A DNA stretch of 64,000 bases from a virus, in IMG/VR virus record IMGVR_UViG_3300007735_000798, positions 32,001-96,000 of that record. One strand, 5' to 3'. The position numbers were made by a program, and so were the translations under genes. Below the pieces are notes generated by a model. The model saw nothing but the letters and a program-made list of their open reading frames with translations. It was not told the origin of the DNA and made no database searches. This document shows positions 1 through 64,000 of the stretch, piece after piece. The stretch's first letter is position 1, and the number at the start of each line of letters is the position of its first letter.

Positions 1-2
1 AA

Positions 3-1493
3 TTAACACACTATTGGACATGGAGTGATTTTGCAAGAAAAGAACTACATAAATTAGGATTTAATCATGTAAAAAATCAATACCCCTTAGTTAATACAAA
101 AAATTTCTATAAATTACCAGAGCATGAAATTGCTGAAATTAAAAATAGATTTAATATTCCACAAAATTCATTTATTATTGGTTTTGTATTTAGGAATCAA
201 TTAAGAAAATTAATTAATACTCAAATTGAGGCCTACTCATTATTTAAAAAGCATAATCCTGAAATAAAAAATACATTTTTATATACTCATACTCATTATG
301 GTGAAGGATGGGATATTCATAGATTGTGCCAACAATATGGAGTAGATCCAAGGGAAGTTCTTTGTACTTATATTTGCAAAGAAACCCGTCAATATTTTAT
401 CGCACCTTTTCATGGTCAAGATATTGAAAATCCAATTACAAAACGCAAAACTCTTGTAACAGTTAATGTTGGATTGGGTGTTACGGATAAACAACTAAAT
501 GAAATATATAATATATTTTCTTTATATTCCCATCCAGCTACTTCTGGAGCCTGCGAATTACCATGTGTTGAAGCCGCTCTTACTGAAAAAATAATTACTA
601 CATGCGCCTATTCTTTTGGAGAAGATATTATTGAAAATAATAAAGGTAGCATTCCAATAAAATTTACTTTTTATACCGAACACGGAACACAATTTTTAAA
701 ATCTCAACCATCTCCATACGAATTGTCAAAAATTTTTAAAAAAGTATATGAGATGAATCCCCAAACTAGAATAAAAATGGAAAAAGATTCTAGAACGTGG
801 GCTTTAGAAAATTATTCTATAGATATAAATGGTAAAAAAATTGAAGAATTTATAGATAGTAATCCAATATTAGAAAATGAATCTTTTAATTTTGAGCATA
901 AGTCAGAAAAAAATCCAAATCCATCTGCTATAGTTAATCATAATGAAGATAGTAGAGTTTGGATTAAATCTCTATATAAATTAATTTTAGATATGGATGT
1001 ATCTGATCAGGATGAGGGGTTAACACATTGGTTGCAAAAATTAGAACAAAAAGTTCCAAAAGAACAAATTGAAAATTATTTTAGACAAGTAGCTCAACAA
1101 GAATTATCAAAAAATAATAATAAAAATATTGAATTAAAAGATTTATTTAACGAATCTCCAGAACTTAAAAAAGTATTAATTGTACAACCAGAAAGTATTG
1201 GAGATATATTTATGTTAACTTCTATATTTGAATCTATCAGAAATAGATATCCTAAAAATCAATATAAAATATATGTAGCAACAAAACCAGAATATATAGA
1301 TTTAATTGATGGAAATCCTTTTATTGATAAATGGATACCATATCATCAAGCCATGGATAATATTATTTTGATGGAAGGTGGAATGGGCCAAAAAGGAATT
1401 TGTGATATAGTTTATTATCCTTATTTTGGCACTCAACGTCTTTTAAGTTATATGCATAATGGAGAAGATAAAATAGATTTGGAGTTAAAATAA
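3..1493 (+). CDS. Glycosyltransferase, 5'-truncated: GT4-like (GT-B) domain, linker, and N-terminal half of a GT9 heptosyltransferase-like domain
   Basis: The frame of ORF 324..1493 is open back to the window start (..IIGFVFRNQLRK..). It has a GT4-like segment PATSGACELPCVEAA. The C-terminus KVLIVQPESIGDIFMLTSIFESIRNRYP resembles the GT9 N-lobe. Confidence 0.75.
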   Translation, partial: LTHYWTWSDFARKELHKLGFNHVKNQYPLVNTKNFYKLPEHEIAEIKNRFNIPQNSFIIGFVFRNQLRKLINTQIEAYSLFKKHNPEIKNTFLYTHTHYGEGWDIHRLCQQYGVDPREVLCTYICKETRQYFIAPFHGQDIENPITKRKTLVTVNVGLGVTDKQLNEIYNIFSLYSHPATSGACELPCVEAALTEKIITTCAYSFGEDIIENNKGSIPIKFTFYTEHGTQFLKSQPSPYELSKIFKKVYEMNPQTRIKMEKDSRTWALENYSIDINGKKIEEFIDSNPILENESFNFEHKSEKNPNPSAIVNHNEDSRVWIKSLYKLILDMDVSDQDEGLTHWLQKLEQKVPKEQIENYFRQVAQQELSKNNNKNIELKDLFNESPELKKVLIVQPESIGDIFMLTSIFESIRNRYPKNQYKIYVATKPEYIDLIDGNPFIDKWIPYHQAMDNIILMEGGMGQKGICDIVYYPYFGTQRLLSYMHNGEDKIDLELK

Positions 1494-1494
1494 T

Positions 1495-2688
1495 ATGCAT
1501 TTATTAGAAACATACGCATTATCTACAGGTAGTAAAATTAAAAAACCATTTATTATTAAAAAATTTTTCCCAATTCCTTTTGAAAAATATATTACTATTC
1601 AAAATAGTAGTGGGATGTCTGGAAAATGTTATGATTATTTTCAAGAAGTTATTGATTTTATCTATAAAGATTTAGATAAACTTGGATATAAAATAGTGCA
1701 AATTGGGTCAAAAGATGATAAACCATTAAATAACGTTTTTCATTTACAAGGCCAAACAACTATAAATCAAACAGCTTTTATTCTGGAAAATTCTAAATTA
1801 CATGTTGGAAATGATAGTTTTGCTATTCACATGTGTAGTGCTTTTGATGTTCCATTAGTTGGATTATATAGTGTTTCCTCTCCAGAGATTGCAGGTCCAT
1901 TTTGGAAAAATGGTAAACAAATCTGCCTTACTCCTAAAAATTGGAAACCCAGTTTTAATCCGAATGAAAATCCAAAAAGAATTAATGAAATTCAAATTGA
2001 AAAAATTATAGAATCTATTAATAATTTATTAGAATGTAATTTTGAAAATAAAATTAAAACATTGTATATTGGTCAAAAATATCATAATCCAATATTAGAG
2101 ATTTTACCAGATCAGTCTCTACATCAAAATTCTTTTCCAAATCAAGCATTAAATATAAGACTTGATTTTCTTGATCGTGAAATTGAGCATAAAGATTATC
2201 AAGGAATATTTAATAATTTAAATATAAGACAATGTTGTATTGTTACCAATAAGCCGTTCGCAATAGAAAATTTTATACAACTAAAAAATAATTTGGCAAT
2301 CGTAATTTATGATGTAACGAAAGAAATCGATATTAATTTTATAGAAAAATTGACGTTTTATGGAATTAATAATAATTGTATTTTTAAAATAGATGAATCT
2401 TCACCAGAAGAACTAGATAAAAGAAAAGAACAACTTATTGATTTTCCACAATATATAGAAGAAATTAAATATCCGAATCTTACTATAGATTTAACAGATA
2501 ATTTATTTTACAAAACAAATAAAATTTTAATTGCAAATAATAAAGCTTATTATGGAAAATATGGTTATTTAAATAATATACCGATTGAAGATAATACGGA
2601 AAAATATCAACAAATTTTTAATAATGAACATATTAATGAATATATTAAAAATGATTTAGAGTATTCTTTTATCTTTAAAAAAGATTGA
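1495..2688 (+). CDS. GT9 (ADP-heptose:LPS heptosyltransferase-like) C-lobe plus unknown C-terminal domain
   Basis: KIVQIG, GQTTINQTAFILENSKLHVGNDSFAIHMCSAFDVPLVGLY is the typical GT9 C-terminal motif (GNDSG/F..H.A.A...P.V.L). Confidence 0.75.
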   Translation: MHLLETYALSTGSKIKKPFIIKKFFPIPFEKYITIQNSSGMSGKCYDYFQEVIDFIYKDLDKLGYKIVQIGSKDDKPLNNVFHLQGQTTINQTAFILENSKLHVGNDSFAIHMCSAFDVPLVGLYSVSSPEIAGPFWKNGKQICLTPKNWKPSFNPNENPKRINEIQIEKIIESINNLLECNFENKIKTLYIGQKYHNPILEILPDQSLHQNSFPNQALNIRLDFLDREIEHKDYQGIFNNLNIRQCCIVTNKPFAIENFIQLKNNLAIVIYDVTKEIDINFIEKLTFYGINNNCIFKIDESSPEELDKRKEQLIDFPQYIEEIKYPNLTIDLTDNLFYKTNKILIANNKAYYGKYGYLNNIPIEDNTEKYQQIFNNEHINEYIKNDLEYSFIFKKD

Positions 2689-2713
2689 CAAAAAATAAAA
2701 ATTATAAGATAAT
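2685..2713 (+). promoter_or_regulatory. sigma70-type promoter, leaderless
   Basis: TTGACA-17nt-GATAAT-6nt-ATG(2720). Confidence 0.6.
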
Positions 2714-2719
2714 ACCTTC

Positions 2720-3472
2720 ATGTCAGAAAAAACAGTTTATCGTTATAAAGATCAAGTAAATAAATTTAAAAGAGATCCTAATGGTCTTTTAGAATGTATT
2801 GATTATACATTTAATCAAGATAATACTATTAATTGGAGAGCAATGATTAGTAAAGAATATCTTGTTCCAAATCGAGATTCTTTTAAAAATCAAAAAGATA
2901 TTAATTTAAAAGAGCTAGATATTACGATACTAGCAGATAATCAACTATTAATTCTCCTAGCTGGTTTAAAAGAACTTGCTCAAATTCGTGGATATAAAAA
3001 TGTATCATATGATGTAATTCAATCTCAACCAGACTATGTATCTGTAAAATGCACAATTGATTGGATCCCTAATTATGAAACTAGTATGGAGCCAGTATCT
3101 TTTTCTGCACTTGCTGATGCACATCTTGATAATACAAAAGATTTTGCAAAAAACTTTTTAATGGCAATCGCTGAAAATCGCGCCTTTGTGCGTGCTGTAA
3201 GAAGTTTTCTTAAAATTAATATCGTTGGTAATGATGAAATGGGTAAAACAACTCACATTGATACAGAAGTAGAGCCAAATACTAATATAACACAACCCAT
3301 AGCTCTTTTACAAAAAACTATGGAAGAGTATAGTATTACTTTTGAACAAATTAAAGCCAGAGCTATACAAAAGAAAATGGAAAATGCAGAAAACTGGATA
3401 AATATAAATGATATTTCTCCACTTTCTATGTTTACTATTATAAGTGGAATTAAAGCTAATAAAAATAAATAA
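2720..3472 (+). CDS. Probable single-strand annealing protein/recombinase (Rad52/ERF-like)
   Basis: LAGLKELA..VSVKCTI..ADA..MAIAENRAFVRAVR pattern resembles phage Rad52/ERF-type SSAPs. Confidence 0.45.
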   Translation: MSEKTVYRYKDQVNKFKRDPNGLLECIDYTFNQDNTINWRAMISKEYLVPNRDSFKNQKDINLKELDITILADNQLLILLAGLKELAQIRGYKNVSYDVIQSQPDYVSVKCTIDWIPNYETSMEPVSFSALADAHLDNTKDFAKNFLMAIAENRAFVRAVRSFLKINIVGNDEMGKTTHIDTEVEPNTNITQPIALLQKTMEEYSITFEQIKARAIQKKMENAENWININDISPLSMFTIISGIKANKNK

Positions 3473-3474
3473 AT

Positions 3475-6063
3475 TTAAACTCTTCGATATTCTGATCTAT
3501 CAGATAATGGTATAAGACCAAATACTCGAGTTGTTTCAGATTCTTGATTTTCACTATAGTAAGTTAAATTTTGTTTATCTAAAAATATATTATAATTGCC
3601 AAGACAATTAATAAAATTTGCAAAACTGATATTATTTTTAATTATAATATAATCATAATGAGTTGTATATGTTCTATCTAGAATAGTTTGAAGTTTTGTA
3701 TTTTCAGCGGAAGGTAAATAAATATATCTTTCTTCATCCTTTGAAACCGAAAAGGATGCGGCCTCCGTTAATTCAAAAGTTGATATATCTGTACCAATTT
3801 TAATATAAGAACCTGGAGTACAAAATATTGTTATATTGTCACTATCTTTTGTTTTGCTATCATTTCTATATTTAGCTATATTTTTATTAACAGGAAATAC
3901 CGAAGAATTAATTTGATAAGTCTCACAAAAAGGCAATTCAATATTTTGATTAATATTTTGTATAGTAAAAAAAGAATCTGTATTTTGATTTGGTGGTGGA
4001 ACAATTGGTGTTATATATTGATGATAAAAATCATTTAAATCAAAAATATAATTTACTTCATAACCGCCAATTTGAAAATAAGTTCCATTATTATAAGCTT
4101 TACCTTGATAAGCTGGATACCTCACTATATTAGTTATAAAAGTTGTAGTTGTAGAACTTGATATTTTTTTTGTTGTTGATATTTGATAAATAATATTTTC
4201 ACTTAATCTTGTAAAATTATGAATTGAAAAATATGACGAATAAAATGAACTTTTAAATAATACATTCGATAAATTTCCACCAAACGTATTCGATAAATTT
4301 GGAACACATATGGGCATATTTGGATAAATAAATATTGCTTGTGAATACCAATGATATCCACCAATATAATTTCTAGCGCCAATGATAACTTGTCTGGATG
4401 CGTCATTATAAAAATTTATAGTTCTAGAGGCTTTGAAAGTACTTTCTCCAAGTAAAGAACTATTATTTTCATTTAATGAAACTTCTTTCGCAAAAGAAGT
4501 CAAATTATCTGGACTAACCATTCCATCTACGAATCCAACATTTATAGAGAAAGTAGTTGCATAATCATTATTTCCAGGAGATAAATAAAAATTTTTAATA
4601 TATTTATATTCAATATAATCTTCATAAGTTGTTTTATAAGTATAGATACTATTATTTTCTACTGTTTTTATTGTTTTTACACAATATTTACAAGTACTAT
4701 ATTTATAATCGTATGGACTAGAAGAACCTTGAATTATTTCAGTTGATTCTTGGAAATTATGCCACATGAAATTATCTACTATAATATTATATTTAATTGT
4801 TTTTGTAATTGTTTGCTTAAATTCTATTGGAAACCCAGAATAATCGGTATAACTAAATAATGTATATATTGCTGATTTTGTTTTTGGAACAAAAATTGTA
4901 CTTTTTGTAGTAGATAATGGCATGAGAAGTCCAGGATAAATATTCTCACTCTTATTTGTAGTAGTCGGCTGCGCATAAAAAGATGTTTTATTAATAATAA
5001 ATTCTTCTGAATATAAAGATGTATATTTTGATATTGTAGATGATACTGTAGATTTAGTTTTACTCAATGGATATTTTGTATCACTTTTATCAGCATCGTA
5101 TTCACCAATTGTTGCTGAATAAAAAGATGGTTGTATAAAAGAAATAGTAACCGCACTATTTTTTTCTTTTTGTCCTTGATATTTTGTATACGAATATACA
5201 TCTATTTTAAAAATTGGTTTATCAATATCCGTTTTTTCAAATATGCATTTAGTTCTATACCAAAGTGCAATATTTTCTTTTGGTTTGTCAGCAAAATAAA
5301 CTACAGTATTTACATAATTATAATCCTTAGCAATTTCATTAAAATATTCAGGCGCCCAAAAAGGATCATCGCTATTAGTAATTCTTGAATATTTAGTAGT
5401 TATTTTTTTTTCATCATATGTTTTTTTTGTTAATTGGGTTGTTTCTTTTATTCCTTCTGTAGTTGTATCGTAAGTAAAATATTCACTATAATAATAACTT
5501 GATACAAAATTAGAATTTTTTGTATCATATGTTATAATAGAATGATGTTTTCGTATAAATGTATTTATTGTTTGAGTTGTTTCTATGTTTGTTAATGTTG
5601 TTGTAAATTCTGTTGAAAAATCGCCAAAAATAGGTTGATCATATATAAAAGTATTAAAATAATTTTTGCATTGACCATTACCCTGCTTATCGATTCTGTT
5701 GTCAATTATAGTAGCTTTACCATCTGAACTATATTCTGTTTTGAATGTTGAAAATTTAAGAGGACATCTAAAGCCCCCTCCAATTGTAAATGTATTTGTA
5801 TCTTGACCACATGTTAATATAGGCGTCCTAGTTACACCATCATCACTATAAATTATTAAACTTTCGCTTGTATAATTTCCATTAGTAAATTGATAAAAAG
5901 TCGAATAAGTATAATAACTAGCTTTAATAGTAGTGTAAAGATCATCCCCTTCACAAGCAGTTTGATATACTTCAGCATTTTTAGTGGTGGAATAAGTTGA
6001 TCCTAATAATAAAATTTCATCTGTAATATAGGAAGCCCCTTCTGTAATAGTATATGTAAACAT
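3475..6063 (-). CDS. Thr/Tyr/Ser-rich hypothetical virion (tail tip/receptor-binding) protein
   Basis: 862-aa ORF, last gene of the tail operon, low-complexity beta-type composition. Confidence 0.5.
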   Translation of the reverse strand: MFTYTITEGASYITDEILLLGSTYSTTKNAEVYQTACEGDDLYTTIKASYYTYSTFYQFTNGNYTSESLIIYSDDGVTRTPILTCGQDTNTFTIGGGFRCPLKFSTFKTEYSSDGKATIIDNRIDKQGNGQCKNYFNTFIYDQPIFGDFSTEFTTTLTNIETTQTINTFIRKHHSIITYDTKNSNFVSSYYYSEYFTYDTTTEGIKETTQLTKKTYDEKKITTKYSRITNSDDPFWAPEYFNEIAKDYNYVNTVVYFADKPKENIALWYRTKCIFEKTDIDKPIFKIDVYSYTKYQGQKEKNSAVTISFIQPSFYSATIGEYDADKSDTKYPLSKTKSTVSSTISKYTSLYSEEFIINKTSFYAQPTTTNKSENIYPGLLMPLSTTKSTIFVPKTKSAIYTLFSYTDYSGFPIEFKQTITKTIKYNIIVDNFMWHNFQESTEIIQGSSSPYDYKYSTCKYCVKTIKTVENNSIYTYKTTYEDYIEYKYIKNFYLSPGNNDYATTFSINVGFVDGMVSPDNLTSFAKEVSLNENNSSLLGESTFKASRTINFYNDASRQVIIGARNYIGGYHWYSQAIFIYPNMPICVPNLSNTFGGNLSNVLFKSSFYSSYFSIHNFTRLSENIIYQISTTKKISSSTTTTFITNIVRYPAYQGKAYNNGTYFQIGGYEVNYIFDLNDFYHQYITPIVPPPNQNTDSFFTIQNINQNIELPFCETYQINSSVFPVNKNIAKYRNDSKTKDSDNITIFCTPGSYIKIGTDISTFELTEAASFSVSKDEERYIYLPSAENTKLQTILDRTYTTHYDYIIIKNNISFANFINCLGNYNIFLDKQNLTYYSENQESETTRVFGLIPLSDRSEYRRV

Positions 6064-6065
6064 AA

Positions 6066-6617
6066 CTAAACAGTACGAGTTTCACCCCATACTAAAAATA
6101 CATTATATGGAAAAATAGCGTCTGCGTCTTCATTTACTTGAATAGAACTAACATATGCCCCTAAACAAATATTAGATGTTACACATTGATAAATTTGATT
6201 ATTAAAAACTACACCCAAAAGAACATCTACAGAACTTGGTAATCCAAAAAGTACTGGAGTTTGTAATTCTGGAGTCTTTTCACTTACGATAATTTCAGCG
6301 TTATTAATATATTCTCCATTTGATCTACATCTTAATACAACATAATTTACAACATCTTTTTTTATTGTAAATTCTGTAAGTCCAGGCTTTTGAACTGTGG
6401 CGGTAGAACTACTGGCGGCACTACTGGCGGGACTACTGGTGGGACTACTGGTGGCAGAACTAGTAGCATTAACTGTAATCATATTAGAAGGCATAATACT
6501 ATTAACACTTCCAGGAGTTACAGTAATTGAAAAAACATTCTCTTTTGGATTTAAAACATTTTTAATTTTAAAACCATGAGGAGACGATTTAACTGTTCCA
6601 AATATTTTTTTTGGCAT
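6066..6617 (-). CDS. Hypothetical tail protein with Ser/Thr/Ala repeat insert
   Basis: 183-aa ORF in the tail operon; ATSSATSSPTSSPASSAASS insert. Confidence 0.55.
   Translation of the reverse strand: MPKKIFGTVKSSPHGFKIKNVLNPKENVFSITVTPGSVNSIMPSNMITVNATSSATSSPTSSPASSAASSSTATVQKPGLTEFTIKKDVVNYVVLRCRSNGEYINNAEIIVSEKTPELQTPVLFGLPSSVDVLLGVVFNNQIYQCVTSNICLGAYVSSIQVNEDADAIFPYNVFLVWGETRTV
6408..6455. repeat. 4 x 12-bp tandem repeat ACTACTGGYGGS
   Basis: actactggcggc/actactggcggg/actactggtggg/actactggtggc. Confidence 0.9.
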
Positions 6618-6621
6618 AAAT

Positions 6622-9600
6622 TTATCCTTCTAATATTCCTGTATATAAAAATTGTTTTCCACTAATCATATATTTTGCAAAATTACCAGTATTCTGTAAC
6701 GAATTAAAACTACGTTTATTCATAAAAATATTTAATCCCGAATATCCTAAATATCCAAGACCACTTTTTATATTAAAAGATCCAGAAAATCCAGAAAAAT
6801 TAATATTTGAATAGTAAGGTAATGTAATAGTTAATTCAGGATTTAAAACTTTTCCTTCTGAAAATGGTGTTATATTTGTGACCCAATTTCCAGTAAAATT
6901 ATTTTCAAAAATTACACCTATAATTGTATTATTAAAATAGTATTCAATATTTATAGTATAAAATCCAGTATTTTCATAAGATAAAGTATTAAAATTTTCT
7001 GAAAAAACTCCAGTCCATATATCTGGTGAATATCTTAAATCTTGTCCGCTTCTAAAATATCTATGAGGAATATTAATTGCAGATAAATTATTAGCATATC
7101 TAGTTAATTTTGTAGTATTTCCATCTTCTCCACTCTTATAATAAGAAAATAAAGTAATACCAGAGTTATCGGTATGCACGTATCCAGTTACACCAACAAC
7201 AAATTGTAAATTATTATCTACTAACCCGCCAGTAGCTCCAGAATTAAGAATATTAATTAATCCACTTAAATTATTAAATTCATAATTTGAACTTGGAGCT
7301 CCAGTAACATATGTAAATTCAAAATTATTTATTCTTAATAAATCTTCATTATAAAGTAATCCAGTATTAAAATACACTAAACCAGTTGCATTAATTTGAC
7401 CAGTTATATAATCATCAAATACTTTATTTGGTAATCCAGTACCACTTATAGTTGTAAAATACCAAGTATAAGAACTATAATTAGAATCTATTAACCCAGT
7501 AAGTAAACCAGTCTGATAAAATATTGCTGTTTGATATACTTTTCCAGTTGGATTTGTTAAAAATCCAGTTCCTGACCCATTAATAGAAACATTAACATTT
7601 CCATATCCAGTAATTGTTGTGGAATTTAAATCAAAAAAATTATTATTTCTTATTGTATATAGATTTGCTTTTTGTATTCTAATACTTGGCACGGGAGTTA
7701 GACCTGCACCAGTAAAATTAAATCTAAAATATTGATAACCAGTCACTCCGCTAATTCTAATTCCACTTATAAATCCACTTTCGATTGTATTGATAGTGCC
7801 AGTTTTTCTATAAAATTCCGTATAATTAATTCCACCAGTAGAAGCATCAATAATTAATTGATCTGGAAGATACCCATTTTCAAAACTTACATAAAAACCA
7901 GTAATTATATTGCCAGTATATGGATATGCAGTTTTATATCCTAAAACTCCCCCAGTTATTTCAACATATGGATATGCCTGTTTATCTAATTTTGATACTG
8001 AATATAACTCAATACCGTAATCATTGCTAAATAAATAATCAAATTCGCTACCAGTATTTAAGGATGAATAAAAATAATCACCAGTTATATCATTATCAAT
8101 AAAATTTTTATACAAACCACTAATAGGATTTGAAATACTTTTTTCATAAAAATAAATTTTATTTATTGATAAACCTAAATTAGCATTATTTAAATCACTT
8201 TGATTAATATGCGATAATAATTGACCAGATGTTATTAAAAATCTAATATAATTATATAATCCAGTTCCAGTAATTTGAAAAATATTCGTCGGAGAATTAT
8301 AGAAATTAATTCCAGATCTTGTGTCCATTTCATTCCAATTCAAATTATCATTAGATCCTTGTACTTTAAATATAAATGGAAAAAATTTATAATTTGAAAA
8401 ATTTTTATCTAAATTTAATTCATAATGACTAATAATTCCAGAATCTTGTGCACTAAAATTTTTAAATTCAAATCCAAGATAACCAGTAGAAGTATTTGTA
8501 TTTGTACCCCATTGTGAAAGAGATCCTTCTCCAAAAACATAAATAAGATTATTGGTATTTTCTGATCCAAAAACATCTCCAGAAATATTATTAGCAATAT
8601 CAATAGAATTAAGTTTAAATATATAATTTATCAATTCGCCAGTTCTTTGTTGAGTTGTAACCCCACTAATTTCTAATATTCCACTATCACTAGAAGTAAA
8701 AGTATAGTTACCAGAACCTGTTATTCCATATATTTTATAATTATAATTACTATTATAATTATCAATATCAAAACTAATATAAGGTATTGTATTCCAATTA
8801 AAATTTATATAATTAATATCGCTATTTCCAGTAAAATATATAGTAGAACTTTCAGTTACGAATATTAATCCACTACCAGTTTGTTGAAATTCATACCAAA
8901 AACCCGTTAATAATCCACTTTTTGCGCCAGTAATATCTCTTGATTTATATATAAAAATGTCTTCATTAAAATTATCTATATATCCAGTAGCAAAAACAGT
9001 TGTATTCGGACGCGCTGGCGATAAACCACTACCCCCATGAATTGGAATATTATAATAATAATTAACATTTCCAGTTGGATATTGTAATTGTTTTTCAGTA
9101 GAAATAAATCCAGTAGATAAATTATTTCCATAATAATCTGTAAATAAACTAACTGAAAAACCAGAAGATATTCCTGTAATATAATCATCTCCATGAATAA
9201 AACCAGAAATTACTCCATAACTTAAACCAGTACTTAAAAATCCAGTATAATATAAATCACCAGTATGCCCAAGATGATTTACTAATGAAATAAATACATC
9301 TTGATTTTCAGGAGATTTTGTTTGTAAATTATAATTATAGTTATAATTATAGGTAATATCATCTACAATTCCTGTAAAAATTGTAACGAAATCTAAATAA
9401 TAAAATGGTAATTTTTCGACGGGAATATTAAAATCATAAGAAATATTTCCAAAATTTGTATTAAACAAAAAATAACCATCTATAAAATTTAATTGAAAAA
9501 CTCCTGTACTAAAAATATTTGGATCTTGATTTAAAACATAATCTAAAATTAATTTTCCAGATTGTGCCCCAGAAATAAAATCATTATATGTATTATTTAA

Positions 9601-10116
9601 TCTATAATAATCATTATTAACAAAAGATTGTCCAGAAAAAAATTGAAAAGACGAATTATTATTAAATGATATATTTTTAATATATCCAGTAATTTGTTCA
9701 CCAATTAAATTTTTAAAAGGAAATTCTATAGAATAATTTGGGCCAATATTTCCATATATATAAGAATTTAAATTTGTGGAACAATTTTCGGAAGATGCAT
9801 AAAAATATTTATAATAATTATTATTTTTAGGAGAAGAAAGACAAACTATATTATTATTTATAAAATAATTTAAATCACCACTATTTATATTGCCAGATAT
9901 ATTTATATTTTCAGATGGATTATAAGACCATACATGTCTATTATTTATATCATAAATTTTGCCTGTTTTAAAAGTAAATAAATTTAAATTACCATTATCC
10001 CCAGAAAAACCAAAAGATGAAATACCACTTGTATTATCAATATTTATATTTATTAAATATGATAATATATTTTGTGAAGCGATACTTCGATATTTAGTTC
10101 CAGAAACAATATTCAT
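6622..10116 (-). CDS. Large tail/baseplate protein with F5/8 (discoidin)-like carbohydrate-binding modules
   Basis: 1164 aa, TG/SG-rich. FPFIFKVQGSNDNLNWNEMDTRS..YNYIRF and a second degenerate copy (DASTGGINYTEF..YQYFRF). Confidence 0.6.
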   Translation of the reverse strand: MNIVSGTKYRSIASQNILSYLININIDNTSGISSFGFSGDNGNLNLFTFKTGKIYDINNRHVWSYNPSENINISGNINSGDLNYFINNNIVCLSSPKNNNYYKYFYASSENCSTNLNSYIYGNIGPNYSIEFPFKNLIGEQITGYIKNISFNNNSSFQFFSGQSFVNNDYYRLNNTYNDFISGAQSGKLILDYVLNQDPNIFSTGVFQLNFIDGYFLFNTNFGNISYDFNIPVEKLPFYYLDFVTIFTGIVDDITYNYNYNYNLQTKSPENQDVFISLVNHLGHTGDLYYTGFLSTGLSYGVISGFIHGDDYITGISSGFSVSLFTDYYGNNLSTGFISTEKQLQYPTGNVNYYYNIPIHGGSGLSPARPNTTVFATGYIDNFNEDIFIYKSRDITGAKSGLLTGFWYEFQQTGSGLIFVTESSTIYFTGNSDINYINFNWNTIPYISFDIDNYNSNYNYKIYGITGSGNYTFTSSDSGILEISGVTTQQRTGELINYIFKLNSIDIANNISGDVFGSENTNNLIYVFGEGSLSQWGTNTNTSTGYLGFEFKNFSAQDSGIISHYELNLDKNFSNYKFFPFIFKVQGSNDNLNWNEMDTRSGINFYNSPTNIFQITGTGLYNYIRFLITSGQLLSHINQSDLNNANLGLSINKIYFYEKSISNPISGLYKNFIDNDITGDYFYSSLNTGSEFDYLFSNDYGIELYSVSKLDKQAYPYVEITGGVLGYKTAYPYTGNIITGFYVSFENGYLPDQLIIDASTGGINYTEFYRKTGTINTIESGFISGIRISGVTGYQYFRFNFTGAGLTPVPSIRIQKANLYTIRNNNFFDLNSTTITGYGNVNVSINGSGTGFLTNPTGKVYQTAIFYQTGLLTGLIDSNYSSYTWYFTTISGTGLPNKVFDDYITGQINATGLVYFNTGLLYNEDLLRINNFEFTYVTGAPSSNYEFNNLSGLINILNSGATGGLVDNNLQFVVGVTGYVHTDNSGITLFSYYKSGEDGNTTKLTRYANNLSAINIPHRYFRSGQDLRYSPDIWTGVFSENFNTLSYENTGFYTINIEYYFNNTIIGVIFENNFTGNWVTNITPFSEGKVLNPELTITLPYYSNINFSGFSGSFNIKSGLGYLGYSGLNIFMNKRSFNSLQNTGNFAKYMISGKQFLYTGILEG

Positions 10117-10119
10117 AGT

Positions 10120-12756
10120 TTATAACGCATTTAATGAAGCACGATTAACTCTTGATTCAATCATTCTTAAAATATTATCTGACTCTGTTGGCTGTGGAAG
10201 TGGCGGCCTTGAAGAAAAAACTACTTTTGTTTCAAACCCCTGATCTGAATAAGTAATATCTAATGAACTTAACCCCTCGGAAACAGATAAATTTAAATTA
10301 TCTGCTGGATTTCCCGCAAAAGTATATTCTATTTTTTTTGTTGGTTCTTTATTAACAATAGATTTTGCTAATTGTAATGGAACCTCTCTTGGCCTTGACC
10401 AAAAATCATCGGTTTCTGTAACATTATCATCAAATATATTTACAGTCGCTACGTTTTTATAATCCTTTAAAAATTTTTCATCGTCTAAATTATAATATAT
10501 TTTTTGATTATAATCTATCGGAGGTATAAATGTAATTTGGCGACGAGTAGTTGTAAAAGTTCGTATAGAACCAAAAGAAGGTGCACATAAAGTTACTGGT
10601 GGTTTTCCAAAAAAATTCATTTTTATAGCTTTAGATAAAGTACTATTTAAGCCAGTTCTATCATCTGCGCTTGAACTTTGAAGTGGTTCATTTTCACCAA
10701 GTTCTCTATAAGCAGCTGATGTTGCTTTTTTTCGAGCCTCATCCTCAAAATTTAAACATTTACCTTTATCTATTTGATCATCTAATAAATTACATTTTGG
10801 AAAACCATTTCCACCACCACCTTCAGCATCAGACCATTTTTTTTCTAAAGGATTTAGGCTCGTAGTTATTGTCCAATCAAAAGATTTATATTTCTTCCTA
10901 ATATAACTATACTTAGGAACTATAAATATCTGTGTTCCTGTTTTTATATTAGGAAACATTTGATTTAAGTTATTTTCTGCAATGTCAAGTTTTCTTACTA
11001 CAATATTATCTAATATTTCAGCTTTATCATCTTCATTTAAACCTATTAAGCCAAGAACTTGATTTGGATCATGGCTAAAATTTCCACCACGTTCGTACCA
11101 TTTTTTACCTTTGAATTCGCTACTTGGAGTTTCTATTCTTGTTGCTTCTGGGCTAGCGCTAGTACTTACTGTCATAAAAAATTTCGGAGTACAGATATAT
11201 GATGTAAAAGGTTGAGTACCTTGATAATAATAATATTTTCCATACAAATTTAAAATTTTTTGTTCAAGATCAAACCATGTTTTAGCCAAACCCTCAATTT
11301 CTACTCCAACCCAAAACCAAAATGCTTCTCCTGCAAATTTTTTTGGTTCACCAGCGTTATTTTTACCTACAAATTCTATTTCTAATTCTTTAATACGCTG
11401 TAATTCTGCATTATCTACTAAAAGATCATATATGTTATTTATTTCTTCTTGTTTTAAACGATATAAATAATTTTCTCCACGTTCAGATAGAGCGGCCCCA
11501 TAACTTAATTCTGGTTGTGGAGATCTTAATGTTACCCCCACATTTTTAAATACTTTATAACCAACTTTTTCCTTTAAAGATTCATTTCCCAATACTTCCC
11601 ATATTAAATTATATAAATATATTTCTCTTATTTCTGGACTAAAATATCCTAAAAACGCAGCACTTAAAAACTGATGTTCTTCTCTCCCGCCCCAAAGAGC
11701 AAGTTCTGCTGCTAAAGGATCATCAAAACCTTCTTGAACTTCTACAACCTCACCATTAGTGTTTTCATATAAAGAAACATTTTTATATTCATTTATTTTA
11801 TCTAAAGTTCCATCGTTTCTTAAAAAACGACTAATAGGGACCGCATGCATAAAATCATACGCAGATTCTTCAAACTCTCCAGTTTGTGTTCCCATAGGTT
11901 CTTTTGGTTTTTTTGTATAAGCCATTGCATAATTTATAAAAGTATTATCTAAAGAGCTACTTGCTGTTTTTGCAATCAATCTTGTACTTGTAATATCTGG
12001 TAATTGAAGTTTAATCCCCTCATTTAATACATAAGTCTTAATTTTATTATTTGTAAAGTCCCAATAAAATCCAATACCACAGGCTTCAGCCCAAGATTTT
12101 AAAACAGTTCTTAAAGACCCTTCTGTATTTTTCTTTAATTCTGGTGGGGCTGTAAAATCAACACCCTCTACAATATTATAGTTTTTTAGTATATTTTTTA
12201 AATTTTCTAATGTATAGTATGTTTCTGGAATATCGCATTCTGTTTTTGGAAAAGATTCTTTTCCAAGATAAATAATATTATTTTTTACACCGTAGGCTTC
12301 ATAAACTTTTTTTTGGACTTCTTGATTTTTTAATTTTACTAAAGTAAATGTTCCTATTTTTCGTGAATAAATAGGAACTACATCTTCGTTGTCAAACTCG
12401 ACAATTTTTTTTCTTAAAACTAAATTTCCATCAATTCCAAATTTACCACGCTCCCATTTTTTAACATAATATCTATCTAAAATAACACTATGGTCTTTAA
12501 TTTGTACTTCTAATATTTTATCTTGAAGAGTTTCTTTAATATCATAAGACCATATTATACCATTGAATGTAAAAGAACCAAAAGAAATTTTTATAGGTTC
12601 ATTTAATATCGGTAATGGATTATAATCACCATCTTTACTAATAATATTTAAGGTTAGAACGGATGGCTCCTCAGAATAACCAATTTCTAAATTTAATCCA
12701 TAAATTACCCCGCCAAAATTTGGGCCTTCTATTATTGGTACTTTTGAAATTTCCAT
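10120..12756 (-). CDS. Probable baseplate hub/tail tip (Tal-like) protein
   Basis: Position after the tape measure. N-terminal hub-like strands and LRTVLKSWAEACGIGFYWD. Confidence 0.5.
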   Translation of the reverse strand: MEISKVPIIEGPNFGGVIYGLNLEIGYSEEPSVLTLNIISKDGDYNPLPILNEPIKISFGSFTFNGIIWSYDIKETLQDKILEVQIKDHSVILDRYYVKKWERGKFGIDGNLVLRKKIVEFDNEDVVPIYSRKIGTFTLVKLKNQEVQKKVYEAYGVKNNIIYLGKESFPKTECDIPETYYTLENLKNILKNYNIVEGVDFTAPPELKKNTEGSLRTVLKSWAEACGIGFYWDFTNNKIKTYVLNEGIKLQLPDITSTRLIAKTASSSLDNTFINYAMAYTKKPKEPMGTQTGEFEESAYDFMHAVPISRFLRNDGTLDKINEYKNVSLYENTNGEVVEVQEGFDDPLAAELALWGGREEHQFLSAAFLGYFSPEIREIYLYNLIWEVLGNESLKEKVGYKVFKNVGVTLRSPQPELSYGAALSERGENYLYRLKQEEINNIYDLLVDNAELQRIKELEIEFVGKNNAGEPKKFAGEAFWFWVGVEIEGLAKTWFDLEQKILNLYGKYYYYQGTQPFTSYICTPKFFMTVSTSASPEATRIETPSSEFKGKKWYERGGNFSHDPNQVLGLIGLNEDDKAEILDNIVVRKLDIAENNLNQMFPNIKTGTQIFIVPKYSYIRKKYKSFDWTITTSLNPLEKKWSDAEGGGGNGFPKCNLLDDQIDKGKCLNFEDEARKKATSAAYRELGENEPLQSSSADDRTGLNSTLSKAIKMNFFGKPPVTLCAPSFGSIRTFTTTRRQITFIPPIDYNQKIYYNLDDEKFLKDYKNVATVNIFDDNVTETDDFWSRPREVPLQLAKSIVNKEPTKKIEYTFAGNPADNLNLSVSEGLSSLDITYSDQGFETKVVFSSRPPLPQPTESDNILRMIESRVNRASLNAL

Positions 12757-12795
12757 AACCTTTTACCTTTTATATTATATCCTTTACTGTATAAT

Positions 12796-14700
12796 TTACA
12801 CAAAAAAATCTTCAGTATTATTATAAATTATATAATTATTTTTATTTTCATAAAAATCTCCAGAAAATAAATCAAAGTTACTATTTTCTACATAATTATT
12901 ATTTAATTTTTGTTTAATGCCATTCAAATAAACCTGTGAAGAAGTTTTATTTAAATTTTTTGTTTGTATTTTTAATGTTGATTCATTTCCCGTAATATTG
13001 TTTAAAGTTGGAATTGATTTAATATATACATAATTATTTCCAGAAGGTATATTTAAATTAAAAGTATTATTTCCAGTATAAGTTATTCCAGATATTAATT
13101 TTTGCCCATTAACAAATACAAATTTATTATTAAAATTTTTTCCAGCCAATTGCATTCCAGAATGAATTCCAGTAATAGATAAAAATTCAAAATCACCAGT
13201 AAATCCATCATAAAAAAGATCATCATTTCCATTTATAAGATTATTAACGTAAATTTCATTGCCAGTAATAAAATAGTCATTATTAGTTCTAATAAAAGTA
13301 TCATAACCAATTGTTTCTAAATAATATCCAGAATCTATAATAAGTTGACCATTACAAAATACTAATGTTCCAGAAGTTAAATTATTTTCAGTGGTAAAAT
13401 TATTTTTAATAAAATTAAAATTTAAATTTTTATTATAATTTAAATTTTTATCCTGATAAGATTCATAATATACTTCAACAATATCATTCTGTTTATTTAT
13501 TTCTGATAATAAAGAAATTTCGGAAAAAGATAATGATTCTAAATAATCTGTATCTTTAAAAAAGATACTCGCGCCAGTTTCTAAAAAAACTCCAGTACAA
13601 ATTTCTCCAGTAATATAAACTTGTTTTGATCCAGTAATTTGACCAGTTAAAGGTATTTGGTTATAACCAGTAAAAGAAATTATTCCAGTTTGTGGAAAAT
13701 TATATGAATAATTTATTGTAATTAATCCAGATAATGGTGTTTGACCATAAATTGCAGATGTGATATTACAGTTATTACTATAATATCCTAATAAAATATT
13801 ATTATACCCAGTAACGCCACTATATGAATAGCCAGTTACACCAGTTATATATCCAGTAATTCCAGTAATATTTAAATTAGAACTGTTTGTTAAAAATCCT
13901 GTTATTCCACTTGTTGAAAATCCAGATTCTATAAAATAACCAGTAGTATAACATGTATTTTGTATATATCCAAGTTTACCACTATAAATATGTAATATAC
14001 CGCTTACAATATATTGATTATAAAAAAATGGAATATTTTTAAATATAAAAAATTTATCTACATATCCACTAAAATTAGAACTATTATTAGCCCAATTTAT
14101 ATTTGGATATATCCCACCAAGAAATAATTGGTCAGATTGTTTAAATACATTATTTTTTATATAAAATGTTTCTGTTTCAAATGATAATGTATTATTATTT
14201 AAATTACCCATCGTTAATACATTATTATTGCGATTTATTATTATTAAATTTTTATTCGCTAAAATATTTGAAGCAGTAAAACTAAATACTCCTTCTACAT
14301 TATTCCAATATTTAAAATATAATTTATTAGCATTATTAACTCCAAGACAAAACCCAGAATATGTAGAAAAAGAATTTCCAGTAGCGGAAGAAAGTAAAAT
14401 TTCATCTCCAGTTCTTAATTTTTCATAAGAAAGTAATATCGTATCATTATCAAAAGTATAAGGAGCATTTAATTTCATTATTGTTGAACCATTAAAATAT
14501 CCAGTTCCACTATATTGAAAAAATGTACCAGTAGATCCAGTATTTAAAATACCAGAAAATGAATTTATAGCCCAATTATCTGGAGGTACAGTCTGATTAT
14601 TAATTAGTGATTTATTATAAAAACTAAAAGCAGCTGTAGCACTAGAAATTGGAACCCCAATCTGGTCTAAAAAATACGGCATTCCAGTAAAAAATATCAT
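12796..14700 (-). CDS. Tail protein, LamG/concanavalin-like N-terminus with TG repeats and VxxNG-K/Q-L repeats
   Basis: 634 aa; GFCLGVN..LFLGG..FSGYVD; ITGITGYITGVTG. Confidence 0.55.
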   Translation of the reverse strand: MIFFTGMPYFLDQIGVPISSATAAFSFYNKSLINNQTVPPDNWAINSFSGILNTGSTGTFFQYSGTGYFNGSTIMKLNAPYTFDNDTILLSYEKLRTGDEILLSSATGNSFSTYSGFCLGVNNANKLYFKYWNNVEGVFSFTASNILANKNLIIINRNNNVLTMGNLNNNTLSFETETFYIKNNVFKQSDQLFLGGIYPNINWANNSSNFSGYVDKFFIFKNIPFFYNQYIVSGILHIYSGKLGYIQNTCYTTGYFIESGFSTSGITGFLTNSSNLNITGITGYITGVTGYSYSGVTGYNNILLGYYSNNCNITSAIYGQTPLSGLITINYSYNFPQTGIISFTGYNQIPLTGQITGSKQVYITGEICTGVFLETGASIFFKDTDYLESLSFSEISLLSEINKQNDIVEVYYESYQDKNLNYNKNLNFNFIKNNFTTENNLTSGTLVFCNGQLIIDSGYYLETIGYDTFIRTNNDYFITGNEIYVNNLINGNDDLFYDGFTGDFEFLSITGIHSGMQLAGKNFNNKFVFVNGQKLISGITYTGNNTFNLNIPSGNNYVYIKSIPTLNNITGNESTLKIQTKNLNKTSSQVYLNGIKQKLNNNYVENSNFDLFSGDFYENKNNYIIYNNTEDFFV

Positions 14701-16310
14701 ATTAAAATATCTCCTTGATAACTATAATTTTCTGTTATTTCATATATTTTTGAGAAAGCATCTTTTTTAATAGTTCTTTTTTCTAACAAGTAATTTTTAT
14801 TTAATATATTATATACAGTTTTAATTCTTTGTAATTCTGAATTAACTTCGCTAATTGCGTAATCAATATTTTTATCTGGTTTCGCAACAGCAGATATATT
14901 TAACTCTAGTTGCGCGAGATTTGCACAATTTATATCTTGAATATTATGCTCTCTTTTTTGGGTAATAGATGATTTTGGTACATAAATAGATATTGATGGA
15001 TTATATTTTAAACTAGACTTCATTGTAATTACATTATCTGAAAAAGGTTTTCTTTTATCAGACCAAGAAGCTGTATATTTAATTTCGGCACCATATTCAT
15101 TAAAAGTAATTGATTCCGTCAGTGGCTGTGAATAAAGACTACGACCAGTAATTTCTTTTTTATATTCAGTATTAGCCAAATTAAAAGCATTAAAATTACC
15201 ACTATAATAATCTTTTACTAATCCCCATCTCGTATTAACGTCTCCATATTTTCCAAAAATTGTGGCATCTAATTTTACAGTAGTAATATTTTTTATAGGA
15301 TCGGTAGTTAAATCAACATTATAATTATTTGTAATATTAGATAATAAGTCGCTATTATAAGTTAAATTAAAATTTAATTTTTGATTATTGAATTCTTCTT
15401 GTACTGATTGGGTAATAGGATTTGAATTTAATGTTGTACCAAACGTTTTTAATGAAGCCTCGTTTGCTATATTATAAAAATTATAGTCAAAAAATCCTGA
15501 TCTTAAATTATTAGAAGTTGTCCCAGTCACAATATTATTACTTAAAGACCCATCAATTTTAACAGTAATAAGCCCATCTTCAATTCCAGAAGAAATATCT
15601 AAATTATAATCAAGAACTGCATTCGCAGGTGACTCCAAAAAATTTGATTTAACATAAGACCCCTCCCAAGAATATGTACCATCAAATCTGTTTACTGTTT
15701 CCTTAATTGATTGTAATAAAAAATTAGAACCATTACCCGTTTGAGCAAATATTGGCGTAATTTTATTATAATTTCCAGTTCTAGTTTTTACCCAATTTTT
15801 AGCACTTTCAATTGCATTTAAATTTCCAGTTTTTAATCCTTTTGCGGATATACTATGTGTTAAATTAACAATAAACCCATTCTCTTCTGAAAAATCAATA
15901 TTCTCTTCTGGGTCCGTTACTCCATAATATTCGGTAAAAAGACCACTTTCATATATTTCAAAATCAATTGTAAAAGGTAAGATTCCATAAAATAATCCTT
16001 CATCCGTTTTAATTGAATCAATAATCACGTTATTGCCAGAAAATAAATTTTCAGAATTTTCATTAATAACTAAAGTACCATAATTATTACTTAATCTATT
16101 AACAAGTAAATTCAAACCACTATTTAATTCATAAAAAGACAATTGTCCTAAATTTTTTCCAGTAATTTGACCATTTAAAGTCATTTTAGTGACTTGATTC
16201 CATTTAGTATTAAAATTAATAAAATCTTGATTTATAGAAATAAAAGGGGTCGGTGATATACCATCAAATAAATCAGTATCATTATATAATATTTTGATAT
16301 TATTATTCAT
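14697..16310 (-). CDS. Distal tail/tail tip protein
   Basis: 537-aa beta-rich ORF after the tape measure; shares NRFDG/NKFDG-type motifs with 16310..18280. Confidence 0.5.
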   Translation of the reverse strand: MNNNIKILYNDTDLFDGISPTPFISINQDFINFNTKWNQVTKMTLNGQITGKNLGQLSFYELNSGLNLLVNRLSNNYGTLVINENSENLFSGNNVIIDSIKTDEGLFYGILPFTIDFEIYESGLFTEYYGVTDPEENIDFSEENGFIVNLTHSISAKGLKTGNLNAIESAKNWVKTRTGNYNKITPIFAQTGNGSNFLLQSIKETVNRFDGTYSWEGSYVKSNFLESPANAVLDYNLDISSGIEDGLITVKIDGSLSNNIVTGTTSNNLRSGFFDYNFYNIANEASLKTFGTTLNSNPITQSVQEEFNNQKLNFNLTYNSDLLSNITNNYNVDLTTDPIKNITTVKLDATIFGKYGDVNTRWGLVKDYYSGNFNAFNLANTEYKKEITGRSLYSQPLTESITFNEYGAEIKYTASWSDKRKPFSDNVITMKSSLKYNPSISIYVPKSSITQKREHNIQDINCANLAQLELNISAVAKPDKNIDYAISEVNSELQRIKTVYNILNKNYLLEKRTIKKDAFSKIYEITENYSYQGDILI

Positions 16311-18280
16311 TATGAATATTTATAAACCTCCTCATAACCTATTATTTGCTCAATTTCATCAGAAGTAAAATTACAAGATTCTAAATATTTACCAGAATTT
16401 CCACCAAAATAATAATTTCTTAGTTGTGTTTTTAAAGTATCAAAATATAATAAACCATTAAAAATTCCCGTTTGACTTGTTAATCCGATATCTGCTTTAC
16501 CTTCTATGGTAAAAGTACCCTGTTGTTTCAAATCTCTATTATGCACTAATTCATATTTATTATTTGGAATTATATATTTTTTAAAATAAGGTGTTAATTG
16601 CGTACCAGAACTTCCATCATCAGAATAAGTAATATCTAATTTTTTGATATCTCCTAAATCTGTTCTAATAGTTGGATCATCAGTATAAGTATAATTATAA
16701 GTAATTTTCCCATCAAATGGCGTTCTTGTTATTTGCTTATCAATTAAATTTATACCACTAGAAGCTTTTTCCAAAGCCTGTCCAGACCAAAAAGATTTTA
16801 ATCTTGACTCTATTCCTGTTTTTACTACTGCCCAGCCAGTTTCTGCACTTAAATATTTTGCAGAATTAATAATAGAATTTTTTTCTCCAACACCAATTAT
16901 TGAACCTTGTTCATTAACACTCCATATGAATTGCTCATTACGATTTAATGTAGAAGTATAATCAAAAATATAATTTTTAGAAAACTTTTTATCATTATTA
17001 AATGACACATCATATTCAATATTTCCATCAAATTTATTTATACGAACTGTTTTTTCAGCCAAAACAGTATTTAAAGCATCAATTATATTAAATTTATTTT
17101 TATAGGCTTGGAAAAAATTATTACAACGTAAATAGGCCCCAGTAATTTCTTTATTTAAACCAATTACGGCATTTTCATATAAACTTGGAATATTATTTTC
17201 AGCTTTAATTGAACAATTTTCACCTACATTAGCTATACCATTATTATCTAATGAAATATTTAAATTTCTATTTATAGAATAAGGTTCTAAATTATTGTTA
17301 GTAGAATAAGAAAAAGTTTTAGTAAATCCACATTTTCCGTTAATAATATCATAAGATTCATTTCTTAATACTTTATAAGTTCCTTCTTGTCTAGTCGAAT
17401 AATTGTATTCTGATAAATTTATTGGAATAGACTTATTTAATAATTCTACGGCTAAACTTTGAGCCAATGTTATTACATTAATATCTTTATTATCAGCATT
17501 ATATTCAATATCTATAGAATGTGTTCCACCTAATATTTTTGTATTATTATCAAAATCAAAAGTAAAATTTTCACTAAAACTTTTTATAAGATCAAATCTT
17601 TTATTTGATAAATTTAAAATATAATCATTATCAATAGCTAAAGTTGTATTACCCGCAAAACCTAAAAATCCAAGAAAAGTTATTCCAGTTGGTGGGGTCA
17701 TTTCACTACTAGACCTTTGAAATCTTGGCGTATTAGAGGATCCAACCCCTGTAACAGGCGATATTCTCCATTGCGTACTAGACGCATTCCACAAAGCATA
17801 TATATTTGTAGTATCATAATAAATTGGTCTAGAATTCAAAATTTGATTTGTTTTATAAAATTTATATCCCGAAAGATTTGGAGATGCACCAGAGGTATTA
17901 CTAACTATATAATTTGAAGAAATGAATTCTTTTGATACTAAACTTTGTAAATTTGCTGTTGTATAAATTTCAATATCTGCATTATATTTTGTAGAACGTA
18001 CCCAATTCCCTTCGTCAAAAGATAATGATGTAATTTTTCCGATACCAAAGTTTTGACCTTTTATTATTATATTATAAAAATTTTGGGCAATATTTTTAAT
18101 TCTATTTACATCTGTAAAAATATCTTTAACTCCGACCGTGTTAGTTAAATCTAAAACATAACCACGAATAGAAAGTGTTTTTGTCGTTGAGTATTGAAAT
18201 GATTTTTCACCCAAAAAATTATTTTGGTGGTTATATCCAAGCACCTCAATGTTATCTAAAATTAATGTTTCAAAAGACAT
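16310..18280 (-). CDS. Distal tail/tail tip protein
   Basis: 656-aa ORF immediately downstream of the tape measure. Confidence 0.5.
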   Translation of the reverse strand: MSFETLILDNIEVLGYNHQNNFLGEKSFQYSTTKTLSIRGYVLDLTNTVGVKDIFTDVNRIKNIAQNFYNIIIKGQNFGIGKITSLSFDEGNWVRSTKYNADIEIYTTANLQSLVSKEFISSNYIVSNTSGASPNLSGYKFYKTNQILNSRPIYYDTTNIYALWNASSTQWRISPVTGVGSSNTPRFQRSSSEMTPPTGITFLGFLGFAGNTTLAIDNDYILNLSNKRFDLIKSFSENFTFDFDNNTKILGGTHSIDIEYNADNKDINVITLAQSLAVELLNKSIPINLSEYNYSTRQEGTYKVLRNESYDIINGKCGFTKTFSYSTNNNLEPYSINRNLNISLDNNGIANVGENCSIKAENNIPSLYENAVIGLNKEITGAYLRCNNFFQAYKNKFNIIDALNTVLAEKTVRINKFDGNIEYDVSFNNDKKFSKNYIFDYTSTLNRNEQFIWSVNEQGSIIGVGEKNSIINSAKYLSAETGWAVVKTGIESRLKSFWSGQALEKASSGINLIDKQITRTPFDGKITYNYTYTDDPTIRTDLGDIKKLDITYSDDGSSGTQLTPYFKKYIIPNNKYELVHNRDLKQQGTFTIEGKADIGLTSQTGIFNGLLYFDTLKTQLRNYYFGGNSGKYLESCNFTSDEIEQIIGYEEVYKYS

Positions 18281-18286
18281 ATCTTA

Positions 18287-21200
18287 TTACGGTTTCGAAG
18301 GCGGAACTTTTATTCCCATTGCACTTTGTATTTCTCTAGTAATTCTTGGAATTTGTTTTTGAATTTCAGCCGCGACAGCTGAAGCTACATCTCCACCACT
18401 TTCGGCATTTACGACAAGATTAATTGGAGCATTTGTTGTATTTGCTATTGATGGTGAATTTATACCTTGATTATTTTGCATATTAGAAGCGTCTGTAGTA
18501 TTTTGTAAACTAGATAAGGAAGTATTAAGATTTTGAATTGCGCTTAGTAATGAAGTCAATGCGCTTGTATTTGTATCTAAACTTGATTCTATTTGCGTAA
18601 AAGACTGTTCTGAGACAGCAAAATTCGGAATATAACCACGACTCATTAATCCCGCAGATTTTTGTCCTATCATTGAGTCATTCAATGCTTTATCTAATCC
18701 GCCATGATCAGCTATTGCAGATGCAAATGTAGGTTGACTACTATTTCTAATATGTGGAAAAGGTTTAGTGCCATAAATAGCTTTATTACCACTAAGGCGT
18801 TCTTCAAGATCCATTACTGAATTTTTGTATGCAAAATTTGGAATAAAGCCACCAGCCAAATTATCAGGTGTGGTCCCAGGTGGTAGTTTACCACTTTTTA
18901 AAAGTTTCTCTTTTAATTTTAGAGTTTGTGCTTCTGCAAATACAGTTCCATTCGTTGAAGATATGAGATCTGGTATCATAGCACCAGTAGTTAGTAGATC
19001 TTTTCCAGCCCCAATACCTAGACTAGTAATCGCCCCATAAACAGCCGCTAATGGATTTTTTCCGATAGCTAGACCACTAGCGGCCCCACCAACAGCAGTT
19101 GAGAATATTTTTTCGAGTTGATCAATATAGGGGTTTTCCGATTTTTTTCCACCATGAAATAAATTATCTAATGCATATTGAGTACTAGCTTCCGCACCAA
19201 TACCAATGGCTCCAGATTTAAATATATTTTTAGCGCTATTCGCTACCGAAGCAAGTTTTGTTGTACTATTAACTTGGAATCTATTCCAAATATCTTCAAA
19301 AAATGGAATAAGGCTATCGAGAGTATCTTCTAATCCAATAGTTCTACCAAATTTCGCATTTTTATTTTCTTCTGCGAAATTTGGAATAAAGCCTTTTGCC
19401 ATACCTATGGCTTTTTGCATATTTCTTGTCAATACGGCTGTTTGACCACTTCCCCCAAAATTATCAACAAGTTTTTCTCCACTATTAATAAAAGCAGGAG
19501 ATCCATTTAAATTTGGAATAAATTGTGGTCGATCTCCAGGTTTTGCCCCTCCAACTCCACGACCGATATCTCGAGATTCTTTATTGTATCCAGGTAAAAA
19601 TCCTTTTGCATTTGATGTCGACTCTACAGATTTATATTTTGCTATTGGTATATAAGGAGTTGGATTTCCAGGCTCCCCTGTTCGTTCTAAAATTTGTTTT
19701 AATATATTGTTTGTAATATTAATTGCTTGTACCGTAGGATCGCTTGAAAGTATTATATCATCTTTATAACTTGTCAGCATCTTTTCTAATGCTTGTTTTT
19801 CTTTGGTGTCGCTTGTAGTTTTTATTTTATCACGAATTTCTTGTAACAGACTTTCATTTGTTACACCAAGCGCTTGCGCTACTTGGATTTTTGCAATGAG
19901 TTCTTCTCCACCCAGCGCTTGTGTTTGTTTTAATGCGGTTAGAAGCTCTGTTTTAAATTGATCAGGTAAATTTTGATTGCCTTGAACCTGTTTTGTCAAT
20001 AATTGTATTTTATTAGTAAGATTTTGAGATAAACCAGCTACAATTTCTTTATAAATTTGACTGTTGGCATCTGGTGTATATCCAGTAAGTTCTTGTAAAG
20101 ATTGAACATATTGTAAAGCATTACGTCCATATTTTGGTAATAATTCTTTTCTAGCTCTTTCTGCTTCTGATCCTTGATATCTATATTCACCAAATTGATT
20201 AGTTCTAAATACCCCTTTAGTATTTAATGCAGCAACTGTATTAGCTGACTTCGCAACTTTATCAAAAGCACTTTCTCCATATTTGGGTGGATTTATAAAT
20301 TCTTCAATGCCACCGCCAAAATTTTGAGCTTGTTTAATTGCATCCACAAGTCTTTTTTGAGTAGTTTCTTGTGCAAGTTTAACTTGTTTTTCTTGTAGCA
20401 ATTTGGCGGCTTCTTCCGCTTTATCATTTCCCTTAGATGTTATACCAATTAGCTCACTTAATTTGTCTTCAAGTGGTTTTCCAAAAAAACCAAGATTATT
20501 CAATAATGGAGTAAATATTTCCGATAAATATTCAGGCTGTAAATTTTTCTTATCTATAATTTCAGAGTTGATTTTTTCTATAAATGCGTCTATAACTGGA
20601 GATTTACCATTTTCTGAAATGTTAAGTCTAGTTCTTAAGTTTTTATCACTGTCTAATTGTTCTTTTGTCGGTAGGACAGCATCATTTATGGCTGTCGCCA
20701 TCTCAACCATTATATCATCAACTGATTGTTCAAAATCAATATTTAATTTTGCAAACTCAGATTTTAGTTCAAAATCTTTTGTCATGCGAGATTCCTGCCC
20801 AGTAAGTTGTGATATAAGTTGTGCTGGATTTGTAAATTGTTCAGTGTACGAAAATTCTCGAGCAAAACTTCTCTTTTTTTGTTCTATAACTATTGATTTT
20901 TTTGCCAAATCAATATTTTTTTGCAATGATTTAATCATTGCTTCATTAGCTTTAGCAGCACTTAATTGTGCATTCTCTGTATCTCTTAAGGCTTGTGCAT
21001 ATTGATTAGAAGATGTTACATTTTGTCTAGTAGCATAATTAGCATCACTAGCAGCCCTCTGAAGAACTATGAGTGTATCGAGATAATCCTGATTAGTTCG
21101 TTTTGCAGCATTTATGGTACTTTCTATAAATTCCGCGCTTCCTACTACACCTCCCAATGAGTCTTCTAATATTGTTTGTAAATCTTTAACTTTTTCTTCT

Positions 21201-24200
21201 AATGGGCGGGCATCTTTTTTATATTCTCCAGTGTCAGGATTTACGCCAGTTAATAACCCTAATTTTTTACCCGTTTCTTCGTCTAATTTTTTTAAAATAG
21301 GCAATGCCTCTTCTCCCTTTTTACCCTGTAAAGCCATTCCAATGAATGTATCTCCAAGAAGTTTTATATTTTTTTCAACATCAGCGGTATCTGTTCCCCT
21401 AAATAAATAGTTATCTCGTCTACTAGCTAATTCACTAACCTTCTCGACATTAGCTCTATTTTCCTCTGCGCGTTGTTTTTCTCCTCTTATTTTTGCCATT
21501 TCTGCTTGTTGCGCAGTTTTTCCTTGTTTGCTTACAATTCTTGCCTGATCTTCTGGTGAAAAATCTGCAAGAGCAGCGGCATATTCATCTTGGGCCTGTT
21601 TTACTTTTTGTGGATTTGGAACGGCTTCACTTAAAGCATTTTTTAAATTTTCGCTAGCAGTTGTTAATCTAGCTGAAGCATCATTAAATTTTGTTAATTC
21701 TTGACTAGCTTTTTCATGTGCGGCAATCGCTTCTGGTAATGTATTATTAAGCTCACTAAAATAATCATTCGCAGCCATAACTCCTCCAGCTATAAGCCCA
21801 ATCGCGCCACCCGCAGCAGCCCCATAAGGACCAAAAGCCAGTCCTAATTGAGCACCAGTAGCTCCTAAACTTAGTGCTTGTCCCGCACCAGTAACAGCTG
21901 CCGCCGTTGCTCGTCCTTGCGGACTTGTCTGTGAAATAGTATTTTTAATAGTGGCCGCAAGAATTGGAGCACCAATTGCTATTGCACTTCCATATGCATC
22001 CGCAGCAGCACCAAATTTTTTTACACCTTTGGCTGAATCACCCAATGCTTGAAGATTTTGTCTATATTGATTTGTTGTTCCACTTAATACATAACTAAGT
22101 CCAACTAATTGAATACTTAACGCACCAAGTGCTGAACTAGTACTTGTAGGCTCTTCTGCATAATTTGGTACAAAACCGCGAGAATACATTCCAATACCTT
22201 TTCGCTCGCGCCCAATAGCATCTTTTAATCCATTTGGTTCATCGCGTGTATTTGTCACAGCAATTGGGTTTCCATTTTTATCAAAATGTGCACGAATTTG
22301 AGAAACTGGAACGCCACGATTAGTAGAAGCAAAATTTGGAATAAAACCTTTCGCCATTCCTCTACTTAAAAATGCTGGAATATCTTTTTCAAAAATTCTA
22401 CCAGGACCATTAGCTTGTTTAATTGGCCAAACAATTTGATCTTTACTTAAAGGTAGTCCATAAACAGAGGCACCACCAGTCTCCATATCTGGAAGTAGTT
22501 CTGAACTTTTTAGTTTATCCCTATTATATCTTACTAACCAAGAACTTTGTTTTCTAGCTGAAGCCCAATTTTTTGCACGACCAATATTTTGTTTATAAGC
22601 TTGCCTATCGCTCATTTTTTCCCCTGGTCGGGAAAGAGCATCCCACATGTAAGTTCCAGAGCCACCAAAATATTCCATAGCAGATTGGTCAGAAGATCTA
22701 TTTCGGAAGGCCCATCCTTTACCGAATTTAGATAACATCATTTTTAATTCTTTGTCATCTACGGCTCTTACGAGTGGTGCTGCAAAATTTGGAATAAAAC
22801 CGCGCGCATAAATTGGAAAATCTTCTTCTCTTTTTAGTTGGCCTTTATTTTCTACATATTTTCTAACCATTTGACTATCAAAAGCGATACCCTTGCCACC
22901 ATGAGTTCTAGATAATCTAAATAAAACTCTTTGAATATCAAATTCTTTTCCTGGAAATTTTTTTAATAATAATTGGTAGACTTTATCATCTACAATTCTT
23001 TTTTTAGGGAAGGTAATTTGTCCATAAGCTCCTTTATAACCTTCTTGTTCTTCATCTGGAGAGGCAAATGCTTGGGCAACTTTTTTATTTTTAGAAGTGC
23101 TCATCATTCGCCAATTAACATCAGTCTCAAAATCTTGAGAAACTTGATCAAAAATAGCATCTTTAATCCCAGTAGGTTCAAAATCATCACCAGGAGTACC
23201 TAACATAGTAAAATCTTTATGTCTATAATCGTCTTTTCTACCAGCTCTTAGATTAAAAATACTTTGTTTATTTAATTTTTTAAAATCTTTTCCAGGAACT
23301 GAAACGCCACGATATAATTTTTCTGTTTGTTCTGATCTGCCTAATTTTTTAATTATAGATAAATATTCTCTTAAAATTTGAGCATCAATTGCTTGGGATT
23401 TAAAATTAGGATTAGTATTAATATCTTTACGTCTTAGTGCTAAATCTTTACCAGTAGCTCTTGGTAAATCTTTAAAGTCAATACCACCCAAAAATTTTGG
23501 TGATGCAAAATTTGGAATAAAACCAAAAGCAGCTCCAGGCCTACGAAGAAACTCCATTTCTTTCATTTTTGTGGCTTGAGATTTAAAACCCATTTTTAAC
23601 GCACGTTCTCCACGAGAACTTCTAGCAAATTGAGTAACTTGATCAAAATCGTTTTTTGTCAAACCATTTTCTTCAAATTGTTTTTGAACATATTTCCAAT
23701 CTCCGATTTTTAATGCATCGACATTAAAAGATCTCCCAAGCCAACCTTCACCCAACGCTCTAGATAAAGCTTCAATTTTAGCACGACCCTTTAGTGGGAA
23801 TCCAGGTTGTTTTAGAAAAGCGTCTAAACCAGAAGTATTAACGCCCAATTTTGTTGCGGCTTTTATATAAGCATTATTCGATAAACCACTACCCTCCGAT
23901 AACTTAGTAGATATATTAGGATTAGTTATTCTACTATTTATAATTTCTATTAATTTTGAATTTGCAAAATTTGGAACAAAACCAGCAGCCATACCTTTTG
24001 ATCTACTAATTCTTGCCATTTCTTCTTTAATTGCTTTTTCTAGTTGTGGTCCTCTTCTTAGATTTTGTCCTTGAAGATTTTTTAAAGCTTCTGTTCTTAA
24101 TGCTTGTGATTGCTTATAACCAGCACCACTTTTTACTTGCTTTACTTCTCCAACTTTAGCTTCTTGTAGTAACTTGCTCATTACATCATTAACTAATTCT

Positions 24201-27181
24201 GGAGAATATTTAGCATCATACATTCCAGGAGCACCATGAAATAGATTTCTTAGTTTAGGGGTTATTCTATTTTGACGAAAATCAATTCCTGCATTTTGAG
24301 AAGTTTTTTGTAAATTTTGTTGAAGTAAAGTAAGTAAACCACCTTCAAAAGCAACGCCAACAGCCCCTTTTGCCGCACCAAAATTTGGAAGGTCTTGTGC
24401 TGATTTTAAGAAATTACCCCCGCCAATTGCTTGACCAAATTGATTTGCCTCACGAACTAATAGGTCACCTAAATTTTTATCTAAATCTGGAAGTTCGCCC
24501 TTAAGAACTTGCTTATTAATTCCAGCTACGGGAATTAAACCTTTATATTGTTGTCCTAAATAACTTGCTGTTGCTGGGGTCATCGAATATCCTTCAGAAA
24601 CCCCTGGATGAATTAGAGAAACAACTTTGCCTTTTAATGCTGGAGAAGTTGTTGTATCTCCAAGATCAATCAAATTTTTTCCTTGCGCAAAATTTGGAAT
24701 AAAACCAGAAGCACGATTTTTAAATTTTGATGCAATTATATTTGCAGCAGAAGCTCGCACTTTAGGATCGTTAAAATTTTTACCTTTTCCAGCAACATTT
24801 CCAAAAAGAGTTTTTCTATCAATATTTCTAACAGAATCAATTAGAATGTTTGATAAAAATAAAGAATCTCCTTTTTCGAGACCAGAATTTTTAAAAACTG
24901 AAGAATTAGCAACGCTAGGATTTTTCTTTAAAATTGCCCCAACACCAGCACGTAAATTTACTATTTTATCACGATTACCATCTCCTGGAACTAAAATTGA
25001 TCCACCACTTCCAGGTGGAATTACTTGATTTCCAAGAATTTGTGACCCCGAAAGTCTTAATATTTTAGATATATAACTAGCTTTATTACCTTCAGATTCG
25101 CTTAATTTTGCATCTCCATATAATGTTCTTCTATTAATACCAAGAAGATTTTTAACTTCTGGATTTACTCTTGCGCTAGATAATACGTTTGGTGCAAAAT
25201 CTATAATATCAGAATCTTCTAAATAAGCTTTTTTAAGACCTAATGATAAAGCAATAGCATTGTCAAAAACTTTACCAGCAGCAAAACTTTTTTGATATTG
25301 AGATATATTTTTTTCATTTGCAAAATTTGGAATATATCCTTTCGCCGCCATTTGTACACCATTTCCATACATTGGAATAACCATTGAATCACCATTACTA
25401 CCAACTCCAGGATATTCAATTTCTTGGTTATTCATTACAAATTTTTTACCACCGATTGTACCTTGCGACATGTGTGGCCGAACAGAAGGAGTTGCACCTA
25501 AAGCAATTGCCTGTGCTTTTTCAATTTGCTTATCCGAAGCAAAATTTGGAATATAACCAGCGGCTTTACCAGTTTTTTTCGTTGGCGCTATTGGTACTCC
25601 GCCAGTAACACGAACTCCAGCACCATAAAACGCTTTAGAAATTTGCGCTGCCACCGCAGCTTGTTTTTGTAATTCAACAGTTTGTTTTTGTAAATTTGCT
25701 AACAAACTATTAGCGGCAGCATTCAAACCCTGCTCACCTTTTAAAGCAAGTTCAAGAAGCTGTGGATTTTTAGATAAAATTTGATTGATACTTTGTTGTA
25801 AACTTTGTTGTTGTACTGCGGCCTGATTTAAACCAAGAAGTTGTTGGACACTTCCAGTTGCAAATTTCCCTAAATCACGAAAAAGTTTAAGTAATACTCC
25901 CCCAATAATTGCTAAACCAGGACCCGCAATAAATTGAGCCAAACCATCTATAATACCTTTACCAAGTGCAGATCCAACTCCAGTTCCTTCAGATTCGTTT
26001 ACCCCACCCAATATTTTATTAGCTCCACCGACAACACGTTCGAATGCTGGACCGAGTAAACGGTTTCCAGCCGTTGCCGCTAATTGTGTGGCATTTTGTT
26101 TTAATGTATTAATTTGTGCGGCATAAGTTTTATTTAGCGCGTCATTTCTTTTAACGGCTTCGTCTGTAGAACTAGCTGCAACATTTAAAGCGCTATTATA
26201 AATAGAATATTCTTTACCTAAATCAGCAAGAGCGGCTTTTAAAATGTTAATTTGAAAAACACCACCAACCTGTTCGGCTACATAAGCTTGTTGTTGCGCT
26301 CCAAGAGTATCATAAACCTTACCTAAATCTTGCAATAATTGAATTGTAGATTTTAATTGTCCAGAACTATCAGTAGTACTTATTCCTAAACTTCCTAAAA
26401 GATCTTGAACCTTACCACGTTCTAAACGTGTAAAAATTGTTTTAAATGAGTTACCAATTACAGCGCCACCGCGTGCAGTAGTTTGCTGTGCTGATGTGAC
26501 AATAGCAATAAGTTCATTAAGTGAAACCCCAGATTGTGCAGCACTACTACCAACACGACTAATAGCTTCTGCAAGATCCGCCGAACTAACTGCGAAAGCA
26601 GCATCAACATTAGCAAATTTATTTACAACTTCACTAGCGGTTACAGCTTGACTCGCAAAAGAATTGACTGCGGCAGTAAGGGCTTCAACACTTTTTGCCG
26701 CATCAAGACCACTTAAACGTGAAAGAATAAGAGCTTCATTAGTACGTTTTAATGTTTCTGCGACACCCAAACCTTGACGAGAAAATTCTGTAGCTGCTTT
26801 GGCTACTTCTTGAAACCCCTGTCCAGTATTTTTAGCAATATTAAACAATTCACCACCAAATTTTTGTAATTGTGAGGCTGAAACATTTAATATAACATTA
26901 ATATCTTGTAAAGATTTTTGTACTTCAATAGTAGATGAAACTAATGCGCTGAAAGCTTTTTCTAAACCATATATAATTCCAGCACTTGCTCCGAATGCGA
27001 TAACACGGGCATTAGATGCATCTAATGATTTTGTAAATTCATTAACTTGCCCAGTAATACGCCCCAAAGGCTGATCGCCTTTAGTTTTTAAGTTAATAGA
27101 ATAAACTTTATTGACAGTTCTTTGAATATCTCTGTCTAATTGCCTAGTATTTCCACCAATATCTAATGTAATAGCAGCCAT
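18287..27181 (-). CDS. Tape measure protein carrying multiple inserted domains separated by G[FY][IV]PN[FY]A motifs
   Basis: N-terminal TP901-type TMP core (EVAKAATEFSRQG..GAVIGNSFKTIFTRL), Ala/Gly-rich hydrophobic helices, coiled coils, position after tail tube and chaperones, 2964 aa. Confidence 0.9.
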   Translation of the reverse strand: MAAITLDIGGNTRQLDRDIQRTVNKVYSINLKTKGDQPLGRITGQVNEFTKSLDASNARVIAFGASAGIIYGLEKAFSALVSSTIEVQKSLQDINVILNVSASQLQKFGGELFNIAKNTGQGFQEVAKAATEFSRQGLGVAETLKRTNEALILSRLSGLDAAKSVEALTAAVNSFASQAVTASEVVNKFANVDAAFAVSSADLAEAISRVGSSAAQSGVSLNELIAIVTSAQQTTARGGAVIGNSFKTIFTRLERGKVQDLLGSLGISTTDSSGQLKSTIQLLQDLGKVYDTLGAQQQAYVAEQVGGVFQINILKAALADLGKEYSIYNSALNVAASSTDEAVKRNDALNKTYAAQINTLKQNATQLAATAGNRLLGPAFERVVGGANKILGGVNESEGTGVGSALGKGIIDGLAQFIAGPGLAIIGGVLLKLFRDLGKFATGSVQQLLGLNQAAVQQQSLQQSINQILSKNPQLLELALKGEQGLNAAANSLLANLQKQTVELQKQAAVAAQISKAFYGAGVRVTGGVPIAPTKKTGKAAGYIPNFASDKQIEKAQAIALGATPSVRPHMSQGTIGGKKFVMNNQEIEYPGVGSNGDSMVIPMYGNGVQMAAKGYIPNFANEKNISQYQKSFAAGKVFDNAIALSLGLKKAYLEDSDIIDFAPNVLSSARVNPEVKNLLGINRRTLYGDAKLSESEGNKASYISKILRLSGSQILGNQVIPPGSGGSILVPGDGNRDKIVNLRAGVGAILKKNPSVANSSVFKNSGLEKGDSLFLSNILIDSVRNIDRKTLFGNVAGKGKNFNDPKVRASAANIIASKFKNRASGFIPNFAQGKNLIDLGDTTTSPALKGKVVSLIHPGVSEGYSMTPATASYLGQQYKGLIPVAGINKQVLKGELPDLDKNLGDLLVREANQFGQAIGGGNFLKSAQDLPNFGAAKGAVGVAFEGGLLTLLQQNLQKTSQNAGIDFRQNRITPKLRNLFHGAPGMYDAKYSPELVNDVMSKLLQEAKVGEVKQVKSGAGYKQSQALRTEALKNLQGQNLRRGPQLEKAIKEEMARISRSKGMAAGFVPNFANSKLIEIINSRITNPNISTKLSEGSGLSNNAYIKAATKLGVNTSGLDAFLKQPGFPLKGRAKIEALSRALGEGWLGRSFNVDALKIGDWKYVQKQFEENGLTKNDFDQVTQFARSSRGERALKMGFKSQATKMKEMEFLRRPGAAFGFIPNFASPKFLGGIDFKDLPRATGKDLALRRKDINTNPNFKSQAIDAQILREYLSIIKKLGRSEQTEKLYRGVSVPGKDFKKLNKQSIFNLRAGRKDDYRHKDFTMLGTPGDDFEPTGIKDAIFDQVSQDFETDVNWRMMSTSKNKKVAQAFASPDEEQEGYKGAYGQITFPKKRIVDDKVYQLLLKKFPGKEFDIQRVLFRLSRTHGGKGIAFDSQMVRKYVENKGQLKREEDFPIYARGFIPNFAAPLVRAVDDKELKMMLSKFGKGWAFRNRSSDQSAMEYFGGSGTYMWDALSRPGEKMSDRQAYKQNIGRAKNWASARKQSSWLVRYNRDKLKSSELLPDMETGGASVYGLPLSKDQIVWPIKQANGPGRIFEKDIPAFLSRGMAKGFIPNFASTNRGVPVSQIRAHFDKNGNPIAVTNTRDEPNGLKDAIGRERKGIGMYSRGFVPNYAEEPTSTSSALGALSIQLVGLSYVLSGTTNQYRQNLQALGDSAKGVKKFGAAADAYGSAIAIGAPILAATIKNTISQTSPQGRATAAAVTGAGQALSLGATGAQLGLAFGPYGAAAGGAIGLIAGGVMAANDYFSELNNTLPEAIAAHEKASQELTKFNDASARLTTASENLKNALSEAVPNPQKVKQAQDEYAAALADFSPEDQARIVSKQGKTAQQAEMAKIRGEKQRAEENRANVEKVSELASRRDNYLFRGTDTADVEKNIKLLGDTFIGMALQGKKGEEALPILKKLDEETGKKLGLLTGVNPDTGEYKKDARPLEEKVKDLQTILEDSLGGVVGSAEFIESTINAAKRTNQDYLDTLIVLQRAASDANYATRQNVTSSNQYAQALRDTENAQLSAAKANEAMIKSLQKNIDLAKKSIVIEQKKRSFAREFSYTEQFTNPAQLISQLTGQESRMTKDFELKSEFAKLNIDFEQSVDDIMVEMATAINDAVLPTKEQLDSDKNLRTRLNISENGKSPVIDAFIEKINSEIIDKKNLQPEYLSEIFTPLLNNLGFFGKPLEDKLSELIGITSKGNDKAEEAAKLLQEKQVKLAQETTQKRLVDAIKQAQNFGGGIEEFINPPKYGESAFDKVAKSANTVAALNTKGVFRTNQFGEYRYQGSEAERARKELLPKYGRNALQYVQSLQELTGYTPDANSQIYKEIVAGLSQNLTNKIQLLTKQVQGNQNLPDQFKTELLTALKQTQALGGEELIAKIQVAQALGVTNESLLQEIRDKIKTTSDTKEKQALEKMLTSYKDDIILSSDPTVQAINITNNILKQILERTGEPGNPTPYIPIAKYKSVESTSNAKGFLPGYNKESRDIGRGVGGAKPGDRPQFIPNLNGSPAFINSGEKLVDNFGGSGQTAVLTRNMQKAIGMAKGFIPNFAEENKNAKFGRTIGLEDTLDSLIPFFEDIWNRFQVNSTTKLASVANSAKNIFKSGAIGIGAEASTQYALDNLFHGGKKSENPYIDQLEKIFSTAVGGAASGLAIGKNPLAAVYGAITSLGIGAGKDLLTTGAMIPDLISSTNGTVFAEAQTLKLKEKLLKSGKLPPGTTPDNLAGGFIPNFAYKNSVMDLEERLSGNKAIYGTKPFPHIRNSSQPTFASAIADHGGLDKALNDSMIGQKSAGLMSRGYIPNFAVSEQSFTQIESSLDTNTSALTSLLSAIQNLNTSLSSLQNTTDASNMQNNQGINSPSIANTTNAPINLVVNAESGGDVASAVAAEIQKQIPRITREIQSAMGIKVPPSKP
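18618..25558 (-). repeat. 11 dispersed copies of the motif encoding G[FY][IV]PN[FY]A
   Basis: Copies start (plus-strand coordinates) at 18618, 18831, 19374, 22158, 22329, 22782, 23505, 23964, 24687, 25320 and 25539. Four are the identical 20-mer GCAAAATTTGGAATAAAACC. Confidence 0.95.
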
Positions 27182-27219
27182 TGTGTATCCTTAATCCTTT
27201 GTATAATTAATTACACATT

Positions 27220-28239
27220 TTAATTATTTTCGCGCGCTTTAAAATAATCAGATTTTTCAAGTGTTCCACCCTGTTCTGCGGCTAATTCTAATAAACTTTT
27301 ACCCTTTAATTTTTCTATTTTTACACCTAATTGATTTAAATCTTCTTTTGTAGCCCCCACAAAACTATGAACAGAATTATCTCCATTTCCAGATTTTCTA
27401 TTTTTAGATTTTATACCAGGTATATTTGATTGATTATCAACCCATTGAACAAATTTATCTGGATCATTTACTATTTCATCTAAAATTGGTTTACCATTTT
27501 CTGCATGATTTTTTATTATATTTCTATACATTTTACCATACAAAATAAGATCAATTTGATATTTTGTACAATTAACCGTTGATTTTCCCCAAAAACTGTA
27601 AGCATCTTCGCTTAAATATACAAGATTTTGAAAGAAACCACTTGCAGCAATTCTTTTAATATTATCAGTATTAAATATATTTGAATATGTTTCAAAAGCA
27701 TTTTTAATTTTATCTAGATCCTCTTCTTTTAAATCATAATATTCTTCCCTATTATTGAATAGTTTTTCTGAAAATTCTATATTTTTATAACTAAAAAAAA
27801 ATAATAAATCTTCCGTTAATTTACTATTTGCGTAATCTTCCAAAGTATAACCAACAATTTCTCTACGTTCTTTTGTATAAGTAATTAAAATAGCTTGATT
27901 TTGTTTTATTTGTTTATCAATTTGCTCTTTCTGGGATGATAAAAATAATTTATCTCTAGTTTTATATAAATTTTGTATAGTTTTTTTTAAAAGAGAAATT
28001 GTAGATTCTTTTTCTGATGCCCACCAGCCACCTTTAATAGCAATCTCTATTTTTTCTTTTTCTGATTGGAGGCCCTTTTTTTGTCCATCACTAATAAAAA
28101 TATCATAATTAGTATATACTGAAAAATGTTCAGCGATACTTGGATGTTTAAAATAAATATATGATTTATTTATTTTTTCTTCAGAAAAGCCTCTGCATAT
28201 TTGGCTGTAAATTCTACCATATTCTGCATTTTTATCCAC
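27220..28239 (-). CDS. Probable tail assembly chaperone
   Basis: Helical 339-aa ORF immediately upstream of the tape measure. Confidence 0.5.
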   Translation of the reverse strand: MDKNAEYGRIYSQICRGFSEEKINKSYIYFKHPSIAEHFSVYTNYDIFISDGQKKGLQSEKEKIEIAIKGGWWASEKESTISLLKKTIQNLYKTRDKLFLSSQKEQIDKQIKQNQAILITYTKERREIVGYTLEDYANSKLTEDLLFFFSYKNIEFSEKLFNNREEYYDLKEEDLDKIKNAFETYSNIFNTDNIKRIAASGFFQNLVYLSEDAYSFWGKSTVNCTKYQIDLILYGKMYRNIIKNHAENGKPILDEIVNDPDKFVQWVDNQSNIPGIKSKNRKSGNGDNSVHSFVGATKEDLNQLGVKIEKLKGKSLLELAAEQGGTLEKSDYFKARENN

Positions 28240-28240
28240 A

Positions 28241-29041
28241 TTAACTTGGTTTTATTTCTTCTACGAGAACACTATTTTCTTTAACATTTTCTTCAATTTT
28301 ATTTTCGATGGGATTTTCTTCAATATTGCTTACAGTATTCTCTTTCAAGAAGTTTTTATCAAAAGCTGCAAAATCTTCATTTGTATCTACACGACCTAGA
28401 AACCAAAGCGTGACTAAATAAGTTATTCTACGAATAACACCTAATAAAAATTCATACTTATTTTCTTCTTCTTCTTCAAAACTATCATATTGCAAAAGTT
28501 TTTCTTCAAATGTATCACCTTTAAAAATAGATTTATAATTATCTCCATCTTTTTCGTATGAAAGATTCATGACCCACCAAAGAATTGCACGATTACGAGC
28601 TTTTGCTTCCGCAGTATTTTCAAAAATACTTATTTGAGAAGCTTCAAAATTTTGAATAGCTTTACGAATATCATCAAGATTATTAATTAATTCATCAGAA
28701 CGAATTTTTTCTGCATCCGTCCTTTCAGACTCTCCTTTGATTAGAATTGATTGTAATTCAAAAGAAAGATCACGAAATTTTAAAAGAAGATTTCCATATT
28801 CTTCGCGTTCTTGATCACTAATACTACCGCCCCCATTGGAAAGAATAGTACCCCAAGCAGCTTTTGGTAACACCCCTGCCTTTGCAAAACGCGATGTTTC
28901 GGTGGCATAAAAAAGTTCTCCATCTTCACGTAAACGACGATTTGGTTTGAGTAACCCAAATTTTTTAACGATAGTTTCTTGACTACCATCTTCTTTTTTT
29001 ACAACATTGTTTGCCTCAAATTCGTATAGCCATTTATTCAT
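28241..29041 (-). CDS. Probable tail assembly chaperone
   Basis: Acidic helical ORF between the tail tube and the tape measure. Confidence 0.5.
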   Translation of the reverse strand: MNKWLYEFEANNVVKKEDGSQETIVKKFGLLKPNRRLREDGELFYATETSRFAKAGVLPKAAWGTILSNGGGSISDQEREEYGNLLLKFRDLSFELQSILIKGESERTDAEKIRSDELINNLDDIRKAIQNFEASQISIFENTAEAKARNRAILWWVMNLSYEKDGDNYKSIFKGDTFEEKLLQYDSFEEEEENKYEFLLGVIRRITYLVTLWFLGRVDTNEDFAAFDKNFLKENTVSNIEENPIENKIEENVKENSVLVEEIKPS

Positions 29042-29050
29042 ATATTTATA

Positions 29051-29275
29051 TTATTTTCCTTTTAAAGTAAAATCAAAATTATTTAATTGTTCTTCTATAT
29101 TTCTATGACAATTATTACCATGATCAAGAACACGTTTTCTTAATCGCTGAAATTCTTCTTCATTAATTTTATTATCACTTTTTAAATCTTCTATACAATA
29201 TAAAAAACTTAAATATAACTTTTTAATTTCTTTATAAATAAGACTTTTAACAAAATTATCAATATTGATATCCAT
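29051..29275 (-). CDS. Hypothetical protein
   Basis: 74-aa ORF with an upstream GTGTAA motif and AAGG-rich leader. Confidence 0.65.
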   Translation of the reverse strand: MDINIDNFVKSLIYKEIKKLYLSFLYCIEDLKSDNKINEEEFQRLRKRVLDHGNNCHRNIEEQLNNFDFTLKGK

Positions 29276-29322
29276 ATATAGAACCTTGAGTAACCTTTTA
29301 CCTAATAAGGTTTACACCAAAT

Positions 29323-29352
29323 AAAAAAAATGGGCACCAAAAGGTGCCCATT
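29323..29352 (-). terminator. Rho-independent terminator after the tail tube gene
   Basis: TGGGCACC-TTTT-GGTGCCCA hairpin followed by T8 on the minus strand. Confidence 0.85.
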
Positions 29353-29370
29353 AATTTTAATATAATTATA

Positions 29371-30507
29371 TTATACTCCTTGCGGTGTTGGAGGAGGATT
29401 ATAACTGCCAGATAAAAAGATACCTCTATCTGTTTGTTGAGCACTACCAACCTGTACTTCAAATGTCGCACTCATTGTAGCCCCATCACCGATAGCAGAA
29501 CTAAAGTTTTGGCTTGTTAATTTAGCGCCTCTAAATTCATATGTAAGGGCATTGGCTCCAGTTCCGCCACAAGCAGGTTTTTTCATTGTAATTACGAAAT
29601 TATTTAAATTTGTATCACAAAGTAATGACGATAGATCTCCAGTGCCGTTTGATAAGTCGCCAACTTGAGCATTCATAGTTAATGTAGCTGTAAGTGGGAA
29701 ATCAATTTCACGAGAGAATGCGTAGCGACTACCTAATTTTTGAAGTGGTGTACGCCCAATATCAACTGCTAATGAAAAGTCTTGAACTTTTAAATCAACA
29801 GGGTCAAAACCTAATAAACCAGTTGGTGTAAACGTAATATCACCAGGAAGCAATGCATTTGGAATTGAAGATCCAGTCATGGAAGTAGCTGCTGGAAGTT
29901 TAAATTTAACTCCTGTTAATAGTTGACCATCAGCGGCATTAACACCTGGAGCAACTGCCCCACTCCCACCTGGACTTGCGGCATTAAGATCTCCATAAAT
30001 ACGAACATTCAATCCTTCAATTTCAACGTCAGCACTTGGAATATCACCAACAGCAGCATTAACTGTATATGAAGTTAAGAAGCCATTTCCAATACCAATT
30101 ACGCCAGTTCTTGCGCTAGTATAGCCAGCAGCATCATTACCTTCGTCAGCAATCATTAAATAATAATTTTTTTGATCAGTTGCTCTTGTCAAAAGTCCAG
30201 AAATAATAGAAGCATTACCAGCCGAACCAGTCGTCGCACTAGTTAAACCCAAAAGTCTTTCATTAAGACCGTCAGTCAAATAGTATGAAAAACTTGCTGT
30301 TACAGTTGGAGCTTCTACCTCTAAACGATCAATAGCGGCTAAATTTCCAAATTGATTGACATCTTGGAAAGTGCGTGTAAAATCTTCATCGAAACTTTGA
30401 ACACGACCTAATTGTTGAACGGCTCCAAGACCAGTTTGTTGTCCAGTTGGAGAGACTTGACTCGCATAAAGAGCCAATACATTGTAAATTGTTCTATTTC
30501 TTGCCAT
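29371..30507 (-). CDS. Major tail tube protein
   Basis: 378 aa, Gly/Thr/Ala-rich, highly expressed codon style, own terminator; RVQSF..DVNQFG, RTPLQKLGSRYAFSR. Confidence 0.75.
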   Translation of the reverse strand: MARNRTIYNVLALYASQVSPTGQQTGLGAVQQLGRVQSFDEDFTRTFQDVNQFGNLAAIDRLEVEAPTVTASFSYYLTDGLNERLLGLTSATTGSAGNASIISGLLTRATDQKNYYLMIADEGNDAAGYTSARTGVIGIGNGFLTSYTVNAAVGDIPSADVEIEGLNVRIYGDLNAASPGGSGAVAPGVNAADGQLLTGVKFKLPAATSMTGSSIPNALLPGDITFTPTGLLGFDPVDLKVQDFSLAVDIGRTPLQKLGSRYAFSREIDFPLTATLTMNAQVGDLSNGTGDLSSLLCDTNLNNFVITMKKPACGGTGANALTYEFRGAKLTSQNFSSAIGDGATMSATFEVQVGSAQQTDRGIFLSGSYNPPPTPQGV

Positions 30508-30550
30508 AATTATAATTACATCTTATTTTTTTGTTAGACACTCGATATTT

Positions 30551-31411
30551 TTAATATACTCTTGGTTGTCTAATACTTTTTAGTTCAAAATCTGCTATTG
30601 CAGCTATTGTTTTTTTATTTATATATAAATTTTCTGATTCGTCAAATTTTGTAATATCAACTTTATGAATATAAACTAATTGATTTTGATTTTGCATTTT
30701 ACACATATTTATATAATTATAATTATTTCCATCTTTAAAATCTCCAAAATAGTTAAAAGGTAAATCTTCTGGATTAAATACAGGAAATACTTTTCTGGCA
30801 GAATCAGCAAGAATTGATGTTAAACTATCTAAAGAAAAACTATCTTTTGCTAAAATTATACATCTTATCCAATAATTTGATTCATCTAATCCGCCAAAAG
30901 CAAAAGGTTCATTTTCATTTGTTTTTAATTTTATGAATACGCATGGATATGGTAATTCTAAATAACCAAGAGCGCCAGTAACTCTTGATGTTTGCGGAGT
31001 TAATGAATAAGATTTTTCAAACATCAAACGGTCTTCACGTTCATCTGTATAATATAAATTAAATTCTTTAAAACTATATTGCGTAGTAAAATTTTGATTT
31101 GTTGGAATTTGATTTCCAGAAAAAATAATTCTTCCATGATTATAATCAATCGCTAATCCATTCTGACCACGAGAAATAAACTGCGAACCAGAAACTATTC
31201 CACTTGGGATATAAGCATTTGGAATACTAGAATCATAAATCCATTGTTTAAATGGAGATCCATAAACAGATGATGTCAATTGAAAATTAGGATCTTCTGT
31301 TTCATATAGTTTGCCACTATAAGTAATAAAAGCCTCTCCACGACTTAAAATTTCATGATCTAACCACAAATAAAAACTTGATGTAAGATTATTAATATAA
31401 GAAGCTTTCAT
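30551..31411 (-). CDS. Probable tail terminator/neck protein
   Basis: Position upstream of the tail tube; YPCVFI motif. Confidence 0.5.
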   Translation of the reverse strand: MKASYINNLTSSFYLWLDHEILSRGEAFITYSGKLYETEDPNFQLTSSVYGSPFKQWIYDSSIPNAYIPSGIVSGSQFISRGQNGLAIDYNHGRIIFSGNQIPTNQNFTTQYSFKEFNLYYTDEREDRLMFEKSYSLTPQTSRVTGALGYLELPYPCVFIKLKTNENEPFAFGGLDESNYWIRCIILAKDSFSLDSLTSILADSARKVFPVFNPEDLPFNYFGDFKDGNNYNYINMCKMQNQNQLVYIHKVDITKFDESENLYINKKTIAAIADFELKSIRQPRVY

Positions 31412-31989
31412 TTAATTTTTCCTCCTAATTTTTTTATGAAATTATTATATAATGGAGTAAAATATGATATTCTAGTAAATACTTTTCCACGAAAATTTTT
31501 TCTTGACTGAATTGCTTTTCCAGAACGCGAATTTTCAAATTTACCATATAGATAAGCACCTAATCCAGATATTGATTTTTCTACTCCCCATAGCCAACTT
31601 CTATTTTCCCATGGCATTTTACTTGCATTACCGAAATCTTCTTTTGAAGGAACATAAATATTTACTACAAAATTATTTTTATTAAATAATATTTTTTTAT
31701 TAATCTTTATATTATTCAATAATGACAATATTGGAGCAATTGGGTTCGAACTATTAGAAAAACCAATGAATGAAAATAAATTTCCATAACCACCTAAAGT
31801 TCCAGATAAATTACTAGCATTTTCTCCACCCTCAATTTCTTGAGTAACAGGATGTTCTTTAAATTTTGTAATTAGAATATTTTTTTCAGCTTCTACCGAA
31901 GCATTGGCAATTTGTAAAACTTTTTTTTGAACATTTGAATTTTCAAAAATTATTTTTTTTAAAGCTTGTTTATCTATTTTTCCAGCCAT
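31408..31989 (-). CDS. Probable neck/tail completion protein
   Basis: Basic 193-aa ORF in the head-tail joining region. Confidence 0.45.
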   Translation of the reverse strand: MAGKIDKQALKKIIFENSNVQKKVLQIANASVEAEKNILITKFKEHPVTQEIEGGENASNLSGTLGGYGNLFSFIGFSNSSNPIAPILSLLNNIKINKKILFNKNNFVVNIYVPSKEDFGNASKMPWENRSWLWGVEKSISGLGAYLYGKFENSRSGKAIQSRKNFRGKVFTRISYFTPLYNNFIKKLGGKIK

Positions 31990-31990
31990 A

Positions 31991-32422
31991 TTAATTACTT
32001 TCTTCTAGGTAGATAGTATAAAAGTTAGGATCAAAAAGCCCATGTGGTTCACTTGTTCCAAAAAATTGAACGTTACGACCATCAATTTCTACACTTTTCC
32101 AGTCATCAAACCAACCAATATCTTCTTTTTTAATTTTTAATCTTACAATGTTACCATGAACTTCTTCTTTAATATCTTTTTGACCTTTCAAATCGGATGG
32201 ATCTAACCATTTAATTCTTGCGTCTATAACTCCACTAACTGGGGTATATTGTACTTCAATACCTTCTTGAGCATCTGTATATATGAAATTATAATTTAAA
32301 TTTGTAGAAATTATTGTACGTTTAGGTGTTTTATAAACTATAATTTTTCTAGAAAATGTATCATGAATATCATTAAATACATTATCATATAATAATTGAT
32401 CAGCATCAGGAATAAGATTCAT
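31991..32422 (-). CDS. Probable head closure (stopper) protein
   Basis: 143-aa beta-rich ORF, gene order. Confidence 0.45.
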   Translation of the reverse strand: MNLIPDADQLLYDNVFNDIHDTFSRKIIVYKTPKRTIISTNLNYNFIYTDAQEGIEVQYTPVSGVIDARIKWLDPSDLKGQKDIKEEVHGNIVRLKIKKEDIGWFDDWKSVEIDGRNVQFFGTSEPHGLFDPNFYTIYLEESN

Positions 32423-32423
32423 A

Positions 32424-32960
32424 TTAGTAAGTTACCCTATTATATTCTTGTATAATATAAAATGATTGACCAATTGTATCATCGCCAACGACTTGATCGG
32501 GAATTGCCCCATATTTAAGATACATTTTAACAGAATCTTGTAATGATTTATAAGCATCATTATAAAATGCACGAAAAGTTTTTGCAATCTCGTGTGGATT
32601 TACTCTTGTAATTGAGCTATCAGCTTCTCTTAAATTTATCCAATCTGAACCTTTTGTGGCAGCACTTCTTGCGAAATTTTCAGCTAAAGATGCATAATAT
32701 TCAACTTCAAATAATTGTTTATAAATAGCCATTTGATCATTACGCATACTTGGCTCTACGCCATAGCCCGTAATATTTCCACAATCATTAGTATAGGCAA
32801 TACTAGAAAAATTTGTACCAATTAAATTATTTAATTTACCTACATTTGCATTATCTAGAAACCAAGAAGCAACCCTATCTTGAGAATAATCCGAAGGGCT
32901 TCCTAAACCTTCATAAACCCCATTTATAAAATTAGAAAATGTATAATTTTGTGTACTCAC
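32424..32960 (-). CDS. Probable head-tail adaptor
   Basis: 178-aa ORF, gene order after the capsid. Confidence 0.45.
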   Translation of the reverse strand: MSTQNYTFSNFINGVYEGLGSPSDYSQDRVASWFLDNANVGKLNNLIGTNFSSIAYTNDCGNITGYGVEPSMRNDQMAIYKQLFEVEYYASLAENFARSAATKGSDWINLREADSSITRVNPHEIAKTFRAFYNDAYKSLQDSVKMYLKYGAIPDQVVGDDTIGQSFYIIQEYNRVTY

Positions 32961-32980
32961 ATAATATTTTACACAAAAAA

Positions 32981-33358
32981 TTATGCACCCTCTCTTAATA
33001 TCTTTTGAGCCTGTGAATCTAAATCTAAAACAGATTTAACACCACCTTCAACGATATTACTACCATATCTTGAATTCCATTTAATAAATTCTTGAACTAA
33101 ACGATCTGTTAAAACTTTACGATCTGGTGTTGGTACAAGACCAATTTTATAAGCATGAGTTTGTAAATCAGTCATATTCATTTCCGCCAATTGTCCACGA
33201 TATTCATCAGAACTATTAGCTGTATAAATAGATAAAGTTTCTCCTAAAATTTCATCTAAAGAAGATGGTTTTTTTTGTACAGTTTCTTCTTTTCCGTGAA
33301 TTTGTAGCATTTCTTTTTTACTCGGCCTACCTCTTTTTCTTTTAGTTTTAGTGTTCAT
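32981..33358 (-). CDS. Small protein with N-terminal AT-hook-like motif
   Basis: KRKRGRPSKK followed by a helical domain. Confidence 0.55.
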   Translation of the reverse strand: MNTKTKRKRGRPSKKEMLQIHGKEETVQKKPSSLDEILGETLSIYTANSSDEYRGQLAEMNMTDLQTHAYKIGLVPTPDRKVLTDRLVQEFIKWNSRYGSNIVEGGVKSVLDLDSQAQKILREGA

Positions 33359-33404
33359 CTTAAATATTATTACATTTAATGTAAAAATAATCTAATTTTT
33401 TTAT

Positions 33405-33433
33405 AAAAAAAGGGCCACCCTTTCGGATGGCCC
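33405..33433 (-). terminator. Rho-independent terminator after the major capsid gene
   Basis: GGGCCATCC-GAAA-GGGTGGCCC-TTTTTTT on the minus strand. Confidence 0.9.
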
Positions 33434-33468
33434 AATTTTAATTATTTGCTATTATTTAATTATAATAA

Positions 33469-34581
33469 TTAGGCATTATTGATAATTAAACCTACAGCAG
33501 CACGAGCGTCAACAGCTACACGTCCTTCTTCTAAGAAACTATAGAAACCAACTTTTTGGCTACGAGCCAAGAATTGATCATCAGGAAGTGTTTGTACTTG
33601 ACCACGACTTTCGCTTTGGGTTGCGACTGGGCGCAAGAAAGCATTACGTGAAGCATCGATACCGATAACTAAATCATCAGCAGCAACATCATATGTAATA
33701 CCGTCATAAGTAACACCACTACCGAATGTATTGAACAATTGTGTATATTTTCTATTTACACCAAGTTCTAACATTTCGTTGATTGTTACGCCGAAGATTT
33801 CTTGAGTGCCAGCGGCACGATAGATTTCTTCACGAACACTATCAGGAAGAGCAACGTTACCAGCACTTGTTGAACCACCACTTCTGGTATTCATTGGCTG
33901 ATAAGCGAAACTACGAATTTGTGCTTTGACTTCTGGACTTACAAATAAGTCTGTTAAGCCACGGCTTTGTAAAGCTTGTGGAGTGCCACCAGTATAAGCA
34001 GCATTTAATCTACGAACAAGTGTCCATAATCTATTTACATCATCAAGTTGGAATACATTTCCAGTTGATGTTGATTTAAGAATATGTTTTGTTCCACCTG
34101 TTGAAGCGTCAGCTAAAAGCTTAAGAATAACAGCCCATGCATTACGTTCTTGTTTTACAAGAAGTTCATTGGCCATACGTTCTAAACCAGCAGCAACAAC
34201 GTCTAAACGTGCTCTACGAACATAACGTTTGTCCATAGAAATAGCTGTGTCAAGACGATAGGTATTAACCTTCATTTCTTGCATGCCTTGAACAAAGTTT
34301 GTTGGAAGACCGCCACCGACTGTTTGTGACCAAACACTAATGTGTCCTTCATTAAGACCATAGTATAAGTCAAGAGGAATCGAAGGAGAGTCATCTTGAT
34401 CAAATTCTACGTCACGATAAATCATACTGGCAGTACCAGCTTGTAAGAGAACTTGCTGAACAACACTACTGATGAATGCTGCAAAAGCTTCTTGAGCTTC
34501 CATAGCTACAGTTTTATTGTCCGAAGCAAGAGCCTTGATAAGCTCTACTTGCTCAGGGTTTTTGTCGAATTGAATTTTCAT
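33469..34581 (-). CDS. Major capsid protein (HK97 fold)
   Basis: 370 aa, follows protease/scaffold and decoration genes, highly expressed codon style, strong terminator. Confidence 0.8.
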   Translation of the reverse strand: MKIQFDKNPEQVELIKALASDNKTVAMEAQEAFAAFISSVVQQVLLQAGTASMIYRDVEFDQDDSPSIPLDLYYGLNEGHISVWSQTVGGGLPTNFVQGMQEMKVNTYRLDTAISMDKRYVRRARLDVVAAGLERMANELLVKQERNAWAVILKLLADASTGGTKHILKSTSTGNVFQLDDVNRLWTLVRRLNAAYTGGTPQALQSRGLTDLFVSPEVKAQIRSFAYQPMNTRSGGSTSAGNVALPDSVREEIYRAAGTQEIFGVTINEMLELGVNRKYTQLFNTFGSGVTYDGITYDVAADDLVIGIDASRNAFLRPVATQSESRGQVQTLPDDQFLARSQKVGFYSFLEEGRVAVDARAAVGLIINNA

Positions 34582-34607
34582 ATTTTTAATTTTTTCTTTC
34601 TAATTGA

Positions 34608-35147
34608 TTAGAGTTCTACCTTGAGTAAGGCATATCCCTCATCATTTTTAGGTCCAAGGAATTTACCAACAGTTGCGTTAGCATAAGCTATTACTTTGAG
34701 TGAACCATCACCAGCGTCAGCAACAGCTGCGCCGCTACCGTAGTTTGGTGATCCGTTAATACCACTCACAAGAACCAAACCTTTTGTAAGAATCGGAGCG
34801 GCTTGACCGCTGATAATTACATCCATTTCGGCTGCTTTGCGAGGGTTGAAAATTAATCTTTCTCCATTTTCGTCAAACGTACGAACATCTTTAAGCAATA
34901 ATCCAACGATTTGACCTTTAGTTGCACCGCTAGCAGCAGGAGCAACAGTCCAAGGAACATTGAATTGTGCAGAAAGAGTGTTCGCAGCAAACGAAAGGTT
35001 GTCTAAAGATGTTTGATCTTTGAGGTTAATACCATTTGACTGGGCAGTAACAACAGTGCCTTTATCGGCCGTTGCTCCACTTACTGCAAAAAGGTTAATA
35101 ACATCATGTTCATCATAATCTCTGAATGGTTTTAAATTTGATGGCAT
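34608..35147 (-). CDS. Capsid decoration/cement protein
   Basis: 179 aa, Gly/Ala-rich; VGLLL.DV..GQAAPILTKGLV..VGKFLG; between scaffold and capsid. Confidence 0.65.
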   Translation of the reverse strand: MPSNLKPFRDYDEHDVINLFAVSGATADKGTVVTAQSNGINLKDQTSLDNLSFAANTLSAQFNVPWTVAPAASGATKGQIVGLLLKDVRTFDENGERLIFNPRKAAEMDVIISGQAAPILTKGLVLVSGINGSPNYGSGAAVADAGDGSLKVIAYANATVGKFLGPKNDEGYALLKVEL

Positions 35148-35170
35148 ATATTTTTATTTCTTTCTATTTT

Positions 35171-36985
35171 TTATTTGATTTTTACGCTGTTTTTATTGAA
35201 AGCAGCATTGATTTTATCAACCAATGTTACTTCTTGAGGAGAGGAAGCGTTCGGAAGGACTTCTTCCTTTGCCTCTACACTCGAAATTACTTCTTCTACA
35301 GTCTTCTCTTCGCTAGCGACGATTTCAGCAGCTTTTTCTTCTTTCATTTCTTTTTTAGCTGGTTCGCCTTCTTTCATAGCTTCTTGTTTTACAACTTTAG
35401 CTGATTTCTTTTTAGCTGCGGCAAATGTAGAAAACTTTTTATACCATTTCTCAAATTGTTCATCATTTTCAATGGCGTTTAAATCTTCAGCGATGATACT
35501 ACGATCTTCATCGGTAAGATCAAATTCTTCATCAAGTAAACTCATTCTACGTTGGAAATTGGCTTCAATTTCTTTTGCTTTAAGATCTTCTTGAATTTTT
35601 GTGAACTCTTCTTTTACTTTTTCGCTATCGGCCTTGATTGCTTCGAGATCTGTTTTCAATGTTGAGATTTGATCTTCTGCTGCTTTAAGAGCGGTTTCTT
35701 TTTCTTCAACTTTTGATTTCCATTCTTGAGCGAGTTCTGCGATGCGGTTTGAAATAAATTCACGAACGGCACTAGCAGCAACTTCCTTGATGGAATCATC
35801 CGTAATATCATCAATATTTTTTAGTTGCATATTAATTTTTACATTATTATTTTCTTGTTGGACACTTTTTTTATTCATTTTAATTTCAGAAGATTCAATA
35901 TTATTATTTTCGTCTTCCATTTCATTATAATCTTCGCATCCACATTCTGGACATGTTTCGGCTTTAATTCCTTTATATCCACATTTGGCGCAAGCATATT
36001 TTGCGTCTTTCATTTCTTCTGCTTTAATATTTTCTTGTGGTTTATCATAAGAAATAACAACTCCACTAACTTCTGCGGCTGGAGTATTTGTAAATCCGAT
36101 TCCTAATGGGAGAACACTACCTTGTAAATTTAAAAGAACAATTTCGCCATCTTCTGTAACTCCATTACCACCAAATACTTTAAGACGATCTTTTAATTCT
36201 ACAATTTTATCTTCATCTTCAATAATAGTGGCTTCTGCTAAATTTTTACTACCTTTAGCAACATTAAATTCATTAAAGCCAAGTTCCCAACTTGCACTAA
36301 CTGAAAGATATTGATCAGATGAAGGATCACTACTACTAACGAGTTCAGCAGCAAATTCTGGATTGACAATTTTCCACACATATCCAGAAAGAACAACATT
36401 AAATGGATCTTTCATTGCCTTAACTTCTTCAAGAGTTAAAGGTTTACTACTACCAAATTCACTAAATCCATAACCAGTACAAACGCCCACAACAACTTTA
36501 CGATTATGTTCAATATTAAATGGTTTATTAATAAAATTTTCAACCATTGCAAGTGCAACGTCAGTACTAATTATATGACCATTTTTATTTCCACGATTAA
36601 CAACGAAAGCATCAAATGCAACGCCCATTAAATCACGATTAACATCAAGGTCTACATTTTTTGGAAGATATTGTTTTAATTGATCGATTGAGGCCACGGC
36701 CAAATATTTATCTTCATCAAAAGGAACCATTGCTTGAACAATAATCCCGTCAAATTTAATTGAATATTTAAAATCTTTCATTGTATCCATTTGTAAATTT
36801 ACACTTTGTTCTTCTAATAGGGCAACATTTTTGAGTTTATTACCAATGATAATTTTATTATTTTCACATTTATTAATTTGCATAGCACATAAAGAAATTG
36901 GGCGAGTAAATGAAACTAATAAGTCCGACAAATCAAATTCTGATTGCGTATCAATATTTTCTGGAAGATCTTCGTATGTAGGCAT
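35171..36985 (-). CDS. Prohead protease fused to scaffold coiled coil
   Basis: NKNGH..KPFNIEHNR..VSASWELGF protease-like N-half, CxxC-CxxC knuckle, acidic coiled-coil C-half. Confidence 0.75.
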   Translation of the reverse strand: MPTYEDLPENIDTQSEFDLSDLLVSFTRPISLCAMQINKCENNKIIIGNKLKNVALLEEQSVNLQMDTMKDFKYSIKFDGIIVQAMVPFDEDKYLAVASIDQLKQYLPKNVDLDVNRDLMGVAFDAFVVNRGNKNGHIISTDVALAMVENFINKPFNIEHNRKVVVGVCTGYGFSEFGSSKPLTLEEVKAMKDPFNVVLSGYVWKIVNPEFAAELVSSSDPSSDQYLSVSASWELGFNEFNVAKGSKNLAEATIIEDEDKIVELKDRLKVFGGNGVTEDGEIVLLNLQGSVLPLGIGFTNTPAAEVSGVVISYDKPQENIKAEEMKDAKYACAKCGYKGIKAETCPECGCEDYNEMEDENNNIESSEIKMNKKSVQQENNNVKINMQLKNIDDITDDSIKEVAASAVREFISNRIAELAQEWKSKVEEKETALKAAEDQISTLKTDLEAIKADSEKVKEEFTKIQEDLKAKEIEANFQRRMSLLDEEFDLTDEDRSIIAEDLNAIENDEQFEKWYKKFSTFAAAKKKSAKVVKQEAMKEGEPAKKEMKEEKAAEIVASEEKTVEEVISSVEAKEEVLPNASSPQEVTLVDKINAAFNKNSVKIK

Positions 36986-37032
36986 TTTTATTATTATAAA
37001 TAATTACACACAATTTATATAATTTATTAATA

Positions 37033-37061
37033 TTGATTTTTTTAAAAAAATATATTATCAT
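37033..37061 (+). promoter_or_regulatory. sigma70-type promoter, leaderless
   Basis: TTGATT-17nt-TATCAT-6nt-ATG(37068). Confidence 0.55.
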
Positions 37062-37067
37062 TTTACT

Positions 37068-38222
37068 ATGAAAGTGCTTGCATTAATTCCAGATTTTTTA
37101 GAAAAACCATCTGGCGGTCTTGGCGAGCAAATGCAAAATATTATTCGTGAACTAGAAAATAAAGTTGAATATTATATTTGTGGATATCCAGAAAAAAATA
37201 ATTATAAAAATTATAAATCAGTTATAGCGCCAATGAATACTTTTAATCATGCGGCATTAACAACAATCTATGGCCAATCAATTTATTTTTTAGAAGCATT
37301 AGAATTTAAACAAGATTTTGATATTATTCATGCATGTGATTGGTCAACATTTTATGCTGGAATTTTATGCTCTTGGCATTTTAAAAAACCTTTAGTGTGT
37401 ACAGTTAATTTATCTCTACAACAATTAAATAAAAGTAACATATTTTACTGTCATGATGCAAATTCAGTTGATGGCATGTATATTAATCAATTACAAATAT
37501 TTTTTGAACAAATGGGGTTATTTTATGCAAATAAAGTAATTCATGTTTCTGAATATTATGCAAATTTATATAAAGAGCATTTAAATAAATCAATAATTAT
37601 CCATAATGGATTAAATTTAGATAACTGGAAAAAACAAAATAATAGTAATTATTTAAAAGGAAAAAATAAAACTAAATTTTGTTATATTGGAAGAGCATCC
37701 GCAATGAAGGGATTAGAAACAATATTAAATTCTAGTATTCCAGATGATGTAGATTTTTATTTTGTAGTTTCTGAGAAAAATGCCGAAGAACCTATATTTT
37801 CAAATATCAAAAATAAATGCAACGATAAAAATATTTTTCATATCGAAGGATTATATGAACAAGATAAAATAGATTTTTTAAATGAAATGGATGCAATAGT
37901 AATGCCAAGTATCCATGAACCTTTTGGTATTGTAGCTTTAGAAGCATTAGCTTCTGAATCTATATTAATAACAACTGCATCTGGTGGTATCAAAGAAATT
38001 GTTCAAGATATAGATTATGTTCATATTAATAATTCGAATGATTTAGAAAAAGCTTTTGATTATGTTAAAAATCTATCGAACGAAGAAAAAGAAAAAATAA
38101 TTAAAAAAGGTAAAAATCGTGCAAATAATTTTGATTGGAAAATTCAATCAAATAAGTTATATGAAGTTTATAAAGAAGTTATGACGATGAATTATAATTC
38201 AAATGTTGTAAAGTTTGAATAA
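37068..38222 (+). CDS. Glycosyltransferase family 4 (GT-B)
   Basis: PSGGLG, DIIHACDW, HNG, YIGRA..KG, MPSIHEPFGIVALEA. Confidence 0.9.
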   Translation: MKVLALIPDFLEKPSGGLGEQMQNIIRELENKVEYYICGYPEKNNYKNYKSVIAPMNTFNHAALTTIYGQSIYFLEALEFKQDFDIIHACDWSTFYAGILCSWHFKKPLVCTVNLSLQQLNKSNIFYCHDANSVDGMYINQLQIFFEQMGLFYANKVIHVSEYYANLYKEHLNKSIIIHNGLNLDNWKKQNNSNYLKGKNKTKFCYIGRASAMKGLETILNSSIPDDVDFYFVVSEKNAEEPIFSNIKNKCNDKNIFHIEGLYEQDKIDFLNEMDAIVMPSIHEPFGIVALEALASESILITTASGGIKEIVQDIDYVHINNSNDLEKAFDYVKNLSNEEKEKIIKKGKNRANNFDWKIQSNKLYEVYKEVMTMNYNSNVVKFE

Positions 38223-38243
38223 TTTATATAGTTTCTATTATTT

Positions 38244-38837
38244 CTAAAATTTAGAACCTTTAGATAAATTTTCTTTCGCTGTCAATGGTTGCAAATTAGA
38301 ATAATGAAAACATATTTTTTGATCTTCATATTTTTGCAAATTAAAACTCGCACATGGGCGAATATGATCTATATGCCAATAACTTCCATAATTATCCCAT
38401 GACATGTCGGCGTAGAATTTGGATTCGAGATGCTGTTTCAATTCTTCTATAGAGCAACCTAATAAATTTAAAGTATTTGTAGATTTTACTTTTCCATTTA
38501 AAACATTTCTAATTCTATGACGAATACGTTCGGAAATAACCCAATTTATATTAAATTTTCCTTTTTTATGATACCATTTTTGTCTTGATCTTTTACAATA
38601 ACCAGACTTCTTTCTTTGTTTATAAACTTTACCCCAATTGTCTTTTCTCCATTTTGAGTTTTTATTTAAAACCTCTTGTTTATTTTCTAAATAATTTTTT
38701 TTGGCCCATTCGTTTGTTTTTTTATATCGGCATTTTTTACAAGACGTGGTGTATCCATCTTTAGTATATTTATCTTTTGGAAACTCTGAATAAGATTTTT
38801 GATTTTTACATTTACTGCAAGTTTTAAATATTACCAT
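38244..38837 (-). CDS. HNH endonuclease (free-standing homing type) with N-terminal Zn finger
   Basis: KTCSKC..CKKC; MSWDNYG.WHIDHIRPCASF..CFHYSNLQPL..ENLSK. Confidence 0.85.
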   Translation of the reverse strand: MVIFKTCSKCKNQKSYSEFPKDKYTKDGYTTSCKKCRYKKTNEWAKKNYLENKQEVLNKNSKWRKDNWGKVYKQRKKSGYCKRSRQKWYHKKGKFNINWVISERIRHRIRNVLNGKVKSTNTLNLLGCSIEELKQHLESKFYADMSWDNYGSYWHIDHIRPCASFNLQKYEDQKICFHYSNLQPLTAKENLSKGSKF

Positions 38838-38845
38838 GCATATTA

Positions 38846-39319
38846 TTACACACTAGTTGCTGAAAAGTGCATCCAGTCATAATTTTTGGTACGACCCAAG
38901 CTTGTCCAGCCCTCGCCCTCCACTATTTTCCAAAAAGCATCATATTCTTTTTTTGCAAAAGCAGCACGATCTCTACCCCATTTTAATAAATTTCTATCGG
39001 GATCTAAATCCACAGCAGCGCCCCAAGAATGAATTGACCACGCACTTCCACCACGCATTTTACGAACATTGACACAACCACCAAAACTATTTAGTTTAAG
39101 TTTTTGCACATCTTTCAATCCATATGTTTTTAAAGTTTGTTCAAGAATTGTATGTAGAGAGTCTGCACATTTTTTATTGCAAGAAATTTTTTTGACTTTT
39201 ACACCTTCATCCCAAGCTAAATACATTTCGTAAGGAAGCTGTATTTGAGTCATATTTTCTCCTACAGGGCCGTAAAAAGCCGTCATTGAAGTAAAGTCTT
39301 GTTTAGGCCATTTATTCAT
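38846..39319 (-). CDS. Endolysin, peptidase M15 family (L-Ala-D-Glu/D,D-peptidase)
   Basis: R..RGGSAWSIHSWGAAVDLD ... DWMHF Zn-binding motifs. Confidence 0.85.
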   Translation of the reverse strand: MNKWPKQDFTSMTAFYGPVGENMTQIQLPYEMYLAWDEGVKVKKISCNKKCADSLHTILEQTLKTYGLKDVQKLKLNSFGGCVNVRKMRGGSAWSIHSWGAAVDLDPDRNLLKWGRDRAAFAKKEYDAFWKIVEGEGWTSLGRTKNYDWMHFSATSV

Positions 39320-39782
39320 GTGGTTGGGCCTCCACCCAAATTAAAGGAGCATATGATTTATCATTTTTAAATTTTTCAGAATATATTTCTATTATTGTTT
39401 GTTGGACTTCCTCTTTTGCATATTGTATTTCACTTTTAGAAATAACACTTGTCTCACTATTATATTTAAAATCAATAGCAGCTTGTAATCCTAAATAAGC
39501 AGAAATAATAATTGCAAATATTTTAATTGTTTCTACAAATATTGTAACAAAAGAACCAGTAATAGATGGAATTGGCGCGGTTAAAAATAAAATAAAAACA
39601 CTCACTCCATAAAAAGCTATTAACATTATAATAGAACTAAATACTACAAAAAACTTTTTACTTCTCAAAAAATTAATAGACTTCATTTCGTCTATATATT
39701 CTGGAGGAGTATTTGGTGGAGCTTTATCATGGCTCAACATAGAAGCCAATGACTGTCCAATAAGTGCTAGTCTATTCCACAT
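39312..39782 (-). CDS. Probable holin (2 TM)
   Basis: SKKFFVVFSSII.. and ..IFAIIISAYLGLQAAIDFK; overlaps the endolysin start. Confidence 0.65.
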   Translation of the reverse strand: MWNRLALIGQSLASMLSHDKAPPNTPPEYIDEMKSINFLRSKKFFVVFSSIIMLIAFYGVSVFILFLTAPIPSITGSFVTIFVETIKIFAIIISAYLGLQAAIDFKYNSETSVISKSEIQYAKEEVQQTIIEIYSEKFKNDKSYAPLIWVEAQPHE

Positions 39783-39783
39783 A

Positions 39784-40299
39784 TTATAAAAATATCCAAA
39801 CTAATGTTGCAAATAACCCCGCACCACCAAAAGGAACTAATAAATTATATGGAGGTGGGGCAAAATTCATAAATTGTAATCCAACTAATACTCCAGCCGC
39901 GCCAGCAAGAATTGCCGCAATTAATTTTAAATTATGATAACGTTTAATTGCTTTAACACATTTGTCTAACCATTTTTGAGCTTCGGCTTGTTGAACAGTT
40001 CCCCATTGTTTTAAAGTTTCAATTTGTTTATTTAGAATATCAATTTCTTTAAAACTTTGATCTAAATCCAAACGTGCTTGTGTTAAACTTTTTTCTAGTT
40101 TAACATTCTCACTTTTTGTTTCTTCCAGTTCTTTTTTTAATTGTACGACAATATCTTTTGCATCACGAATTGGATTAGTAGATTTTTGTACAGCAACTAG
40201 CGTTGGAGATGGCGTTGGTTTTGGCTTTGGTTTCCAAAATTGTCCGAAACTTGTTCCAGTTAAAATTAATAATATAATTAATGATAATAATTTTTTCAT
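39784..40299 (-). CDS. Spanin-like envelope protein (signal peptide, coiled coil, 2 C-terminal TM helices)
   Basis: Hydrophobic N-terminus, Pro-rich linker, heptad region, two hydrophobic helices; located in the lysis cassette. Confidence 0.45.
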   Translation of the reverse strand: MKKLLSLIILLILTGTSFGQFWKPKPKPTPSPTLVAVQKSTNPIRDAKDIVVQLKKELEETKSENVKLEKSLTQARLDLDQSFKEIDILNKQIETLKQWGTVQQAEAQKWLDKCVKAIKRYHNLKLIAAILAGAAGVLVGLQFMNFAPPPYNLLVPFGGAGLFATLVWIFL

Positions 40300-40565
40300 T
40301 TAATTGGTTCCTTTATAATTTTATCAGAACTTTCGATTTGTTCTAATAATTGATTTAAACGTTCTGTTAGGGTTAAAGCTTTATCTACTTTTTCTCCAAT
40401 AATCGTATTTGAGTCTCCAGCATTTGCAAGAGCAGTTTTTGTTTTTTCTAATGACGCAATAATTTGTTCAGTTTTTGCCGTAGGTGGTGCTAAATTTTTA
40501 TGTTTTGAATTTAAACAAACGCAACCTGTTAAAACTGGAATAACAAGAAACAATAAATATTTCAT
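40296..40565 (-). CDS. Lipoprotein, possible o-spanin
   Basis: Lipobox LTGC, short helical domain, overlaps the next gene. Confidence 0.55.
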   Translation of the reverse strand: MKYLLFLVIPVLTGCVCLNSKHKNLAPPTAKTEQIIASLEKTKTALANAGDSNTIIGEKVDKALTLTERLNQLLEQIESSDKIIKEPIK

Positions 40566-40600
40566 ATACTATATGTACACACGAAATAAATTATAGAAAT

Positions 40601-40978
40601 TTATTTAATCCAACTGGCGGCAAAGATTTTATCTGAAGAACCTCTGGCTGTATGGGCGTATTGGGCGATAGCTTGTACATTGTTTGTATAAGCATAAGTT
40701 CTCCAAGAACCCATTTTATCGTATGTAAAAAGTTGGTTTTTTCCTGGAGGGTAAAGATAGGCAACCATCGCATGACCGCGTATTTTTCCAGTTTGCGAGT
40801 CTTTCCATGAATAACGGAAAACTTCAGACCAAACACCATATTTTCTTAAAGATTGTTTAAATATAATTGCTGTAGGCAAGCAAGCATTAACCTCTTGCTC
40901 CATCCAAAATTCTGGATTAGTTGGAGTTGTTTCGCAACCAGTTAAAATTAATAAGAAAATTAATAATAAATATTTCAT
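40601..40978 (-). CDS. Lipoprotein with possible papain/transglutaminase-like Cys-His-Asp triad
   Basis: Lipobox LTGC; NACLP..GHAMVAY..TYD. Confidence 0.5.
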   Translation of the reverse strand: MKYLLLIFLLILTGCETTPTNPEFWMEQEVNACLPTAIIFKQSLRKYGVWSEVFRYSWKDSQTGKIRGHAMVAYLYPPGKNQLFTYDKMGSWRTYAYTNNVQAIAQYAHTARGSSDKIFAASWIK

Positions 40979-41331
40979 TAAGAAGTAACTTCTGTAACAG
41001 TTCCGTCTGAATTAAAATTAAATTCTGGCAATGAAGCCAAACGAGCATTTATATCCGCAACAAGATCGTCACGTTTTCCAGTCAATTGACCGATCATAAA
41101 TTGTGTTAGTGCGCTATTTAATTGAAATAATTCAACAGCATTTGAGCCTAAAATTTGTAATTTTTGTGGTCGTAAAGATGGATCTCTATGCAAAGTGTCA
41201 AAACTTTGAGTCCACATCGTATATAAAAAGTCAAGTATTCGACTAGGAGATTCTAATACTTGTTTCATTTCTTCAACCAATTTTAATTGATTAAATTCGG
41301 GAGATTGAATATTACCATTTAATAAGCTCAT
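40978..41331 (-). CDS. Hypothetical protein (possible fibre chaperone)
   Basis: 117-aa ORF directly after the long fibre gene. Confidence 0.5.
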   Translation of the reverse strand: MSLLNGNIQSPEFNQLKLVEEMKQVLESPSRILDFLYTMWTQSFDTLHRDPSLRPQKLQILGSNAVELFQLNSALTQFMIGQLTGKRDDLVADINARLASLPEFNFNSDGTVTEVTS

Positions 41332-41352
41332 AAGTTTATATTACACGTATTA

Positions 41353-44300
41353 TTACCAAGTTGTTAATGCTGAACGTTTCCATGAGTTTCCACTAACACA
41401 AACGTAGATAAAATCATTATCCCAAGAAATTTGTCCACGAGTTCCAGCTGATCCAGTACTTGTTGGCACTGTTGGATTTGGAATTATAATTCCAGAAGAT
41501 GCTATATTAACATTTGCACCAGTTAATGTAAGATCACGTAAAGTTCCATTTTGAGTTCTTTGGGTGCCTACAATAAAATTATTATTTTGCCAACCAACAA
41601 GTCCAAACTCACCAGTATTAGTACCAGTTAAATTATATACTCTAAATTGTTGGGCATTTGTTCCATTTACTTGAGACAAAATATTTGCTGCGTCACGAGT
41701 AATGAATAAATCACAACCTTGATCTAAACTTCTACCATGCCCCTGAGTTTGTCCAAAAGCCAAATGACCACCTCCTATAACATATAAATTTTGAGTTAAT
41801 AAACCATATCCAGCACCAGCACCACCACGAAAAGTTATTGCATTATTATTTTGATAAGATGCTAAGCTCATCATATATCCATTATCCCCACGATTTAGTG
41901 CGAATTCGGAAATTCCATTGGTTAAACTTGTTGTAGAAAAAGTTCCATTTTTATTAAAAATAAAATTATTATCGTAAAAATATACAAGGCCACTCGGCTT
42001 CATTAAGATATTATTGCCAGTTAAAATTAAATCTCTTAATGTTCCACTTGTTCCGATTCTTGTCCCAATAATTCCAGTAGTACCAGTCCATCCAAGTGTT
42101 AAAAATTCACGGGTGGCAAAATTATTTGTTGTTCCAGAATATATTTTATAAATATTAAAACCTTGATTGTTTGTGCCTATAGTGTCATTGGCACCATAGG
42201 AATCTCTAAGTCCAATATATCTATTTGTACCTTCTCCAAATAAATATCCAGCACTATTAAGAGTTAAATTATTATTTAAAGAAACAAAATTAGCATCAAT
42301 TGTTATAGCTGTTCCAGCTGAATAACCAATGGTCATATTATTTGTATTTGGCGTAATTTGATAATAATTTGCGCTACTAGGATTCGATAAATAAATACGA
42401 CTCGTTCCAGCCCCAGTTGTGCCAATATATAAATCTCCAGTTGGAATTCTAATATTTCGACCGCTTAAAGCAACATCTCTGAGAATTCCACTTTGTGTGG
42501 CTTGTGTGCCAATTACAAGTATATTTTGGCCAATTCCAGTTCCTGTGGCTTGCCATCCAAAAATTCCAAATTCGCCACTATTTGTTCCAGTACTATTAAA
42601 AACTCTTAATCTTTGCGGGTTTGTTCCATTAACAATATCTATACCCGTTGCAAATGTTTTTATACCACTTATTGTTTGATTGCCAGTTAAAGCCACTGCT
42701 CCGATAAGATGTGGATCAATTGGATCAGTACCATCCGTATAATGAGAAATATTATGAGAATAAATTGGCTGGATTCTCATAAATCCACCAGACCAATTAT
42801 TTAACGGTAAATTTGCAGATAAACTATTGGGTGTTACTTGTGGAGAAGCATCTTGCAAAATATTATTATATGTATACCACCAACGAGAGGTACCAGTATT
42901 AAAATAAATTTCTACCCCAGTGAGTCCAATTCCACTATAATAATAACTAGGATTTGGAAAAACTATAGTTCTATATTCTGGACGTTGAATGAAATTATAA
43001 ATACCTGGACCAGAAAAACCCCCTTTGATTAATGAGACTGGAAAATTTGATGTAATATCATTTTCTACAAATCTTTTTTGCCCACTAATATTTTGATTTC
43101 CAAAAACTAATATAGAGTTGCCACTTAAATTATTTATCTTCGTGTCAAGTGTTGAACCTGTCGAAGCGAGGCTCGTAATCGTAGCAAATCCAGTATAATT
43201 TTCAATATCTTTTATTACCGCAATTGTTTGTGTGGTCCCAGTTGGATATTTAGTAAAATCATAATATAATGTTCTATTTACGCTATTAATATATAGTTGA
43301 GCGTCTTCCAAATAAAATGTACTATATTCACTATTTGGCGCATCAAATGTTTGTATAGTTGGAGTAGAGGTTTGACCATATTCTCCAATACGAATTCCAG
43401 ATCTAAATGTTTTTAGCCCTGTAATACTTTGATCGTTAGTTGTGTAAACAATGGTTTCTGGTAGTTGAGCGGCCTCTCCACTTAAAAGTACGCCAGTTCC
43501 ATTAACAACAGGGCGATTAGTAAATGTAGCTACACCATTTAATATTGAAAGTGATGTATTACCAGGAGCCCCCCCGCCATATTGAAAACTTCCATCGGAC
43601 ATTTTGACTGCTATTACTTCATCACTAGTTGTTATTAAACCTACTTCATTACTATGAGCGCCATCAGTTATTCTTACTTGTCCTATATTATTATTGCCAA
43701 AAAATGTTTGATAAGAAGTAAAAGTTTTAATCCCATCAATAGTTTGATCACCAGTTGTAAATACAATATTACTATCACTTGAATTGATGTACCCACTAAG
43801 ATTATTTATCTTTGTGTCAAGTGTCGAGCCAGTTGATGCAAGATTCGTAATAGTAGCGTAATTAGATAAATCAACACCTGTTATAAAACCGCTAGGATTA
43901 TTTTTTGTATAAAAAGTATTATCAACAAATCCGCTATAATTAGTAATATCTGTTGTAGAGGCAATTTTTGCAAGCGTACTTAAATCACTATTTCGAGTGG
44001 TGGTTCCAAAGACCCATTGATTAGCAGGAACATCATAACCAATAATTGCACCAATACTATTTATTCCAGTCATTCCAGACCCTGTGACTATAAAGATACC
44101 AGCATCGCGTGCGCCACCAGTAGCATTTAATAAAAGATAATTATTAGCCACATTTGTACTGGTTGTATTGACAATTGTTTGTGTCCCAGTTACATAAAGA
44201 TCTCTAATATAAACTTCATTATTAAAACGTTTAATACCACTAACTGTTTGATTTCCACTCGTAAATAAAACATTATTACTATTCAACAAATCAATAGCTG

Positions 44301-45528
44301 AAGTTCTAAAAACTTGAGATGTTCTAAGATTAAGTGGTGAACTTGTAAATCCTAATAAGTCGTTAATAGAACTAGCATTTGCACCCATTTCGACAAAGGG
44401 AGCTCGAAGAACAGAGGCTCCCATCCAAGCACCCTCAAGTGGAGAATACCCACCAACCTGTAAAACTGAACTACCGCCACCACTTATTAATTTATATCCG
44501 CCAATAGTTTGATGACCAGTAGTAAAAACAATATTACTACTAGGAGAATTAATGTACCCACTAAGATTTGTAATTCTAGTATTAAGCGTCGAACCTGTTG
44601 AAGCAAGATTTATCGCAAGCGTCGAACCAGTTGACGCAAGGTTCGTGATAGTCGCATAATTTCCCGTTAAATTTCCACTTAAAGAATTAATTTTTGTATT
44701 AAGAGTTGAACCAGTTGACTCAAGATTTATAATTGTTGCGCCCTCTCCACTTAAAAGAACCTTAACATTATTTACAGTTGGAGTTTGATCAAAATTTGTA
44801 TTACCAAAAATTTCTATTCCATTATTATCAATATTTAAATACTTTGAAGAATATCCAATTCCAGCATTTATTTGATCAATATATACCCAACCATGAGCAC
44901 TATCTAAATTTTCACTATCAATCCAAAAATATCCTCCAGTTTGAATTAAAAAAGTTTTATTCCCACTTATTGATTGCTCACCACTTGTATAAACTATAGT
45001 ATCTGGTAACTGTGCCGCCTCCCCACTTAATAAAACTCCAGTTCCATTAATAAATGGTCTAGAAATAAATGTTTTAACACCTGTAATGGTTTGATCTCCT
45101 AATTTTAAAACAGAGATATCGTTCAAATTATTAATAAATGTTAATAAATTCGATCCAGTTAACTCAAGACCTGTAATTGTGGCATAAGTATTTCCAAGAT
45201 TATTAATTTGAGATTGTAATATAGAACCAGTTGACTGTAAATTTATGATTGTAGAAAAAGTATTATTTACGTATCCACTATAATTTAATAAATCTCCAGA
45301 AGTTACTAATCCACCAGTAATACCAAGACTTTCTTTTGTGATTACAACAAACCCAATTTGTCCATTAACGCTTTGAACTGGAGCATAGTTTTCCGATAAA
45401 CTAATAATAATCGGCTGCTCTGTAATATGGGCCGTTACATTATCAATTTGAGAAAAAGAAGTCGCGCCAGAAACATTAACAAATGGATCTGTTTCTATTA
45501 CTAAATTAATCTCTTCATCGAACCACAT
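41353..45528 (-). CDS. Long tail/head fibre protein with repeats
   Basis: 1391 aa; repeats NYATITNLASTGSTL, IVFTTGDQTISGxKTF, P.VNGTGVLLSGE; C-terminal GTRGQISWDNDFIYVCVSGNSWKR fibre tip. Confidence 0.75.
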   Translation of the reverse strand: MWFDEEINLVIETDPFVNVSGATSFSQIDNVTAHITEQPIIISLSENYAPVQSVNGQIGFVVITKESLGITGGLVTSGDLLNYSGYVNNTFSTIINLQSTGSILQSQINNLGNTYATITGLELTGSNLLTFINNLNDISVLKLGDQTITGVKTFISRPFINGTGVLLSGEAAQLPDTIVYTSGEQSISGNKTFLIQTGGYFWIDSENLDSAHGWVYIDQINAGIGYSSKYLNIDNNGIEIFGNTNFDQTPTVNNVKVLLSGEGATIINLESTGSTLNTKINSLSGNLTGNYATITNLASTGSTLAINLASTGSTLNTRITNLSGYINSPSSNIVFTTGHQTIGGYKLISGGGSSVLQVGGYSPLEGAWMGASVLRAPFVEMGANASSINDLLGFTSSPLNLRTSQVFRTSAIDLLNSNNVLFTSGNQTVSGIKRFNNEVYIRDLYVTGTQTIVNTTSTNVANNYLLLNATGGARDAGIFIVTGSGMTGINSIGAIIGYDVPANQWVFGTTTRNSDLSTLAKIASTTDITNYSGFVDNTFYTKNNPSGFITGVDLSNYATITNLASTGSTLDTKINNLSGYINSSDSNIVFTTGDQTIDGIKTFTSYQTFFGNNNIGQVRITDGAHSNEVGLITTSDEVIAVKMSDGSFQYGGGAPGNTSLSILNGVATFTNRPVVNGTGVLLSGEAAQLPETIVYTTNDQSITGLKTFRSGIRIGEYGQTSTPTIQTFDAPNSEYSTFYLEDAQLYINSVNRTLYYDFTKYPTGTTQTIAVIKDIENYTGFATITSLASTGSTLDTKINNLSGNSILVFGNQNISGQKRFVENDITSNFPVSLIKGGFSGPGIYNFIQRPEYRTIVFPNPSYYYSGIGLTGVEIYFNTGTSRWWYTYNNILQDASPQVTPNSLSANLPLNNWSGGFMRIQPIYSHNISHYTDGTDPIDPHLIGAVALTGNQTISGIKTFATGIDIVNGTNPQRLRVFNSTGTNSGEFGIFGWQATGTGIGQNILVIGTQATQSGILRDVALSGRNIRIPTGDLYIGTTGAGTSRIYLSNPSSANYYQITPNTNNMTIGYSAGTAITIDANFVSLNNNLTLNSAGYLFGEGTNRYIGLRDSYGANDTIGTNNQGFNIYKIYSGTTNNFATREFLTLGWTGTTGIIGTRIGTSGTLRDLILTGNNILMKPSGLVYFYDNNFIFNKNGTFSTTSLTNGISEFALNRGDNGYMMSLASYQNNNAITFRGGAGAGYGLLTQNLYVIGGGHLAFGQTQGHGRSLDQGCDLFITRDAANILSQVNGTNAQQFRVYNLTGTNTGEFGLVGWQNNNFIVGTQRTQNGTLRDLTLTGANVNIASSGIIIPNPTVPTSTGSAGTRGQISWDNDFIYVCVSGNSWKRSALTTW

Positions 45529-45534
45529 TTTAAA

Positions 45535-45876
45535 TTATGTTATGTCTCCAATTATTGGAAAGGTTCCTTTTAAATAAGTTCTTGTCATTTCGCCAGAAGC
45601 CAATTGAAAATCATAAGAATATGTTTTTGGTTGCATTAGCATGCAGGAACCAACTTTTGCATTTAAGCGTACTTCGTTACCCGTAATAACCATTGATGAA
45701 TCTACGGTTGACCAAGAAAGTACGGAAGAAGAGTTCATACTTTCTTTTACTTGGAGATATCCACTAACACCTTCCAAAGAAATTCCACTACCAGAAGAAT
45801 TATAAAATTTAAATACAATTGGACCATAACTATCGCCACGATATCCAGTCGGTAAATTATAAAATGCAGGAACCAT
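45535..45876 (-). CDS. Small Ig-like/BppU-like virion accessory protein
   Basis: YRGDS..YSYDFQL..TYLKGTF pattern. Confidence 0.5.
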   Translation of the reverse strand: MVPAFYNLPTGYRGDSYGPIVFKFYNSSGSGISLEGVSGYLQVKESMNSSSVLSWSTVDSSMVITGNEVRLNAKVGSCMLMQPKTYSYDFQLASGEMTRTYLKGTFPIIGDIT

Positions 45877-45925
45877 ATTTAATTAATTACACTTTATATT
45901 TATTTTAATTCATCATTAATTATGA

Positions 45926-46954
45926 TTATGTAGCTATATCACCATACATAATATATTTATTATCGCCAGTATGTAAAATACTTGCTTGTGCAAACTGTCC
46001 AGAAGTTCTAAATCTACTATTTAAACTATTTATTATAACATTTGAACCACTACCAGTAATTCTAACGTTTCCAACACCTATTTGAATAATTGATGCATTA
46101 AATCCAACTGGATTTCCGCTTATTATAGTTCCAGTTATTTGATTTGCTGAATTTATAAGAATAACATCTGAATTATAATTTTCAGAAATTAAAAAATTAT
46201 TAGTAATAAAAGTCAATTCTGGTACATAGTTTATTAATTTAGAATTTTGTAAATTAATACCCGATTGAAAAATTCCAGTATTAATAAAAGTTTTTGTACC
46301 ACTAATTGTTTGAACTCCTGTAGTAAATACTATATTACTATTTGAAGAATTTATGTAACCGCTTAATGAATTAATACTAGAATTTAACGTTGAACCTGTC
46401 GAGCCTAGGTTCGTAATAGTCGCATAATTGCCCGTCAAGTTTCCGCTTAACGAATTTATCTTCGCGTCAAGAGTCGAACCAGTTGACGCAAGGTTCGTGA
46501 TAGTGGCATAATTGCCCGTTAATGTTCCACTTAAGGAGTTAATTTTACTATCAAGAGTGGAGCCAGTAGAAAAAAGGTTTGAAAAGGAGACAGCTTCTCC
46601 ACTTAAAAGAATTCCAGTGGTACCAACCATAGGTCTTAATGTAAAAGTTTTTATTCCACTAATTGTTTGATCACCACTATTATAAACTAAACGATTTGAA
46701 TAAATATTATCGGTAAAAGTAACTTCTCCAGAAAATTTTACAATTGTATTACTATCAAAATTAACATTAACTCCAGAATATAAAATAGAATTTGATATAA
46801 ATGTTTTTGTTCCACTTATTGTTTGCGCCCCACTAGTAAATACTACATTTGGAAATCCACTCACAATTGGAAAAAAATAACCACTTCCATATTCGCCTAC
46901 AAGGTCTGAAACATTTGTAGATAATTGTGTTTTACTAATTAAACTTTTAGCCAT
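45926..46954 (-). CDS. Fibre-like protein sharing repeats with 41353..45528
   Basis: Same NYATITNLASTGSTL and QTISGTKTF repeats; C-terminal IIQIGVG..YIMYGD domain. Confidence 0.65.
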   Translation of the reverse strand: MAKSLISKTQLSTNVSDLVGEYGSGYFFPIVSGFPNVVFTSGAQTISGTKTFISNSILYSGVNVNFDSNTIVKFSGEVTFTDNIYSNRLVYNSGDQTISGIKTFTLRPMVGTTGILLSGEAVSFSNLFSTGSTLDSKINSLSGTLTGNYATITNLASTGSTLDAKINSLSGNLTGNYATITNLGSTGSTLNSSINSLSGYINSSNSNIVFTTGVQTISGTKTFINTGIFQSGINLQNSKLINYVPELTFITNNFLISENYNSDVILINSANQITGTIISGNPVGFNASIIQIGVGNVRITGSGSNVIINSLNSRFRTSGQFAQASILHTGDNKYIMYGDIAT

Positions 46955-46955
46955 A

Positions 46956-48878
46956 TTATTTTATTTTACTATGATATAAAAGAATTGCCGTTTTGTAATC
47001 AACACCATACTCTTCCGCAATAGTATTTATTTCATTCATGTTTACAGTTAAAACAACTGGTTTGTTAATATAATCTTCAATTTTATTTGTCCAATTTTTA
47101 GGATTTTCATTTGTAGCAATTGTTTCGGCAATAGTGTTAATAATATCTTTTTGTTCTTTAGTTAATCTTTTACGATCATATTTTTCTTTTAATGCGATTT
47201 CTACCGCACTAACTAAATTATCAAATTTAACCAAGTTTTTAGCTACAAGGTCTGCATTAATTTTTGATTTTTCTTCAGAAGCTTTTACACCAATTTTTCC
47301 AGGAGTTTTTGTTGTTTGAGGAGTTCCAGTTCCAGCAGGACGACCAATTTGACTTGGAGAAGGAGCGCCGATTCCTTGTGGTTTATTTAAAAGTGGACGA
47401 TATAAACCTTCCTCGTCTTGAAGTTTTATAAATTCTTTTTGAGATTTTATACTTTCTTCTGGGAGTGGTAAGCGACCAGTATCAATTGCTGTAATCCCTT
47501 CCTCTGGAGTTAAAACCCCAAGTTCAATCATTCTTGAATAAATACGTGTTAAATTTGCATCATTTTTAAAATCAGCGTCTTTAAATCTAGGAACTGGTAA
47601 ATTTTTAAATCCTAAATTTTTTGCAATAAGTTTCATCTCTGGAATAAGAAAATCATTCATAAAAGTTTCACGAGCATGTTTTAAACGTGAAAGAAATACT
47701 TCTATTTTTGTACTTGTATTTGCATATTTTTCTTCACCAAAAAGTACATTATTAAGACCATAACGAATATCACGATCCACAACTTCATATTTTCTAGGAT
47801 CAAGAATTTGCCCAATTTCTGGAATAATAAATTTTATATTGGTTGTATAATCACTAACAAGAATACGGCCAACACTTTCATTTTCAAATATTTTTCTTAA
47901 TGTACTAATTTGTTCTTTGGTGGGCATACCAACTTCATCATTTCCCATTGTAACTAATAAAACTGCTTGTTGTATGGTACGACTAATTGCCATATCCATA
48001 TTTTTAAGTTCTTGTTTCCAATTAATATCTTCAAGAACAGGAAAACCCATTGGAACACTAAATGGCTCATAATCTTGTTTTTTATAAAAAATAGGTATAA
48101 ATTTTTCAGGTTGTAATTCAAAAACCATATATTGGTTTGTCATACTAAGATTTGCTTTATCCTGTAAATCTTTAATATTTTTAACTCTTGTGGATAATTC
48201 TTTATCCTGTTCTGTTTGTGGGTTCGTTAAAACCTGCATTTCAAAATCATTTAATATTTTAATATAACGTGGGGTAATAAATGATGCAGACCCTATCGCT
48301 TGAATATCAGAAGGATTTAAAAGAATATATCGAATTGGAATTTCTCCAGCACGAGCTTCTGTCGTAATTAAATCTGAAATAACACGCATATCTTGTTTAG
48401 TAAATGCGGCGTGTAATTTATATAAAAATACGTTCCCACTTCTATAAAATTCACGGAAAAACATATCTTGTAAACGCCAAAGATTAATTCTATCTCCCCA
48501 TGCTTGAAAAAATTTTCTAGACTGTTCATTTCCACCAGTAAAATAAATAGGTGAACAACTAAATTCAGTCATTAAATCAATAGTATTTCTAAAAATAGAA
48601 AAATTATAATAAGCTTTTTGGCATAAAATTATAGTATCACGAATACTAATATTTGAACTATATTTACCAGCGCCACCACCATAAATAAAAGGAATAACCC
48701 CACCTTCAATATTTTTATATTTATCAGTCCTAGAAATACTAGATGCGCGGTTTCTTCTTACAGAAGTATTTACTTCTCCACGGCTTGCTTTTAACTCTAT
48801 TGTATCTTTAGATTTAATAGACCCTTCAATTACCTGCGGCTCTGGAAATTTAATATTTTTATTATTATTACGTGCCAT
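46956..48878 (-). CDS. Portal protein
   Basis: 640 aa directly after the terminase; FRNTIDLMTEF..FFREFYRSGNVF..LLNP.. Confidence 0.8.
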   Translation of the reverse strand: MARNNNKNIKFPEPQVIEGSIKSKDTIELKASRGEVNTSVRRNRASSISRTDKYKNIEGGVIPFIYGGGAGKYSSNISIRDTIILCQKAYYNFSIFRNTIDLMTEFSCSPIYFTGGNEQSRKFFQAWGDRINLWRLQDMFFREFYRSGNVFLYKLHAAFTKQDMRVISDLITTEARAGEIPIRYILLNPSDIQAIGSASFITPRYIKILNDFEMQVLTNPQTEQDKELSTRVKNIKDLQDKANLSMTNQYMVFELQPEKFIPIFYKKQDYEPFSVPMGFPVLEDINWKQELKNMDMAISRTIQQAVLLVTMGNDEVGMPTKEQISTLRKIFENESVGRILVSDYTTNIKFIIPEIGQILDPRKYEVVDRDIRYGLNNVLFGEEKYANTSTKIEVFLSRLKHARETFMNDFLIPEMKLIAKNLGFKNLPVPRFKDADFKNDANLTRIYSRMIELGVLTPEEGITAIDTGRLPLPEESIKSQKEFIKLQDEEGLYRPLLNKPQGIGAPSPSQIGRPAGTGTPQTTKTPGKIGVKASEEKSKINADLVAKNLVKFDNLVSAVEIALKEKYDRKRLTKEQKDIINTIAETIATNENPKNWTNKIEDYINKPVVLTVNMNEINTIAEEYGVDYKTAILLYHSKIK

Positions 48879-48920
48879 AATTTATTATAACAGTTTATTA
48901 CACTAAAATCTGATATTTTA

Positions 48921-50822
48921 TTAGATTAATTCTGCAACAAATGTAGTATTCTTTTTTACAATATTTTCTGGCGCAATTATATCAAAATAAGCTTTTACAC
49001 CCCAATTTCCTAGCATAAGTGTTGTATAGTTATCTTTTCTAGCCCTATTTACACTGGTAGATTTTCTTAAATGTGATGGTAAGTCAAAACTTTGAGTACC
49101 TCTAGAAGTAGTGCTAACCTCTACATTTGCACATTGATCTTTGGTGTCTTGAACTATAAAATCTTGTTGTTCAATAAATTCTCTTACAGTTAATTTTTTA
49201 GTTTCATATTCATTATCAGCTTTATCGCCAATTCCTCTAGGATAAATATATTCCATAGGTAAATTCATAGTAAAAATATTTTCTAAAATATCAGGATGGT
49301 TACTAGCTCTAGAGGCAAACCATATTTTTTTATGGTCTATACAAGTTTGTAAATATGAATTTGCGCGCCCTAAGAAAAAACTTGTAAAATATTGTTTAAT
49401 ACAAATTGTTCCAAAATCTTTATTATATTGTCGAGCGCAATCTTTTAACATTTTATTATAATCTTCATTTTCTTTATCTGAATCGAAATCTACAAAACCA
49501 ATTTTGCGATTCATATCTTTAAAAAATTGAGAATTATTAACCGCATCAATAAAAGTATCGGCTCCCGCATGGTCAATAATAATTAGTGCAATATTAAAGT
49601 TTTTATATAAATAATAAAAATATTTTATATGATCTTGCAATGAAGATCCAGCAGCCTGGTAACCATGAACTAAAACACCTTGTTTCTTTTCTTCATCTAG
49701 TTCAATAACACTCATCGCAAAATAGTCAGCAACCTTTGAAGAAGAAAAGTTGGGGTCAATAGATAAAATATATTTTTTATCACTATCTCCAATTACTTTT
49801 GTTGTAGGATATTCTCCATCTGGAATTGTACACATATGCATCTTTTTAGGGGAAAAATAACTATCTCCACCATCAATAAAACGAGCACAATATTCTCTTA
49901 AAAACGAATGATGCGAACTTCCACCACTTTTAGCCACTTGAATTGCGGCTTGATCTACCATATGGCTAGGTAAAGCTTCATAGCCTAATTGTGAAACAAA
50001 ATAAGTACCAGGAAGTTCTCCTTCTTTAGTCTCTTGTTCTTCTGGGTGTTCTATCAAATGTGACCATTGTTGATAAACACGAAATAAATGTTCAAATGTA
50101 TAACTTGCAGAACTAAGAGCTAACATCTGAGAAGTATTTTCAAAGATTTGTTTATTATCAGGATGTAGTAACCCCTTTTTAATTAATTCATCTTCTAATT
50201 TTCTAATACGAATTCTTTCGCCTACGTCACGAGGAGAACTTAAAAATGGAATTAATACATTATCAATAATATCTGGAGGTAAAAGTAAAAACTCATCAAG
50301 AATAAGGACGTTCGCTCGAATACCACGAATTTTTTCACCAGTTAATGGGATAGCCGTAATACTGCCACCATTTACTTCCCATTCGTATTGGTCATTTCGT
50401 TTACTTTTTAAACCAAAACATTGACGAGCCAAAGCGGCTTGTGGAGAACTCAAAAATTTTTCAATTTCATTAAATACACGACGACTTGTACGAAAGTTAA
50501 TTGATGCAATAAGAATTTTAGTTCCTGGCTCAAAAATACATTTTAAAATACAATAAATAGCCGCACAAAAACTTTTTGCACAACCACGACCCCATACAAG
50601 CATGCAATAATTTCTATTAAAAAAGGAATTAATTGTTAGTTCTTGATACGATTCTAGATTTAAACCCAAAGCTAAATCAGTTGTAAAACCAAGATTATAA
50701 CGTAAAAATTTTGCAAGAGATACTCTTGCTTCTTGATCTGTTAAATCTCCTTTTAATTCTAAAAGATTGTCATTAACAGAAACAAGTTCTTTTTTATTTT
50801 GAGATCCTACGATAAGAGCCAT
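48921..50822 (-). CDS. terL: Terminase large subunit
   Basis: Walker A-like WGRGCAKS, IRGIRANVLILDE Walker B, SSA motif, FLREYCARF, nuclease LSIDPN..DYFA..KDNY. Confidence 0.9.
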   Translation of the reverse strand: MALIVGSQNKKELVSVNDNLLELKGDLTDQEARVSLAKFLRYNLGFTTDLALGLNLESYQELTINSFFNRNYCMLVWGRGCAKSFCAAIYCILKCIFEPGTKILIASINFRTSRRVFNEIEKFLSSPQAALARQCFGLKSKRNDQYEWEVNGGSITAIPLTGEKIRGIRANVLILDEFLLLPPDIIDNVLIPFLSSPRDVGERIRIRKLEDELIKKGLLHPDNKQIFENTSQMLALSSASYTFEHLFRVYQQWSHLIEHPEEQETKEGELPGTYFVSQLGYEALPSHMVDQAAIQVAKSGGSSHHSFLREYCARFIDGGDSYFSPKKMHMCTIPDGEYPTTKVIGDSDKKYILSIDPNFSSSKVADYFAMSVIELDEEKKQGVLVHGYQAAGSSLQDHIKYFYYLYKNFNIALIIIDHAGADTFIDAVNNSQFFKDMNRKIGFVDFDSDKENEDYNKMLKDCARQYNKDFGTICIKQYFTSFFLGRANSYLQTCIDHKKIWFASRASNHPDILENIFTMNLPMEYIYPRGIGDKADNEYETKKLTVREFIEQQDFIVQDTKDQCANVEVSTTSRGTQSFDLPSHLRKSTSVNRARKDNYTTLMLGNWGVKAYFDIIAPENIVKKNTTFVAELI

Positions 50823-51742
50823 TTTGTATCGAAATAATATTGTAAATCAATTTTACAAGCTTCTTCATTCATTGCTAATATATGTAATGTTTTATTTTTA
50901 GCATCTTCACGATTATCACAAAAAACAAATTGTAAATTATCATATGATCTTAATAATTTACGCATATTATGTGCAATAAATTCCCCAGACGCTTTTCCAA
51001 ACTTTTGTTTTTGATACATCATATTATTAAGTGTAGATTCTACTACTACAACAATATAACCTTCAAGTTTTTTAGCTTTTTCAATTTCGCGTTCAAATCT
51101 TTCACGACCACCACTTAAAGTTCCATAAAGATCACTTAAACTTTTACGCTCAATAGCTAATTTATTATTAGGGTGTAAAGAATAATCTCCATATTCTAAC
51201 TTAGATTCTATTAATGTATATTTTTCAAACTTAAATGGTTTTTGTTCTCTGGAATCTACAATAATTTGTGGTATTGCTGTATATGGAATCTCTACTGGAA
51301 TTTTATAATTAAATCTAGAATGTAATTCAATTTTCTGACATAAGTCGTTATAAGATATTCCAGAAAATGCCTCCATTGCGCTTACTGGCAATAAACAATT
51401 AATACTTTGACATTCCACCTGAGATGGTGCAATAGTTAGATTTTTTAAATTACAATATTGTATTAATTTACTTTTAAAATAGTCTATACACTCTTCTTTG
51501 GATAGGGTTTTTAACCAATTTTTATAATTTTTTTTATCAATAAAATCGCATGTTATATATTGATCAAAAGATTTATATTCTATTTTTTTACCATTAAAAC
51601 GATCAATTCGTTTGATCCATGTTTCAAAATAAGTTTTAGCTGATAATTTATGATAATATCTTAAATGTTTTTGAAGTTCGGCAAAATAATTAAATTCTTC
51701 GCCACAAACTTTACATTTTAAATATATTTTATTCTTATCCAT
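50807..51742 (-). CDS. C2H2 zinc finger plus ERCC4 (XPF/Mus81)-type nuclease
   Basis: CKVC..HLRYYH; IIVDSREQKP, GDYS, IERKSLSDL. Confidence 0.85.
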   Translation of the reverse strand: MDKNKIYLKCKVCGEEFNYFAELQKHLRYYHKLSAKTYFETWIKRIDRFNGKKIEYKSFDQYITCDFIDKKNYKNWLKTLSKEECIDYFKSKLIQYCNLKNLTIAPSQVECQSINCLLPVSAMEAFSGISYNDLCQKIELHSRFNYKIPVEIPYTAIPQIIVDSREQKPFKFEKYTLIESKLEYGDYSLHPNNKLAIERKSLSDLYGTLSGGRERFEREIEKAKKLEGYIVVVVESTLNNMMYQKQKFGKASGEFIAHNMRKLLRSYDNLQFVFCDNREDAKNKTLHILAMNEEACKIDLQYYFDTKWLLS

Positions 51743-51753
51743 AATATATTATA

Positions 51754-52857
51754 TTATCCATGAACCATTTCATCAATATCAATTCCACGAATGACAGCTT
51801 TTAGTTCATCCATGGAAGAGAGTCGTTTCGCCTCTTCTTCAAGATTTTGTTTTTGTGCTTCCGCCAAATTGATAATACTTTTTCTACGCTCTTCGTCTTT
51901 CCATGCTTGAACAAGATTAAGAATACTAGCATTTTCCTGTTTACGTTCTTGAAGCTTTTTAGAGCGATCATCTACAAGTGATTTATATAATTTATTTTGT
52001 CTTGTTCGACATTGATTATATTCAGTTTGTAAACTACTAATAGCCTCATTAAGGCTCATTTTGATATTACGCCCTTCATCTTCTTCAGAAGCTTGCCGTA
52101 ATAATTGTCTTAAATCTTCAACTTGTTGTAAAATTGTAGAAGCCGTAACCACTTCAGTACAAAGAGTAATAAATTGATCTAGTTCTTCTTGAGTAAGATC
52201 ATCTTTATCATATGTATAACGAATAAATGCATCTTCAAACAATTTACGGTCATCATCACGACGATATGTATTAATTTGATAGCAAAAACTAAAAGTATTC
52301 AAATATCTTTGTAGCATTTCAACTTGTTTAATTTGAACAGCTTTTAATTTTTTATCTTCCCAACCCAAATTAAGATATTTATTTATTCGGAATAAAGTTT
52401 GATCCATTCTTCTTGGCGGAAAGTATTCTCCAATAGGATTATGTTCGGCTTCTTTGGGAACATATGTTGTTGTATCTAAATAAGTTGGATCTTTTTTTTG
52501 TAATTGCTCTACAAATTTATTTACCTCTCGCGCTTCAAGACTTAAATGAGTTAAATTATTATTTTTAAATAATATTTTTGCCATATCAAGATAATGTTGA
52601 TTCTTATAATTATTTTTTATAAATTCTTCATGCTCAGAAGTTAATTTAATACGATCTCTTTGAAATACGGAACGATTTTTATATTCTATATTATTATCTA
52701 ATAAAAATTGTTTTAAAATACGACCCTCTTTACTTCTACTATCAATATTTTCATTATTATAAGTATAAGCAGTAATTTCCGTTAGCGTAGCTTCAGGATT
52801 CTTTTGTAAAAACTCTTTTAATCTTTCTTGCTGTCCTAGTGTAAGAGTTTCTTCCAT
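51754..52857 (-). CDS. Hypothetical helical protein (possible terminase small subunit)
   Basis: 367 aa, N-terminal HTH-like region and C-terminal coiled coil; two genes upstream of terL. Confidence 0.4.
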   Translation of the reverse strand: MEETLTLGQQERLKEFLQKNPEATLTEITAYTYNNENIDSRSKEGRILKQFLLDNNIEYKNRSVFQRDRIKLTSEHEEFIKNNYKNQHYLDMAKILFKNNNLTHLSLEAREVNKFVEQLQKKDPTYLDTTTYVPKEAEHNPIGEYFPPRRMDQTLFRINKYLNLGWEDKKLKAVQIKQVEMLQRYLNTFSFCYQINTYRRDDDRKLFEDAFIRYTYDKDDLTQEELDQFITLCTEVVTASTILQQVEDLRQLLRQASEEDEGRNIKMSLNEAISSLQTEYNQCRTRQNKLYKSLVDDRSKKLQERKQENASILNLVQAWKDEERRKSIINLAEAQKQNLEEEAKRLSSMDELKAVIRGIDIDEMVHG

Positions 52858-53561
52858 TATAATACCTCCTTTACAACCTCTCTTGCTTTTTGTAAAATTT
52901 TAGATTTAATTTTACTAATTTGTCTATAAGCTGGACGACCTTCTTTTAAACTTAATTTATAGCCCATTTTTTTTGCAACATCTGACTCATCTAAATGCTG
53001 TAAAAACATATAATCATAAACTTTCCATTCTATATGAGATAAATTTTTTTTCATCATTTCATGAAATAATGGTATTAATTCTTCTATATTAGATATATGT
53101 TCAGTATCATGTAAAATACTTTCTAAAGTTGTTTCGGGATTATCATAATTTGGGCTATGAATACTTAAAGGAAATTTTACATCATATGCAGATTTTTTAC
53201 TTTTTTCCCATTTTTTATAATCTTTACAACTATTATTTTGGGTACCATATATTGAACATCCATATTCTCCAGTATTAAACGGACATTTTAGACATGGTCT
53301 AGAAAAATTAGAATAATGATTTCTTAACATATTCGTCATTTGGTGGTTTATAACTTGATTTAGCCAGGGCCTTAGTGGTCTTTTTGCATCCCATTTAATC
53401 CATTTTTTATGAATATGAATTCGCAATCTTTGCGCGACATCTTCAAAATCCATCCATGCTATAGCAGTTAAATGCCAACGATGTTTACGTTTTTGAATTT
53501 CAGAATTGATAATTTCAATCGATTCTTCAAAAGTTGGTCTTTCAACTTTTTTTCTTGACAT
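52857..53561 (-). CDS. RNA polymerase sigma factor (sigma70/ECF-like) with Cys4 insert
   Basis: MDFEDVAQ (region 2.2), PLRPWLNQVINHQMTNMLR (2.3-2.4), LSHIEWKVY..ESDVAKKMGY (region 4). Confidence 0.75.
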   Translation of the reverse strand: MSRKKVERPTFEESIEIINSEIQKRKHRWHLTAIAWMDFEDVAQRLRIHIHKKWIKWDAKRPLRPWLNQVINHQMTNMLRNHYSNFSRPCLKCPFNTGEYGCSIYGTQNNSCKDYKKWEKSKKSAYDVKFPLSIHSPNYDNPETTLESILHDTEHISNIEELIPLFHEMMKKNLSHIEWKVYDYMFLQHLDESDVAKKMGYKLSLKEGRPAYRQISKIKSKILQKAREVVKEVL

Positions 53562-53562
53562 A

Positions 53563-54003
53563 TTATTCTTTTGGTCTAAATAGACCAGCTTCTTTTTGAA
53601 ATTCTTCTAAAATTTGTTCTCTTGATTTAAATTCTGATTGCGTATTATTTTCCAAATTTATAGGTTTAGATGGATTTTCAATTAAAGATGCAAAAGACTC
53701 TCCTTTATTTTGATAAATATCTAATTTAAATGAGGGTTTAATATTTTTAAGATTACTAATTTTAAATTCGTTAATGGTATCTTCCTCTGGGCTATATTCA
53801 GAATTATATAAAATATCATCTTCAATATTTATTGGGTTTATATTTTTCTTTAATTTTAATTCATTTAAAAATTTATTTCTTTTATCTTCTATATTACTTG
53901 ATGTTAATTTATTAGCAAAAGATTGACCGCAAAAAGCACAAAATTTTGGTAATTCAATACCATATTGTGTTGTCTTACCACATTTGGAGCAAAAATATTT
54001 CAT
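53563..54003 (-). CDS. Zinc-ribbon protein
   Basis: FCSKCG..PKFCAFCG. Confidence 0.7.
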   Translation of the reverse strand: MKYFCSKCGKTTQYGIELPKFCAFCGQSFANKLTSSNIEDKRNKFLNELKLKKNINPINIEDDILYNSEYSPEEDTINEFKISNLKNIKPSFKLDIYQNKGESFASLIENPSKPINLENNTQSEFKSREQILEEFQKEAGLFRPKE

Positions 54004-54086
54004 ACACTAGTATTTTATAGGTTTACACAAAAAAATTCCAAAATCTCTTATATTAACTATTTATAAAATAACAGTGTAAATAACTA

Positions 54087-54677
54087 TTGATGTCGTCTTT
54101 AATCAATTCACAAGTGTTCGATATCATCAAAGAAGATATTGAATCTCTTGATGGTCGTATTATATTATTAAAAGGAAATTATTGTGGTGGTAAAAGTAAA
54201 TGTTCTGGTCTTTTTTATATGGACGCAGAAGATAATCCTGTAATTAAAGTAGCAAAAGGATCTTTAAAAGAAGAAGAATGGTTTGGCGTTTTAATTCATG
54301 AATATTGCCATTTTTTACAGTGGAGAGATAATTCGTTGCTATGGGATAATTTTTGTGATCATGATATTACTTATTCACAAATTTTATTAAAACCACAAAA
54401 ATACAAAAAAGAATTAGTTGCACTTTTTGAATTAGAAATCAATTGTGAAAAATTAGCAGTAAAAATTATAAAAAATAATAATTTATTTGATCATAAATAT
54501 TATGCTCGAACAGCTAATAGCATATTATATAAATATGCAATGTTATATAAATACGATAAGTGGCCAGAAGATAACAGGAAATATAAAAAAGTAGAAGAAT
54601 TTTGCCCTAATAAAATTTTAAAGTCTTACAAAGAATATTTAAATATTCCAGAAAAAATTTATAATTATTATAAATAA
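54087..54677 (+). CDS. Putative zincin metallopeptidase (HExxH)
   Basis: VLIHEYCHFLQW..ELEINCE. Confidence 0.65.
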   Translation: MMSSLINSQVFDIIKEDIESLDGRIILLKGNYCGGKSKCSGLFYMDAEDNPVIKVAKGSLKEEEWFGVLIHEYCHFLQWRDNSLLWDNFCDHDITYSQILLKPQKYKKELVALFELEINCEKLAVKIIKNNNLFDHKYYARTANSILYKYAMLYKYDKWPEDNRKYKKVEEFCPNKILKSYKEYLNIPEKIYNYYK

Positions 54678-55406
54678 TTATTTTTTAATATTTTCAAATT
54701 GGTCAATTATATAAGAAAGAATTTCAGAACGTACAATATCTTCTTTACCGAATTCAAATGTATAAATTCCATGTTGTTTCGCTTCTTCATTATCAAACAT
54801 ATTAAATACTTTATTAAATCCACTTTGTTTAATATCTGACTGTTGCGCATCACCGCATATAAATAATGTAGAGAATTTAGCCATACGAGTCATTACAAGA
54901 AGAAAATCTTCTATACGACAATTTTGGGCCTCATCTAAAATAAAACTTGCGTTAGAAATATTAAGTCCACGTAGAAATCCCAATGGGATGCCTACAATTC
55001 TTTCATCGGCCATTAATGCTTTAACATGTGGTTCTATTAATAATTCGTTTAATTTATCAACCATTGGATGTGTATAAGGCGACATCTTTTCTTCAGAAGT
55101 CCCTTTAATATAACCTATTCCATGAATAGAAGCCTCTACTGGCACGCGGCTATAATATATTTCACTTATTTTTTTATCTTTAATTTTTTGAAGTGAACAA
55201 TATACGGCAAGTAAAGTTTTACTTGTACCAGCGACTCCTTTAGTAATAATTACTTTTGTATTTTTGTCACTAGCAAGTTTAATAAACTCTTTTTGTTTAT
55301 CTGTCCATGGAAGTTCTCTAATATTGAGATCAATATTAATTAATTTTGTTTTTTTCTTCTCCGTATATGGAGAAACGTCACGAGGTTTTTCTTTTTTAGA
55401 CTTCAT
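54678..55406 (-). CDS. phoH: PhoH-family ATPase
   Basis: GVAGTSKT, GYIKGT.EEKM.PY, FLRG, ILDEAQN, TR, CGD.QQSD, DIVRS. Confidence 0.92.
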   Translation of the reverse strand: MKSKKEKPRDVSPYTEKKKTKLINIDLNIRELPWTDKQKEFIKLASDKNTKVIITKGVAGTSKTLLAVYCSLQKIKDKKISEIYYSRVPVEASIHGIGYIKGTSEEKMSPYTHPMVDKLNELLIEPHVKALMADERIVGIPLGFLRGLNISNASFILDEAQNCRIEDFLLVMTRMAKFSTLFICGDAQQSDIKQSGFNKVFNMFDNEEAKQHGIYTFEFGKEDIVRSEILSYIIDQFENIKK

Positions 55407-55512
55407 GAAAGAACACTTATATTTACACTATATTCATAATAGACACTTTTTATTTCATTTTTTAAAAAAAATTTTTGAACATATTTTAATATATTGAGTC
55501 TAATATCGCACT

Positions 55513-55920
55513 ATGAATATTAATACAACTTTAATTCCAAAATTAACTGGAAACAATACATGGTCATTTATTGATACTATAGATAGTATGTTACCACCAT
55601 CTTTTTCTAATGTATTTGATATTGTTACAAGTCCATCATATAGTTTTTCCAATACGATTGGATTTAAAGAATCGCAAAAAGATTCTTTTAACTTAGAAAT
55701 TGAACTACCGCGTTTTCGTAAAGAAAATATTAAACTTTCTACTGAAAATAATGTTTTACATATTAGTGCTGAACAAGATAATCTTAAATTTTATCATTCA
55801 GTCAGTATTCCTTCAACTTTAGATACAAATACAATTAATGCCAAATTAGACCATGGAGTTCTTTTAATATCAGCTAACAAATCCGAACAAGCAAAATCAA
55901 AACAAATTATGATTGATTAA
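55513..55920 (+). CDS. Small heat-shock protein (Hsp20/alpha-crystallin)
   Basis: LEIELPRFRKENIK..I.AKLDHGVLLI. Confidence 0.85.
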   Translation: MNINTTLIPKLTGNNTWSFIDTIDSMLPPSFSNVFDIVTSPSYSFSNTIGFKESQKDSFNLEIELPRFRKENIKLSTENNVLHISAEQDNLKFYHSVSIPSTLDTNTINAKLDHGVLLISANKSEQAKSKQIMID

Positions 55921-56182
55921 TTATTTCAGAATATTCAGATTCATTAATTTCTATTAATTGCTCTATATAATTTTGAATAAGCTCATCATTATAAATAAAA
56001 TCTATTAATACAAAATAAGCATAATTATTATTAATAATTTGTGGGATTGGATCAATAATGTATTGCGCTTTATTATTGCTAATATATTTATTATATAAAG
56101 TATCATTTATACCCGCTTGTAAACCATCATAAGATTGTAAATTTATTTTATAAAATTTATGCATTAGTTGCTCACCCCCCAT
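55907..56182 (-). CDS. Hypothetical protein
   Basis: ORF coupled to 56164..56961; the true start is probably the internal Met (MHKFY). Confidence 0.5.
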   Translation of the reverse strand: MGGEQLMHKFYKINLQSYDGLQAGINDTLYNKYISNNKAQYIIDPIPQIINNNYAYFVLIDFIYNDELIQNYIEQLIEINESEYSEIINQS

Positions 56183-56961
56183 TTATTTGATAAATATTTG
56201 ATAATTTTATTTCTTTCTGTTTCTGCATGTACAGAACCAGTATAAATTAATATTTCATAAATTGAGCCATATAAAGGAGAAGTTGCCGCTGCAAGGTTAT
56301 GTGATCCAATTATCATATTAGTTAGACTACTTGTGTTCATTGTAGCACTTAAAGATTGAAAATTATTTCCTCTTCCCAAGATTTGAGAAGTTGAACCAGA
56401 AAATATTGCATAAATAATATTTTTTCCACCTGACATGGTTATATTTGAAATAGTAGATGTGGTGGCATTTTTTACACCAAGTTTTGAACCAGTATTTACT
56501 GTAAAAGTATATCGAGTTTGAGTAGAAATATCCGAAGGCCCTTGTTTAATAATTGCGGCTGGATTTATTGAGTTATTTCCAGATAAAATTGTTTGCGTGG
56601 CTACATAATAATTTAATGGACTGTTTAAAATATTAATATTTCCAGTTAAAATATTTATACCAGAAAATTTTACAGCATTATTTATATATCTTGGCTGAAA
56701 AGATGGATTTCCATGGCTTAAGTTTGTTCCATTATTAATTTTATTTTCCCATAATGCTATTAAATCATTTTCTTGAGAGGGGATTCCCGTGTAAGTTTGA
56801 TATACTCCATAATCACTACTATACCATGAGAAAAGATATGGTAAATCAGTTGGAATAAAATCCCGCTGAAAAATAATTGAATTAGTATATATTCCAGTAG
56901 CAGAACCAGATCCAAAAATTAAATTTCCAAAATCGGTATTATTAATTCCTATAAAATTCAT
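56164..56961 (-). CDS. LamG/concanavalin-like virion accessory protein
   Basis: LFSWYSSD..LWENK..P.Y..G.IYEILIY..IIKYLSNKWG. Confidence 0.65.
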   Translation of the reverse strand: MNFIGINNTDFGNLIFGSGSATGIYTNSIIFQRDFIPTDLPYLFSWYSSDYGVYQTYTGIPSQENDLIALWENKINNGTNLSHGNPSFQPRYINNAVKFSGINILTGNINILNSPLNYYVATQTILSGNNSINPAAIIKQGPSDISTQTRYTFTVNTGSKLGVKNATTSTISNITMSGGKNIIYAIFSGSTSQILGRGNNFQSLSATMNTSSLTNMIIGSHNLAAATSPLYGSIYEILIYTGSVHAETERNKIIKYLSNKWGVSN

Positions 56962-57005
56962 TAGTATATAATATTACACAAATAAAAAATAATATAAATA
57001 AAAAT

Positions 57006-57035
57006 AAAACCCCCTCTATTGCTAGAAGGGGTTTT
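57006..57035. terminator. Hairpin terminator (possibly bidirectional)
   Basis: AAAACCCCCTCTA-TTGC-TAGAAGGGGTTTT. Confidence 0.75.
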
Positions 57036-57039
57036 TAAT

Positions 57040-57276
57040 TTAAAACAGGCTTGTAAAGGCCATAGGGTTTTTTGCGATTGCTTCCAAATAAACTCTATAA
57101 GATTTCTTATAAGATCTAAATAATCGTTTAAAATAATATCTGGCCAAACGAAATAATCCGAAATAAGTGTCAACGACTTCTTTCAAATCTTCCCGCTTTA
57201 TCGTGCCGACATAACCGACATAACCATAAGGACCATACACAATTCCCTGTTGGGATGTATGATAACTTTCTTTCAT
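57040..57276 (-). CDS. Hypothetical 78-aa protein
   Basis: Strong SD (GAAAGGAGG-TATA-ATG), CTGTAA motif upstream, terminator downstream. Confidence 0.65.
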   Translation of the reverse strand: MKESYHTSQQGIVYGPYGYVGYVGTIKREDLKEVVDTYFGLFRLARYYFKRLFRSYKKSYRVYLEAIAKNPMAFTSLF

Positions 57277-57343
57277 TATACCTCCTTTCCATACTATATA
57301 TTACAGCAAAAAAGGTGCCAAGATTGTTACAATATTGTCAAAT

Positions 57344-58678
57344 TTATCTAGTTTCGCGCCACTGCATTCCAGCAAGAACGTCTGTGGTATTTCCAGGCCC
57401 AGAAGCAAAATTTTTAAATACTATTGCAAATATATTACTGTCAGTACTATCAATATTTTGACTTATATAACCACGTTTGGCAGCAGATGCATCTGCAATA
57501 CTTGCAGTCCCAGCAGTTGTATTTCCAACCCCAATGCCGCCAGCTGTTAAAAATCCAACATCAAACATTAACCCCCCAGATGTACTATAACCAGTAGCAT
57601 TGATATTATATTCAATAACACTTGCATCATCAGCACTTACCCAAGATCCACCAATTAATGAAGCGCCACTAGGTAAACGCCAAAATTCATAACTACATAA
57701 TTGATCTTTACTATATAATTCTGTGCTACCAAGTCTTACAATACTACGATTTGGTTCGCCTTGGTATCCAGTTTTTAGTCTTATTGCCATAACTGGCATT
57801 GTATTACCAGCTGTTATATTTCTATAACCAGTACTTCTGATTGAGAAATCAACACCCGCTTCTTTATATCCACCTTCACTAATTACAGTGGCACAAATTT
57901 GATCCATCTGTCCACTACCAGTTGGAGCGCCATAATTTCTAAGTTCACACCGTATTGGTAAATTAGGATTACTCCAGTATACATTATCTTTTATATTACT
58001 ATTATAAAATTGATGAGCAACAATAAGCTGCCCTTCGTGGACAAATCCAGCGCGAACAGTTCCTACTCCAAGCCACTCATAATCTGCATAAAATAATTGC
58101 GTTTTAGTTGTATCTAAATTAAAATATGAAGGGGCCGCGCCATTACATTTATCATTATTCCATTGTGATTGTGGAATAATATCATCATAAGTATATCCAG
58201 AAACACTACTTCTAAGAATCATTGATAGAGTACCATCGCCACTTTGTTGAAAAAATATTCCATTTTTGTCATCAAATAGTCCAACACTTTTATTTGTTCC
58301 AGAACGCGGCGCGCGAAAATTAAAACTTTGAAAACTTAATTGACTTTTTCCAGGCATGTAGTGGTGATACATACGACTTTGATGTATGACAAAATCATTA
58401 CTTCCACTACCTATATTTAAAACTGCTTTAGCTTTTTTAATATCAAAAGATATTGAAGAAATATTACCACTAGTTTTAGTTAATAATTCTGTTTCTTCTC
58501 CATAAACATGGCTATAATCGGCAAGAGTGAACGGGTCACTCGTTCTCATGCGACCAAATGCATCAATTAAAACTGGTTGTAGTGTTGCAGATAAACTGGG
58601 ATTTACAATATTAACATTTACTGGAGTATTTCCACCTTCTTGTTCTATCTGTGTGATATTTGTTATCATGCGTATCAA
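57344..58678 (-). CDS. Conserved phage structural/lectin-like protein
   Basis: IDAFGRMRTSDP..QSRMYHHYMPGKS..DYEWLGVGTVRAG..PNLPIRCE; the start may be the ATG at 58669. Confidence 0.6.
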   Translation of the reverse strand: MIRMITNITQIEQEGGNTPVNVNIVNPSLSATLQPVLIDAFGRMRTSDPFTLADYSHVYGEETELLTKTSGNISSISFDIKKAKAVLNIGSGSNDFVIHQSRMYHHYMPGKSQLSFQSFNFRAPRSGTNKSVGLFDDKNGIFFQQSGDGTLSMILRSSVSGYTYDDIIPQSQWNNDKCNGAAPSYFNLDTTKTQLFYADYEWLGVGTVRAGFVHEGQLIVAHQFYNSNIKDNVYWSNPNLPIRCELRNYGAPTGSGQMDQICATVISEGGYKEAGVDFSIRSTGYRNITAGNTMPVMAIRLKTGYQGEPNRSIVRLGSTELYSKDQLCSYEFWRLPSGASLIGGSWVSADDASVIEYNINATGYSTSGGLMFDVGFLTAGGIGVGNTTAGTASIADASAAKRGYISQNIDSTDSNIFAIVFKNFASGPGNTTDVLAGMQWRETR

Positions 58679-58699
58679 TTATCATATTACACGCGAATT

Positions 58700-59100
58700 A
58701 TCTAGTTAGGATTAAATTAAAATTATAGGAAAAATACCCTCCACCGATTTTTTTATTTTGATTCTTTTATTATTTATTCATTTACTCTTAAAGTTTTAGA
58801 AATGGGTAGGGGGGTATACATATACAAATACAGAGAAATCTATACATTATTACTAGAATATATATAGAAAGAATATATGAATAAGAGCGATTAAATTTAA
58901 ATTAATTAATATAAATTATTCTCTTTCTATAATATATAGAATAGAATATATTATAATAGAATGGGTTAAAATAAAGATATTAAAATAAATATTCAGGAGA
59001 TTGAAAATGGACCCCTCCCCCACCCTAAAATTAAAACACTCGTTCGTTTTTTTCAAAAAGTGGGGGGGGACTAGGCTTTTTAAACAAAAAAAAGTTCAAA
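58700..59100. other. Non-coding divergence region with G/C homopolymer tracts (candidate genome terminus/pac/origin)
   Basis: No ORF; AT-rich with TACCCTCCACC, GGGTAGGGGGGTATAC, CCCCTCCCCCACCC, GTGGGGGGGG; coincides with the strand and composition switch. Confidence 0.4.
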
Positions 59101-59117
59101 AATCTTAAAAAAATCCC

Positions 59118-59145
59118 TTGCTTTTTGGCGCATCTGTGGTATCTT
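59118..59145 (+). promoter_or_regulatory. Extended -10 sigma70 promoter, leaderless
   Basis: TTGCTT-16nt(..TGG)-TATCTT-6nt-ATG. Confidence 0.85.
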
Positions 59146-59151
59146 GTATAC

Positions 59152-59442
59152 ATGAAAGATAAACAAAACCAATTCACCAAAGGAAGCGTGTATCGCTTCG
59201 ATTACCTGTCTCGCATGGGACGCTTCCACTACCAGAACGTGCGATTCGCTCGCTACGTTGGCCCCTTCAAGTTTGAAGGCAAATACACTTGGAGCGACGA
59301 CTCCATCCCTGCTGGGAACTACTCGTTCGTCAACGAGAACAACGAACCTGTCCAGATCGTTGACTGGATGGTTAACGAAAAGACCGCACAGGTCGAAACC
59401 TTCGGCAAAAACGAAAGGAACTTCCTGCGTCAAGACTGGTAA
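59152..59442 (+). CDS. Early hypothetical protein (96 aa)
   Basis: ATG 6 nt after the -10 box; MKDKQNQF.. Confidence 0.8.
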   Translation: MKDKQNQFTKGSVYRFDYLSRMGRFHYQNVRFARYVGPFKFEGKYTWSDDSIPAGNYSFVNENNEPVQIVDWMVNEKTAQVETFGKNERNFLRQDW

Positions 59443-59451
59443 AAAAATCCC

Positions 59452-59479
59452 TTGACTTTCTCCACATCTCTGATATCCT
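59452..59479 (+). promoter_or_regulatory. Extended -10 sigma70 promoter, leaderless
   Basis: TTGACT-16nt(..TGA)-TATCCT-6nt-ATG. Confidence 0.85.
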
Positions 59480-59485
59480 ACTAAC

Positions 59486-59716
59486 ATGAACACATACGAA
59501 AAACACATCACTCACAACGGAAGCGAATACTATCTCTGCACAGAGTATGCGTTCGATCACACCGACACTCTGCAAGTCTCTGACTTTACGCTGACCGATG
59601 AGGACGGCGAAGAAATCACGCAAGAGGCTTTCGAGGCTGACAAGGCTCTCTATGAGCGTGTCTGCGAAATCCTCGCAAACGAGGACGCTGTCTGCTATGG
59701 CGGCGCGCCTTGCTAA
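59486..59716 (+). CDS. Early acidic hypothetical protein (76 aa)
   Basis: 18 D/E vs 3 K/R; own promoter. Confidence 0.8.
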   Translation: MNTYEKHITHNGSEYYLCTEYAFDHTDTLQVSDFTLTDEDGEEITQEAFEADKALYERVCEILANEDAVCYGGAPC

Positions 59717-59748
59717 TTCAAACACTCGTTTCAAATACTCGTTTCAAT

Positions 59749-59823
59749 ATGCTAACACACGCTGCCGAAATCCTAACAGCCATTCTCATATTCGTCCTAG
59801 GCTTTGCCTTGCTCTGTATATAA
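59749..59823 (+). CDS. 24-aa hydrophobic micro-protein
   Basis: MLTHAAEILTAILIFVLGFALLCI*; its TAA is the first 3 nt of repeat element 1. Confidence 0.45.
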   Translation: MLTHAAEILTAILIFVLGFALLCI

Positions 59824-59895
59824 GCCGTTGATAATCAACAGGTTACGACGGGGCGCCCCGCCGCGCGACGCAAGTCCTTGGTAATCAGCGACTTA
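59821..59895 (+). repeat. 75-bp double-palindrome element 1 (IHF-consensus sites)
   Basis: TAAGCCGTTGATAATCAACAGGTTA / 25-nt GC spacer / CAAGTCCTTGGTAATCAGCGACTTA. Confidence 0.9.
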
Positions 59896-59981
59896 CACAA
59901 ACACACATTCAGAAAGCGTGCCAACTCACAAAACTTTTTTCTATCAACAAAAAAAACTTTCAACAACCGCAAAAAAATCTC

Positions 59982-60009
59982 TTGCTTTTTCCGTGCGCTG
60001 TGCTATTCT
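59982..60009 (+). promoter_or_regulatory. Extended -10 sigma70 promoter, leaderless
   Basis: TTGCTT-16nt(..TGC)-TATTCT-6nt-ATG. Confidence 0.85.
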
Positions 60010-60015
60010 ATATCC

Positions 60016-60234
60016 ATGTTCAAGATCAGATACCAACTCATCCACAATCGTGGCTGCGAAACAGTCACCATCCAAAACCGCTCGGTCAAGCGCGCCATGC
60101 GTATGGCACGCACCCAAGCGTGGGATCAATACGCGCAATCGGGCGCGACTAACTGGGCCGATGTGTGGCTCACCATCACCAACCCCTACGGCAAGGTCGT
60201 CTATGCGGACTTTGCTCCGTCATCAGCGATCTGA
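60016..60234 (+). CDS. Early hypothetical protein (72 aa)
   Basis: MFKIRYQLIH..; own promoter. Confidence 0.8.
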   Translation: MFKIRYQLIHNRGCETVTIQNRSVKRAMRMARTQAWDQYAQSGATNWADVWLTITNPYGKVVYADFAPSSAI

Positions 60235-60242
60235 AAAATCGC

Positions 60243-60270
60243 TTGACTTTTCTCTTTCTTCTGCTATCCT
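60243..60270 (+). promoter_or_regulatory. Extended -10 sigma70 promoter, leaderless
   Basis: TTGACT-16nt(..TGC)-TATCCT-6nt-ATG. Confidence 0.85.
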
Positions 60271-60276
60271 TTAATC

Positions 60277-60651
60277 ATGAACAACGAAAACACCACATTC
60301 AACTTCAACGGAACCATCTGCAAGCTCGTCATCTCGGAGGACTTCGATGGTGACTGCACGAAACTTTGGCACGAACTCGTCAGCGTCGAGACTGGTAAGA
60401 CCATCGCCACCCTCGACTGGTCGCCTTACTCTGTGCCCTCTGATGCGGAGGTCGAGCAACTTATCAGCCTTGGGGAAGTGATCCTCGGAGAATTCCACTT
60501 GCCCTGTGGTTTGCGTTTTGCTAACTCTCACCCGCTCTCACGCTTCAACTTCGACAGCAAGATGCTCGCCGCTTTTTTTGCTGGTGTTTACGGGGAAACT
60601 GTTGGCAAACTTGAACTTGTGTTCAGTGTGCGCCCTACCTTGGCCGCATAA
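60277..60651 (+). CDS. Early hypothetical protein (124 aa)
   Basis: Own promoter. Confidence 0.8.
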   Translation: MNNENTTFNFNGTICKLVISEDFDGDCTKLWHELVSVETGKTIATLDWSPYSVPSDAEVEQLISLGEVILGEFHLPCGLRFANSHPLSRFNFDSKMLAAFFAGVYGETVGKLELVFSVRPTLAA

Positions 60652-60680
60652 AAAAACTTTCACAATCGCAAAAAAAATCC

Positions 60681-60709
60681 TTGCGTTTTCTCTCAACCTG
60701 TTCTATTCT
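60681..60709 (+). promoter_or_regulatory. sigma70 promoter, leaderless
   Basis: TTGCGT-17nt-TATTCT-6nt-ATG. Confidence 0.8.
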
Positions 60710-60715
60710 TTAACC

Positions 60716-60934
60716 ATGAAAGACATCGACACCTACATCACCAACGCCCACTCCGACGATTTCGCCACGGAGGCGGAGGAGCGCGCCACCCTCAACACGT
60801 TCGCGGCAGAGCCTGCCGTCGAGCAGGAACCCGAACCGCAACCCTACGATGGGTACGAGGGCCATTGGGCGGGGGATGGGTCGGGCATGGACGACCTCGC
60901 GGACTGGGGCGAGCAGGAGGGCTGGGACAACTAG
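60716..60934 (+). CDS. Early, very acidic hypothetical protein (72 aa)
   Basis: MKDIDTY..GWDN; 20 D/E vs 2 K/R. Confidence 0.8.
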   Translation: MKDIDTYITNAHSDDFATEAEERATLNTFAAEPAVEQEPEPQPYDGYEGHWAGDGSGMDDLADWGEQEGWDN

Positions 60935-60945
60935 CCCAAACAATT

Positions 60946-60978
60946 CAAACGCCTGTTTCAAACGGGCGTTTGTTTTTT
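60946..60978 (+). terminator. Probable rho-independent terminator
   Basis: CAAACGCCTG-TTTCAAA-CGGGCGTTTG followed by T6. Confidence 0.6.
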
Positions 60979-60997
60979 GCCCAAATTCCAAGTTGCG

Positions 60998-61072
60998 TAA
61001 GTCCTTGATATTCAACCACTTGCATTGGCGCGCGGGGCGTGCGCGCGTAAGTCCTTGATAATGAACGACTTA
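60998..61072 (-). repeat. 75-bp double-palindrome element 2 (inverted orientation)
   Basis: TAAGTCCTTGATATTCAACCACTTG / CATTGGCGCGCGGGGCGTGCGCGCG / TAAGTCCTTGATAATGAACGACTTA. Confidence 0.9.
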
Positions 61073-61163
61073 CGTGATGGCTTGCGAACCCGCATAAATA
61101 CTGGCTTCGCGGGTGTCAAGCTTTTTTTGCAAAAAAAATTTTGCGTAATCGCAAAAAAATCCC

Positions 61164-61191
61164 TTGCTTTTTTGCAGTCCCGTGCTATTCT
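61164..61191 (+). promoter_or_regulatory. Extended -10 sigma70 promoter, leaderless
   Basis: TTGCTT-16nt(..TGC)-TATTCT-6nt-ATG. Confidence 0.85.
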
Positions 61192-61197
61192 TTAAGC

Positions 61198-61383
61198 ATG
61201 AAAAAGAAATACTACACCAAAGCGGAAATCGTGGAATTCGCCACGAAAAACAAAGCCACTTGCACGCACGCATCGTTGGCTTTCAGTTCGTTCATCTTCA
61301 CCAACCGCGTTGGTCGCACTTGCAAGGTTGCGTTTGATCGCGTGGATCATGGCGTTTGGCAGAAAAAAATCTTGAAAAAATAA
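61198..61383 (+). CDS. Early basic protein (61 aa), paralog of 63341..63523
   Basis: MKKKYYT..NKA.CT..V.F.RVD..VW.KKI. Confidence 0.8.
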   Translation: MKKKYYTKAEIVEFATKNKATCTHASLAFSSFIFTNRVGRTCKVAFDRVDHGVWQKKILKK

Positions 61384-61384
61384 C

Positions 61385-61412
61385 TTGACTTTTCCCGCAT
61401 CTCTGGTAGATT
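61385..61412 (+). promoter_or_regulatory. Extended -10 sigma70 promoter, leaderless
   Basis: TTGACT-16nt(..TGG)-TAGATT-6nt-ATG. Confidence 0.85.
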
Positions 61413-61418
61413 GTAAGT

Positions 61419-61592
61419 ATGAAAAACGGATACACTAAAAGCTGGCGCGCTAAAGAGCGCGTCGAAACTCTCGACCTTCCTCTCGCGGAGGACAACGATC
61501 ACCCTGTTTGGGTGAAGCGTCCTAAAGACGCTTTCGAGCGTGAACTGGAGCGGTTGAACCGCGAAGAAAAGCGTAACCGCTGGTCACGCTAA
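61419..61592 (+). CDS. Early hypothetical protein (57 aa, not in ORF track)
   Basis: MKNGYTKSWRAKERVETLDLPLAEDNDHPVWVKRPKDAFERELERLNREEKRNRWSR*. Confidence 0.75.
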   Translation: MKNGYTKSWRAKERVETLDLPLAEDNDHPVWVKRPKDAFERELERLNREEKRNRWSR

Positions 61593-61620
61593 AGCTTGTC
61601 AAGCAAAAAAGTGTTCAGCG

Positions 61621-61695
61621 TAAACCACTGAACATCAAGCGCTTACGACGGCGCGCCCCGCCGCGCGGCGTAACCCGTTGAAAATCAAGCACTTA
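61621..61695 (+). repeat. 75-bp double-palindrome element 3
   Basis: TAAACCACTGAACATCAAGCGCTTA / CGACGGCGCGCCCCGCCGCGCGGCG / TAACCCGTTGAAAATCAAGCACTTA. Confidence 0.9.
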
Positions 61696-61780
61696 TGCAA
61701 AGCGCCGTTCAGAAAGCGTGCCAACTTCAGAAATTTTTTTTCTTCAACAAAAAAACTTTAGAAAATCGAAAAGATTTTCA

Positions 61781-61808
61781 TTGCTTTTTGCGCGTTCTGT
61801 GATATGCT
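61781..61808 (+). promoter_or_regulatory. Extended -10 sigma70 promoter, leaderless
   Basis: TTGCTT-16nt(..TGA)-TATGCT-6nt-ATG. Confidence 0.85.
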
Positions 61809-61814
61809 GTATGT

Positions 61815-62087
61815 ATGAAAAAAGAAATCACCACAATCGAACAAGCAAAGAAACTCTCCGTCTTGGAGTTCATGGATTTGTCCACTCTGGAACGCAAACT
61901 TCTGGATGAACTGAAGCGCGTTGAATCGCAGGTTGAACTGCTCCAGACTTGGCTGGACAACGCTAACCAGTCGTGCGAAACCTTGCGCAAAGCACGCGAC
62001 AACTATCGCAGACAGCTTGGCATCTCGTCCGATTGGGACACGATGGAATCTGTCCGCGACAAATACGATGCCAGACATGGCGGATAA
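61815..62087 (+). CDS. Early coiled-coil protein (90 aa)
   Basis: Own promoter; heptad pattern. Confidence 0.8.
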   Translation: MKKEITTIEQAKKLSVLEFMDLSTLERKLLDELKRVESQVELLQTWLDNANQSCETLRKARDNYRRQLGISSDWDTMESVRDKYDARHGG

Positions 62088-62093
62088 AATCGC

Positions 62094-62121
62094 TTGACTC
62101 TCACCATCTTTCTGCTATTCT
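62094..62121 (+). promoter_or_regulatory. Extended -10 sigma70 promoter, leaderless
   Basis: TTGACT-16nt(..TGC)-TATTCT-6nt-ATG. Confidence 0.85.
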
Positions 62122-62127
62122 AAAGAC

Positions 62128-62376
62128 ATGAAAAACACCATCACCAAACACGAACTTAACGATCACCTTTGCCACGCTCGCGTTGCTCTGGTTCTTCAGA
62201 GCCGCGAACTCTACAAACGCCGCAATGGGTTTTGCGGAAAATCCTTCCGCCAAACTCTGCGCGACAACATCCGCGCCTTGCGCGTGTTGAGCAATCTCAA
62301 CACCATCGAAGCGACTCTCTACTCGTCGTTCGCATCGCCCAAAGTAGGCAAAGCCGAAAAAATTCTCGGCTTGTAA
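62128..62376 (+). CDS. Early hypothetical protein (82 aa)
   Basis: Own promoter. Confidence 0.8.
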   Translation: MKNTITKHELNDHLCHARVALVLQSRELYKRRNGFCGKSFRQTLRDNIRALRVLSNLNTIEATLYSSFASPKVGKAEKILGL

Positions 62377-62382
62377 AATCGC

Positions 62383-62410
62383 TTGACTCTCACCATCTTT
62401 CTGCTATCAT
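62383..62410 (+). promoter_or_regulatory. Extended -10 sigma70 promoter, (near-)leaderless
   Basis: TTGACT-16nt(..TGC)-TATCAT-7nt-ATG; 34 bp identical to the preceding promoter region. Confidence 0.85.
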
Positions 62411-62417
62411 CACTTTT

Positions 62418-62588
62418 ATGAAAAAAGAAAAACTGAACCAACACCTCGTCGAAATCTTCCGCGCGATTGATCGGCTCAATCACGCAATCGGCAACGGGAA
62501 GATGCCGAAACTCGACAAGGGACAAAAAATCGTCCTGCGTTCGGCACTCATCACGCTCGACAACATCGCACTAGAGGGACTGCAATAA
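62418..62588 (+). CDS. Early hypothetical protein (56 aa)
   Basis: MKKEKLNQHL..; own promoter. Confidence 0.75.
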   Translation: MKKEKLNQHLVEIFRAIDRLNHAIGNGKMPKLDKGQKIVLRSALITLDNIALEGLQ

Positions 62589-62818
62589 TGTCACAAAACG
62601 AAAACATCATGAAGTCGCTTCACGCTCTCGCAAAGCATGAGGTTGCCATGCAAGCGCAGGAGGCGGAAATCGTCGAACTGAAAAATCTTTTGTCTCGCGC
62701 CTTGCACACCATCACCATGCACGAGCACAAACTCAATCTTTTGTGTGGCGTTTCTACCACGCTTGCGGTAGAGTTGCACAAAGTTAAAAATAACCAAATC
62801 ACATTCGGAGTAAACTAA
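62588..62818 (+). CDS. Early coiled-coil protein (76 aa)
   Basis: TAATG coupling with the upstream gene; GAGGG SD-like. Confidence 0.75.
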   Translation: MSQNENIMKSLHALAKHEVAMQAQEAEIVELKNLLSRALHTITMHEHKLNLLCGVSTTLAVELHKVKNNQITFGVN

Positions 62819-62819
62819 C

Positions 62820-62984
62820 ATGAAAACACAATTGTTCTCACCCTTGATGCTGGAAAGCGCGGAAGAAAATCTGCGCAAAGAATACGAAAAAAAACTTGGT
62901 CGCTTGCCCCTGTGGTGGTATCCTTGCGCTTTCATTGCTTTTGCAATCCCAATCGTCACTCTAACTCTAATCATATTCACATGA
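62820..62984 (+). CDS. 54-aa protein with C-terminal TM helix (not in ORF track)
   Basis: MKTQLFSP..LWWYPCAFIAFAIPIVTLTLIIFT*; GGAG upstream; ATGA overlap downstream. Confidence 0.7.
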   Translation: MKTQLFSPLMLESAEENLRKEYEKKLGRLPLWWYPCAFIAFAIPIVTLTLIIFT

Positions 62985-63136
62985 GCAAAATCATCATGAC
63001 CATCGACACGCGACCGCTCGCGCGCGCGATTGAGCGCAGTGTTCGCAAGACCACTTGCCGTCCTTCATTCGCCATGCGTGTCAAGAAAAAATTCACGCGC
63101 AAGGCAAAGTTTTTTCGCGGTTGGTCTGACGAGTAA
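62981..63136 (+). CDS. Basic 51-aa protein
   Basis: MSKIIMTIDT..GWSDE*; its stop codon is the first 3 nt of element 4. Confidence 0.7.
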   Translation: MSKIIMTIDTRPLARAIERSVRKTTCRPSFAMRVKKKFTRKAKFFRGWSDE

Positions 63137-63208
63137 AGCGTTGAATATCAACGACTTACGGCGGCGCGCCCCGCCGCGCGACCTAAGTGCTTGAAAATCA
63201 ACGACTTA
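63134..63208 (+). repeat. 75-bp double-palindrome element 4
   Basis: TAAAGCGTTGAATATCAACGACTTA / CGGCGGCGCGCCCCGCCGCGCGACC / TAAGTGCTTGAAAATCAACGACTTA. Confidence 0.9.
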
Positions 63209-63306
63209 CGCAAAGCGCCGTTCAAGAAGTGTGCCAAGTTGCGGAACAAAACGCTCGTTTGAAAAATCATCAACAGAAAAAAGTTACGGAACCGCAAAAA
63301 AATCCC

Positions 63307-63334
63307 TTGCTTTTTCGCAGTCTTGTGGTAGAGT
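63307..63334 (+). promoter_or_regulatory. Extended -10 sigma70 promoter, leaderless
   Basis: TTGCTT-16nt(..TGG)-TAGAGT-6nt-ATG. Confidence 0.85.
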
Positions 63335-63340
63335 GTATAC

Positions 63341-63523
63341 ATGAAAAAGAAATACTACACCACGACAGACATCAATGCCTACGCTCTCCGCAACAAAGCG
63401 GTTTGCACATTCGGAGGTTTGAACCTTCGCGTGTTCAAGGGTTGGACTGCGAAAGGTTCTTACGAGGTGAAATTCCACCGCGTTGACGCTCTCGTGTGGG
63501 AGAAAAAAATCGTAAGAAAATAG
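63341..63523 (+). CDS. Early basic protein (60 aa), paralog of 61198..61383
   Basis: Conserved ends, divergent middle. Confidence 0.8.
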   Translation: MKKKYYTTTDINAYALRNKAVCTFGGLNLRVFKGWTAKGSYEVKFHRVDALVWEKKIVRK

Positions 63524-63524
63524 C

Positions 63525-63552
63525 TTGACTTTTCCCGCATCTCTGATATCTT
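63525..63552 (+). promoter_or_regulatory. Extended -10 sigma70 promoter, leaderless
   Basis: TTGACT-16nt(..TGA)-TATCTT-6nt-ATG. Confidence 0.85.
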
Positions 63553-63558
63553 AAAAGC

Positions 63559-63774
63559 ATGAAAAATAAAAACACCACTCCTCAACCGAAAGTCGGACAA
63601 CTCTGGAGAGTCGCCACTGGCGAACGCAAAGGCGGTTACACTCTCGTCCGCGTCACCGAAATCATCGGCACTCTGGCTTGTGTTCGCACTCACGAAAACA
63701 AACGCGGCCACATCCTGCTGGACTACCTACATCCCGCCTCGAAAGAGGACATTCAAAACTATCTGAAAAAATAG
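63559..63774 (+). CDS. Early SH3-like small beta protein (71 aa)
   Basis: PKVGQLWR..VRVTEI. Confidence 0.75.
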   Translation: MKNKNTTPQPKVGQLWRVATGERKGGYTLVRVTEIIGTLACVRTHENKRGHILLDYLHPASKEDIQNYLKK

Positions 63775-63775
63775 T

Positions 63776-63803
63776 TTGACTCTCTCCACATCTCTGATAC
63801 TCT
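63776..63803 (+). promoter_or_regulatory. Extended -10 sigma70 promoter, leaderless
   Basis: TTGACT-16nt(..TGA)-TACTCT-6nt-ATG. Confidence 0.85.
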
Positions 63804-63809
63804 AAAAGC

Positions 63810-64000
63810 ATGACAACCTACAACGAACAAAAGTGCTACACGGCAAAGGTGAAAAACCATCTCACGAACAAAACGAAATTTTTCGATGTGTTCGCGCCGT
63901 CGATCAGCAAGGCAATCCTGCTCGCTGAAGAACTCGGCTCCTTGTTCTTCTGCACGGCAAGCGTCGAGTGCATCGCCTGTGGCCTCAATCGCTTGGGCAA
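63810..64000 (+). CDS. Early hypothetical protein, 3'-truncated
   Basis: MTTYNEQKCYTAKVKNHL.. open to the window end. Confidence 0.75.
   Translation, partial: MTTYNEQKCYTAKVKNHLTNKTKFFDVFAPSISKAILLAEELGSLFFCTASVECIACGLNRLG

Follow-up and report, generated by a model that had tools for sequence, protein, structure and literature searches.

Tape measure proteins (TMPs) are usually seen as rulers and channel formers, and one fusion of a TMP to an intracellular enzyme is known: gp96 of Thermus phage P23-45, a 5002-aa TMP fused to the virion RNA polymerase (Chaban et al. 2024, PMC10770324). Cutting of TMPs is known in T5 and lambda, but without an assigned catalyst or rules for the site; T5 pb2 is cut after R1127, between a hydrophobic stretch and the peptidase domain, with the fragment remaining in the tail (PMC10038345), and cutting of lambda gpH, by an unknown catalyst, follows tail assembly (PMC12617516). 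Polyvalent proteins are giant polypeptides made of many independent modules in variable combinations (Iyer et al. 2017, PMC5512222; PMC7824862); they presumably enter the host together with the DNA, recurrently carry ADP-ribosyltransferase (ART) and GNAT domains, and have been proposed to release these by proteolysis (PMC5512222, PMC7824862). T4 Alt (an ADP-ribosyltransferase) and Rac (an acetyltransferase) are injected from the virion and reprogram the host RNA polymerase (PMC7824862).

The locus described here lies in the window, by which we mean the whole 64-kb stretch of viral DNA analysed, and comes from an uncultured tailed phage of ~150–180 kb, whose TMP is a member of a large clade of giant TMPs. 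As an earlier reading of the DNA without database searches (hereafter the sequence-only reading) had claimed, the product of the open reading frame 18287..27181 is a TMP; profile matches place it in the TP901/PF10145 family: PF10145 (PhageMin_Tail) matches aa 116–307 with 96.9 bits (cut-off 33.2, E 1.9e-27), and 13 TMP PHROGs match the aa 11–470 region. The nearest cultured TMP is SPbeta YomI, which is 26–27% identical over the N-terminal core only. An rRNA or tRNA behind the GC-rich end of the window was considered and rejected. The gene and its backbone parts are as follows:

18287..27181, minus strand: TMP gene, 2964 aa, a single open frame with PF10145 and 13 TMP PHROGs
25559..27181, minus strand: N-terminal TMP core (module C0), aa 1–541, with PF10145
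19604..22177, minus strand: long acidic helix-rich part (C3), aa 1669–2526, pI 5.5
21767..22141, minus strand: hydrophobic glycine-rich segment cluster (hydropathy scan), aa 1681–1805, adjoining the middle array on its C-terminal side
18290..19603, minus strand: C-terminal second array, aa 2527–2964, of small, 181-aa, small and 116-aa modules

The core is 81–88% identical to that of relatives and contains a hydrophobic segment at aa 409–435 (hydropathy scan). The helix-rich part is at most 37% identical to any relative, and its family profile returned only helical-bundle matches from PDB sequences; the glycine-rich cluster shows a weak match to the C19orf12 glycine zipper. Cassette arrays occupy two regions: aa 542–1668, with a hydrophobic stretch on either side, and the last 440 aa, where relatives have different modules at the same place.

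The cassettes are fenced by a short peptide, G[FY][IV]PN[FY]A, present in 11 canonical copies and one degenerate copy:

25538..25558, minus strand: copy 1, GYIPNFA, aa 542–548
25319..25339, minus strand: copy 2, GYIPNFA, aa 615–621
24686..24706, minus strand: copy 3, GFIPNFA, aa 826–832, in a linker with pLDDT <50
23963..23983, minus strand: copy 4, GFVPNFA, aa 1067–1073, in a linker with pLDDT <50
23504..23524, minus strand: copy 5, GFIPNFA, aa 1220–1226
22781..22801, minus strand: copy 6, GFIPNFA, aa 1461–1467
22328..22348, minus strand: copy 7, GFIPNFA, aa 1612–1618
22157..22177, minus strand: copy 8, GFVPNYA, aa 1669–1675
19583..19603, minus strand: degenerate copy, GFLPGYN, aa 2527–2533 (GFLPGY itself at 19586–19603)
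19373..19393, minus strand: copy 9, GFIPNFA, aa 2597–2603
18830..18850, minus strand: copy 10, GFIPNFA, aa 2778–2784
18617..18637, minus strand: copy 11, GYIPNFA, aa 2849–2855

The copies start 73, 211, 241, 153, 241, 151, 57, 858, 70, 181 and 71 aa apart. All of the copies and spacings given by the sequence-only reading were recovered, including the degenerate one, and G[FY][IVL]P[NG][FY] matched none of 2000 shuffles of the TMP. Another copy, QFIPNL at aa 2554, is very degenerate. Position −2 is A or S in 12 of 12 copies, with A, K, S, R, F or G at −1, and across 121 related giant TMPs the motif reads [KAF]-[AS]-x-G-[FY]-[IV]-P-N-F-A (627 distinct instances), conservation being limited to positions −3 to +6. 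A six-frame translation of the 64-kb window has it nowhere else, nor does the full 104.7-kb record; two complete related genomes (178 and 166 kb) likewise have it inside the TMP gene only. In an AF2 model of two modules all three motifs fall in stretches with pLDDT <50, which shows the peptide, as modelled, in flexible linkers.

The TMP has 12 fenced segments, and each cassette is a separate module bearing the nearly invariant peptide on both sides; a conserved site at every domain boundary is a polyprotein-like trait. The middle array comprises seven modules:

25340..25558, minus strand: C4, small first module, aa 542–614 (defined by clustering)
24707..25339, minus strand: C9, aa 615–825, with a nuclease-like residue pattern, D..GDAK
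23984..24706, minus strand: C1, aa 826–1066, a compact alpha/beta domain (AF2)
23525..23983, minus strand: C8, aa 1067–1219
22802..23524, minus strand: C25, aa 1220–1460, ADP-ribosyltransferase-like by residue pattern only
22349..22801, minus strand: C10, aa 1461–1611
22178..22348, minus strand: C2, small last module, aa 1612–1668

These segments are basic, in agreement with what had been claimed, with pI 8.3–10.4 and a summed net charge of +61; the 858-aa helical part that follows has a pI of 5.5. Family-wide, the median module pI is 9.7, with 93% above 8.5. The further claim that the segments are globular and not TMP helix holds for at least one of them, C1, for which the AF2 model of aa 835–1064 (pLDDT 70–92, with the D-carrying stretch at low confidence) is compact, with a four-stranded sheet and six helices. 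C1 is present in 106 of the 121 relatives, and therefore looks like a core function and not optional cargo. C8 is found in 17 of the 121, at varying positions, and aligns with the N-terminal half of C25 (hhalign, 93%); C10 is found in 13, on either side of C1, and is 92% identical to its nearest relative. The families of small modules are interrelated (hhalign), C4 being 97% identical to its nearest relative and C2, with NP..V.N..DEP invariant in 10 rows, 98%.

The sequence-only reading had assigned enzyme or effector roles to these segments, a claim that the searches did not bear out: they gave no Pfam or PDB-sequence match, no ART HMM match and no significant fold match. Single segments searched against Pfam at E ≤10 returned nothing meaningful, and single segments and family profiles searched against PDB sequences returned only chance or helical-bundle matches. 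A GNAT match (28.9 bits, cut-off 20.7) was obtained for module C13, which occurs in 11 relatives and is absent from the 2964-aa TMP; it is the only module whose putative identity has Pfam family-level support, and a Pfam scan of 18 diverse relatives found no other known conflict family. Peptidase families were likewise absent from the TMP and from 21 scanned relatives.

For three modules of the middle array, conserved residues offer faint hints of function. The ordered residues of PD-(D/E)xK nucleases, E ... D ... (D/E)-x-K, are present in C1, where F-E, I-D-F and Y-x-A-K are invariant in 43 rows, and C9 has the corresponding D and G-D-A-K (D47, G75, D76, A77 and K78 in segment numbering, invariant in 12 rows). 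Both might on these patterns be nuclease-like, and hhalign relates them to one another (94.9% over 69 columns); the C9 region of the AF2 model is poor. Searches with the C1 fold, by Foldseek against PDB and BFVD and in two VIA runs, gave no significant match; the query was the two-module model of 459 residues, and a helical hairpin at its residues 400–459 took up the VIA lists. An ESM Atlas search with C1 was uninformative. C25 could be ART-like, again at low confidence: all 5 members share YRG, [ST]S[ST]S..K..A..F and E-x-[DE], the third of these ART motifs being E-x-D in the present copy and E-x-E in two relatives and lying ~6 residues before the next fencing motif. A language-model lead to ART scored 0.89–0.91. 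C25 had no Pfam match at E ≤10, and neither PF03496 nor PF18760 was found on the genome at that threshold; its AF2 model (5 sequences; 4 alignable homologues) has a pLDDT of 35.8 and is unusable.

A family search returned 284 matches, all of them giant PF10145 proteins. Among the 121 relatives, 120 carry at least two motif copies (maximum 12), and their modules fall into 60 clusters, of 100–700 aa, arranged in 77 distinct mid-array architectures. C1 and the small bracketing modules occur in nearly every relative. TMP-like proteins at greater distance, 38% identical over the N-terminal core, have no motif copies. The ends of BLAST homology blocks lie at the motif: 82% of starts and 71% of ends fall within 15 aa of it (expected 16%), starts peaking at −2/−3 and ends at +6. 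Whole-protein MAFFT alignments of multi-module queries misalign shuffled modules and were left out. By nearest relative, the seven middle modules point to six different proteins (74–99% identity), and a very recent exchange is visible as one module 99% identical on an 86% backbone; C25 is 99% identical to a module of one relative (P0004). Number, identity and order of the modules thus vary while the N-terminal flank is kept, a positive outcome of the comparative test proposed by the sequence-only reading, and these comparisons of relatives show phages acquiring, losing, rearranging and swapping modules at the fencing peptide. In a tblastn search of cultured phages the middle array matched none of 50,697 phage records, modules 4–6 had 12 matches among 1.84 billion representatives, all giant TMPs, and no stand-alone C1 homologue was found among proteins of 132–422 aa. 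Few or no loci with rare modules were retrieved on viral and metagenome contigs.

Since modules are added, dropped and reordered at the peptide, the tail may hold an exchangeable protein payload for the host. A motif-fenced TMP with swappable modules, whose cargo would be delivered via the tail, is the best overall explanation, to which we give a probability of about 0.55. The basic modules (GNAT in relatives, ART-like and two nuclease-like ones here) would, as part of the TMP, occupy the tail lumen. Folded domains of 150–240 aa, in three copies, do not by our own estimate fit a 4-nm lumen, and the packaged modules would be in a non-native, extended state. Expelled with the TMP at infection, just before the DNA, they would then act either on targets in the host or on the DNA end as it enters. 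The fencing peptide would be a universal joint that makes any module tail-compatible, its 21-nt coding stretch offering microhomology for cassette exchange.

As to what the peptide does, we prefer to read it as a processing site, at somewhat less than even odds and by analogy: cutting would follow tail assembly or come with ejection, as in T5 pb2 and lambda gpH, and would free modules from the membrane-inserting backbone. Cleavage at the motif is plausible because the T5 and lambda TMPs are processed. The middle array lies N-terminal to the hydrophobic glycine-rich cluster, the same polarity as that of the RNA polymerase in P23-45 gp96 (PMC10770324). Any cutting must be late, because cuts at every copy would sever the ruler, but a protease would have poor access to the lumen of an assembled tube. 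Were the enzyme a general maturation protease, head proteins should also carry its sites, whereas they carry none in the record or in the two complete genomes. The proteases proposed by the sequence-only reading, 35171..36985 and 54087..54677, carry no protease signal (Pfam, PHROGs, PDB sequences), and Pfam and profile searches recognised no protease domain within the TMP. Most of the genome is without family assignment, so a cognate protease may exist elsewhere in it. A stronger form, in which the peptide would be a self-sufficient processing and loading signal and an exchangeable acetyltransferase, ART-like and nuclease-like set would be released by cutting as it enters, before the DNA, appears doubtful.

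Seven nearly invariant, largely aromatic residues exceed the needs of most protease sites, and would suit a docking peptide too. The peptide could accordingly be an assembly handle that is never cut: it would dock a repeated partner (upstream chaperone-like proteins, the tube lumen or other TMP chains) and keep the non-helical modules extended and tube polymerisation in register, with each cassette bringing its own handle and the TMP staying in one piece. An aromatic and hydrophobic motif with invariant P and N in disordered linkers is typical of docking peptides, the motif is exclusive to the TMP, and length measurement needs an intact TMP. The lambda chaperones bind several sites on gpH, which we also count in favour. 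Candidate partners lie next to the TMP gene:

27220..29041, minus strand: pair of conserved genes, for 266 and 339 aa, adjoining the TMP gene on its upstream side

These two genes precede the TMP gene in all motif-bearing loci (30–89% identity), and their products match no family in Pfam or PHROGs. They are candidate tail-assembly chaperones by position only; the pair shows no frameshift signature, the downstream frame being closed upstream. A BppL_N-bearing protein is encoded in the same strand block as the TMP gene. Against docking to the upstream proteins, their homologues also occur in motif-less relatives; and the spacing of the motifs is irregular (57–858 aa) and therefore unrelated to any tube repeat. 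On balance we regard an uncut handle as possible, though improbable. The modules might instead be built-in working parts of the TMP, joined by a conserved hinge and varying through host adaptation and not as payload; holding or piloting the DNA end would fall to the basic nuclease-like domains, and others would aid envelope crossing. The near-universality of C1 and the small bracketing modules fits this, as do the basic charge expected for DNA contact and the lack of a detected enzyme family in the 2964-aa TMP. Modules without non-TMP homologues (4–6 and C1) fit TMP-specific structural parts as well as they fit captured effectors. Free gain, loss and reordering together with the 99%-on-86% exchange would, however, be unusual for structural parts, relatives carry a GNAT enzyme module, and a mere hinge does not need seven invariant residues; we think this account unlikely. 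Least probable by far is an account in which the main reason for keeping the motif is crossover at the DNA level and the peptide has no function. The copies do have 18–21 nearly identical bases in common, and homology blocks break at the motif, but the shared bases are the preferred codons of the AT-rich TMP gene. Third codon positions differ within and between phages (GGT/GGA/GGC/GGG, CCA/CCT/CCG/CCC, ATT/ATC/ATA/GTT/GTA), but the residues are constant; it is the peptide that is under selection, and the DNA-level explanation was rejected.

Hundreds of giant TMPs in one clade, exchanging dozens of kinds of module at one invariant peptide, would show the tail lumen to be usable as an evolvable cargo bay, and the ~60 uncharacterised module families would join the candidates for phage counter-defence or takeover proteins. 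For work on how TMPs are processed or chaperoned, the fencing peptide would supply a defined sequence. If it does act as a processing and loading signal, it would amount to natural plug-and-play delivery within a TMP and to the first defined recognition sequence for TMP processing; if the peptide alone suffices for loading or release, chosen proteins could be loaded into phage tails in the laboratory.

The sequence-only reading knew of no described TMP with this architecture. In the searched literature neither a relevant paper for the motif string nor a description of the architecture was found, and to that extent the statement stands; precedents for cargo and for cutting nonetheless exist in P23-45 gp96 (PMC10770324) and T5 pb2 (PMC10038345). 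Like the present protein, gp96 is a giant TMP; it bears an intracellular enzyme N-terminal to the membrane and peptidase regions, but it is a single fixed N-terminal fusion with no cassette array, no fencing motif and no sequence relation. T5 pb2 and lambda gpH each have one cut, made after tail assembly and near the C-terminus, whereas the present clade has up to 12 candidate sites, and no shared site sequence is known (T5, after R1127; lambda, site unknown). SPbeta YomI, an annotated transglycosylase, has an enzyme domain embedded in a TP901/PF10145-type TMP; hydrolases of the YomI type belong to recognisable peptidoglycan-acting families, none of which was detected here.

Polyvalent proteins are not TMPs, and the term ‘tape measure’ is absent from PMC5512222. 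An embedded zincin-like peptidase, frequent among them though not obligatory, is credited with their processing, whereas none was found in the present TMP or 21 relatives; no repeated fencing peptide has been described for them, and most of the TMP modules here match no conflict domain. They combine 2–15 independent domains in variable architectures, as the present clade does with 12 segments in this TMP and 77 architectures in 121 relatives. T4 Alt and Rac represent the same two enzyme classes that are found or suspected among the modules, the ART assignment being putative, although Alt is a free head protein and not part of a TMP. Set beside these systems, the motif-fenced TMP is a real and unusual variant of TMP-embedded or polyvalent cargo, and may itself deliver that cargo.

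The tape measure protein (TMP) carries two arrays of discrete, exchangeable modules, one in its middle (aa 542-1668) and one at its C-terminus (aa 2527-2964), and at every module junction stands a linker peptide, G[FY][IV]PN[FY]A (hereafter the fencing peptide), which is exclusive to the TMP and selected at the protein level. The genes concerned are:

18287..27181, minus strand: TMP gene, a single open frame of 2964 aa
27220-29041, minus strand: two genes, of 266 and 339 aa, directly upstream of the TMP gene

TMP residues 1-470 score 96.9 bits against PF10145 and also hit 13 tape-measure PHROGs; the closest cultured relative is SPbeta YomI (26-27% identity, N-terminal part only), and the middle of the protein has no match among 50,697 phage records. 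Neither upstream protein belongs to a Pfam or PHROG family. Their genes always adjoin the TMP gene upstream in motif-bearing relatives; outgroup loci that lack the motif have the homologues several kb downstream of the TMP-like gene that was matched, which suggests a second PF10145 protein in those phages. The window belongs to a 104.7-kb IMG/VR viral record that is 69% complete (CheckV estimate), complete relatives with terminal repeats being 166 and 178 kb long. Hardly any protein of the structural region has a Pfam or PHROG family, which extends to the probable capsid, tube and distal tail proteins (window 16310-18280 and 29371-36985, with most other ORFs), and the clade stands very far from cultured phages.

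Two other features of the window were recorded. The 1391-aa product of 41353-45528 (minus strand) repeats the BppL_N motif (lower baseplate protein N-terminal; E 2.8e-26) and probably serves in receptor binding or in the baseplate. Positions 59000-64000, in a region running past the window end, have a GC content of 0.48-0.50 (genome 0.25-0.35), short frames only, and no Rfam or tRNA match. They hold at least 12 promoter-like cassettes (AAAAAATC-c-TTGACT, about 17 nt, TATcCT, then ATGAAA a few bases on) and paired 31-nt elements (GTAAGTCCTTGATAATCAACGACTTAC-like) 50 nt apart. Four related phages carry the region, conserved at 67-87% DNA identity and repeated many times, and the outgroup lacks it. 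It resembles an early region in which numerous small genes are each driven by a strong promoter of their own.

The motif positions and spacings given by the sequence-only reading were borne out: G[FY][IVL]P[NG][FY] matches the TMP 12 times and had no match in 2000 shuffled-sequence trials, a repetition far beyond chance. The motif is found in no other frame of the window or of the whole record. A consensus built from 627 distinct instances reads [KAF]-[AS]-x-G-[FY]-[IV]-P-N-F-A (G and P 100%, N 98%, F 96%), with conservation confined to positions -3 to +6. No paper containing the motif string was found in the literature searched.

A search with TMP aa 540-1680 returned 284 proteins, every one giant (1630-4064 aa) and nearly all with PF10145; at least two motif copies occur in 120 of 121 retrieved proteins (median 5, maximum 12), and none in TMP-like proteins whose N-terminal core is just 38% identical. 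Every retrieved TMP was cut at the motif and the pieces were clustered. The common plan comprises an N-terminal core (about 545 aa), a small module (about 70-90 aa), a variable module (about 210 aa), the roughly 240-aa module C1 (106/121 proteins; aa 826-1066 here), optional cassettes, a second small module, a long C-terminal part and, in many cases, the second array. Modules of 100-700 aa form 60 clusters, arranged across the 121 proteins in 77 different mid-array architectures. Order varies too: C25 (aa 1220-1460 here) follows C8 (aa 1067-1219) in the present TMP, precedes it in one relative, and stands before C1 in two others. Relatives P0078-P0093 form a sub-clade with especially long arrays (up to about 12 modules), which include a GNAT module, C13, and the recurrent uncharacterised modules C20, C27, C11 and C28. 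Modules are basic family-wide (median pI 9.7), as are the seven middle-array segments here (pI 8.3-10.4, summed net charge +61). Counted from the motif, BLAST blocks shared with relatives begin at -2/-3 and finish at +6; a copy lies within 15 aa of 82% of block starts and 71% of block ends (16% expected). The nearest relatives of the seven middle modules are six different proteins.

Middle-array modules of the TMP and identity to the nearest relative of each
Module 1, aa 542-614: 97%
Module 2, aa 615-825: 74%
Module 3, aa 826-1066: 87%
Module 4, aa 1067-1219: 90%
Module 5, aa 1220-1460: 99%
Module 6, aa 1461-1611: 92%
Module 7, aa 1612-1668: 98%

Differing nearest relatives on a core 81-88% identical to that of all six proteins directly attest that cassettes were recently exchanged at the motif. 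The proposal of a motif-delimited, variable array is well supported, and its prediction of varying module content beside a conserved flank is confirmed for the N-terminal core. The acidic, helix-rich 858-aa part after the array (window 19604-22177, minus strand) shows at most 37% identity to those six proteins or any other relative, compared with 81-88% for the N-terminal 541 aa, so the two TMP ends differ greatly in history or rate.

AF2, run on aa 615-1073 with a 43-row alignment (register checked), predicts a confident compact domain at aa 835-1064 (pLDDT 70-92, four-stranded sheet and six helices), by which at least one module is compactly folded; aa 615-825 are poorly predicted. The model's three motif copies all lie in stretches below pLDDT 50 and hence behave as linkers. 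This two-module model had no significant match in Foldseek searches against PDB and BFVD or in two VIA runs; since the C-terminal helical hairpin took up the VIA lists, these hardly probed the core. C1 has invariant F-E, I-D-F and Y-x-A-K, and D and G-D-A-K follow one another likewise in aa 615-825, which hhalign relates to C1 at 94.9%. PD-(D/E)xK nucleases have their residues in this order, and theirs is a candidate fold for both modules. No stand-alone form of C1 of 132-422 aa was found. Conserved in module 5 are YRG, an S-T-S-like motif with K..A..F after it and, late in the module, E-x-[DE]. A language-model search placed it with ART clusters (0.89-0.91); ART profiles gave no match even at E<=10, and its AF2 model was unusable (only four alignable homologues). 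Its N-terminal half is related to module 4. All 12 homologues of modules 4-6 among 1.84 billion representatives are giant TMPs. GNAT, carried as C13 by 11 proteins, is the sole recognised enzyme family across 21 diverse relatives. That the modules are effector cargo in the present TMP is plausible, if thinly supported.

The middle array is flanked by hydrophobic stretches (aa 409-435 and the glycine-rich aa 1681-1805) and lies N-terminal to the hydrophobic cluster. Until infection the tail would house the modules along with the TMP, and they would then exit it immediately before the DNA. Our preferred reading, with a probability of roughly 0.4, is that the fencing peptide may be a processing site, by analogy with tape measures that are cut: T5 pb2 is cut between hydrophobic stretch and enzymatic domain, the fragment remaining in the tail (PMC10038345), and lambda gpH after tail assembly, with catalyst and site not known there (PMC12617516). 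Speculatively, a cut adjoining G would fit the small residues of the motif, A/S at -2 and G at 0. Against cutting, no protease is recognisable in the TMP or in ORFs 35171..36985 and 54087..54677, leaving the two proteases proposed earlier unsupported; motif sites are absent from other virion proteins; and cutting at every copy would have to follow the ruler's work.

The main rival, somewhat doubtful in our judgement, has the peptide serve as a handle to which a chaperone, the tube or other TMP chains would dock. The small bracketing modules belong to a single family marked by invariant NP..V.N..DEP, and could act as partner or adaptor to the fencing peptide. Modules of this kind (about 55-90 aa; aa 542-614, 1612-1668, 2527-2596 and 2778-2848; window 18290-25558, minus strand) always open and close cassette arrays. 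It seems unlikely that the modules serve as working components of the TMP (for example DNA-end holders or envelope-crossing aids) with the peptide as a conserved hinge between them. A purely DNA-level role is very improbable. The degenerate DNA pattern matches the TMP gene only (present record, two complete genomes and two incomplete records of the clade), and the codon bias of this gene would account for the near-identical DNA of the copies within it; the motif residues are fixed although synonymous codon changes occur both inside single phages and from one phage to another, which places the peptide itself under selection.

Closest in concept to the present TMP are the polyvalent proteins of Iyer et al. 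(PMC5512222), which are large, variable and multidomain, are thought to be injected with DNA and released by self-proteolysis, and include ART and GNAT domains. Tape measures are not mentioned in that work, and the zincin-like peptidase of polyvalent proteins is absent here. P23-45 gp96 is a TMP carrying an intracellular enzyme, an RNA polymerase placed, like our middle array, N-terminal to the hydrophobic cluster (PMC10770324), though the fusion there is single and fixed. Among known kinds, TMP-embedded enzymes and polyvalent proteins stand nearest to the present TMP.

Follow-up and report, generated by a model that had tools for sequence, protein, structure and literature searches.

The tape measure protein (TMP) of an uncultured phage carries a 234-residue cassette in which two of the three motifs of R-S-E ADP-ribosyltransferases (ARTs) are, at the level of sequence, significantly similar to those of the T4 Mod proteins. 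The 234-residue stretch is a self-contained, exchangeable and optional cassette of the TMP. Its motifs make it a probable, divergent enzyme module for modifying the host, with a putative fold and a putative activity. The explanation that we favor, to which we give about an even chance, is that the cassette descends from a divergent ART of the Mod/Alt (R-S-E) clade, that it keeps the NAD-holding arginine and S-T-S motif, and that the TMP would bring it into the host cell when the phage infects. The case is weaker than it appears at first sight, because the fold is not predicted and the third motif of the clade, E-x-E, is missing.

A separator-bounded cassette in the tape measure protein

The window analysed here is a stretch of 64,000 nucleotides (positions 32,001 to 96,000) of the IMG/VR record IMGVR_UViG_3300007735_000798, a contig from an uncultured phage that is 104,736 bases long, has a G+C content of about 31% and is estimated to be 69% complete. 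On the minus strand of the window, positions 18287-27181 form the intact open reading frame (ORF) of the TMP, here called P0001, with 2964 aa. Its identity as a TMP comes from PF10145 at aa 116-307 (E = 1.9e-27), which is the sole Pfam family in the whole protein, and from matches to 13 PHROG tape-measure families (best 5.5e-54). P0001 begins with a core at the N-terminus, has two arrays of cassettes bounded by separators, and is helical or hydrophobic over its long middle and C-terminal part; hydrophobic stretches lie at aa 409-435 and aa 1779-1804. The conserved core, aa 1-541 (25559-27181, minus strand), is common to 15 IMG/VR phage contigs.

The separators of P0001 follow the pattern G[FY][IV]PN[FY]A, which occurs 11 times and once more as a degenerate copy, giving 12 in all. 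The ART-like cassette occupies aa 1227-1460 (22802-23503, minus strand). Its upstream boundary is separator 5 (G-F-I-P-N-F-A, aa 1220-1226, 23504-23524, minus strand) and its downstream boundary is separator 6 (G-F-I-P-N-F-A, aa 1461-1467, 22781-22801, minus strand), and these two separators are the same at 21 of 21 nucleotides. The plus strand of the interval has many stops and no open frame, and the coding frame is the minus strand, within the 2964-aa ORF. A preliminary description had placed an ART domain inside the tape measure, between motifs 5 and 6, at 22802-23504, and had quoted three strings from it. All three strings are present on the minus strand, and the segment lies in frame within the 18287-27181 ORF that matches PF10145 and the PHROG TMP families, exactly between the fifth and sixth G[FY][IV]PNFA motifs. 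The start of the interval is correct; its end took in one base too many, the in-frame interval being 22802-23503.

Relatives of the cassette are rare. A word-index search with the cassette returned P0002 (99% identity) and P0003 (81% identity) only, and these are its only relatives among about 15 billion proteins. When 1.8 billion representatives were searched exhaustively with phmmer, the only hits were P0002 and a spurious repeat protein, P0004, which was rejected as a homologue because it is a repeat artefact. The cassette found no match in viral contigs or GenBank phages by a related-locus search and tblastn, a degenerate DNA pattern of the S-T-S block found none in metagenome, genome or viral collections, and the mixed alignment of cassette and Mod sequences (A4) found none when used as a search probe.

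In P0001, P0002 and P0003 alike, the cassette is exactly 234 aa long and bounded by separators. Its neighbours are different each time: the module just before it in P0001 comes after it in P0003, and P0002 has others. Since the flanking modules differ in this way, the domain cannot reach beyond the separators. We considered an ART fold running on past the separator into the next module and rejected it, as that module is different in each of the three proteins. Among the 15 loci with the TMP core, core identity is 74-85% in 10 and 38% in five. The TMPs of the 10 closer relatives are 1960-3506 aa long (two are cut off by the contig end at 840 aa). They have 2-8 separators each and varied module sets, and the cassette is absent from all 10; the five distant relatives have no separators. 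Ten other cassettes taken from P0001 and related TMPs are without any Pfam family.

Similarity to the T4 Mod family

We compared the cassette with 27 distinct Mod-family (T4 ModA/ModB-type) proteins and 13 Alt catalytic domains. A Mod-family HMM gave 16.0 bits against the cassette in two colinear blocks, with P = 3e-7 as a single comparison, a value that convinces within this phage group and would not do so over the billions of residues that were scanned. The three copies of the cassette scored 16.0, 16.0 and 13.4 bits, the last for P0003. Among the controls run with the same HMM, the best score was 4.0 bits for 2000 shuffles of the cassette, -0.6 bits for the other 12 modules of P0001, 3.1 bits for about 70 modules of 18 related TMPs and 6.9 bits for 1241 natural 234-aa windows from these phages, and nothing else in six frames of the whole 104.7-kb contig scored above 5.7 bits. 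The Alt family against the Mod HMM, and the reverse, which is a comparison of true paralogues, gave -1.7 to 8.4 bits, and the cassette-Mod score of 16.0 bits thus lies above the Alt-Mod paralogue score of at most 8.4. The Alt HMM gave no signal against the cassette (-2.0 bits).

The first block is E-K-L-Y-R-G-V-S (aa 1287-1294, 23300-23323, minus strand), which contains R1291 as the candidate NAD-binding or catalytic arginine. It matches the Mod consensus klyRGis, with which the aligned block of segment residues 44-70 ends (HMM domain 1, 8.5 bits), is paired by BLASTP with LYRGIS of ModB, which includes R73, and is unchanged in A4 and across the three homologues. R73 is essential for the activity of ModB (PMC10468400). 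The second block is W-R-M-M-S-T-S-K-N-K-K-V-A-Q-A-F-A (aa 1357-1373, 23063-23113, minus strand), which opens with the string WRMMSTSKNKK (from aa 1357, window 23081-23113) and in which S1361-T1362-S1363 is followed by a helix-like A-x-x-F-A. It matches the Mod consensus RvmSfskdlkvArnFas (HMM domain 2, 5.6 bits, segment residues 132-148) and is paired by BLASTP with VVSASYDKNIALHFAS of ModA. Segment residues S135, A143, F146 and S148 are invariant in A4, and the S-T-S is invariant across the three homologues. When compared with the Mod relative P0008, the cassette is identical at 10 of 18 residues around S-x-S and at seven of eight around the arginine. The spacing from the arginine to the S-T-S is 70 aa, about 40 aa more than in Mod proteins. 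Both of the motifs that had been picked out by eye as an aromatic-R-G and as an S-T-S followed by a helix ending in AxxFA are borne out, in that L-Y-R1291-G falls on the Mod klyRG columns and on ModB R73, and M-M-S1361-T-S1363-K...VA..FAS falls on the corresponding columns of the Mod profile.

The resemblance stops at these blocks: against HMMs built from the stretches of Mod that precede the Arg block or follow the S-T-S helix, the corresponding parts of the cassette score no higher than shuffles. As the signal consists only of the two blocks that the earlier reader had already picked, the statistics re-measure those features and are subject to a look-elsewhere effect. A profile comparison by hhalign of the three cassette copies with the Mod alignment was colinear over the three motif positions, with a score of 27.3, P = 0.0024 and a probability of 12-36%, and none of 200 column shuffles reached this score (maximum 23.3). 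We treat this evidence as weak because hhalign, when run less stringently, reaches a similar score with an alignment that is out of register.

Searches of Pfam, NCBIfam, PHROGs, PADLOC and PDB sequences with the cassette gave no match. Pfam, in a set searched without PF26816, returned nothing at E up to 10, and at a cutoff as loose as E = 10, PF03496 had no match anywhere in the contig. Matches to SidD in the PDB (E = 0.057) were dismissed as noise. Little can be read from the blank Pfam and NCBIfam results, because the positive controls T4 ModA and ModB get no ART family in the same runs either, and the Mod-family profile barely reaches the solved ART XopAI (E = 0.065). The Mod relative P0008 matches PF03496 at E = 0.0089 only. 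In a protein-language-model atlas, the nearest named clusters include viral ones with PF03496 (0.91), PF26816 (0.89) and PF01129 (0.86), which is weak by the calibration of the tool, where a named family is "probably wrong" if five or fewer of the top 10 agree. AlphaFold2 models had a mean pLDDT of 36.4 from the single sequence and 36.6 from a 3-sequence alignment including the separators, and were unusable.

The third motif and alternative explanations

In the R-S-E clade (Alt/VIP2/Mod), the S-x-S lies on strand beta-2, and the catalytic [Q/E]-x-E opens strand beta-5, in the ARTT loop. Mutual recognition between Alt and Mod runs through the block E-x-E-h-h-h-P-x-G. In none of the three copies did an HMM of the E-x-E block, made from 40 Mod and Alt sequences, find a canonical [Q/E]-x-E in the C-terminal 94 residues or the 30 that follow. 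One candidate third motif is R-E-E-D (aa 1451-1454, 22820-22831, minus strand) within QLKREEDFPI (aa 1448-1457, window 22811-22840), where hhalign puts E1452-x-D1454 on the Mod E-x-E. P0003 reads R-E-Q-D here, to be compared with R-E-Q-E in ModB; segment residues E226 and D228 are invariant in the three copies, and E227 is variable. If E1452-x-D1454 is the third motif, the domain would end about eight residues further on, without the last strands of the fold. The other candidate is F-D-S-Q (aa 1434-1437, 22871-22882, minus strand), which sits within the longest stretch identical between the 81%-identical homologues and where MAFFT (A4) puts D1435 and Q1437 on the Mod E-x-E columns. The MAFFT placement keeps the length from the S-T-S to the end equal (99 aa versus 104 aa), aligns the invariant R1425 and puts D-F-P-I-Y-A on the last strand; its catalytic column holds no acidic residue. 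Since hmmalign aligns the first block only, the third motif is not placeable by that method. Both candidates are invariant in the three copies, and neither has a glutamate at the catalytic column. Conservation says little here, because there are only three homologues among about 15 billion proteins.

These results divide the remaining claims of the preliminary description. Its doubt about the catalytic glutamate was well placed, as no [Q/E]-x-E is detectable with the E-x-E block HMM. The late acidic motif that it had pointed to exists as R-E-E-D (R-E-Q-D in P0003) and is not a canonical E-x-E. The assignment to the R-S-E ARTs as a whole holds for the Arg and S-T-S blocks, which match the T4 ModA/ModB family with a score above that of Alt versus Mod, and does not extend to the third motif, to the blank database searches or to the parts outside the two blocks.

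The loss of the glutamate does not prove inactivity, because there are precedents for aspartate, such as D175 as the catalytic residue of HopF2 (PMC4263708) or the Asp at the catalytic position of H-Y-D ARTs in polyvalent proteins (PMC5512222), and because some effector families of NAD(P) glycohydrolases with an ART fold use catalytic residues that are non-canonical (PMC13285283). On these motifs, the enzymatic activity of the cassette is uncertain and cannot be assumed.

One rival explanation is chance resemblance, in which the cassette, like many other modules of TMPs, would be a fast-evolving orphan of unrelated fold that happens to contain two short motif-like stretches. We consider this unlikely. 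The whole signal does sit in two blocks, 27 and 17 residues long. These are nevertheless colinear, in the correct order and each on the right catalytic element with its flanking context, with the identities to P0008 given above and a score twice that between true ART paralogues. Chance would fit with the absence of an E-x-E, a fold model with a pLDDT of about 36, the blank results from all five databases, the equal-scoring out-of-register alignment by hhalign, the "probably wrong" grade of the atlas names and a P value that loses its significance over billions of residues scanned. It fits poorly with about 1240 natural windows and about 70 sister modules, none of which comes close, and an ART in a virion protein of a phage is not improbable a priori (PMC5512222, PMC9503650).

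If the similarity is genuine, the cassette could still be a degenerate ART-derived module, a Mod/Alt homologue rendered catalytically dead by loss of the E-x-E that now serves as an NAD+-binding, host-protein-binding or decoy domain, or as length filler. The significant Arg and S-T-S blocks next to an undetectable E-x-E block, the placement of D-S-Q on the Mod E-x-E columns by MAFFT, and the dispensability of the cassette, which 10 related TMPs lack, would all suit this explanation. We rate it as distinctly unlikely, since Mod-like NAD-binding blocks of this kind would not be expected to survive in a dead enzyme, E-x-D and D-S-Q have both stayed unchanged in all three copies, and the Asp-based ARTs cited above exist. 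We judge it highly improbable that the cassette is a glycohydrolase of NAD+ with an ART fold and not a transferase; its arginine and S-T-S, together with a third position other than Glu, would then cleave NAD+ with no protein as acceptor. Families of this kind with non-canonical residues exist, and the canonical E-x-E of a transferase is absent from the cassette, yet the searches showed no similarity between the cassette and any of these families. What the phage would gain from NAD+ depletion is also unclear, NAD+ depletion being normally an abortive-infection tactic of the host.

A model for the cassette and its relation to known systems

In the explanation that we favor, descent from a divergent Mod/Alt-clade ART, R1291 on beta-1 (KLYRGVS) and the S1361-S1363 strand with its helix would be the kept elements, which hold NAD+ in the Mod/Alt clade, and the canonical E-x-E would be replaced by E1452-x-D1454 or D1435-S-Q1437. 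The cassette would ride in the tail lumen as part of the TMP and exit the tail before the DNA upon infection. Once inside the cell, it may fold or refold and either modify a host target with NAD+ as substrate or simply hydrolyse the NAD+. We infer an ART fold (a split beta-sandwich), NAD binding, catalysis, delivery, a target and a benefit to the phage; injection, host takeover, anti-defence and NAD consumption, which the preliminary description had put forward, are conjectures of the same kind. No NAD-related partner gene was seen, which we count against this explanation. A bolder proposal, possible if doubtful, is that the TMP of this phage group would be a cassette-swapping delivery platform whose modules are exchanged at the 21-nt G-F-I-P-N-F-A separator, and that the cassette would be an active NAD+-using Mod/Alt enzyme without an E-x-E, with E-x-D or D-S-Q in its place. 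Such an enzyme would be a new R-S-E catalytic variant that travels via the tail lumen and not the head.

The T4 ModA/ModB family (PF26816, Mod_ADP_RT), of the Alt/VIP2 clade of R-S-E ARTs, reads PEKLYRGIS where the cassette has EKLYRG[VI]S, and R-V-M-S-F-S-K..VA..FAS where the cassette has R-M-M-S-T-S-K..VA..FAS, with the same block order, and both are phage-derived. The cassette differs from ModA and ModB in its lack of an E-x-E, in an R-to-STS distance that is about 40 residues longer and in having no likeness to them outside the two blocks. Moreover, Mod is a free early protein of 200 aa, whereas the cassette is embedded in a TMP. The likeness to T4 Alt, a ready-made ART that the virion carries and delivers as it infects (PMC5512222, PMC9503650), is by concept only: Alt is an internal protein of the head with a canonical E-x-E, whereas the cassette belongs to the tail, is without an E-x-E and is not recognised by the Alt HMM.

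The polyvalent proteins of phages and conjugative elements are giant virion proteins with many modules, among which an ART is the commonest enzymatic one, and they are thought to be injected with the DNA (Iyer et al. 2017, PMC5512222). Their modules are shuffled between relatives, like those of the TMP described here. Their ARTs belong to the H-Y-D (Tox-ART-HYD2) clade, whereas the motifs of the cassette are R-S-E (PMC5512222). They usually also carry a zincin-like processing protease, and Pfam found none in P0001. A polyvalent protein combines several effector domains with a metallopeptidase, whereas Pfam finds PF10145 alone in P0001; polyvalent proteins are not TMPs, and the term "tape measure" does not occur in PMC5512222. 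In a 2022 survey of viral NAD and ADP-ribose systems, about 3% of siphoviruses have ARTs, and there is no mention of tape measures (PMC9503650). The literature that we searched in full text holds no description of a TMP-ART or TMP-effector fusion of this kind.

TMPs with embedded enzymatic motifs are known, for example the peptidoglycan hydrolase motifs in mycobacteriophage TMPs. These inserts resemble the cassette in being an extra globular module whose presence varies between relatives, and they act on the cell wall, whereas the cassette is putatively NAD-using and directed to the cytoplasm. So far, virion-borne ARTs are established for T4 Alt, in the head, and predicted for polyvalent proteins. 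If the favored explanation is true, the TMP, as the first protein out of the tail, would double as an effector carrier, which would add to the known routes by which phages pre-load enzymes for host takeover or anti-defence, and a working R-S-x enzyme without a catalytic glutamate would be of mechanistic interest.

Separators and modules of the tape measure protein

The ART-like cassette of the tape measure protein is bounded by G-F-I-P-N-F-A separators at 22781-22801 and 23504-23524, which are identical to each other at 21/21 nt (GGTTTTATTCCAAATTTTGCA). Most other copies of the separator carry 1-3 synonymous differences. Recombination at the separators would be compatible with the 21/21-nt identity of the flanking pair. 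Alternatively, codon bias alone may account for this identity. Next to the cassette lies a module at 22349-22780 (aa 1468-1611 of the tape measure protein), which has a homologous module in the related IMG/VR locus L049 (aa 1117-1316). The adjacent module gave no signal with profiles of T4 ModA/ModB-type proteins or Alt catalytic domains (both scores below 0), and no match in Pfam and PADLOC searches.

Relatives with 74-85% identical cores (L046-L055), in which the tape measure ORFs start near 10000, encode tape measure proteins of 1960-3506 aa with 2-8 separators each (G[FY]IPNFA) and differing module sets. The separators are absent from the tape measure proteins of five more distant relatives (38% identity). 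None of the ten cassettes tested belonged to a Pfam family.

Contig end of differing composition

The final ~13 kb of the contig (~91000-104736 of its 104,736 bases; 59000-64000 within the window) has a G+C content of ~48%, compared with ~29% elsewhere. Its ORFs are all short (≤ 242 aa, translation table 11) and are lengthened little by read-through of one stop codon. Searches of this region for tRNAs, Rfam families and matches to GenBank phages were all negative. A chimeric join or a flank could explain it, or else it could be a stretch of unusually small genes.

Presumed structural genes and glycosyltransferase genes

The ten large neighbouring ORFs at 10120-18280 and 27220-36985 are presumably tail, head and portal genes. 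None of them could be assigned to a PHROG family at E ≤ 0.001. The phage lineage is very little charted. The structural block encloses a GT4 glycosyltransferase gene on the opposite strand (37068-38222, plus strand; PF00534, 2.4e-20), and a GT9 heptosyltransferase-like gene is located at 1495-2688 (plus strand; PF01075, 7.3e-11). The minus-strand gene at 41353-45528 encodes a 1391-aa protein with two stretches matching BppL_N, the N-terminal domain of a lower baseplate protein (PF18338, 2.8e-26); a role in receptor binding or in the baseplate is probable.

Follow-up and report, generated by a model that had tools for sequence, protein, structure and literature searches.

Promoter-ATG fusions and candidate leaderless cassettes in the right arm of an uncultured tailed phage

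The right arm and its promoter array

The source phage is an uncultured, tailed phage whose contig (104.7 kb; CheckV completeness 69%) encodes, among other proteins, a 2964-aa multi-domain tape measure protein, a DNA polymerase III alpha subunit and terminase. Near the end of the window, by which we mean the whole 64-kb stretch of DNA that was analysed, a divergent boundary containing a C-run/G-run inverted repeat marks the start of a right arm of approximately 13.7 kb, in which about 24 of about 35 genes have a promoter fused to their ATG at a fixed geometry. The part of the arm that lies in the window, 59118-64000, is its first 4.9 kb. The original prediction described an array of single-gene cassettes limited to this span. 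The promoter sites are indeed there, but the array is not confined to the span: it reaches genome position ~104,341, ~8.3 kb past the window end, making it more than twice as long as first described. Likewise, the single-gene description fits the promoter-fused genes, but some arm genes are translationally coupled followers that have a Shine-Dalgarno (SD) sequence. The features of the window are as follows, with one sigma-like gene outside the array listed first.

52857..53561, minus strand: sigma-like gene, 234 aa, with a Sigma70 region 2 match
58679..59106, no strand: AT-rich divergent boundary between leftward structural genes (~29% GC) and the rightward early arm (~47% GC)
59107..59442, plus strand: cassette 1; A-tract, TTGCTT (59118), 16 nt with TGg, TATCTT, 6 nt, ATG at 59152; 96 aa
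59441..59716, plus strand: cassette 2; TTGACT (59452), 16 nt with TGa, TATCCT, 6 nt, ATG at 59486; 76 aa
59829..59897, no strand: palindromic GC-core element, 77-bp type (family D3), copy 1
59971..60234, plus strand: cassette 3; TTGCTT (59982), 16 nt with TGc, TATTCT, 6 nt, ATG at 60016; 72 aa
60232..60651, plus strand: cassette 4; TTGACT (60243), 16 nt with TGc, TATCCT, 6 nt, ATG at 60277; 124 aa
60670..60934, plus strand: cassette 5; TTGCGT (60681), 17-nt spacer without TG, TATTCT, 6 nt, ATG at 60716; 72 aa, very acidic
60946..60982, plus strand: intrinsic terminator, 12-bp stem then T-run; the only canonical one in the window part of the arm
61006..61074, no strand: palindromic GC-core element, copy 2
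61153..61383, plus strand: cassette 6; TTGCTT (61164), 16 nt with TGc, TATTCT, 6 nt, ATG at 61198; 61 aa
61374..61592, plus strand: cassette 7; TTGACT (61385), 16 nt with TGg, TAGATT, 6 nt, ATG at 61419; 57 aa
61629..61697, no strand: palindromic GC-core element, copy 3
61770..62087, plus strand: cassette 8; TTGCTT (61781), 16 nt with TGa, TATGCT, 6 nt, ATG at 61815; 90 aa
62083..62376, plus strand: cassette 9; TTGACT (62094), 16 nt with TGc, TATTCT, 6 nt, ATG at 62128; 82 aa
62372..62588, plus strand: cassette 10; TTGACT (62383), 16 nt with TGc, TATCAT, 7 nt, ATG at 62418; 56 aa
62588..63136, plus strand: three promoterless genes (76, 54 and 51 aa), each linked to the gene before it through overlapping stop and start codons or a gap of 1 nt (TAATG, TAAcATG, ATGA)
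63142..63210, no strand: palindromic GC-core element, copy 4
63296..63523, plus strand: cassette 11; TTGCTT (63307), 16 nt with TGg, TAGAGT, 6 nt, ATG at 63341; 60 aa
63514..63774, plus strand: cassette 12; TTGACT (63525), 16 nt with TGa, TATCTT, 6 nt, ATG at 63559; 71 aa
63765..64000, plus strand: cassette 13; TTGACT (63776), 16 nt with TGa, TACTCT, 6 nt, ATG at 63810; 84 aa, the ORF extending 64 nt beyond the window end

Several cassettes are related to one another or to genes elsewhere. The ORFs of cassettes 6 and 11 are paralogues, cassette 7 has a paralogue at genome position 96490 behind the other promoter class, and the promoters of cassettes 9 and 10 are identical over 34 nt, from the upstream A-tract to the TAT of the -10 box (family D9). 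Homologues of cassette 1 were found in three loci (L011, L014 and L023) and those of cassette 2, whose A-tract overlaps the preceding stop codon, in 12 loci; the family alignment of cassette 4 (A3) has a mean column identity of 72%. The promoterless trio is conserved in 17 loci, and two of the three genes have GAGG or GGAG 9-10 nt upstream. No recognised family was matched by the cassette proteins, and an AlphaFold model of one cassette protein family had a pLDDT of 54, making it unusable.

The palindromic element, present in four copies in the window and 11 in the arm, folds as a single long hairpin (-27 to -32 kcal/mol) 60-100 nt before some TTGCTT/TTGCAT-type promoters. It precedes only about half of the promoters, those of the TTGACT type having no stem-loop, and is probably a unit boundary or terminator. 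The two promoter types also differ in their position relative to the upstream gene. The expectation that each promoter begins at or just after the previous stop codon was borne out for the seven TTGACT-type sites (stop-to-ATG gap 35-43 nt), but not for the TTGCTT/TTGCGT-type sites, which lie 64-263 nt downstream of the preceding stop and mostly follow a 77-bp element or the terminator.

Promoter geometry and predicted start sites

Each of the 13 predicted -35 boxes is present at its predicted coordinate on the plus strand, and at all 13 sites a TTGACA-like -35 box and a TAnnnT -10 box are 16-18 nt apart. As predicted, a 16-nt spacer with TG at -15/-14 is found at 12 of the sites, the exception being 60681 (17-nt spacer, no TG), and the distance from TAnnnT to ATG is 6 nt at 12, the exception being 62383 (7 nt). 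The strict pattern TTGNNT-N13-TGN-TANNNT-N6-ATG has 11 matches in the 64-kb window, all on the plus strand within 59118-63812; in 100 dinucleotide-preserving shuffles the expectation was 0.06 (maximum 1). The motif is confined to the arm, with only scattered weak look-alikes elsewhere in the genome. The full element set consists of an A-tract, a -35 box TTG(A/C)nT, a 16-nt spacer, TGn and a -10 box TAnnnT; the A-tract is a proximal, UP-like one at about -46 to -40, with the consensus AAAAAAT before the -35 box. Among 145 distinct instances from the clade, TG at -15/-14 occurs in 134, even though the search did not require it, and the spacer has the consensus tTt..c..a.cTgTG. These observations support the view that the 13 sites are complete sigma70-type promoters; the host's primary sigma factor may or may not read this consensus, and its ribosomes may or may not translate leaderless mRNA well.

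RNA polymerase with sigma70 starts ~7 nt downstream of the -10 box, such that the geometry of these promoters predicts that +1 is the A of the start codon. A pyrimidine occupies position -1 at all 13 window sites (C at 10, T at three) and in 139 of the 145 clade instances. The discriminator in those instances is constant in length (6 nt) and highly variable in sequence. When extended -10 sites were sought in relatives with no requirement for an ATG, 170 distinct sites were found, ~119 with an ATG at 6 nt and eight with one at 7 nt. The clade-wide constraint appears, from these comparisons, to act on geometry rather than sequence.

The absence of an SD from the 13 sites was also confirmed: AGGA, GGAG and GAGG are missing from the 17 nt upstream of each ATG, and no SD tetramer was found in any of the ~24 promoter-fused genes of the arm. 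ATG is the start codon of every one of these genes, although the search also permitted GTG and TTG. Most of the promoterless genes in the arm directly adjoin or overlap the stop codon before them, and several have GGAG; for five promoterless genes at -4 to +3 nt from the previous stop, GGAG or GAGG is present in four. SD use in the arm thus appears to track need, with promoter-fused genes lacking an SD and coupled promoterless genes mostly having one. Codon 2 is AAA at nine of the 13 window sites and in 60 of the 145 clade instances, giving an A-rich, unstructured 5' end. The mRNA of each promoter-fused gene probably starts at its own ATG, without a ribosome-binding site.

We also considered that the repeats might serve mainly as recombination linkers, or as RNA-level signals in one or a few long polycistronic transcripts, with internal initiation that is independent of an SD. 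Intrinsic terminators between cassettes are scarce, such that read-through polycistronic RNA must exist as well; the body genes of the phage mostly lack an SD too, so the host may be able to initiate without one; and at genome position 97765 a promoter copy is followed by ATG-AGA-TAA and then ~200 nt with no ORF, indicating that an ATG can move with the repeat without starting a gene. However, a linker needs no -35 box, TG, -10 box, fixed 6-nt discriminator of variable sequence or pyrimidine-purine start, and the genes without the motif are exactly those that are stop/start coupled or have GGAG. We therefore regard this explanation as unlikely.

Conservation, cassette shuffling and composition

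In five whole related records, all 28 motif matches lie on one strand and in one region, and a reversed-pattern control gave none. In line with the proposal that cassettes are exchangeable, block order and content differ among relatives: promoters form conserved islands between diverged or unrelated genes, are better conserved than the intervening genes, and in one case two different promoter classes precede members of the same gene family.

The arm also differs from the rest of the genome in composition. Its GC content is ~47%, compared with ~29% for the rest of the 104.7-kb contig, and the GC3 of arm genes is 0.61, compared with 0.14 for body genes. The sudden jump, at window position ~59,000, and the complete change in codon usage at the junction are what would be expected if the GC-rich arm were an assembly chimera or a recent foreign insertion, with the array belonging to another genome. 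We consider this very improbable, since the rise in GC at the first promoter recurs, together with the promoters themselves, in more than 10 related IMG/VR contigs, and the junction, flanked on either side by homologous genes, is present in many independent metagenome contigs. Moreover, the codon split is found throughout the clade (GC3 of 0.55-0.70 in arm genes, with C-ending codons, and 0.14-0.36 in the rest of the genome). Together with the early proteins being only 55-95% identical among relatives, this indicates that the arrangement is old.

Transcription of the arm and comparison with known systems

No match to PF00940, PF00562 or PF00623 was found in the phage record or three relatives (one of them 100% complete by CheckV), although very divergent phage RNA polymerases could escape these Pfam models, and the motifs DFDxD/DxDGD were absent from the large ORFs except for one chance match in terminase. 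By contrast, there are two Sigma70_r2 matches per genome. One is the 234-aa gene listed above, which supports a dependence on host core RNA polymerase. The other, a 188-aa gene, is preceded by A-tract-TTGACA-17(TGa)-TAATTT-7-ATG, which outside the arm is the only clean promoter of the host type. A phage with sigma-like genes and without a recognisable RNA polymerase gene makes it credible that the early promoters are read by the host sigma factor.

Alternatively, the motifs could be promoters for a phage-specified enzyme, with their likeness to sigma70 promoters partly coincidental; this could be host core polymerase carrying a phage sigma factor, or else a phage RNA polymerase that is either delivered with the virion or very divergent, as for the early promoters of phages of the N4, crAss-like and P23-45 types, which encode or package their own polymerase. 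The spacer is conserved beyond what sigma70 requires, the two sigma-like genes could supply such a factor, and a long tape measure protein is encoded; in Thermus phage P23-45, the virion RNA polymerase is fused to the tape measure (bioRxiv 10.1101/2022.12.01.518664). Nonetheless, the sites have all four of the elements that a primary-sigma holoenzyme reads, each at its canonical distance; neither the record nor the complete relative yielded an RNA polymerase family or catalytic motif; and the only domain match of the tape measure protein is to a minor tail protein. A phage sigma factor, moreover, must itself first be made from a host-read promoter, and a sigma-like gene carries a promoter of that type. 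We consider a phage-specified enzyme improbable.

We think it reasonably likely, on the basis of these sequence features, that host primary-sigma RNA polymerase transcribes the early arm into leaderless mRNAs from shuffling promoter cassettes that lack an SD and resemble the promoter-early stem-loops (PeSLs) of T4-type phages. The polymerase would begin the transcript of a promoter-fused gene on the A of the start codon, just after a pyrimidine, and each such gene would yield a leaderless mRNA whose 5'-terminal AUG is the sole translation signal; nearly every arm gene would need its own promoter for this reason. Promoterless genes would ride on the preceding gene through stop/start coupling, often with GGAG, and cassette units would be delimited by the long palindromic hairpins or a terminator. 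The conserved promoters would act as portable homology, allowing cassettes to be gained, lost, duplicated and reordered among relatives, and later gene classes would probably be transcribed by host core polymerase with the two phage sigma-like factors. We infer the start site, leaderless translation, early timing and host-takeover role from the sequence; an immediate-early role in host takeover is suggested only by where the genes lie, the direction in which they run, their size and the fact that they belong to no known families.

A more tentative idea, which we raise as a possibility, is that this AT-rich aquatic phage clade keeps a separate "early expression dialect", in which one arm has a promoter that doubles as the translation start signal, one leaderless unit per gene, no SD and GC3-rich codons. 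If selected, such a dialect could allow instant translation with the unmodified tRNA pool and ribosomes of the host, could spare arm genes from AT-directed silencing, or could maintain their expression during a phage-imposed shutdown of SD-led translation in the host. Under any of these purposes it would, if true, represent a design principle of immediate-early phage genes that is both new and general.

Clusters of early promoters and small genes are known from other phages, such as the host-takeover module of SPO1 (PMC6873191). Like that module and the early promoter-ORF clusters of T4, the arm has ~25 small genes, mostly of unknown function, at one genome end, and many strong host-sigma early promoters that would be followed by a phage sigma factor cascade. 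The genes of those clusters have strong SD sites and leaders, and we know of no report of a compositional split in them.

In Deinococcus-Thermus, experiments have shown that leaderless genes are driven by a TANNNT -10 element lying a short, constant distance from the ORF, and a properly spaced -35 box boosts their transcription (PMC12340547). The array resembles this architecture, which is also common in Actinobacteria, in the short, constant spacing between TANNNT and the start codon and in the lack of a ribosome-binding site. Middle and late transcripts of Thermus phage phiYS40 are also reportedly leaderless, according to work by Sevostyanova et al. in 2007. However, leaderless expression in Deinococcus-Thermus is a habit of the whole host genome, and that of phiYS40 concerns middle and late genes, whereas the array is restricted to a single arm of a phage and consists of densely packed early cassettes whose UP, -35 and TG elements are complete.

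The closest parallel is with PeSLs, regulatory cassettes in the hyperplastic regions of the T4-type phages RB49/phi1, PST and nt-1 (PMC2839356, PMC4122927). In both, strong early promoters of the sigma70-like kind recur, with an AT-rich tract before the -35 box, and begin at the stop codon of the preceding gene (in the array, those of the TTGACT type). Stem-loops accompany PeSLs and may play a similar part near some promoters of the array. In both, small genes without known homologues lie downstream, and the region is the most variable of the genome, serving as a set of exchange points at which relatives differ by gain, loss and reordering of cassettes. The array differs in that a PeSL ends with an SD and start codon, whereas the array has no SD and a fixed ATG 6 nt after the -10 box; in that its stem-loop is a separate 77-bp element found before only about half of the promoters; in that the arm has its own codon usage; and in that the phage is not T4-like, having a long tape measure protein and a DNA polymerase III alpha subunit. 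Judged by its sequence, we regard the array as an unusually systematic version of a known phage cassette design.

Geometry of the promoter-start codon fusions

Reading the window from 58800 to 64000 and scanning it with a regular expression confirmed every promoter coordinate of the original prediction: 13 sites on the plus strand consist of TTG(A/C)nT, a spacer, TAnnnT and an ATG. The predicted geometry was borne out as well, with a spacer of 16 nt in 12 of the 13 sites (17 nt in one), an extended -10 (TG at -15/-14) in 12, a distance from -10 box to ATG of 6 nt in 12 and 7 nt in one, and no Shine-Dalgarno (SD)-like tetramer at any of the 13. A strict promoter-ATG pattern matched 11 times in the window, always within 59118-63812, as against 0.06 matches expected from dinucleotide-preserving shuffles. 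Every site is preceded by an A-tract (AAAAAATCnC) at the place expected for a proximal UP subsite, and has a pyrimidine at -1; +1 would be the A of the ATG.

The array had been placed at 59118-64000. The sites are there, and the array also continues beyond the window to genome position ~104,341 (whole-record coordinate) of a single 104,736-bp virus record that CheckV rates as 69% complete and of which the window covers bases 32,001-96,000. Across this GC-rich arm, ~24 of the ~35 genes have their ATG fused to a promoter. Five promoterless arm genes lie against the previous stop codon or overlap it (-4 to +3 nt), four of them with GGAG or GAGG, and the truncated gene at the very end of the contig carries a complete AGGAGG. 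Thus, SD motifs are used in the arm, only not by the promoter-fused genes, which need none.

The same geometry recurs in related phages. Among 170 distinct extended -10 sites gathered from relatives without requiring an ATG, an ATG lies exactly 6 nt downstream in ~119 and 7 nt downstream in eight. We also collected 145 full-geometry instances; since the loci were found with a pattern containing the ATG, one instance per locus is present by construction and the others are independent. TG is found in 134 of the 145, a pyrimidine at -1 in 139, and AAA as the second codon in 60. The discriminator is constant in length and very variable in sequence, its commonest hexamer occurring 12 times. Sigma70 polymerase starts ~7 nt after the -10 hexamer. 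If transcription always began at the A of the ATG, one would expect just such a discriminator, constrained in length but not in sequence, together with a pyrimidine-purine step at the start. From these sequence patterns, we infer that transcription starts at that A.

Promoter classes, hairpin elements and cassette contents

The promoters fall into two classes, and only one of them, about half of the sites, begins at the previous stop codon as had been proposed for all. TTGACT-type promoters follow the stop directly, with 35-43 nt from stop to ATG and an A-tract that overlaps the stop codon. The unit-opening class (TTGCTT, TTGCAT or TTGCGT) does not; its members mostly lie behind a second, phased A-tract, and several also lie behind a 77-bp palindromic element with a GC-rich core that, as RNA, is predicted to fold into one long hairpin (-27 to -32 kcal/mol). 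Copies of this element are 69-77 bp long, with two AT-rich palindromic arms around the core; several of the 11 copies have a unit-opening promoter 60-100 nt downstream.

Copies of the palindromic element
Window 59829-59897
Window 61006-61074
Window 61629-61697
Window 63142-63210
Seven more copies in L001 (the locus whose position 7765 is genome position 97765)

The cassettes, each a promoter with a small ORF, behave as exchangeable units among relatives. The paralogous units at 61164 and 63307 are ~90% identical across both promoters and ~55-60% identical across the gene between them; homology stops just past the next ATG and unrelated genes follow. One gene family is found behind a TTGACT-type promoter (61385) and behind a TTGCTT-type promoter (genome position 96456). 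The comparison of cassette order called for by the original prediction, made here across 21 related loci, showed the blocks g19-g21-g22, g4-g5 and g11-g13 (gene numbers of that comparison) in differing orders. The position of g24 varies as well, and many of this genome's cassettes are missing elsewhere; the order of the distal arm, g26-g36, is kept.

Searches of the cassette proteins against PHROGs and Pfam identified only a GP88-family protein and, weakly, an HhH glycosylase-like one, both further along the arm, and the AlphaFold2 model of a 124-aa family has a pLDDT of 54. Very acidic small proteins with a DDF.T...SDE(F/Y)A(T/S)E motif (window 60716-60934; L001:10520-10654) form one family with members in most relatives, and their composition recalls that of DNA-mimic anti-restriction proteins. 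Two mini-ORFs between cassettes (window 59749-59823; L001:10093-10161) would encode hydrophobic peptides of 24 and 22 aa. At L001:7765-7992 (genome positions 97765-97992), a complete copy of the promoter leads only into ATG-AGA-TAA and ~200 nt with no ORF; this ORF-less stretch has no Rfam match and no notable fold (z-score -0.6), and the unit may be a decayed cassette or a small RNA. Rfam finds only tRNA on the arm: tRNA-Trp(CCA) and tRNA-Lys(UUU) lie at L001:11979-12161 (genome positions 101979-102161). Only 7 nt separate a promoter-like TTGATT-16-TAGATT from the mature 5' end of tRNA-Trp downstream of it, so the tRNA transcript may also have almost no leader.

Composition, relatives and transcription genes of the phage

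GC content is ~29% up to window position ~59,000 (genome position ~91,000) and ~47% beyond, and the difference between the arm and the body of the contig is almost wholly synonymous.

GC content by codon position
GC1: arm 0.52, body 0.42
GC2: arm 0.38, body 0.37
GC3: arm 0.61, body 0.14

C occupies the third position of 0.38 of codons in early-arm genes. The arm prefers the C-ending codon in every two-fold pyrimidine-ending family (ATC 0.79, AAC 0.72, TTC 0.72), with A-ending codons still preferred for Lys, Gln and Glu; the body uses T-ending codons at 0.86-0.93. The codon differences known between early and late genes of T4 are much smaller. The split could come from a use of the host's optimal codons, which would permit immediate translation, from a need to avoid silencing of AT-rich DNA or chance -10 sites, or from biased gene conversion at a recombination hot spot. 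It offers a tangible way to study what constrains the first minutes of infection.

Scanning IMG/VR with the promoter pattern gave 43 loci, more than 10 of which have a low-to-high GC jump exactly at the start of the promoters. Related loci have genes in common on both sides of the jump: structural genes of low GC, with terminase up to 89% identical, and small genes of high GC that are 55-95% identical. Early genes of these loci have a GC3 of 0.49-0.70, or 0.54-0.70 if a single locus is set aside, and late genes one of 0.16-0.36, and the split between NNC in the arm and NNT in the body is found in at least 12 related contigs. This shared jump, the homologues on both sides of it and the common GC3 split rule out a chimeric assembly. 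The strict pattern has 28 matches in five whole related records (107-170 kb), all of them confined to one region and one strand; a reversed control pattern gave 0 matches in the same five records.

The body is that of a tailed phage transcribed mostly leftward, with genes for large terminase, virion proteins, PhoH, DNA polymerase III alpha, a DnaB-type helicase, class II ribonucleotide reductase, a RecA-like protein and sugar-modifying enzymes. It also encodes a tape measure protein of 2964 aa (window 18287-27181, minus strand), of which only residues ~10-530 resemble tape-measure families; searches of Pfam and PHROGs gave no match for the other ~2400 aa. A crAss-like identity, guessed from size and GC, is ruled out because this giant ORF encodes a tape measure protein rather than an RNA polymerase. 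Terminal repeats were found neither in this contig nor between the end loci of four relatives. A blastn search of the GenBank phage collection gave no close relatives, only a distant virion protein that this phage shares with cyanomyoviruses. None of 185,579 species genomes holds a relative of the terminase, and a motif scan of the same genomes found no more than two tiny related contigs, one in the bin of an Alphaproteobacteria MAG and one in that of a Verrucomicrobia MAG, although bin membership of this kind is unreliable.

Neither single-subunit nor multisubunit RNA polymerase families have a match in this record or in three relatives (one rated 100% complete), and no large ORF has a DFDxD or DxDGD motif except for a chance match in terminase. 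Each genome has two matches to Sigma70 region 2, in ORFs conserved in relatives. Both score near or below the Pfam cut-off, so they are sigma-like as far as assignment goes.

Sigma-like ORFs
Window 52857-53561, minus strand: 234 aa, Sigma70 region 2 match
Genome 29990-30556 (positions 17990-18556 of locus L046), minus strand: 188 aa, Sigma70 region 2 match and weak region 4 match

The only clean host-type promoter outside the arm precedes the 188-aa gene (A-tract-TTGACA-17(TGa)-TAATTT-7-ATG). Judged by sequence, this would be what a cascade needs, with host sigma acting first and phage sigma second; SPO1 has a cascade of the same kind. A GTGTAA(A/T) sequence, which frequently follows a T-run, is found 9-39 nt upstream of at least 12 structural or late genes and may serve a phage sigma factor as a late promoter element.

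GTGTAA(A/T) sites, mostly on the minus strand
Window 27216
Window 37009
Window 48903
Window 54028
Window 54074 (plus strand)
Window 55428
Window 56979
Window 58692
Others

Proposed mechanism and comparison with known systems

We propose that host primary-sigma holoenzyme binds the UP-like tract, -35, TG and -10 elements and starts at the A of the ATG, and that ribosomes then bind the 5'-terminal AUG directly, which is a known leaderless route. A downstream cistron on a read-through RNA would have no SD, such that every gene would depend on a promoter of its own or on being tightly coupled to its upstream neighbour. Units would be bounded by the hairpin elements and a single intrinsic terminator (60946-60982). 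The position, orientation and size of the arm genes, and their lack of known families, make early timing and a role in host takeover plausible.

If the start sites are confirmed, the arrays would be a natural expression system of very few parts, in which a ~45-bp unit would be enough to initiate both transcription and translation of any ORF set 6 nt downstream. This would account for the need of these phages for a separate promoter at each gene, show how early genes can pass freely from one phage to another, and provide a possible route to early proteins that does not depend on SD recognition. The arrays also yield exact start-site predictions for metatranscriptomes of uncultured phages; in the window, the predicted starts are the ATGs at 59152, 59486, 60016, 60277, 60716, 61198, 61419, 61815, 62128, 62418, 63341, 63559 and 63810.

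Our literature search found no description of phages with a GC3-rich early arm or with leaderless arrays of early cassettes on this systematic scale. Experiments in Deinococcus-Thermus have validated the leaderless mode for genes whose ORF lies next to a -10 motif (PMC12340547). Among phage systems, the arm resembles the promoter-early stem-loops (PeSLs) of T4-type phages. In a PeSL, an early promoter of sigma70-like type with an AT-rich tract upstream is combined with a stem-loop, an SD and a start codon; PeSLs occupy hyperplastic regions, where they precede genes without known homologues and act as exchange points (PMC2839356; PMC4122927). The exchange behaviour of the arm cassettes matches that published for PeSLs; the defining difference is that the arm cassettes dispense with the SD and have their ATG fused to the promoter.

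Follow-up and report, generated by a model that had tools for sequence, protein, structure and literature searches.

A 75-bp Repeat of Paired IHF-Type Palindromes Is a Candidate Boundary Element in the Early-Gene Arrays of Large Uncultured Freshwater Phages

In T4-type phages, the promoter-early stem-loop (PeSL) unites an early promoter with a terminator stem-loop, and recombination between its copies reshuffles modules (PMC2839356, PMC4122927). In Escherichia coli, the RIB/RIP (BIME-1) elements, as attributed to Boccard and Prentki (1993) in PMC3333891, place an integration host factor (IHF) site between two REP sequences at the 3′ ends of transcription units. The binding site of IHF itself has the consensus WATCAANNNNTTR, with a core named as CA and TT (PMC10380432). 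Here, we describe a phage repeat that has features of each of these systems, and we consider which protein may bind it and what it may do.

The stretch of DNA that we analyzed (64,000 nucleotides, herein referred to as the window) belongs to a 104.7-kb viral contig with 11 copies of a 75-bp element, four of which lie inside the window (table 1), the edge of which cuts the array. A literature search for such repeats did not find a published description. All 11 copies are located within an early-gene block of 46–50% GC, the remainder of the phage having a GC content of 25–33%. The carriers of the element form a family of large uncultured freshwater phages, and the complete related phages (166–178 kb) each have 10–14 copies, confined to one GC-rich block of ~15 kb. 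A chimeric assembly behind the jump in GC content was ruled out, as the same structural gene lies beside the same GC-rich array in independently sampled relatives; independent runs also span the GC junction (two runs labeled RNA-Seq are probably DNA and contributed short contigs only). A host repeat family was likewise ruled out, four short MAG contigs being the only match among 185,579 species genomes. Annotated phages gave no blastn match and protein searches recovered distant cultured relatives only; judged by the markers seen (a distant large terminase and a 2964-aa tape measure), the phage is not a T4-type myovirus.

An earlier note on this DNA had described four elements, each made of a 25-bp palindrome, a 25-bp GC-rich spacer, and a second 25-bp palindrome. 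We recovered this layout at all four positions, together with the exactly seven half-sites identical to WATCAANNNNTTR and the half-site with at most one mismatch that the note had reported for every palindrome. Indeed, these seven are the only exact matches between 59000 and 64000 and all fall within elements, compared with 0.13 in composition-matched shuffles. Each palindrome is a mirrored IHF-type site (YAA-N4-TTGA-WWW-TCAA-N4-TTR), and the two sites of an element are kept exactly 50 bp apart by the GC core. Each core has an A/T-rich center and an opposed core on its 5′ side. The site is symmetric, unlike lambda H′, canonical IHF sites being asymmetric with an A/T-rich tract 5′ of the core. 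The GC core between the palindromes, GCGCCCCGCC, is conserved and asymmetric. Copy 2 is inverted, such that the spacer core appears as GCGGGGCG and the exact IHF matches are found on the minus strand; this inversion is kept in three relatives (G003, G004, and G005). The note had assigned to each element a pair of co-oriented sites, but across the family the best-conserved arms are the inner pair that flanks the spacer and not the two co-oriented right arms.

Table 1. Coordinates of the elements and neighboring features, in positions of the window.
Feature	Position	Strand	Remarks
GC-rich (46–50%) early-gene array, window part	59000..64000	+	Continues to contig end (genome 91–104.7 kb), with seven more copies
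Element copy 1	59821..59895	+	P1 59821–59845, GC spacer 59846–59870, P2 59871–59895; PWM score 98
Element copy 2, inverted	60998..61072	-	Spacer core on + strand is GCGGGGCG
Element copy 3	61621..61695	+	25/25/25 layout
Element copy 4	63134..63208	+	Initial TAA doubles as stop codon of the family-3 gene (51 aa; 62981–63136)
Sigma54-like -24/-12 box (TGGCACGCTTTCTGA)	59909..59923	-	13 nt from copy 1 edge, directed into copy 1
Sigma54-like box beside copy 3	61709..61723	-	
Sigma54-like box beside copy 4	63222..63236	-	
Intrinsic terminator, 12-bp stem then T-run	60946..60972	+	Sole strong plus-strand terminator in array; directly before inverted copy 2
First sigma70-like promoter after copy 1	59982..60018	+	TTGCTT -35, TATTCT -10; leaderless ATG at 60016
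First promoter after copy 2	61164..61200	+	ATG at 61198
First promoter after copy 3	61781..61817	+	ATG at 61815
First promoter after copy 4	63307..63343	+	ATG at 63341

Conservation was assessed over 85 diverged copies (>8 of 75 positions different) drawn from many contigs, all of which align gap-free at a fixed length of 75 bp. Columns A2, T9, A17, T23, T24, A52, A53, T59, A67, and T74 are invariant, and positions 25 and 75 are a purine in 100% of copies, as WATCAANNNNTTR requires. The invariant or near-invariant positions T15 C16 A17 A18 ... T23 T24 R25, with their mirror images, are the positions of the IHF consensus, and the N4 columns are variable. The core TCAA-N4-TTR is found in the right arm of P1 in 70 of the 85 copies and in the left arm of P2 in 64. 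This coincidence of conserved columns and consensus strengthens the reading of the palindromes as IHF-consensus sites, binding by IHF being predicted from it. Several conserved positions fall outside the consensus, namely A21 (A in 87%), C22 (C in 79%), C26, and G27, and in one lineage N4 has switched from CGAC to CGAG in all arms together; this concerted change and the extra conserved positions fit a more specific binder or gene conversion.

The elements close modules on their 3′ side. In 28 of 84 copies, the stop codon of the preceding gene falls between -5 and +8 relative to the first position of the element, and in most of the others it is within 150 nt. Almost all are co-oriented with transcription (60 of 65), and a canonical terminator occurs within 90 nt in only 9 of the 60 co-oriented copies. 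No promoter lies within the element. The earlier note had placed each element 85–98 nt upstream of the next -35, with A-tracts in between, and this is correct for the window (86, 91, 85, and 98 nt) but not for the family, in which the next promoter may be anywhere between 9 and 310 bp away. The 85–98 nt spacing is therefore a feature of a subclass, and neither helical phasing nor a fixed distance to the next promoter was found across copies. The suggestion that the elements are IHF-dependent promoter activators acting at that distance does not generalize, since the distance is variable and unphased and the location of the elements instead follows where the preceding unit ends (3′).

We tentatively hypothesize that the 75-bp element forms a boundary and that a host protein of the IHF type binds it, an interpretation that we place just short of probable. 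The element would act as double-stranded DNA on which a protein docks, the likeliest binder being host IHF or a bending protein of the IHF/HU type. The footprint of IHF is ~35 bp, and two dimers with such footprints could sit side by side, leaving ~15 bp of the GC core between them. With two sharp bends at a set separation, the DNA would then adopt a rigid nucleoprotein fold wherever an early module ends (3′). This fold may act as a boundary between neighboring modules, which are strongly transcribed and have no ordinary terminators, either by blocking the elongating polymerase, by limiting the diffusion of supercoils, or in both ways. About one-third of the copies also adjoin a sigma54-type promoter that would fire toward and into the element. 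The repeats could, as a side effect, serve as patches of homology where related phages gain, lose, and reorder modules. The boundary function is suggested by the position of the elements and the missing terminators, as opposed to transcript ends. In a bolder version, which we consider decidedly unlikely, the element would be a host-built double U-turn of fixed geometry that replaces terminators: two IHF-type dimers on the mirrored sites would form a chiral knot that blocks or insulates rightward early transcription in one orientation only, and in the subclass with sigma54 boxes would also offer a platform for activator-gated leftward antisense transcripts through the early modules toward the late genes, such that one repeat would be both a terminator and an early-to-late switch.

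That the binder is a host protein is suggested by the distribution of the element. No HU/IHF (PF00216) protein is encoded in the phages searched, and the element is present in lineages (L026 and L010) that have none of the small early protein families 0–17, which together point to a binder encoded outside the array. The sigma54-like boxes, along with a strict sigma54 consensus match at 57305 in a proper intergenic setting, suggest a host that has sigma54, a classical partner of IHF. Several features count against the IHF-type reading: the 50-bp spacing is a non-integral number of helical turns, positions 21–22 and the GC core are conserved past the known needs of IHF, and N4 has changed in concert in one lineage. 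Mirror symmetry is also unusual for an IHF site, the canonical ones being asymmetric.

The palindromes could instead be operators of a non-IHF, sequence-specific dimeric regulator of phage or host origin that binds all copies and thereby shuts off or blocks early transcription. We consider this reading unlikely, although it would accommodate the conserved A21, C22, C26, G27, and GC core, the concerted N4 change in one lineage, and the strong orientation bias relative to transcription, and it has a precedent in the stoperators, which are numerous intergenic repressor sites that halt elongation (PMC9283540). A candidate regulator would be family 3, a 51-aa basic protein (~90% conserved) whose gene abuts an element and whose AlphaFold model, of low confidence, is compatible with a ribbon-helix-helix fold. 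However, no HTH or RHH domain was detected in ten small early proteins, and searches of ~20 array proteins against Pfam, PHROGs, and a protein atlas returned only GP88 and a weak Ogg-HhH match. The divergent lineages that retain the element without families 0–17 lack family 3 among them, and the invariant columns correspond to the IHF core as opposed to a lineage-specific code. An integrase is also absent, and hence nothing hints at the repressor system of a temperate phage.

A very improbable alternative is that the element is an enhancer for a sigma54-dependent promoter, in which an activator on the palindromes would drive the neighboring box leftward to make antisense or late transcripts. 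Elements of the subclass with 85–98 nt promoter spacing do have a sigma54-like -24/-12 box aimed at them; this box, TGGCA(C/T)-N5-(C/T/A)TG(C/A), is separated from the edge of the element by exactly 13 nt in 49 unique copies and occurs almost nowhere else in the arrays. These 49 copies were picked by TGCCAA at +23 and the set is defined by its -24 box (TGGCA then C/T). Compared with the sigma54 promoter consensus (GG-N10-GC, with TGGCAC and TTGC), every one of the 49 has a fitting spacing and keeps TG at -14/-13. The strict match at 57305 favors sigma54 usage as well, and reliance on host sigma54 is precedented by phage YuA, which depends on it (PMC5053324). However, only 27 of the 85 elements, about one-third, have the box, its -12 position is A instead of C in about half of the picked copies, and, relative to the predicted start, the element is placed downstream and not upstream. 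A search of the phage genes for a sigma54 enhancer-binding AAA+ activator (PF00158) found none, the hits in the phage being the clamp loader only.

Whole modules, consisting of genes plus element, have been gained and lost between genomes at the elements. In G001, one element combines the left flank of copy 4 of G000 with the right flank of its copy 8, and in a variant contig the joint falls exactly at 63208. Joints also occur between repeated promoters (62084 to 62374, 61390 to 62403, and 59119 to 61363), and no tyrosine or serine recombinase (PF00589, PF00239) was found in five genomes, three of them complete. The earlier note had raised recombination sites for block shuffling and had asked whether breaks in synteny map to the elements. 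Modules do swap there and breakpoints do coincide with elements, but breakpoints also occur at repeated promoters, and the recombination of these promoters together with the absence of a recombinase indicates ordinary homologous exchange. It is therefore extremely unlikely that the elements are site-specific recombination sites akin to integron attC that capture and shuffle cassettes; the presence or absence of gene-plus-element units, the hybrid element of G001, and the joint at 63208 would suit such a site, but the 3-bp center seen here is unsuited to a crossover region of 6–8 bp and the cassettes bring their own promoters. As a swap point for homologous exchange, the element explains the shuffling of ORFan early modules in these phages.

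The palindromes are not under selection for pairing. In a hairpin model, 75.8% of cells are paired versus 76.4% in shuffles, and RNAalifold predicted 0 pairs; in a model that pairs P1 with P2, the value is 71.4% versus 72.7 ± 0.5, with compensatory cells more numerous in 500 of 500 shuffles. Pairing at the RNA level, for which the earlier note had looked to covariation, is thus excluded as a selected feature, as is pairing of DNA, and arm complementarity that is not above chance, with P1–P2 pairing below chance, argues for a double-stranded protein site and not a hairpin. We give hardly any credence to a hairpin or cruciform (an RNA terminator, processing site or stabilizer, or an extruded DNA structure), a reading largely refuted even though the elements are located at 3′ ends and single copies fold stably when single stranded (-20 to -29.5 kcal/mol, with z as low as -4.98), because covariation is absent in both models, roughly half of the cells are unpaired at stem positions 4–7, no U-run follows the element in the flanks inspected, and the z-scores are uneven (-1.1 to -5.0).

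Large uncultured freshwater phages are known almost solely from sequence, and an element that is kept across many phage contigs provides a concrete experimental handle on how they organize early transcription, in the form of a 75-bp DNA that can be synthesized. If the boundary element is indeed bound by host IHF, these phages would build terminator-free boundaries from a nucleoid protein of the host, and the element would help in host prediction by pointing to a host in which IHF and sigma54 are both needed.

Among known systems, integron attC sites are conserved in structure and variable in length and have the partner tyrosine recombinase IntI nearby, whereas the element is conserved in sequence, fixed at 75 bp and without covariation, and no such partner is encoded in five genomes. 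The stoperators of cluster A mycobacteriophages (PMC9283540) resemble it as many copies of one protein site that lie in short intergenic gaps and are oriented with transcription; they differ in that they are 13–14 bp long, asymmetric, distributed genome-wide, and bound by the known repressor of a temperate phage. Canonical IHF sites such as lambda H′ (PMC10380432) share the core letters, spacing, and invariant positions of the element, whose sites, in contrast, are mirrored, with two opposed cores that overlap, occur in pairs at 50 bp, and have extra conserved positions, binding to them being putative. RIB/RIP, in the form in which PMC3333891 presents it, is likewise a dispersed intergenic repeat, located at the 3′ ends of transcription units, in which GC-rich palindromic DNA and an IHF consensus occur together. 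The layout is reversed, with two IHF-type palindromes around a GC core here and two GC-rich REPs around one IHF site in RIB/RIP; moreover, the element is phage-borne, with no repeat family among the 185,579 species genomes, whereas RIB/RIP is chromosomal. Compared with PeSL, the element contains no promoter, shows neither selection for stems in its palindromes nor a U-run, and has a fixed length of 75 bp with 9–310 bp to the next promoter. The two are alike in being short, conserved regulatory repeats that lie among small early ORFan genes, within a plastic part of the genome of a large lytic phage, and in involving strong promoters of the sigma70 type. In both, recombination between copies inserts, deletes, and reorders modules, and the promoter repeats do the same here.

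The 75-bp element, in which two 25-bp palindromes (P1 and P2, each made of two half-sites) flank a 25-bp GC spacer, is real and conserved, and no description of it was found in the searchable literature. We read it as a protein-docking module that works as double-stranded DNA where early-gene modules end on their 3' side, and we infer a boundary or insulator function; the likeliest binder is a host protein of the IHF type, an assignment about as apt to be right as wrong. The positions and 25/25/25 layout proposed in the earlier note hold at all four sites in the window (see table), as do its counts of seven half-sites identical to WATCAANNNNTTR and of a half-site with at most one mismatch in every palindrome. 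Indeed, all seven exact WATCAANNNNTTR matches in 59000–64000 lie inside elements (shuffles give 0.13). The second copy is inverted with respect to the other three, as is seen from its spacer core, which reads GCGGGGCG.

Elements and other features of the contig (window positions unless marked L130, the locus of this contig)
Feature	Position (strand)	Detail
Element copy 1	59821	25-bp palindrome / 25-bp GC spacer / 25-bp palindrome
Element copy 2	60998	same layout; inverted
Element copy 3	61621	same layout
Element copy 4	63134	same layout
Strong terminator	60946–60972	
Family 3 gene	62981–63136	51-aa protein
Degenerate left P1 arm pairing with upstream flank	61590–61635; L130:10256–10270; L130:10725–10748	three copies
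Strict sigma54 consensus	57305–57320 (-)	TGGCACCTTTTTTGCT
Further strict sigma54 matches	31612 (+); 37892 (-)	expected in AT-rich part, 0.07
Virion-protein gene replacement	57346–58730	27 nt replace entire 441-aa gene (phrog_1645)
AT-rich islands	L130 ~10340–10700; ~13860–14010	repeated CTATTTA motifs
GP88 protein	L130:11401–12075	224 aa; Pfam GP88 (E = 1e-40), phrog_1617
tRNA-Trp and tRNA-Lys	L130:14014–14161 (genome 102014–102161)	just past an element

The source contig (IMG/VR; 104,736 bp, judged 69% complete), of which the window covers bases 32001–96000, is mostly 25–33% GC and codes for a tailed phage, with a large terminase and a 2964-aa tape measure protein among its markers and a phrog_1645 virion protein that is encoded on the minus strand and reaches 58669, the gene of which is replaced in the variant from one independent freshwater run. 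From about window position 59000 to the contig end (L130:3000–16736) GC stands at 46–50%, a contrast with the phage genome that is kept in relatives; the early genes may match the host in composition, being expressed ahead of the phage tRNAs. The genes of this block are small and on the plus strand, and all 11 elements of the contig lie in it, 10 of them co-oriented. A search with the element pattern returned 35 loci among viral contigs, many of which share a contig with relatives of the adjacent structural gene, and the complete, terminally repeated genomes of relatives (166.5 and 178.5 kb) have one ~15-kb block of 45–52% GC with 10–14 copies; these rule out an assembly artefact as the source of the block. 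About nine studies have metagenomes (freshwater, river and lake) that contain near-identical DNA, and the closest cultured phages are distant relatives only. Nearly every small gene in 59100–64000 has a sigma70-like promoter of its own, of either a post-element (CGCAAAAAAATCCCTTGCTTTTT) or an internal (AAAATCGCTTGACT) class; since the -10 (TAnnnT) sits 6–7 nt before the ATG and these genes are without a Shine-Dalgarno sequence, their mRNAs look leaderless. The array also includes two tRNA genes, a GP88 protein (one of the few array products assigned to any family) and AT-rich islands, found as well in the divergent locus L010, that may represent a further kind of promoter or iteron.

From 116 unique copies we retained 85 that mutually differ at more than 8 of the 75 positions, and these align with zero gaps, so that element length is strictly constrained. 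Ten columns are invariant (A2, T9, A17, T23, T24, A52, A53, T59, A67, T74), positions 25 and 75 are purines and position 51 a pyrimidine in all 85 copies, and position 1 is a pyrimidine in 83; the variable columns are 4–7, 19–22 and their mirror images. The resulting profile, YAA-N4-TTGA / TCAA-N4-TTR, reads as the IHF core, the key letters of which are CA and TT (PMC10380432). Conservation is highest in the two inner arms flanking the spacer, and the spacer core (G35 C36 C37 C38 C39 G40 C41) is both conserved and asymmetric, which gives the element its polarity.

Several observations bear on the binder. The phages encode no HU/IHF protein, no DNA-binding domain is recognisable in about 20 array proteins, and the divergent lineages (loci L026 and L010) keep the element with early-protein families 0–17 absent within the loci fetched. 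Nor was the element found as a host repeat family in any of 185,579 species genomes, where matches came from just four short MAG contigs in three phyla that look like mis-binned phage fragments. Together these make a factor from the host more likely, and the sequence letters point to IHF. The IHF footprint is ~35 bp; an IHF-type dimer with its centre at position 13 would cover about -4 to 30 and one at position 63 about 46 to 80, leaving free about 15 bp that would correspond to the conserved GC core. A specific regulator, rather than pure IHF, binding the palindromes stays a serious rival, because A21, C22, C26, G27 and the GC core are conserved beyond what IHF is known to need, the four variable positions of the half-sites (N4) are altered in all arms together in one lineage, and the IHF-type sites here are mirrored, an arrangement unusual for IHF. 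One candidate lead for such a regulator is family 3, a strongly basic protein with about 90% identity between genomes, whose gene is in every case the one nearest before an element (the TAA of copy 4 serves as its stop codon); its low-confidence predicted fold, an extended N-terminus and two helices, is compatible with ribbon-helix-helix.

The suggestion that the elements are sites for block shuffling stands in part. Protein-level maps resolve the arrays into conserved modules, each ending in an element, and gene-plus-element units are gained or lost as wholes (family 30 is present in this contig, G000, and in the compared phage genome G004; families 40 and 41 in G003 and G005). One G001 element combines the left flank of G000 copy 4 with the right flank of copy 8, and a variant contig from an independent run has its join exactly at 63208. 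However, repeated promoters recombine too (joints 62084->62374, 61390->62403 and 59119->61363 in the same independent runs), and the phages encode no tyrosine or serine recombinase genes. Exchange is homologous, at repeats, as shown for the PeSLs of T4-type phages (PMC2839356, PMC4122927), and not the work of a dedicated site-specific system.

Base pairing, as hairpin or RNA stem, is ruled out as the selected feature, since the covariation check raised earlier placed neither hairpin model above shuffles. A two-hairpin model pairs 75.8% of cells versus 76.4% in column shuffles (450 of 500 as high), and RNAalifold predicts zero pairs on the element alignment. Single copies folded alone prefer a long hairpin; that model pairs 71.4% of cells versus 72.7 ± 0.5 in shuffles, all 500 of which hold more compensatory cells than observed, and columns 19 and 57 pair in just 18 of 85 copies. 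The inner half-sites (columns 19–20 and 56–57) tend to differ, one CG-type and one GC-type, with complementarity below chance, which may stem from ancestry or from selection that disfavours a long inverted repeat; such a repeat seems to be avoided. It follows that the element works as duplex DNA.

Of the 65 copies in six arrays, 60 point the same way as the genes. In 28 of 84 copies the stop codon of the upstream gene falls between -5 and +8 relative to the start of the element, and in 14 of those 28 it is the element's first TAA; some elements in relatives start directly at tRNA 3' ends. A canonical plus-strand terminator lies within 90 nt of just 9 of 60 co-oriented copies; the sole strong terminator of this array precedes the inverted copy. 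The reported promoter spacing of 85–98 nt is right for the window copies (86, 91, 85 and 98 nt to the next -35, with A-tracts between) but describes only a subclass with a conserved 3' extension: family-wide, the downstream gap to the next promoter varies between 9 and 310 bp with no fixed geometry, and unique element-promoter distances lack 10.5-bp phasing (R = 0.03, p = 0.97). At three copies the degenerate left P1 arm pairs with the upstream flank into a minus-strand hairpin followed by a T-run just past the element, a putative terminator for leftward transcripts that is the 'TGTCAAG plus A-run' motif read in reverse.

Exactly 13 nt from the element edge, 27 of the 85 representative copies (49 unique sequences) have a minus-strand TTGGCA(C/T)-N5-(C/T/A)TG(C/A) box with sigma54 promoter spacing and -24 box, the -12 being A, not C, in about half of the copies. 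The predicted start is ~2 nt before the element, which transcription would enter in the antisense direction relative to the upstream module. Outside element flanks, boxes of this kind are nearly absent; the strict consensus match at 57305 is intergenic, lying between late genes, with GGAGG and then the start codon (ATG) of a 78-aa gene after it, and has an equivalent in G004. No sigma54 activator was found among the phage genes (PF00158 matches are the clamp loader), and use of host sigma54 by phages is rare but known, as in YuA (PMC5053324).

Among known systems, the element is a member neither of the PeSL cassettes, the closest in organisation and shuffling, nor of E. coli RIB/BIME-1 (PMC3333891), the closest in combining GC palindromes and an IHF site at 3' ends.
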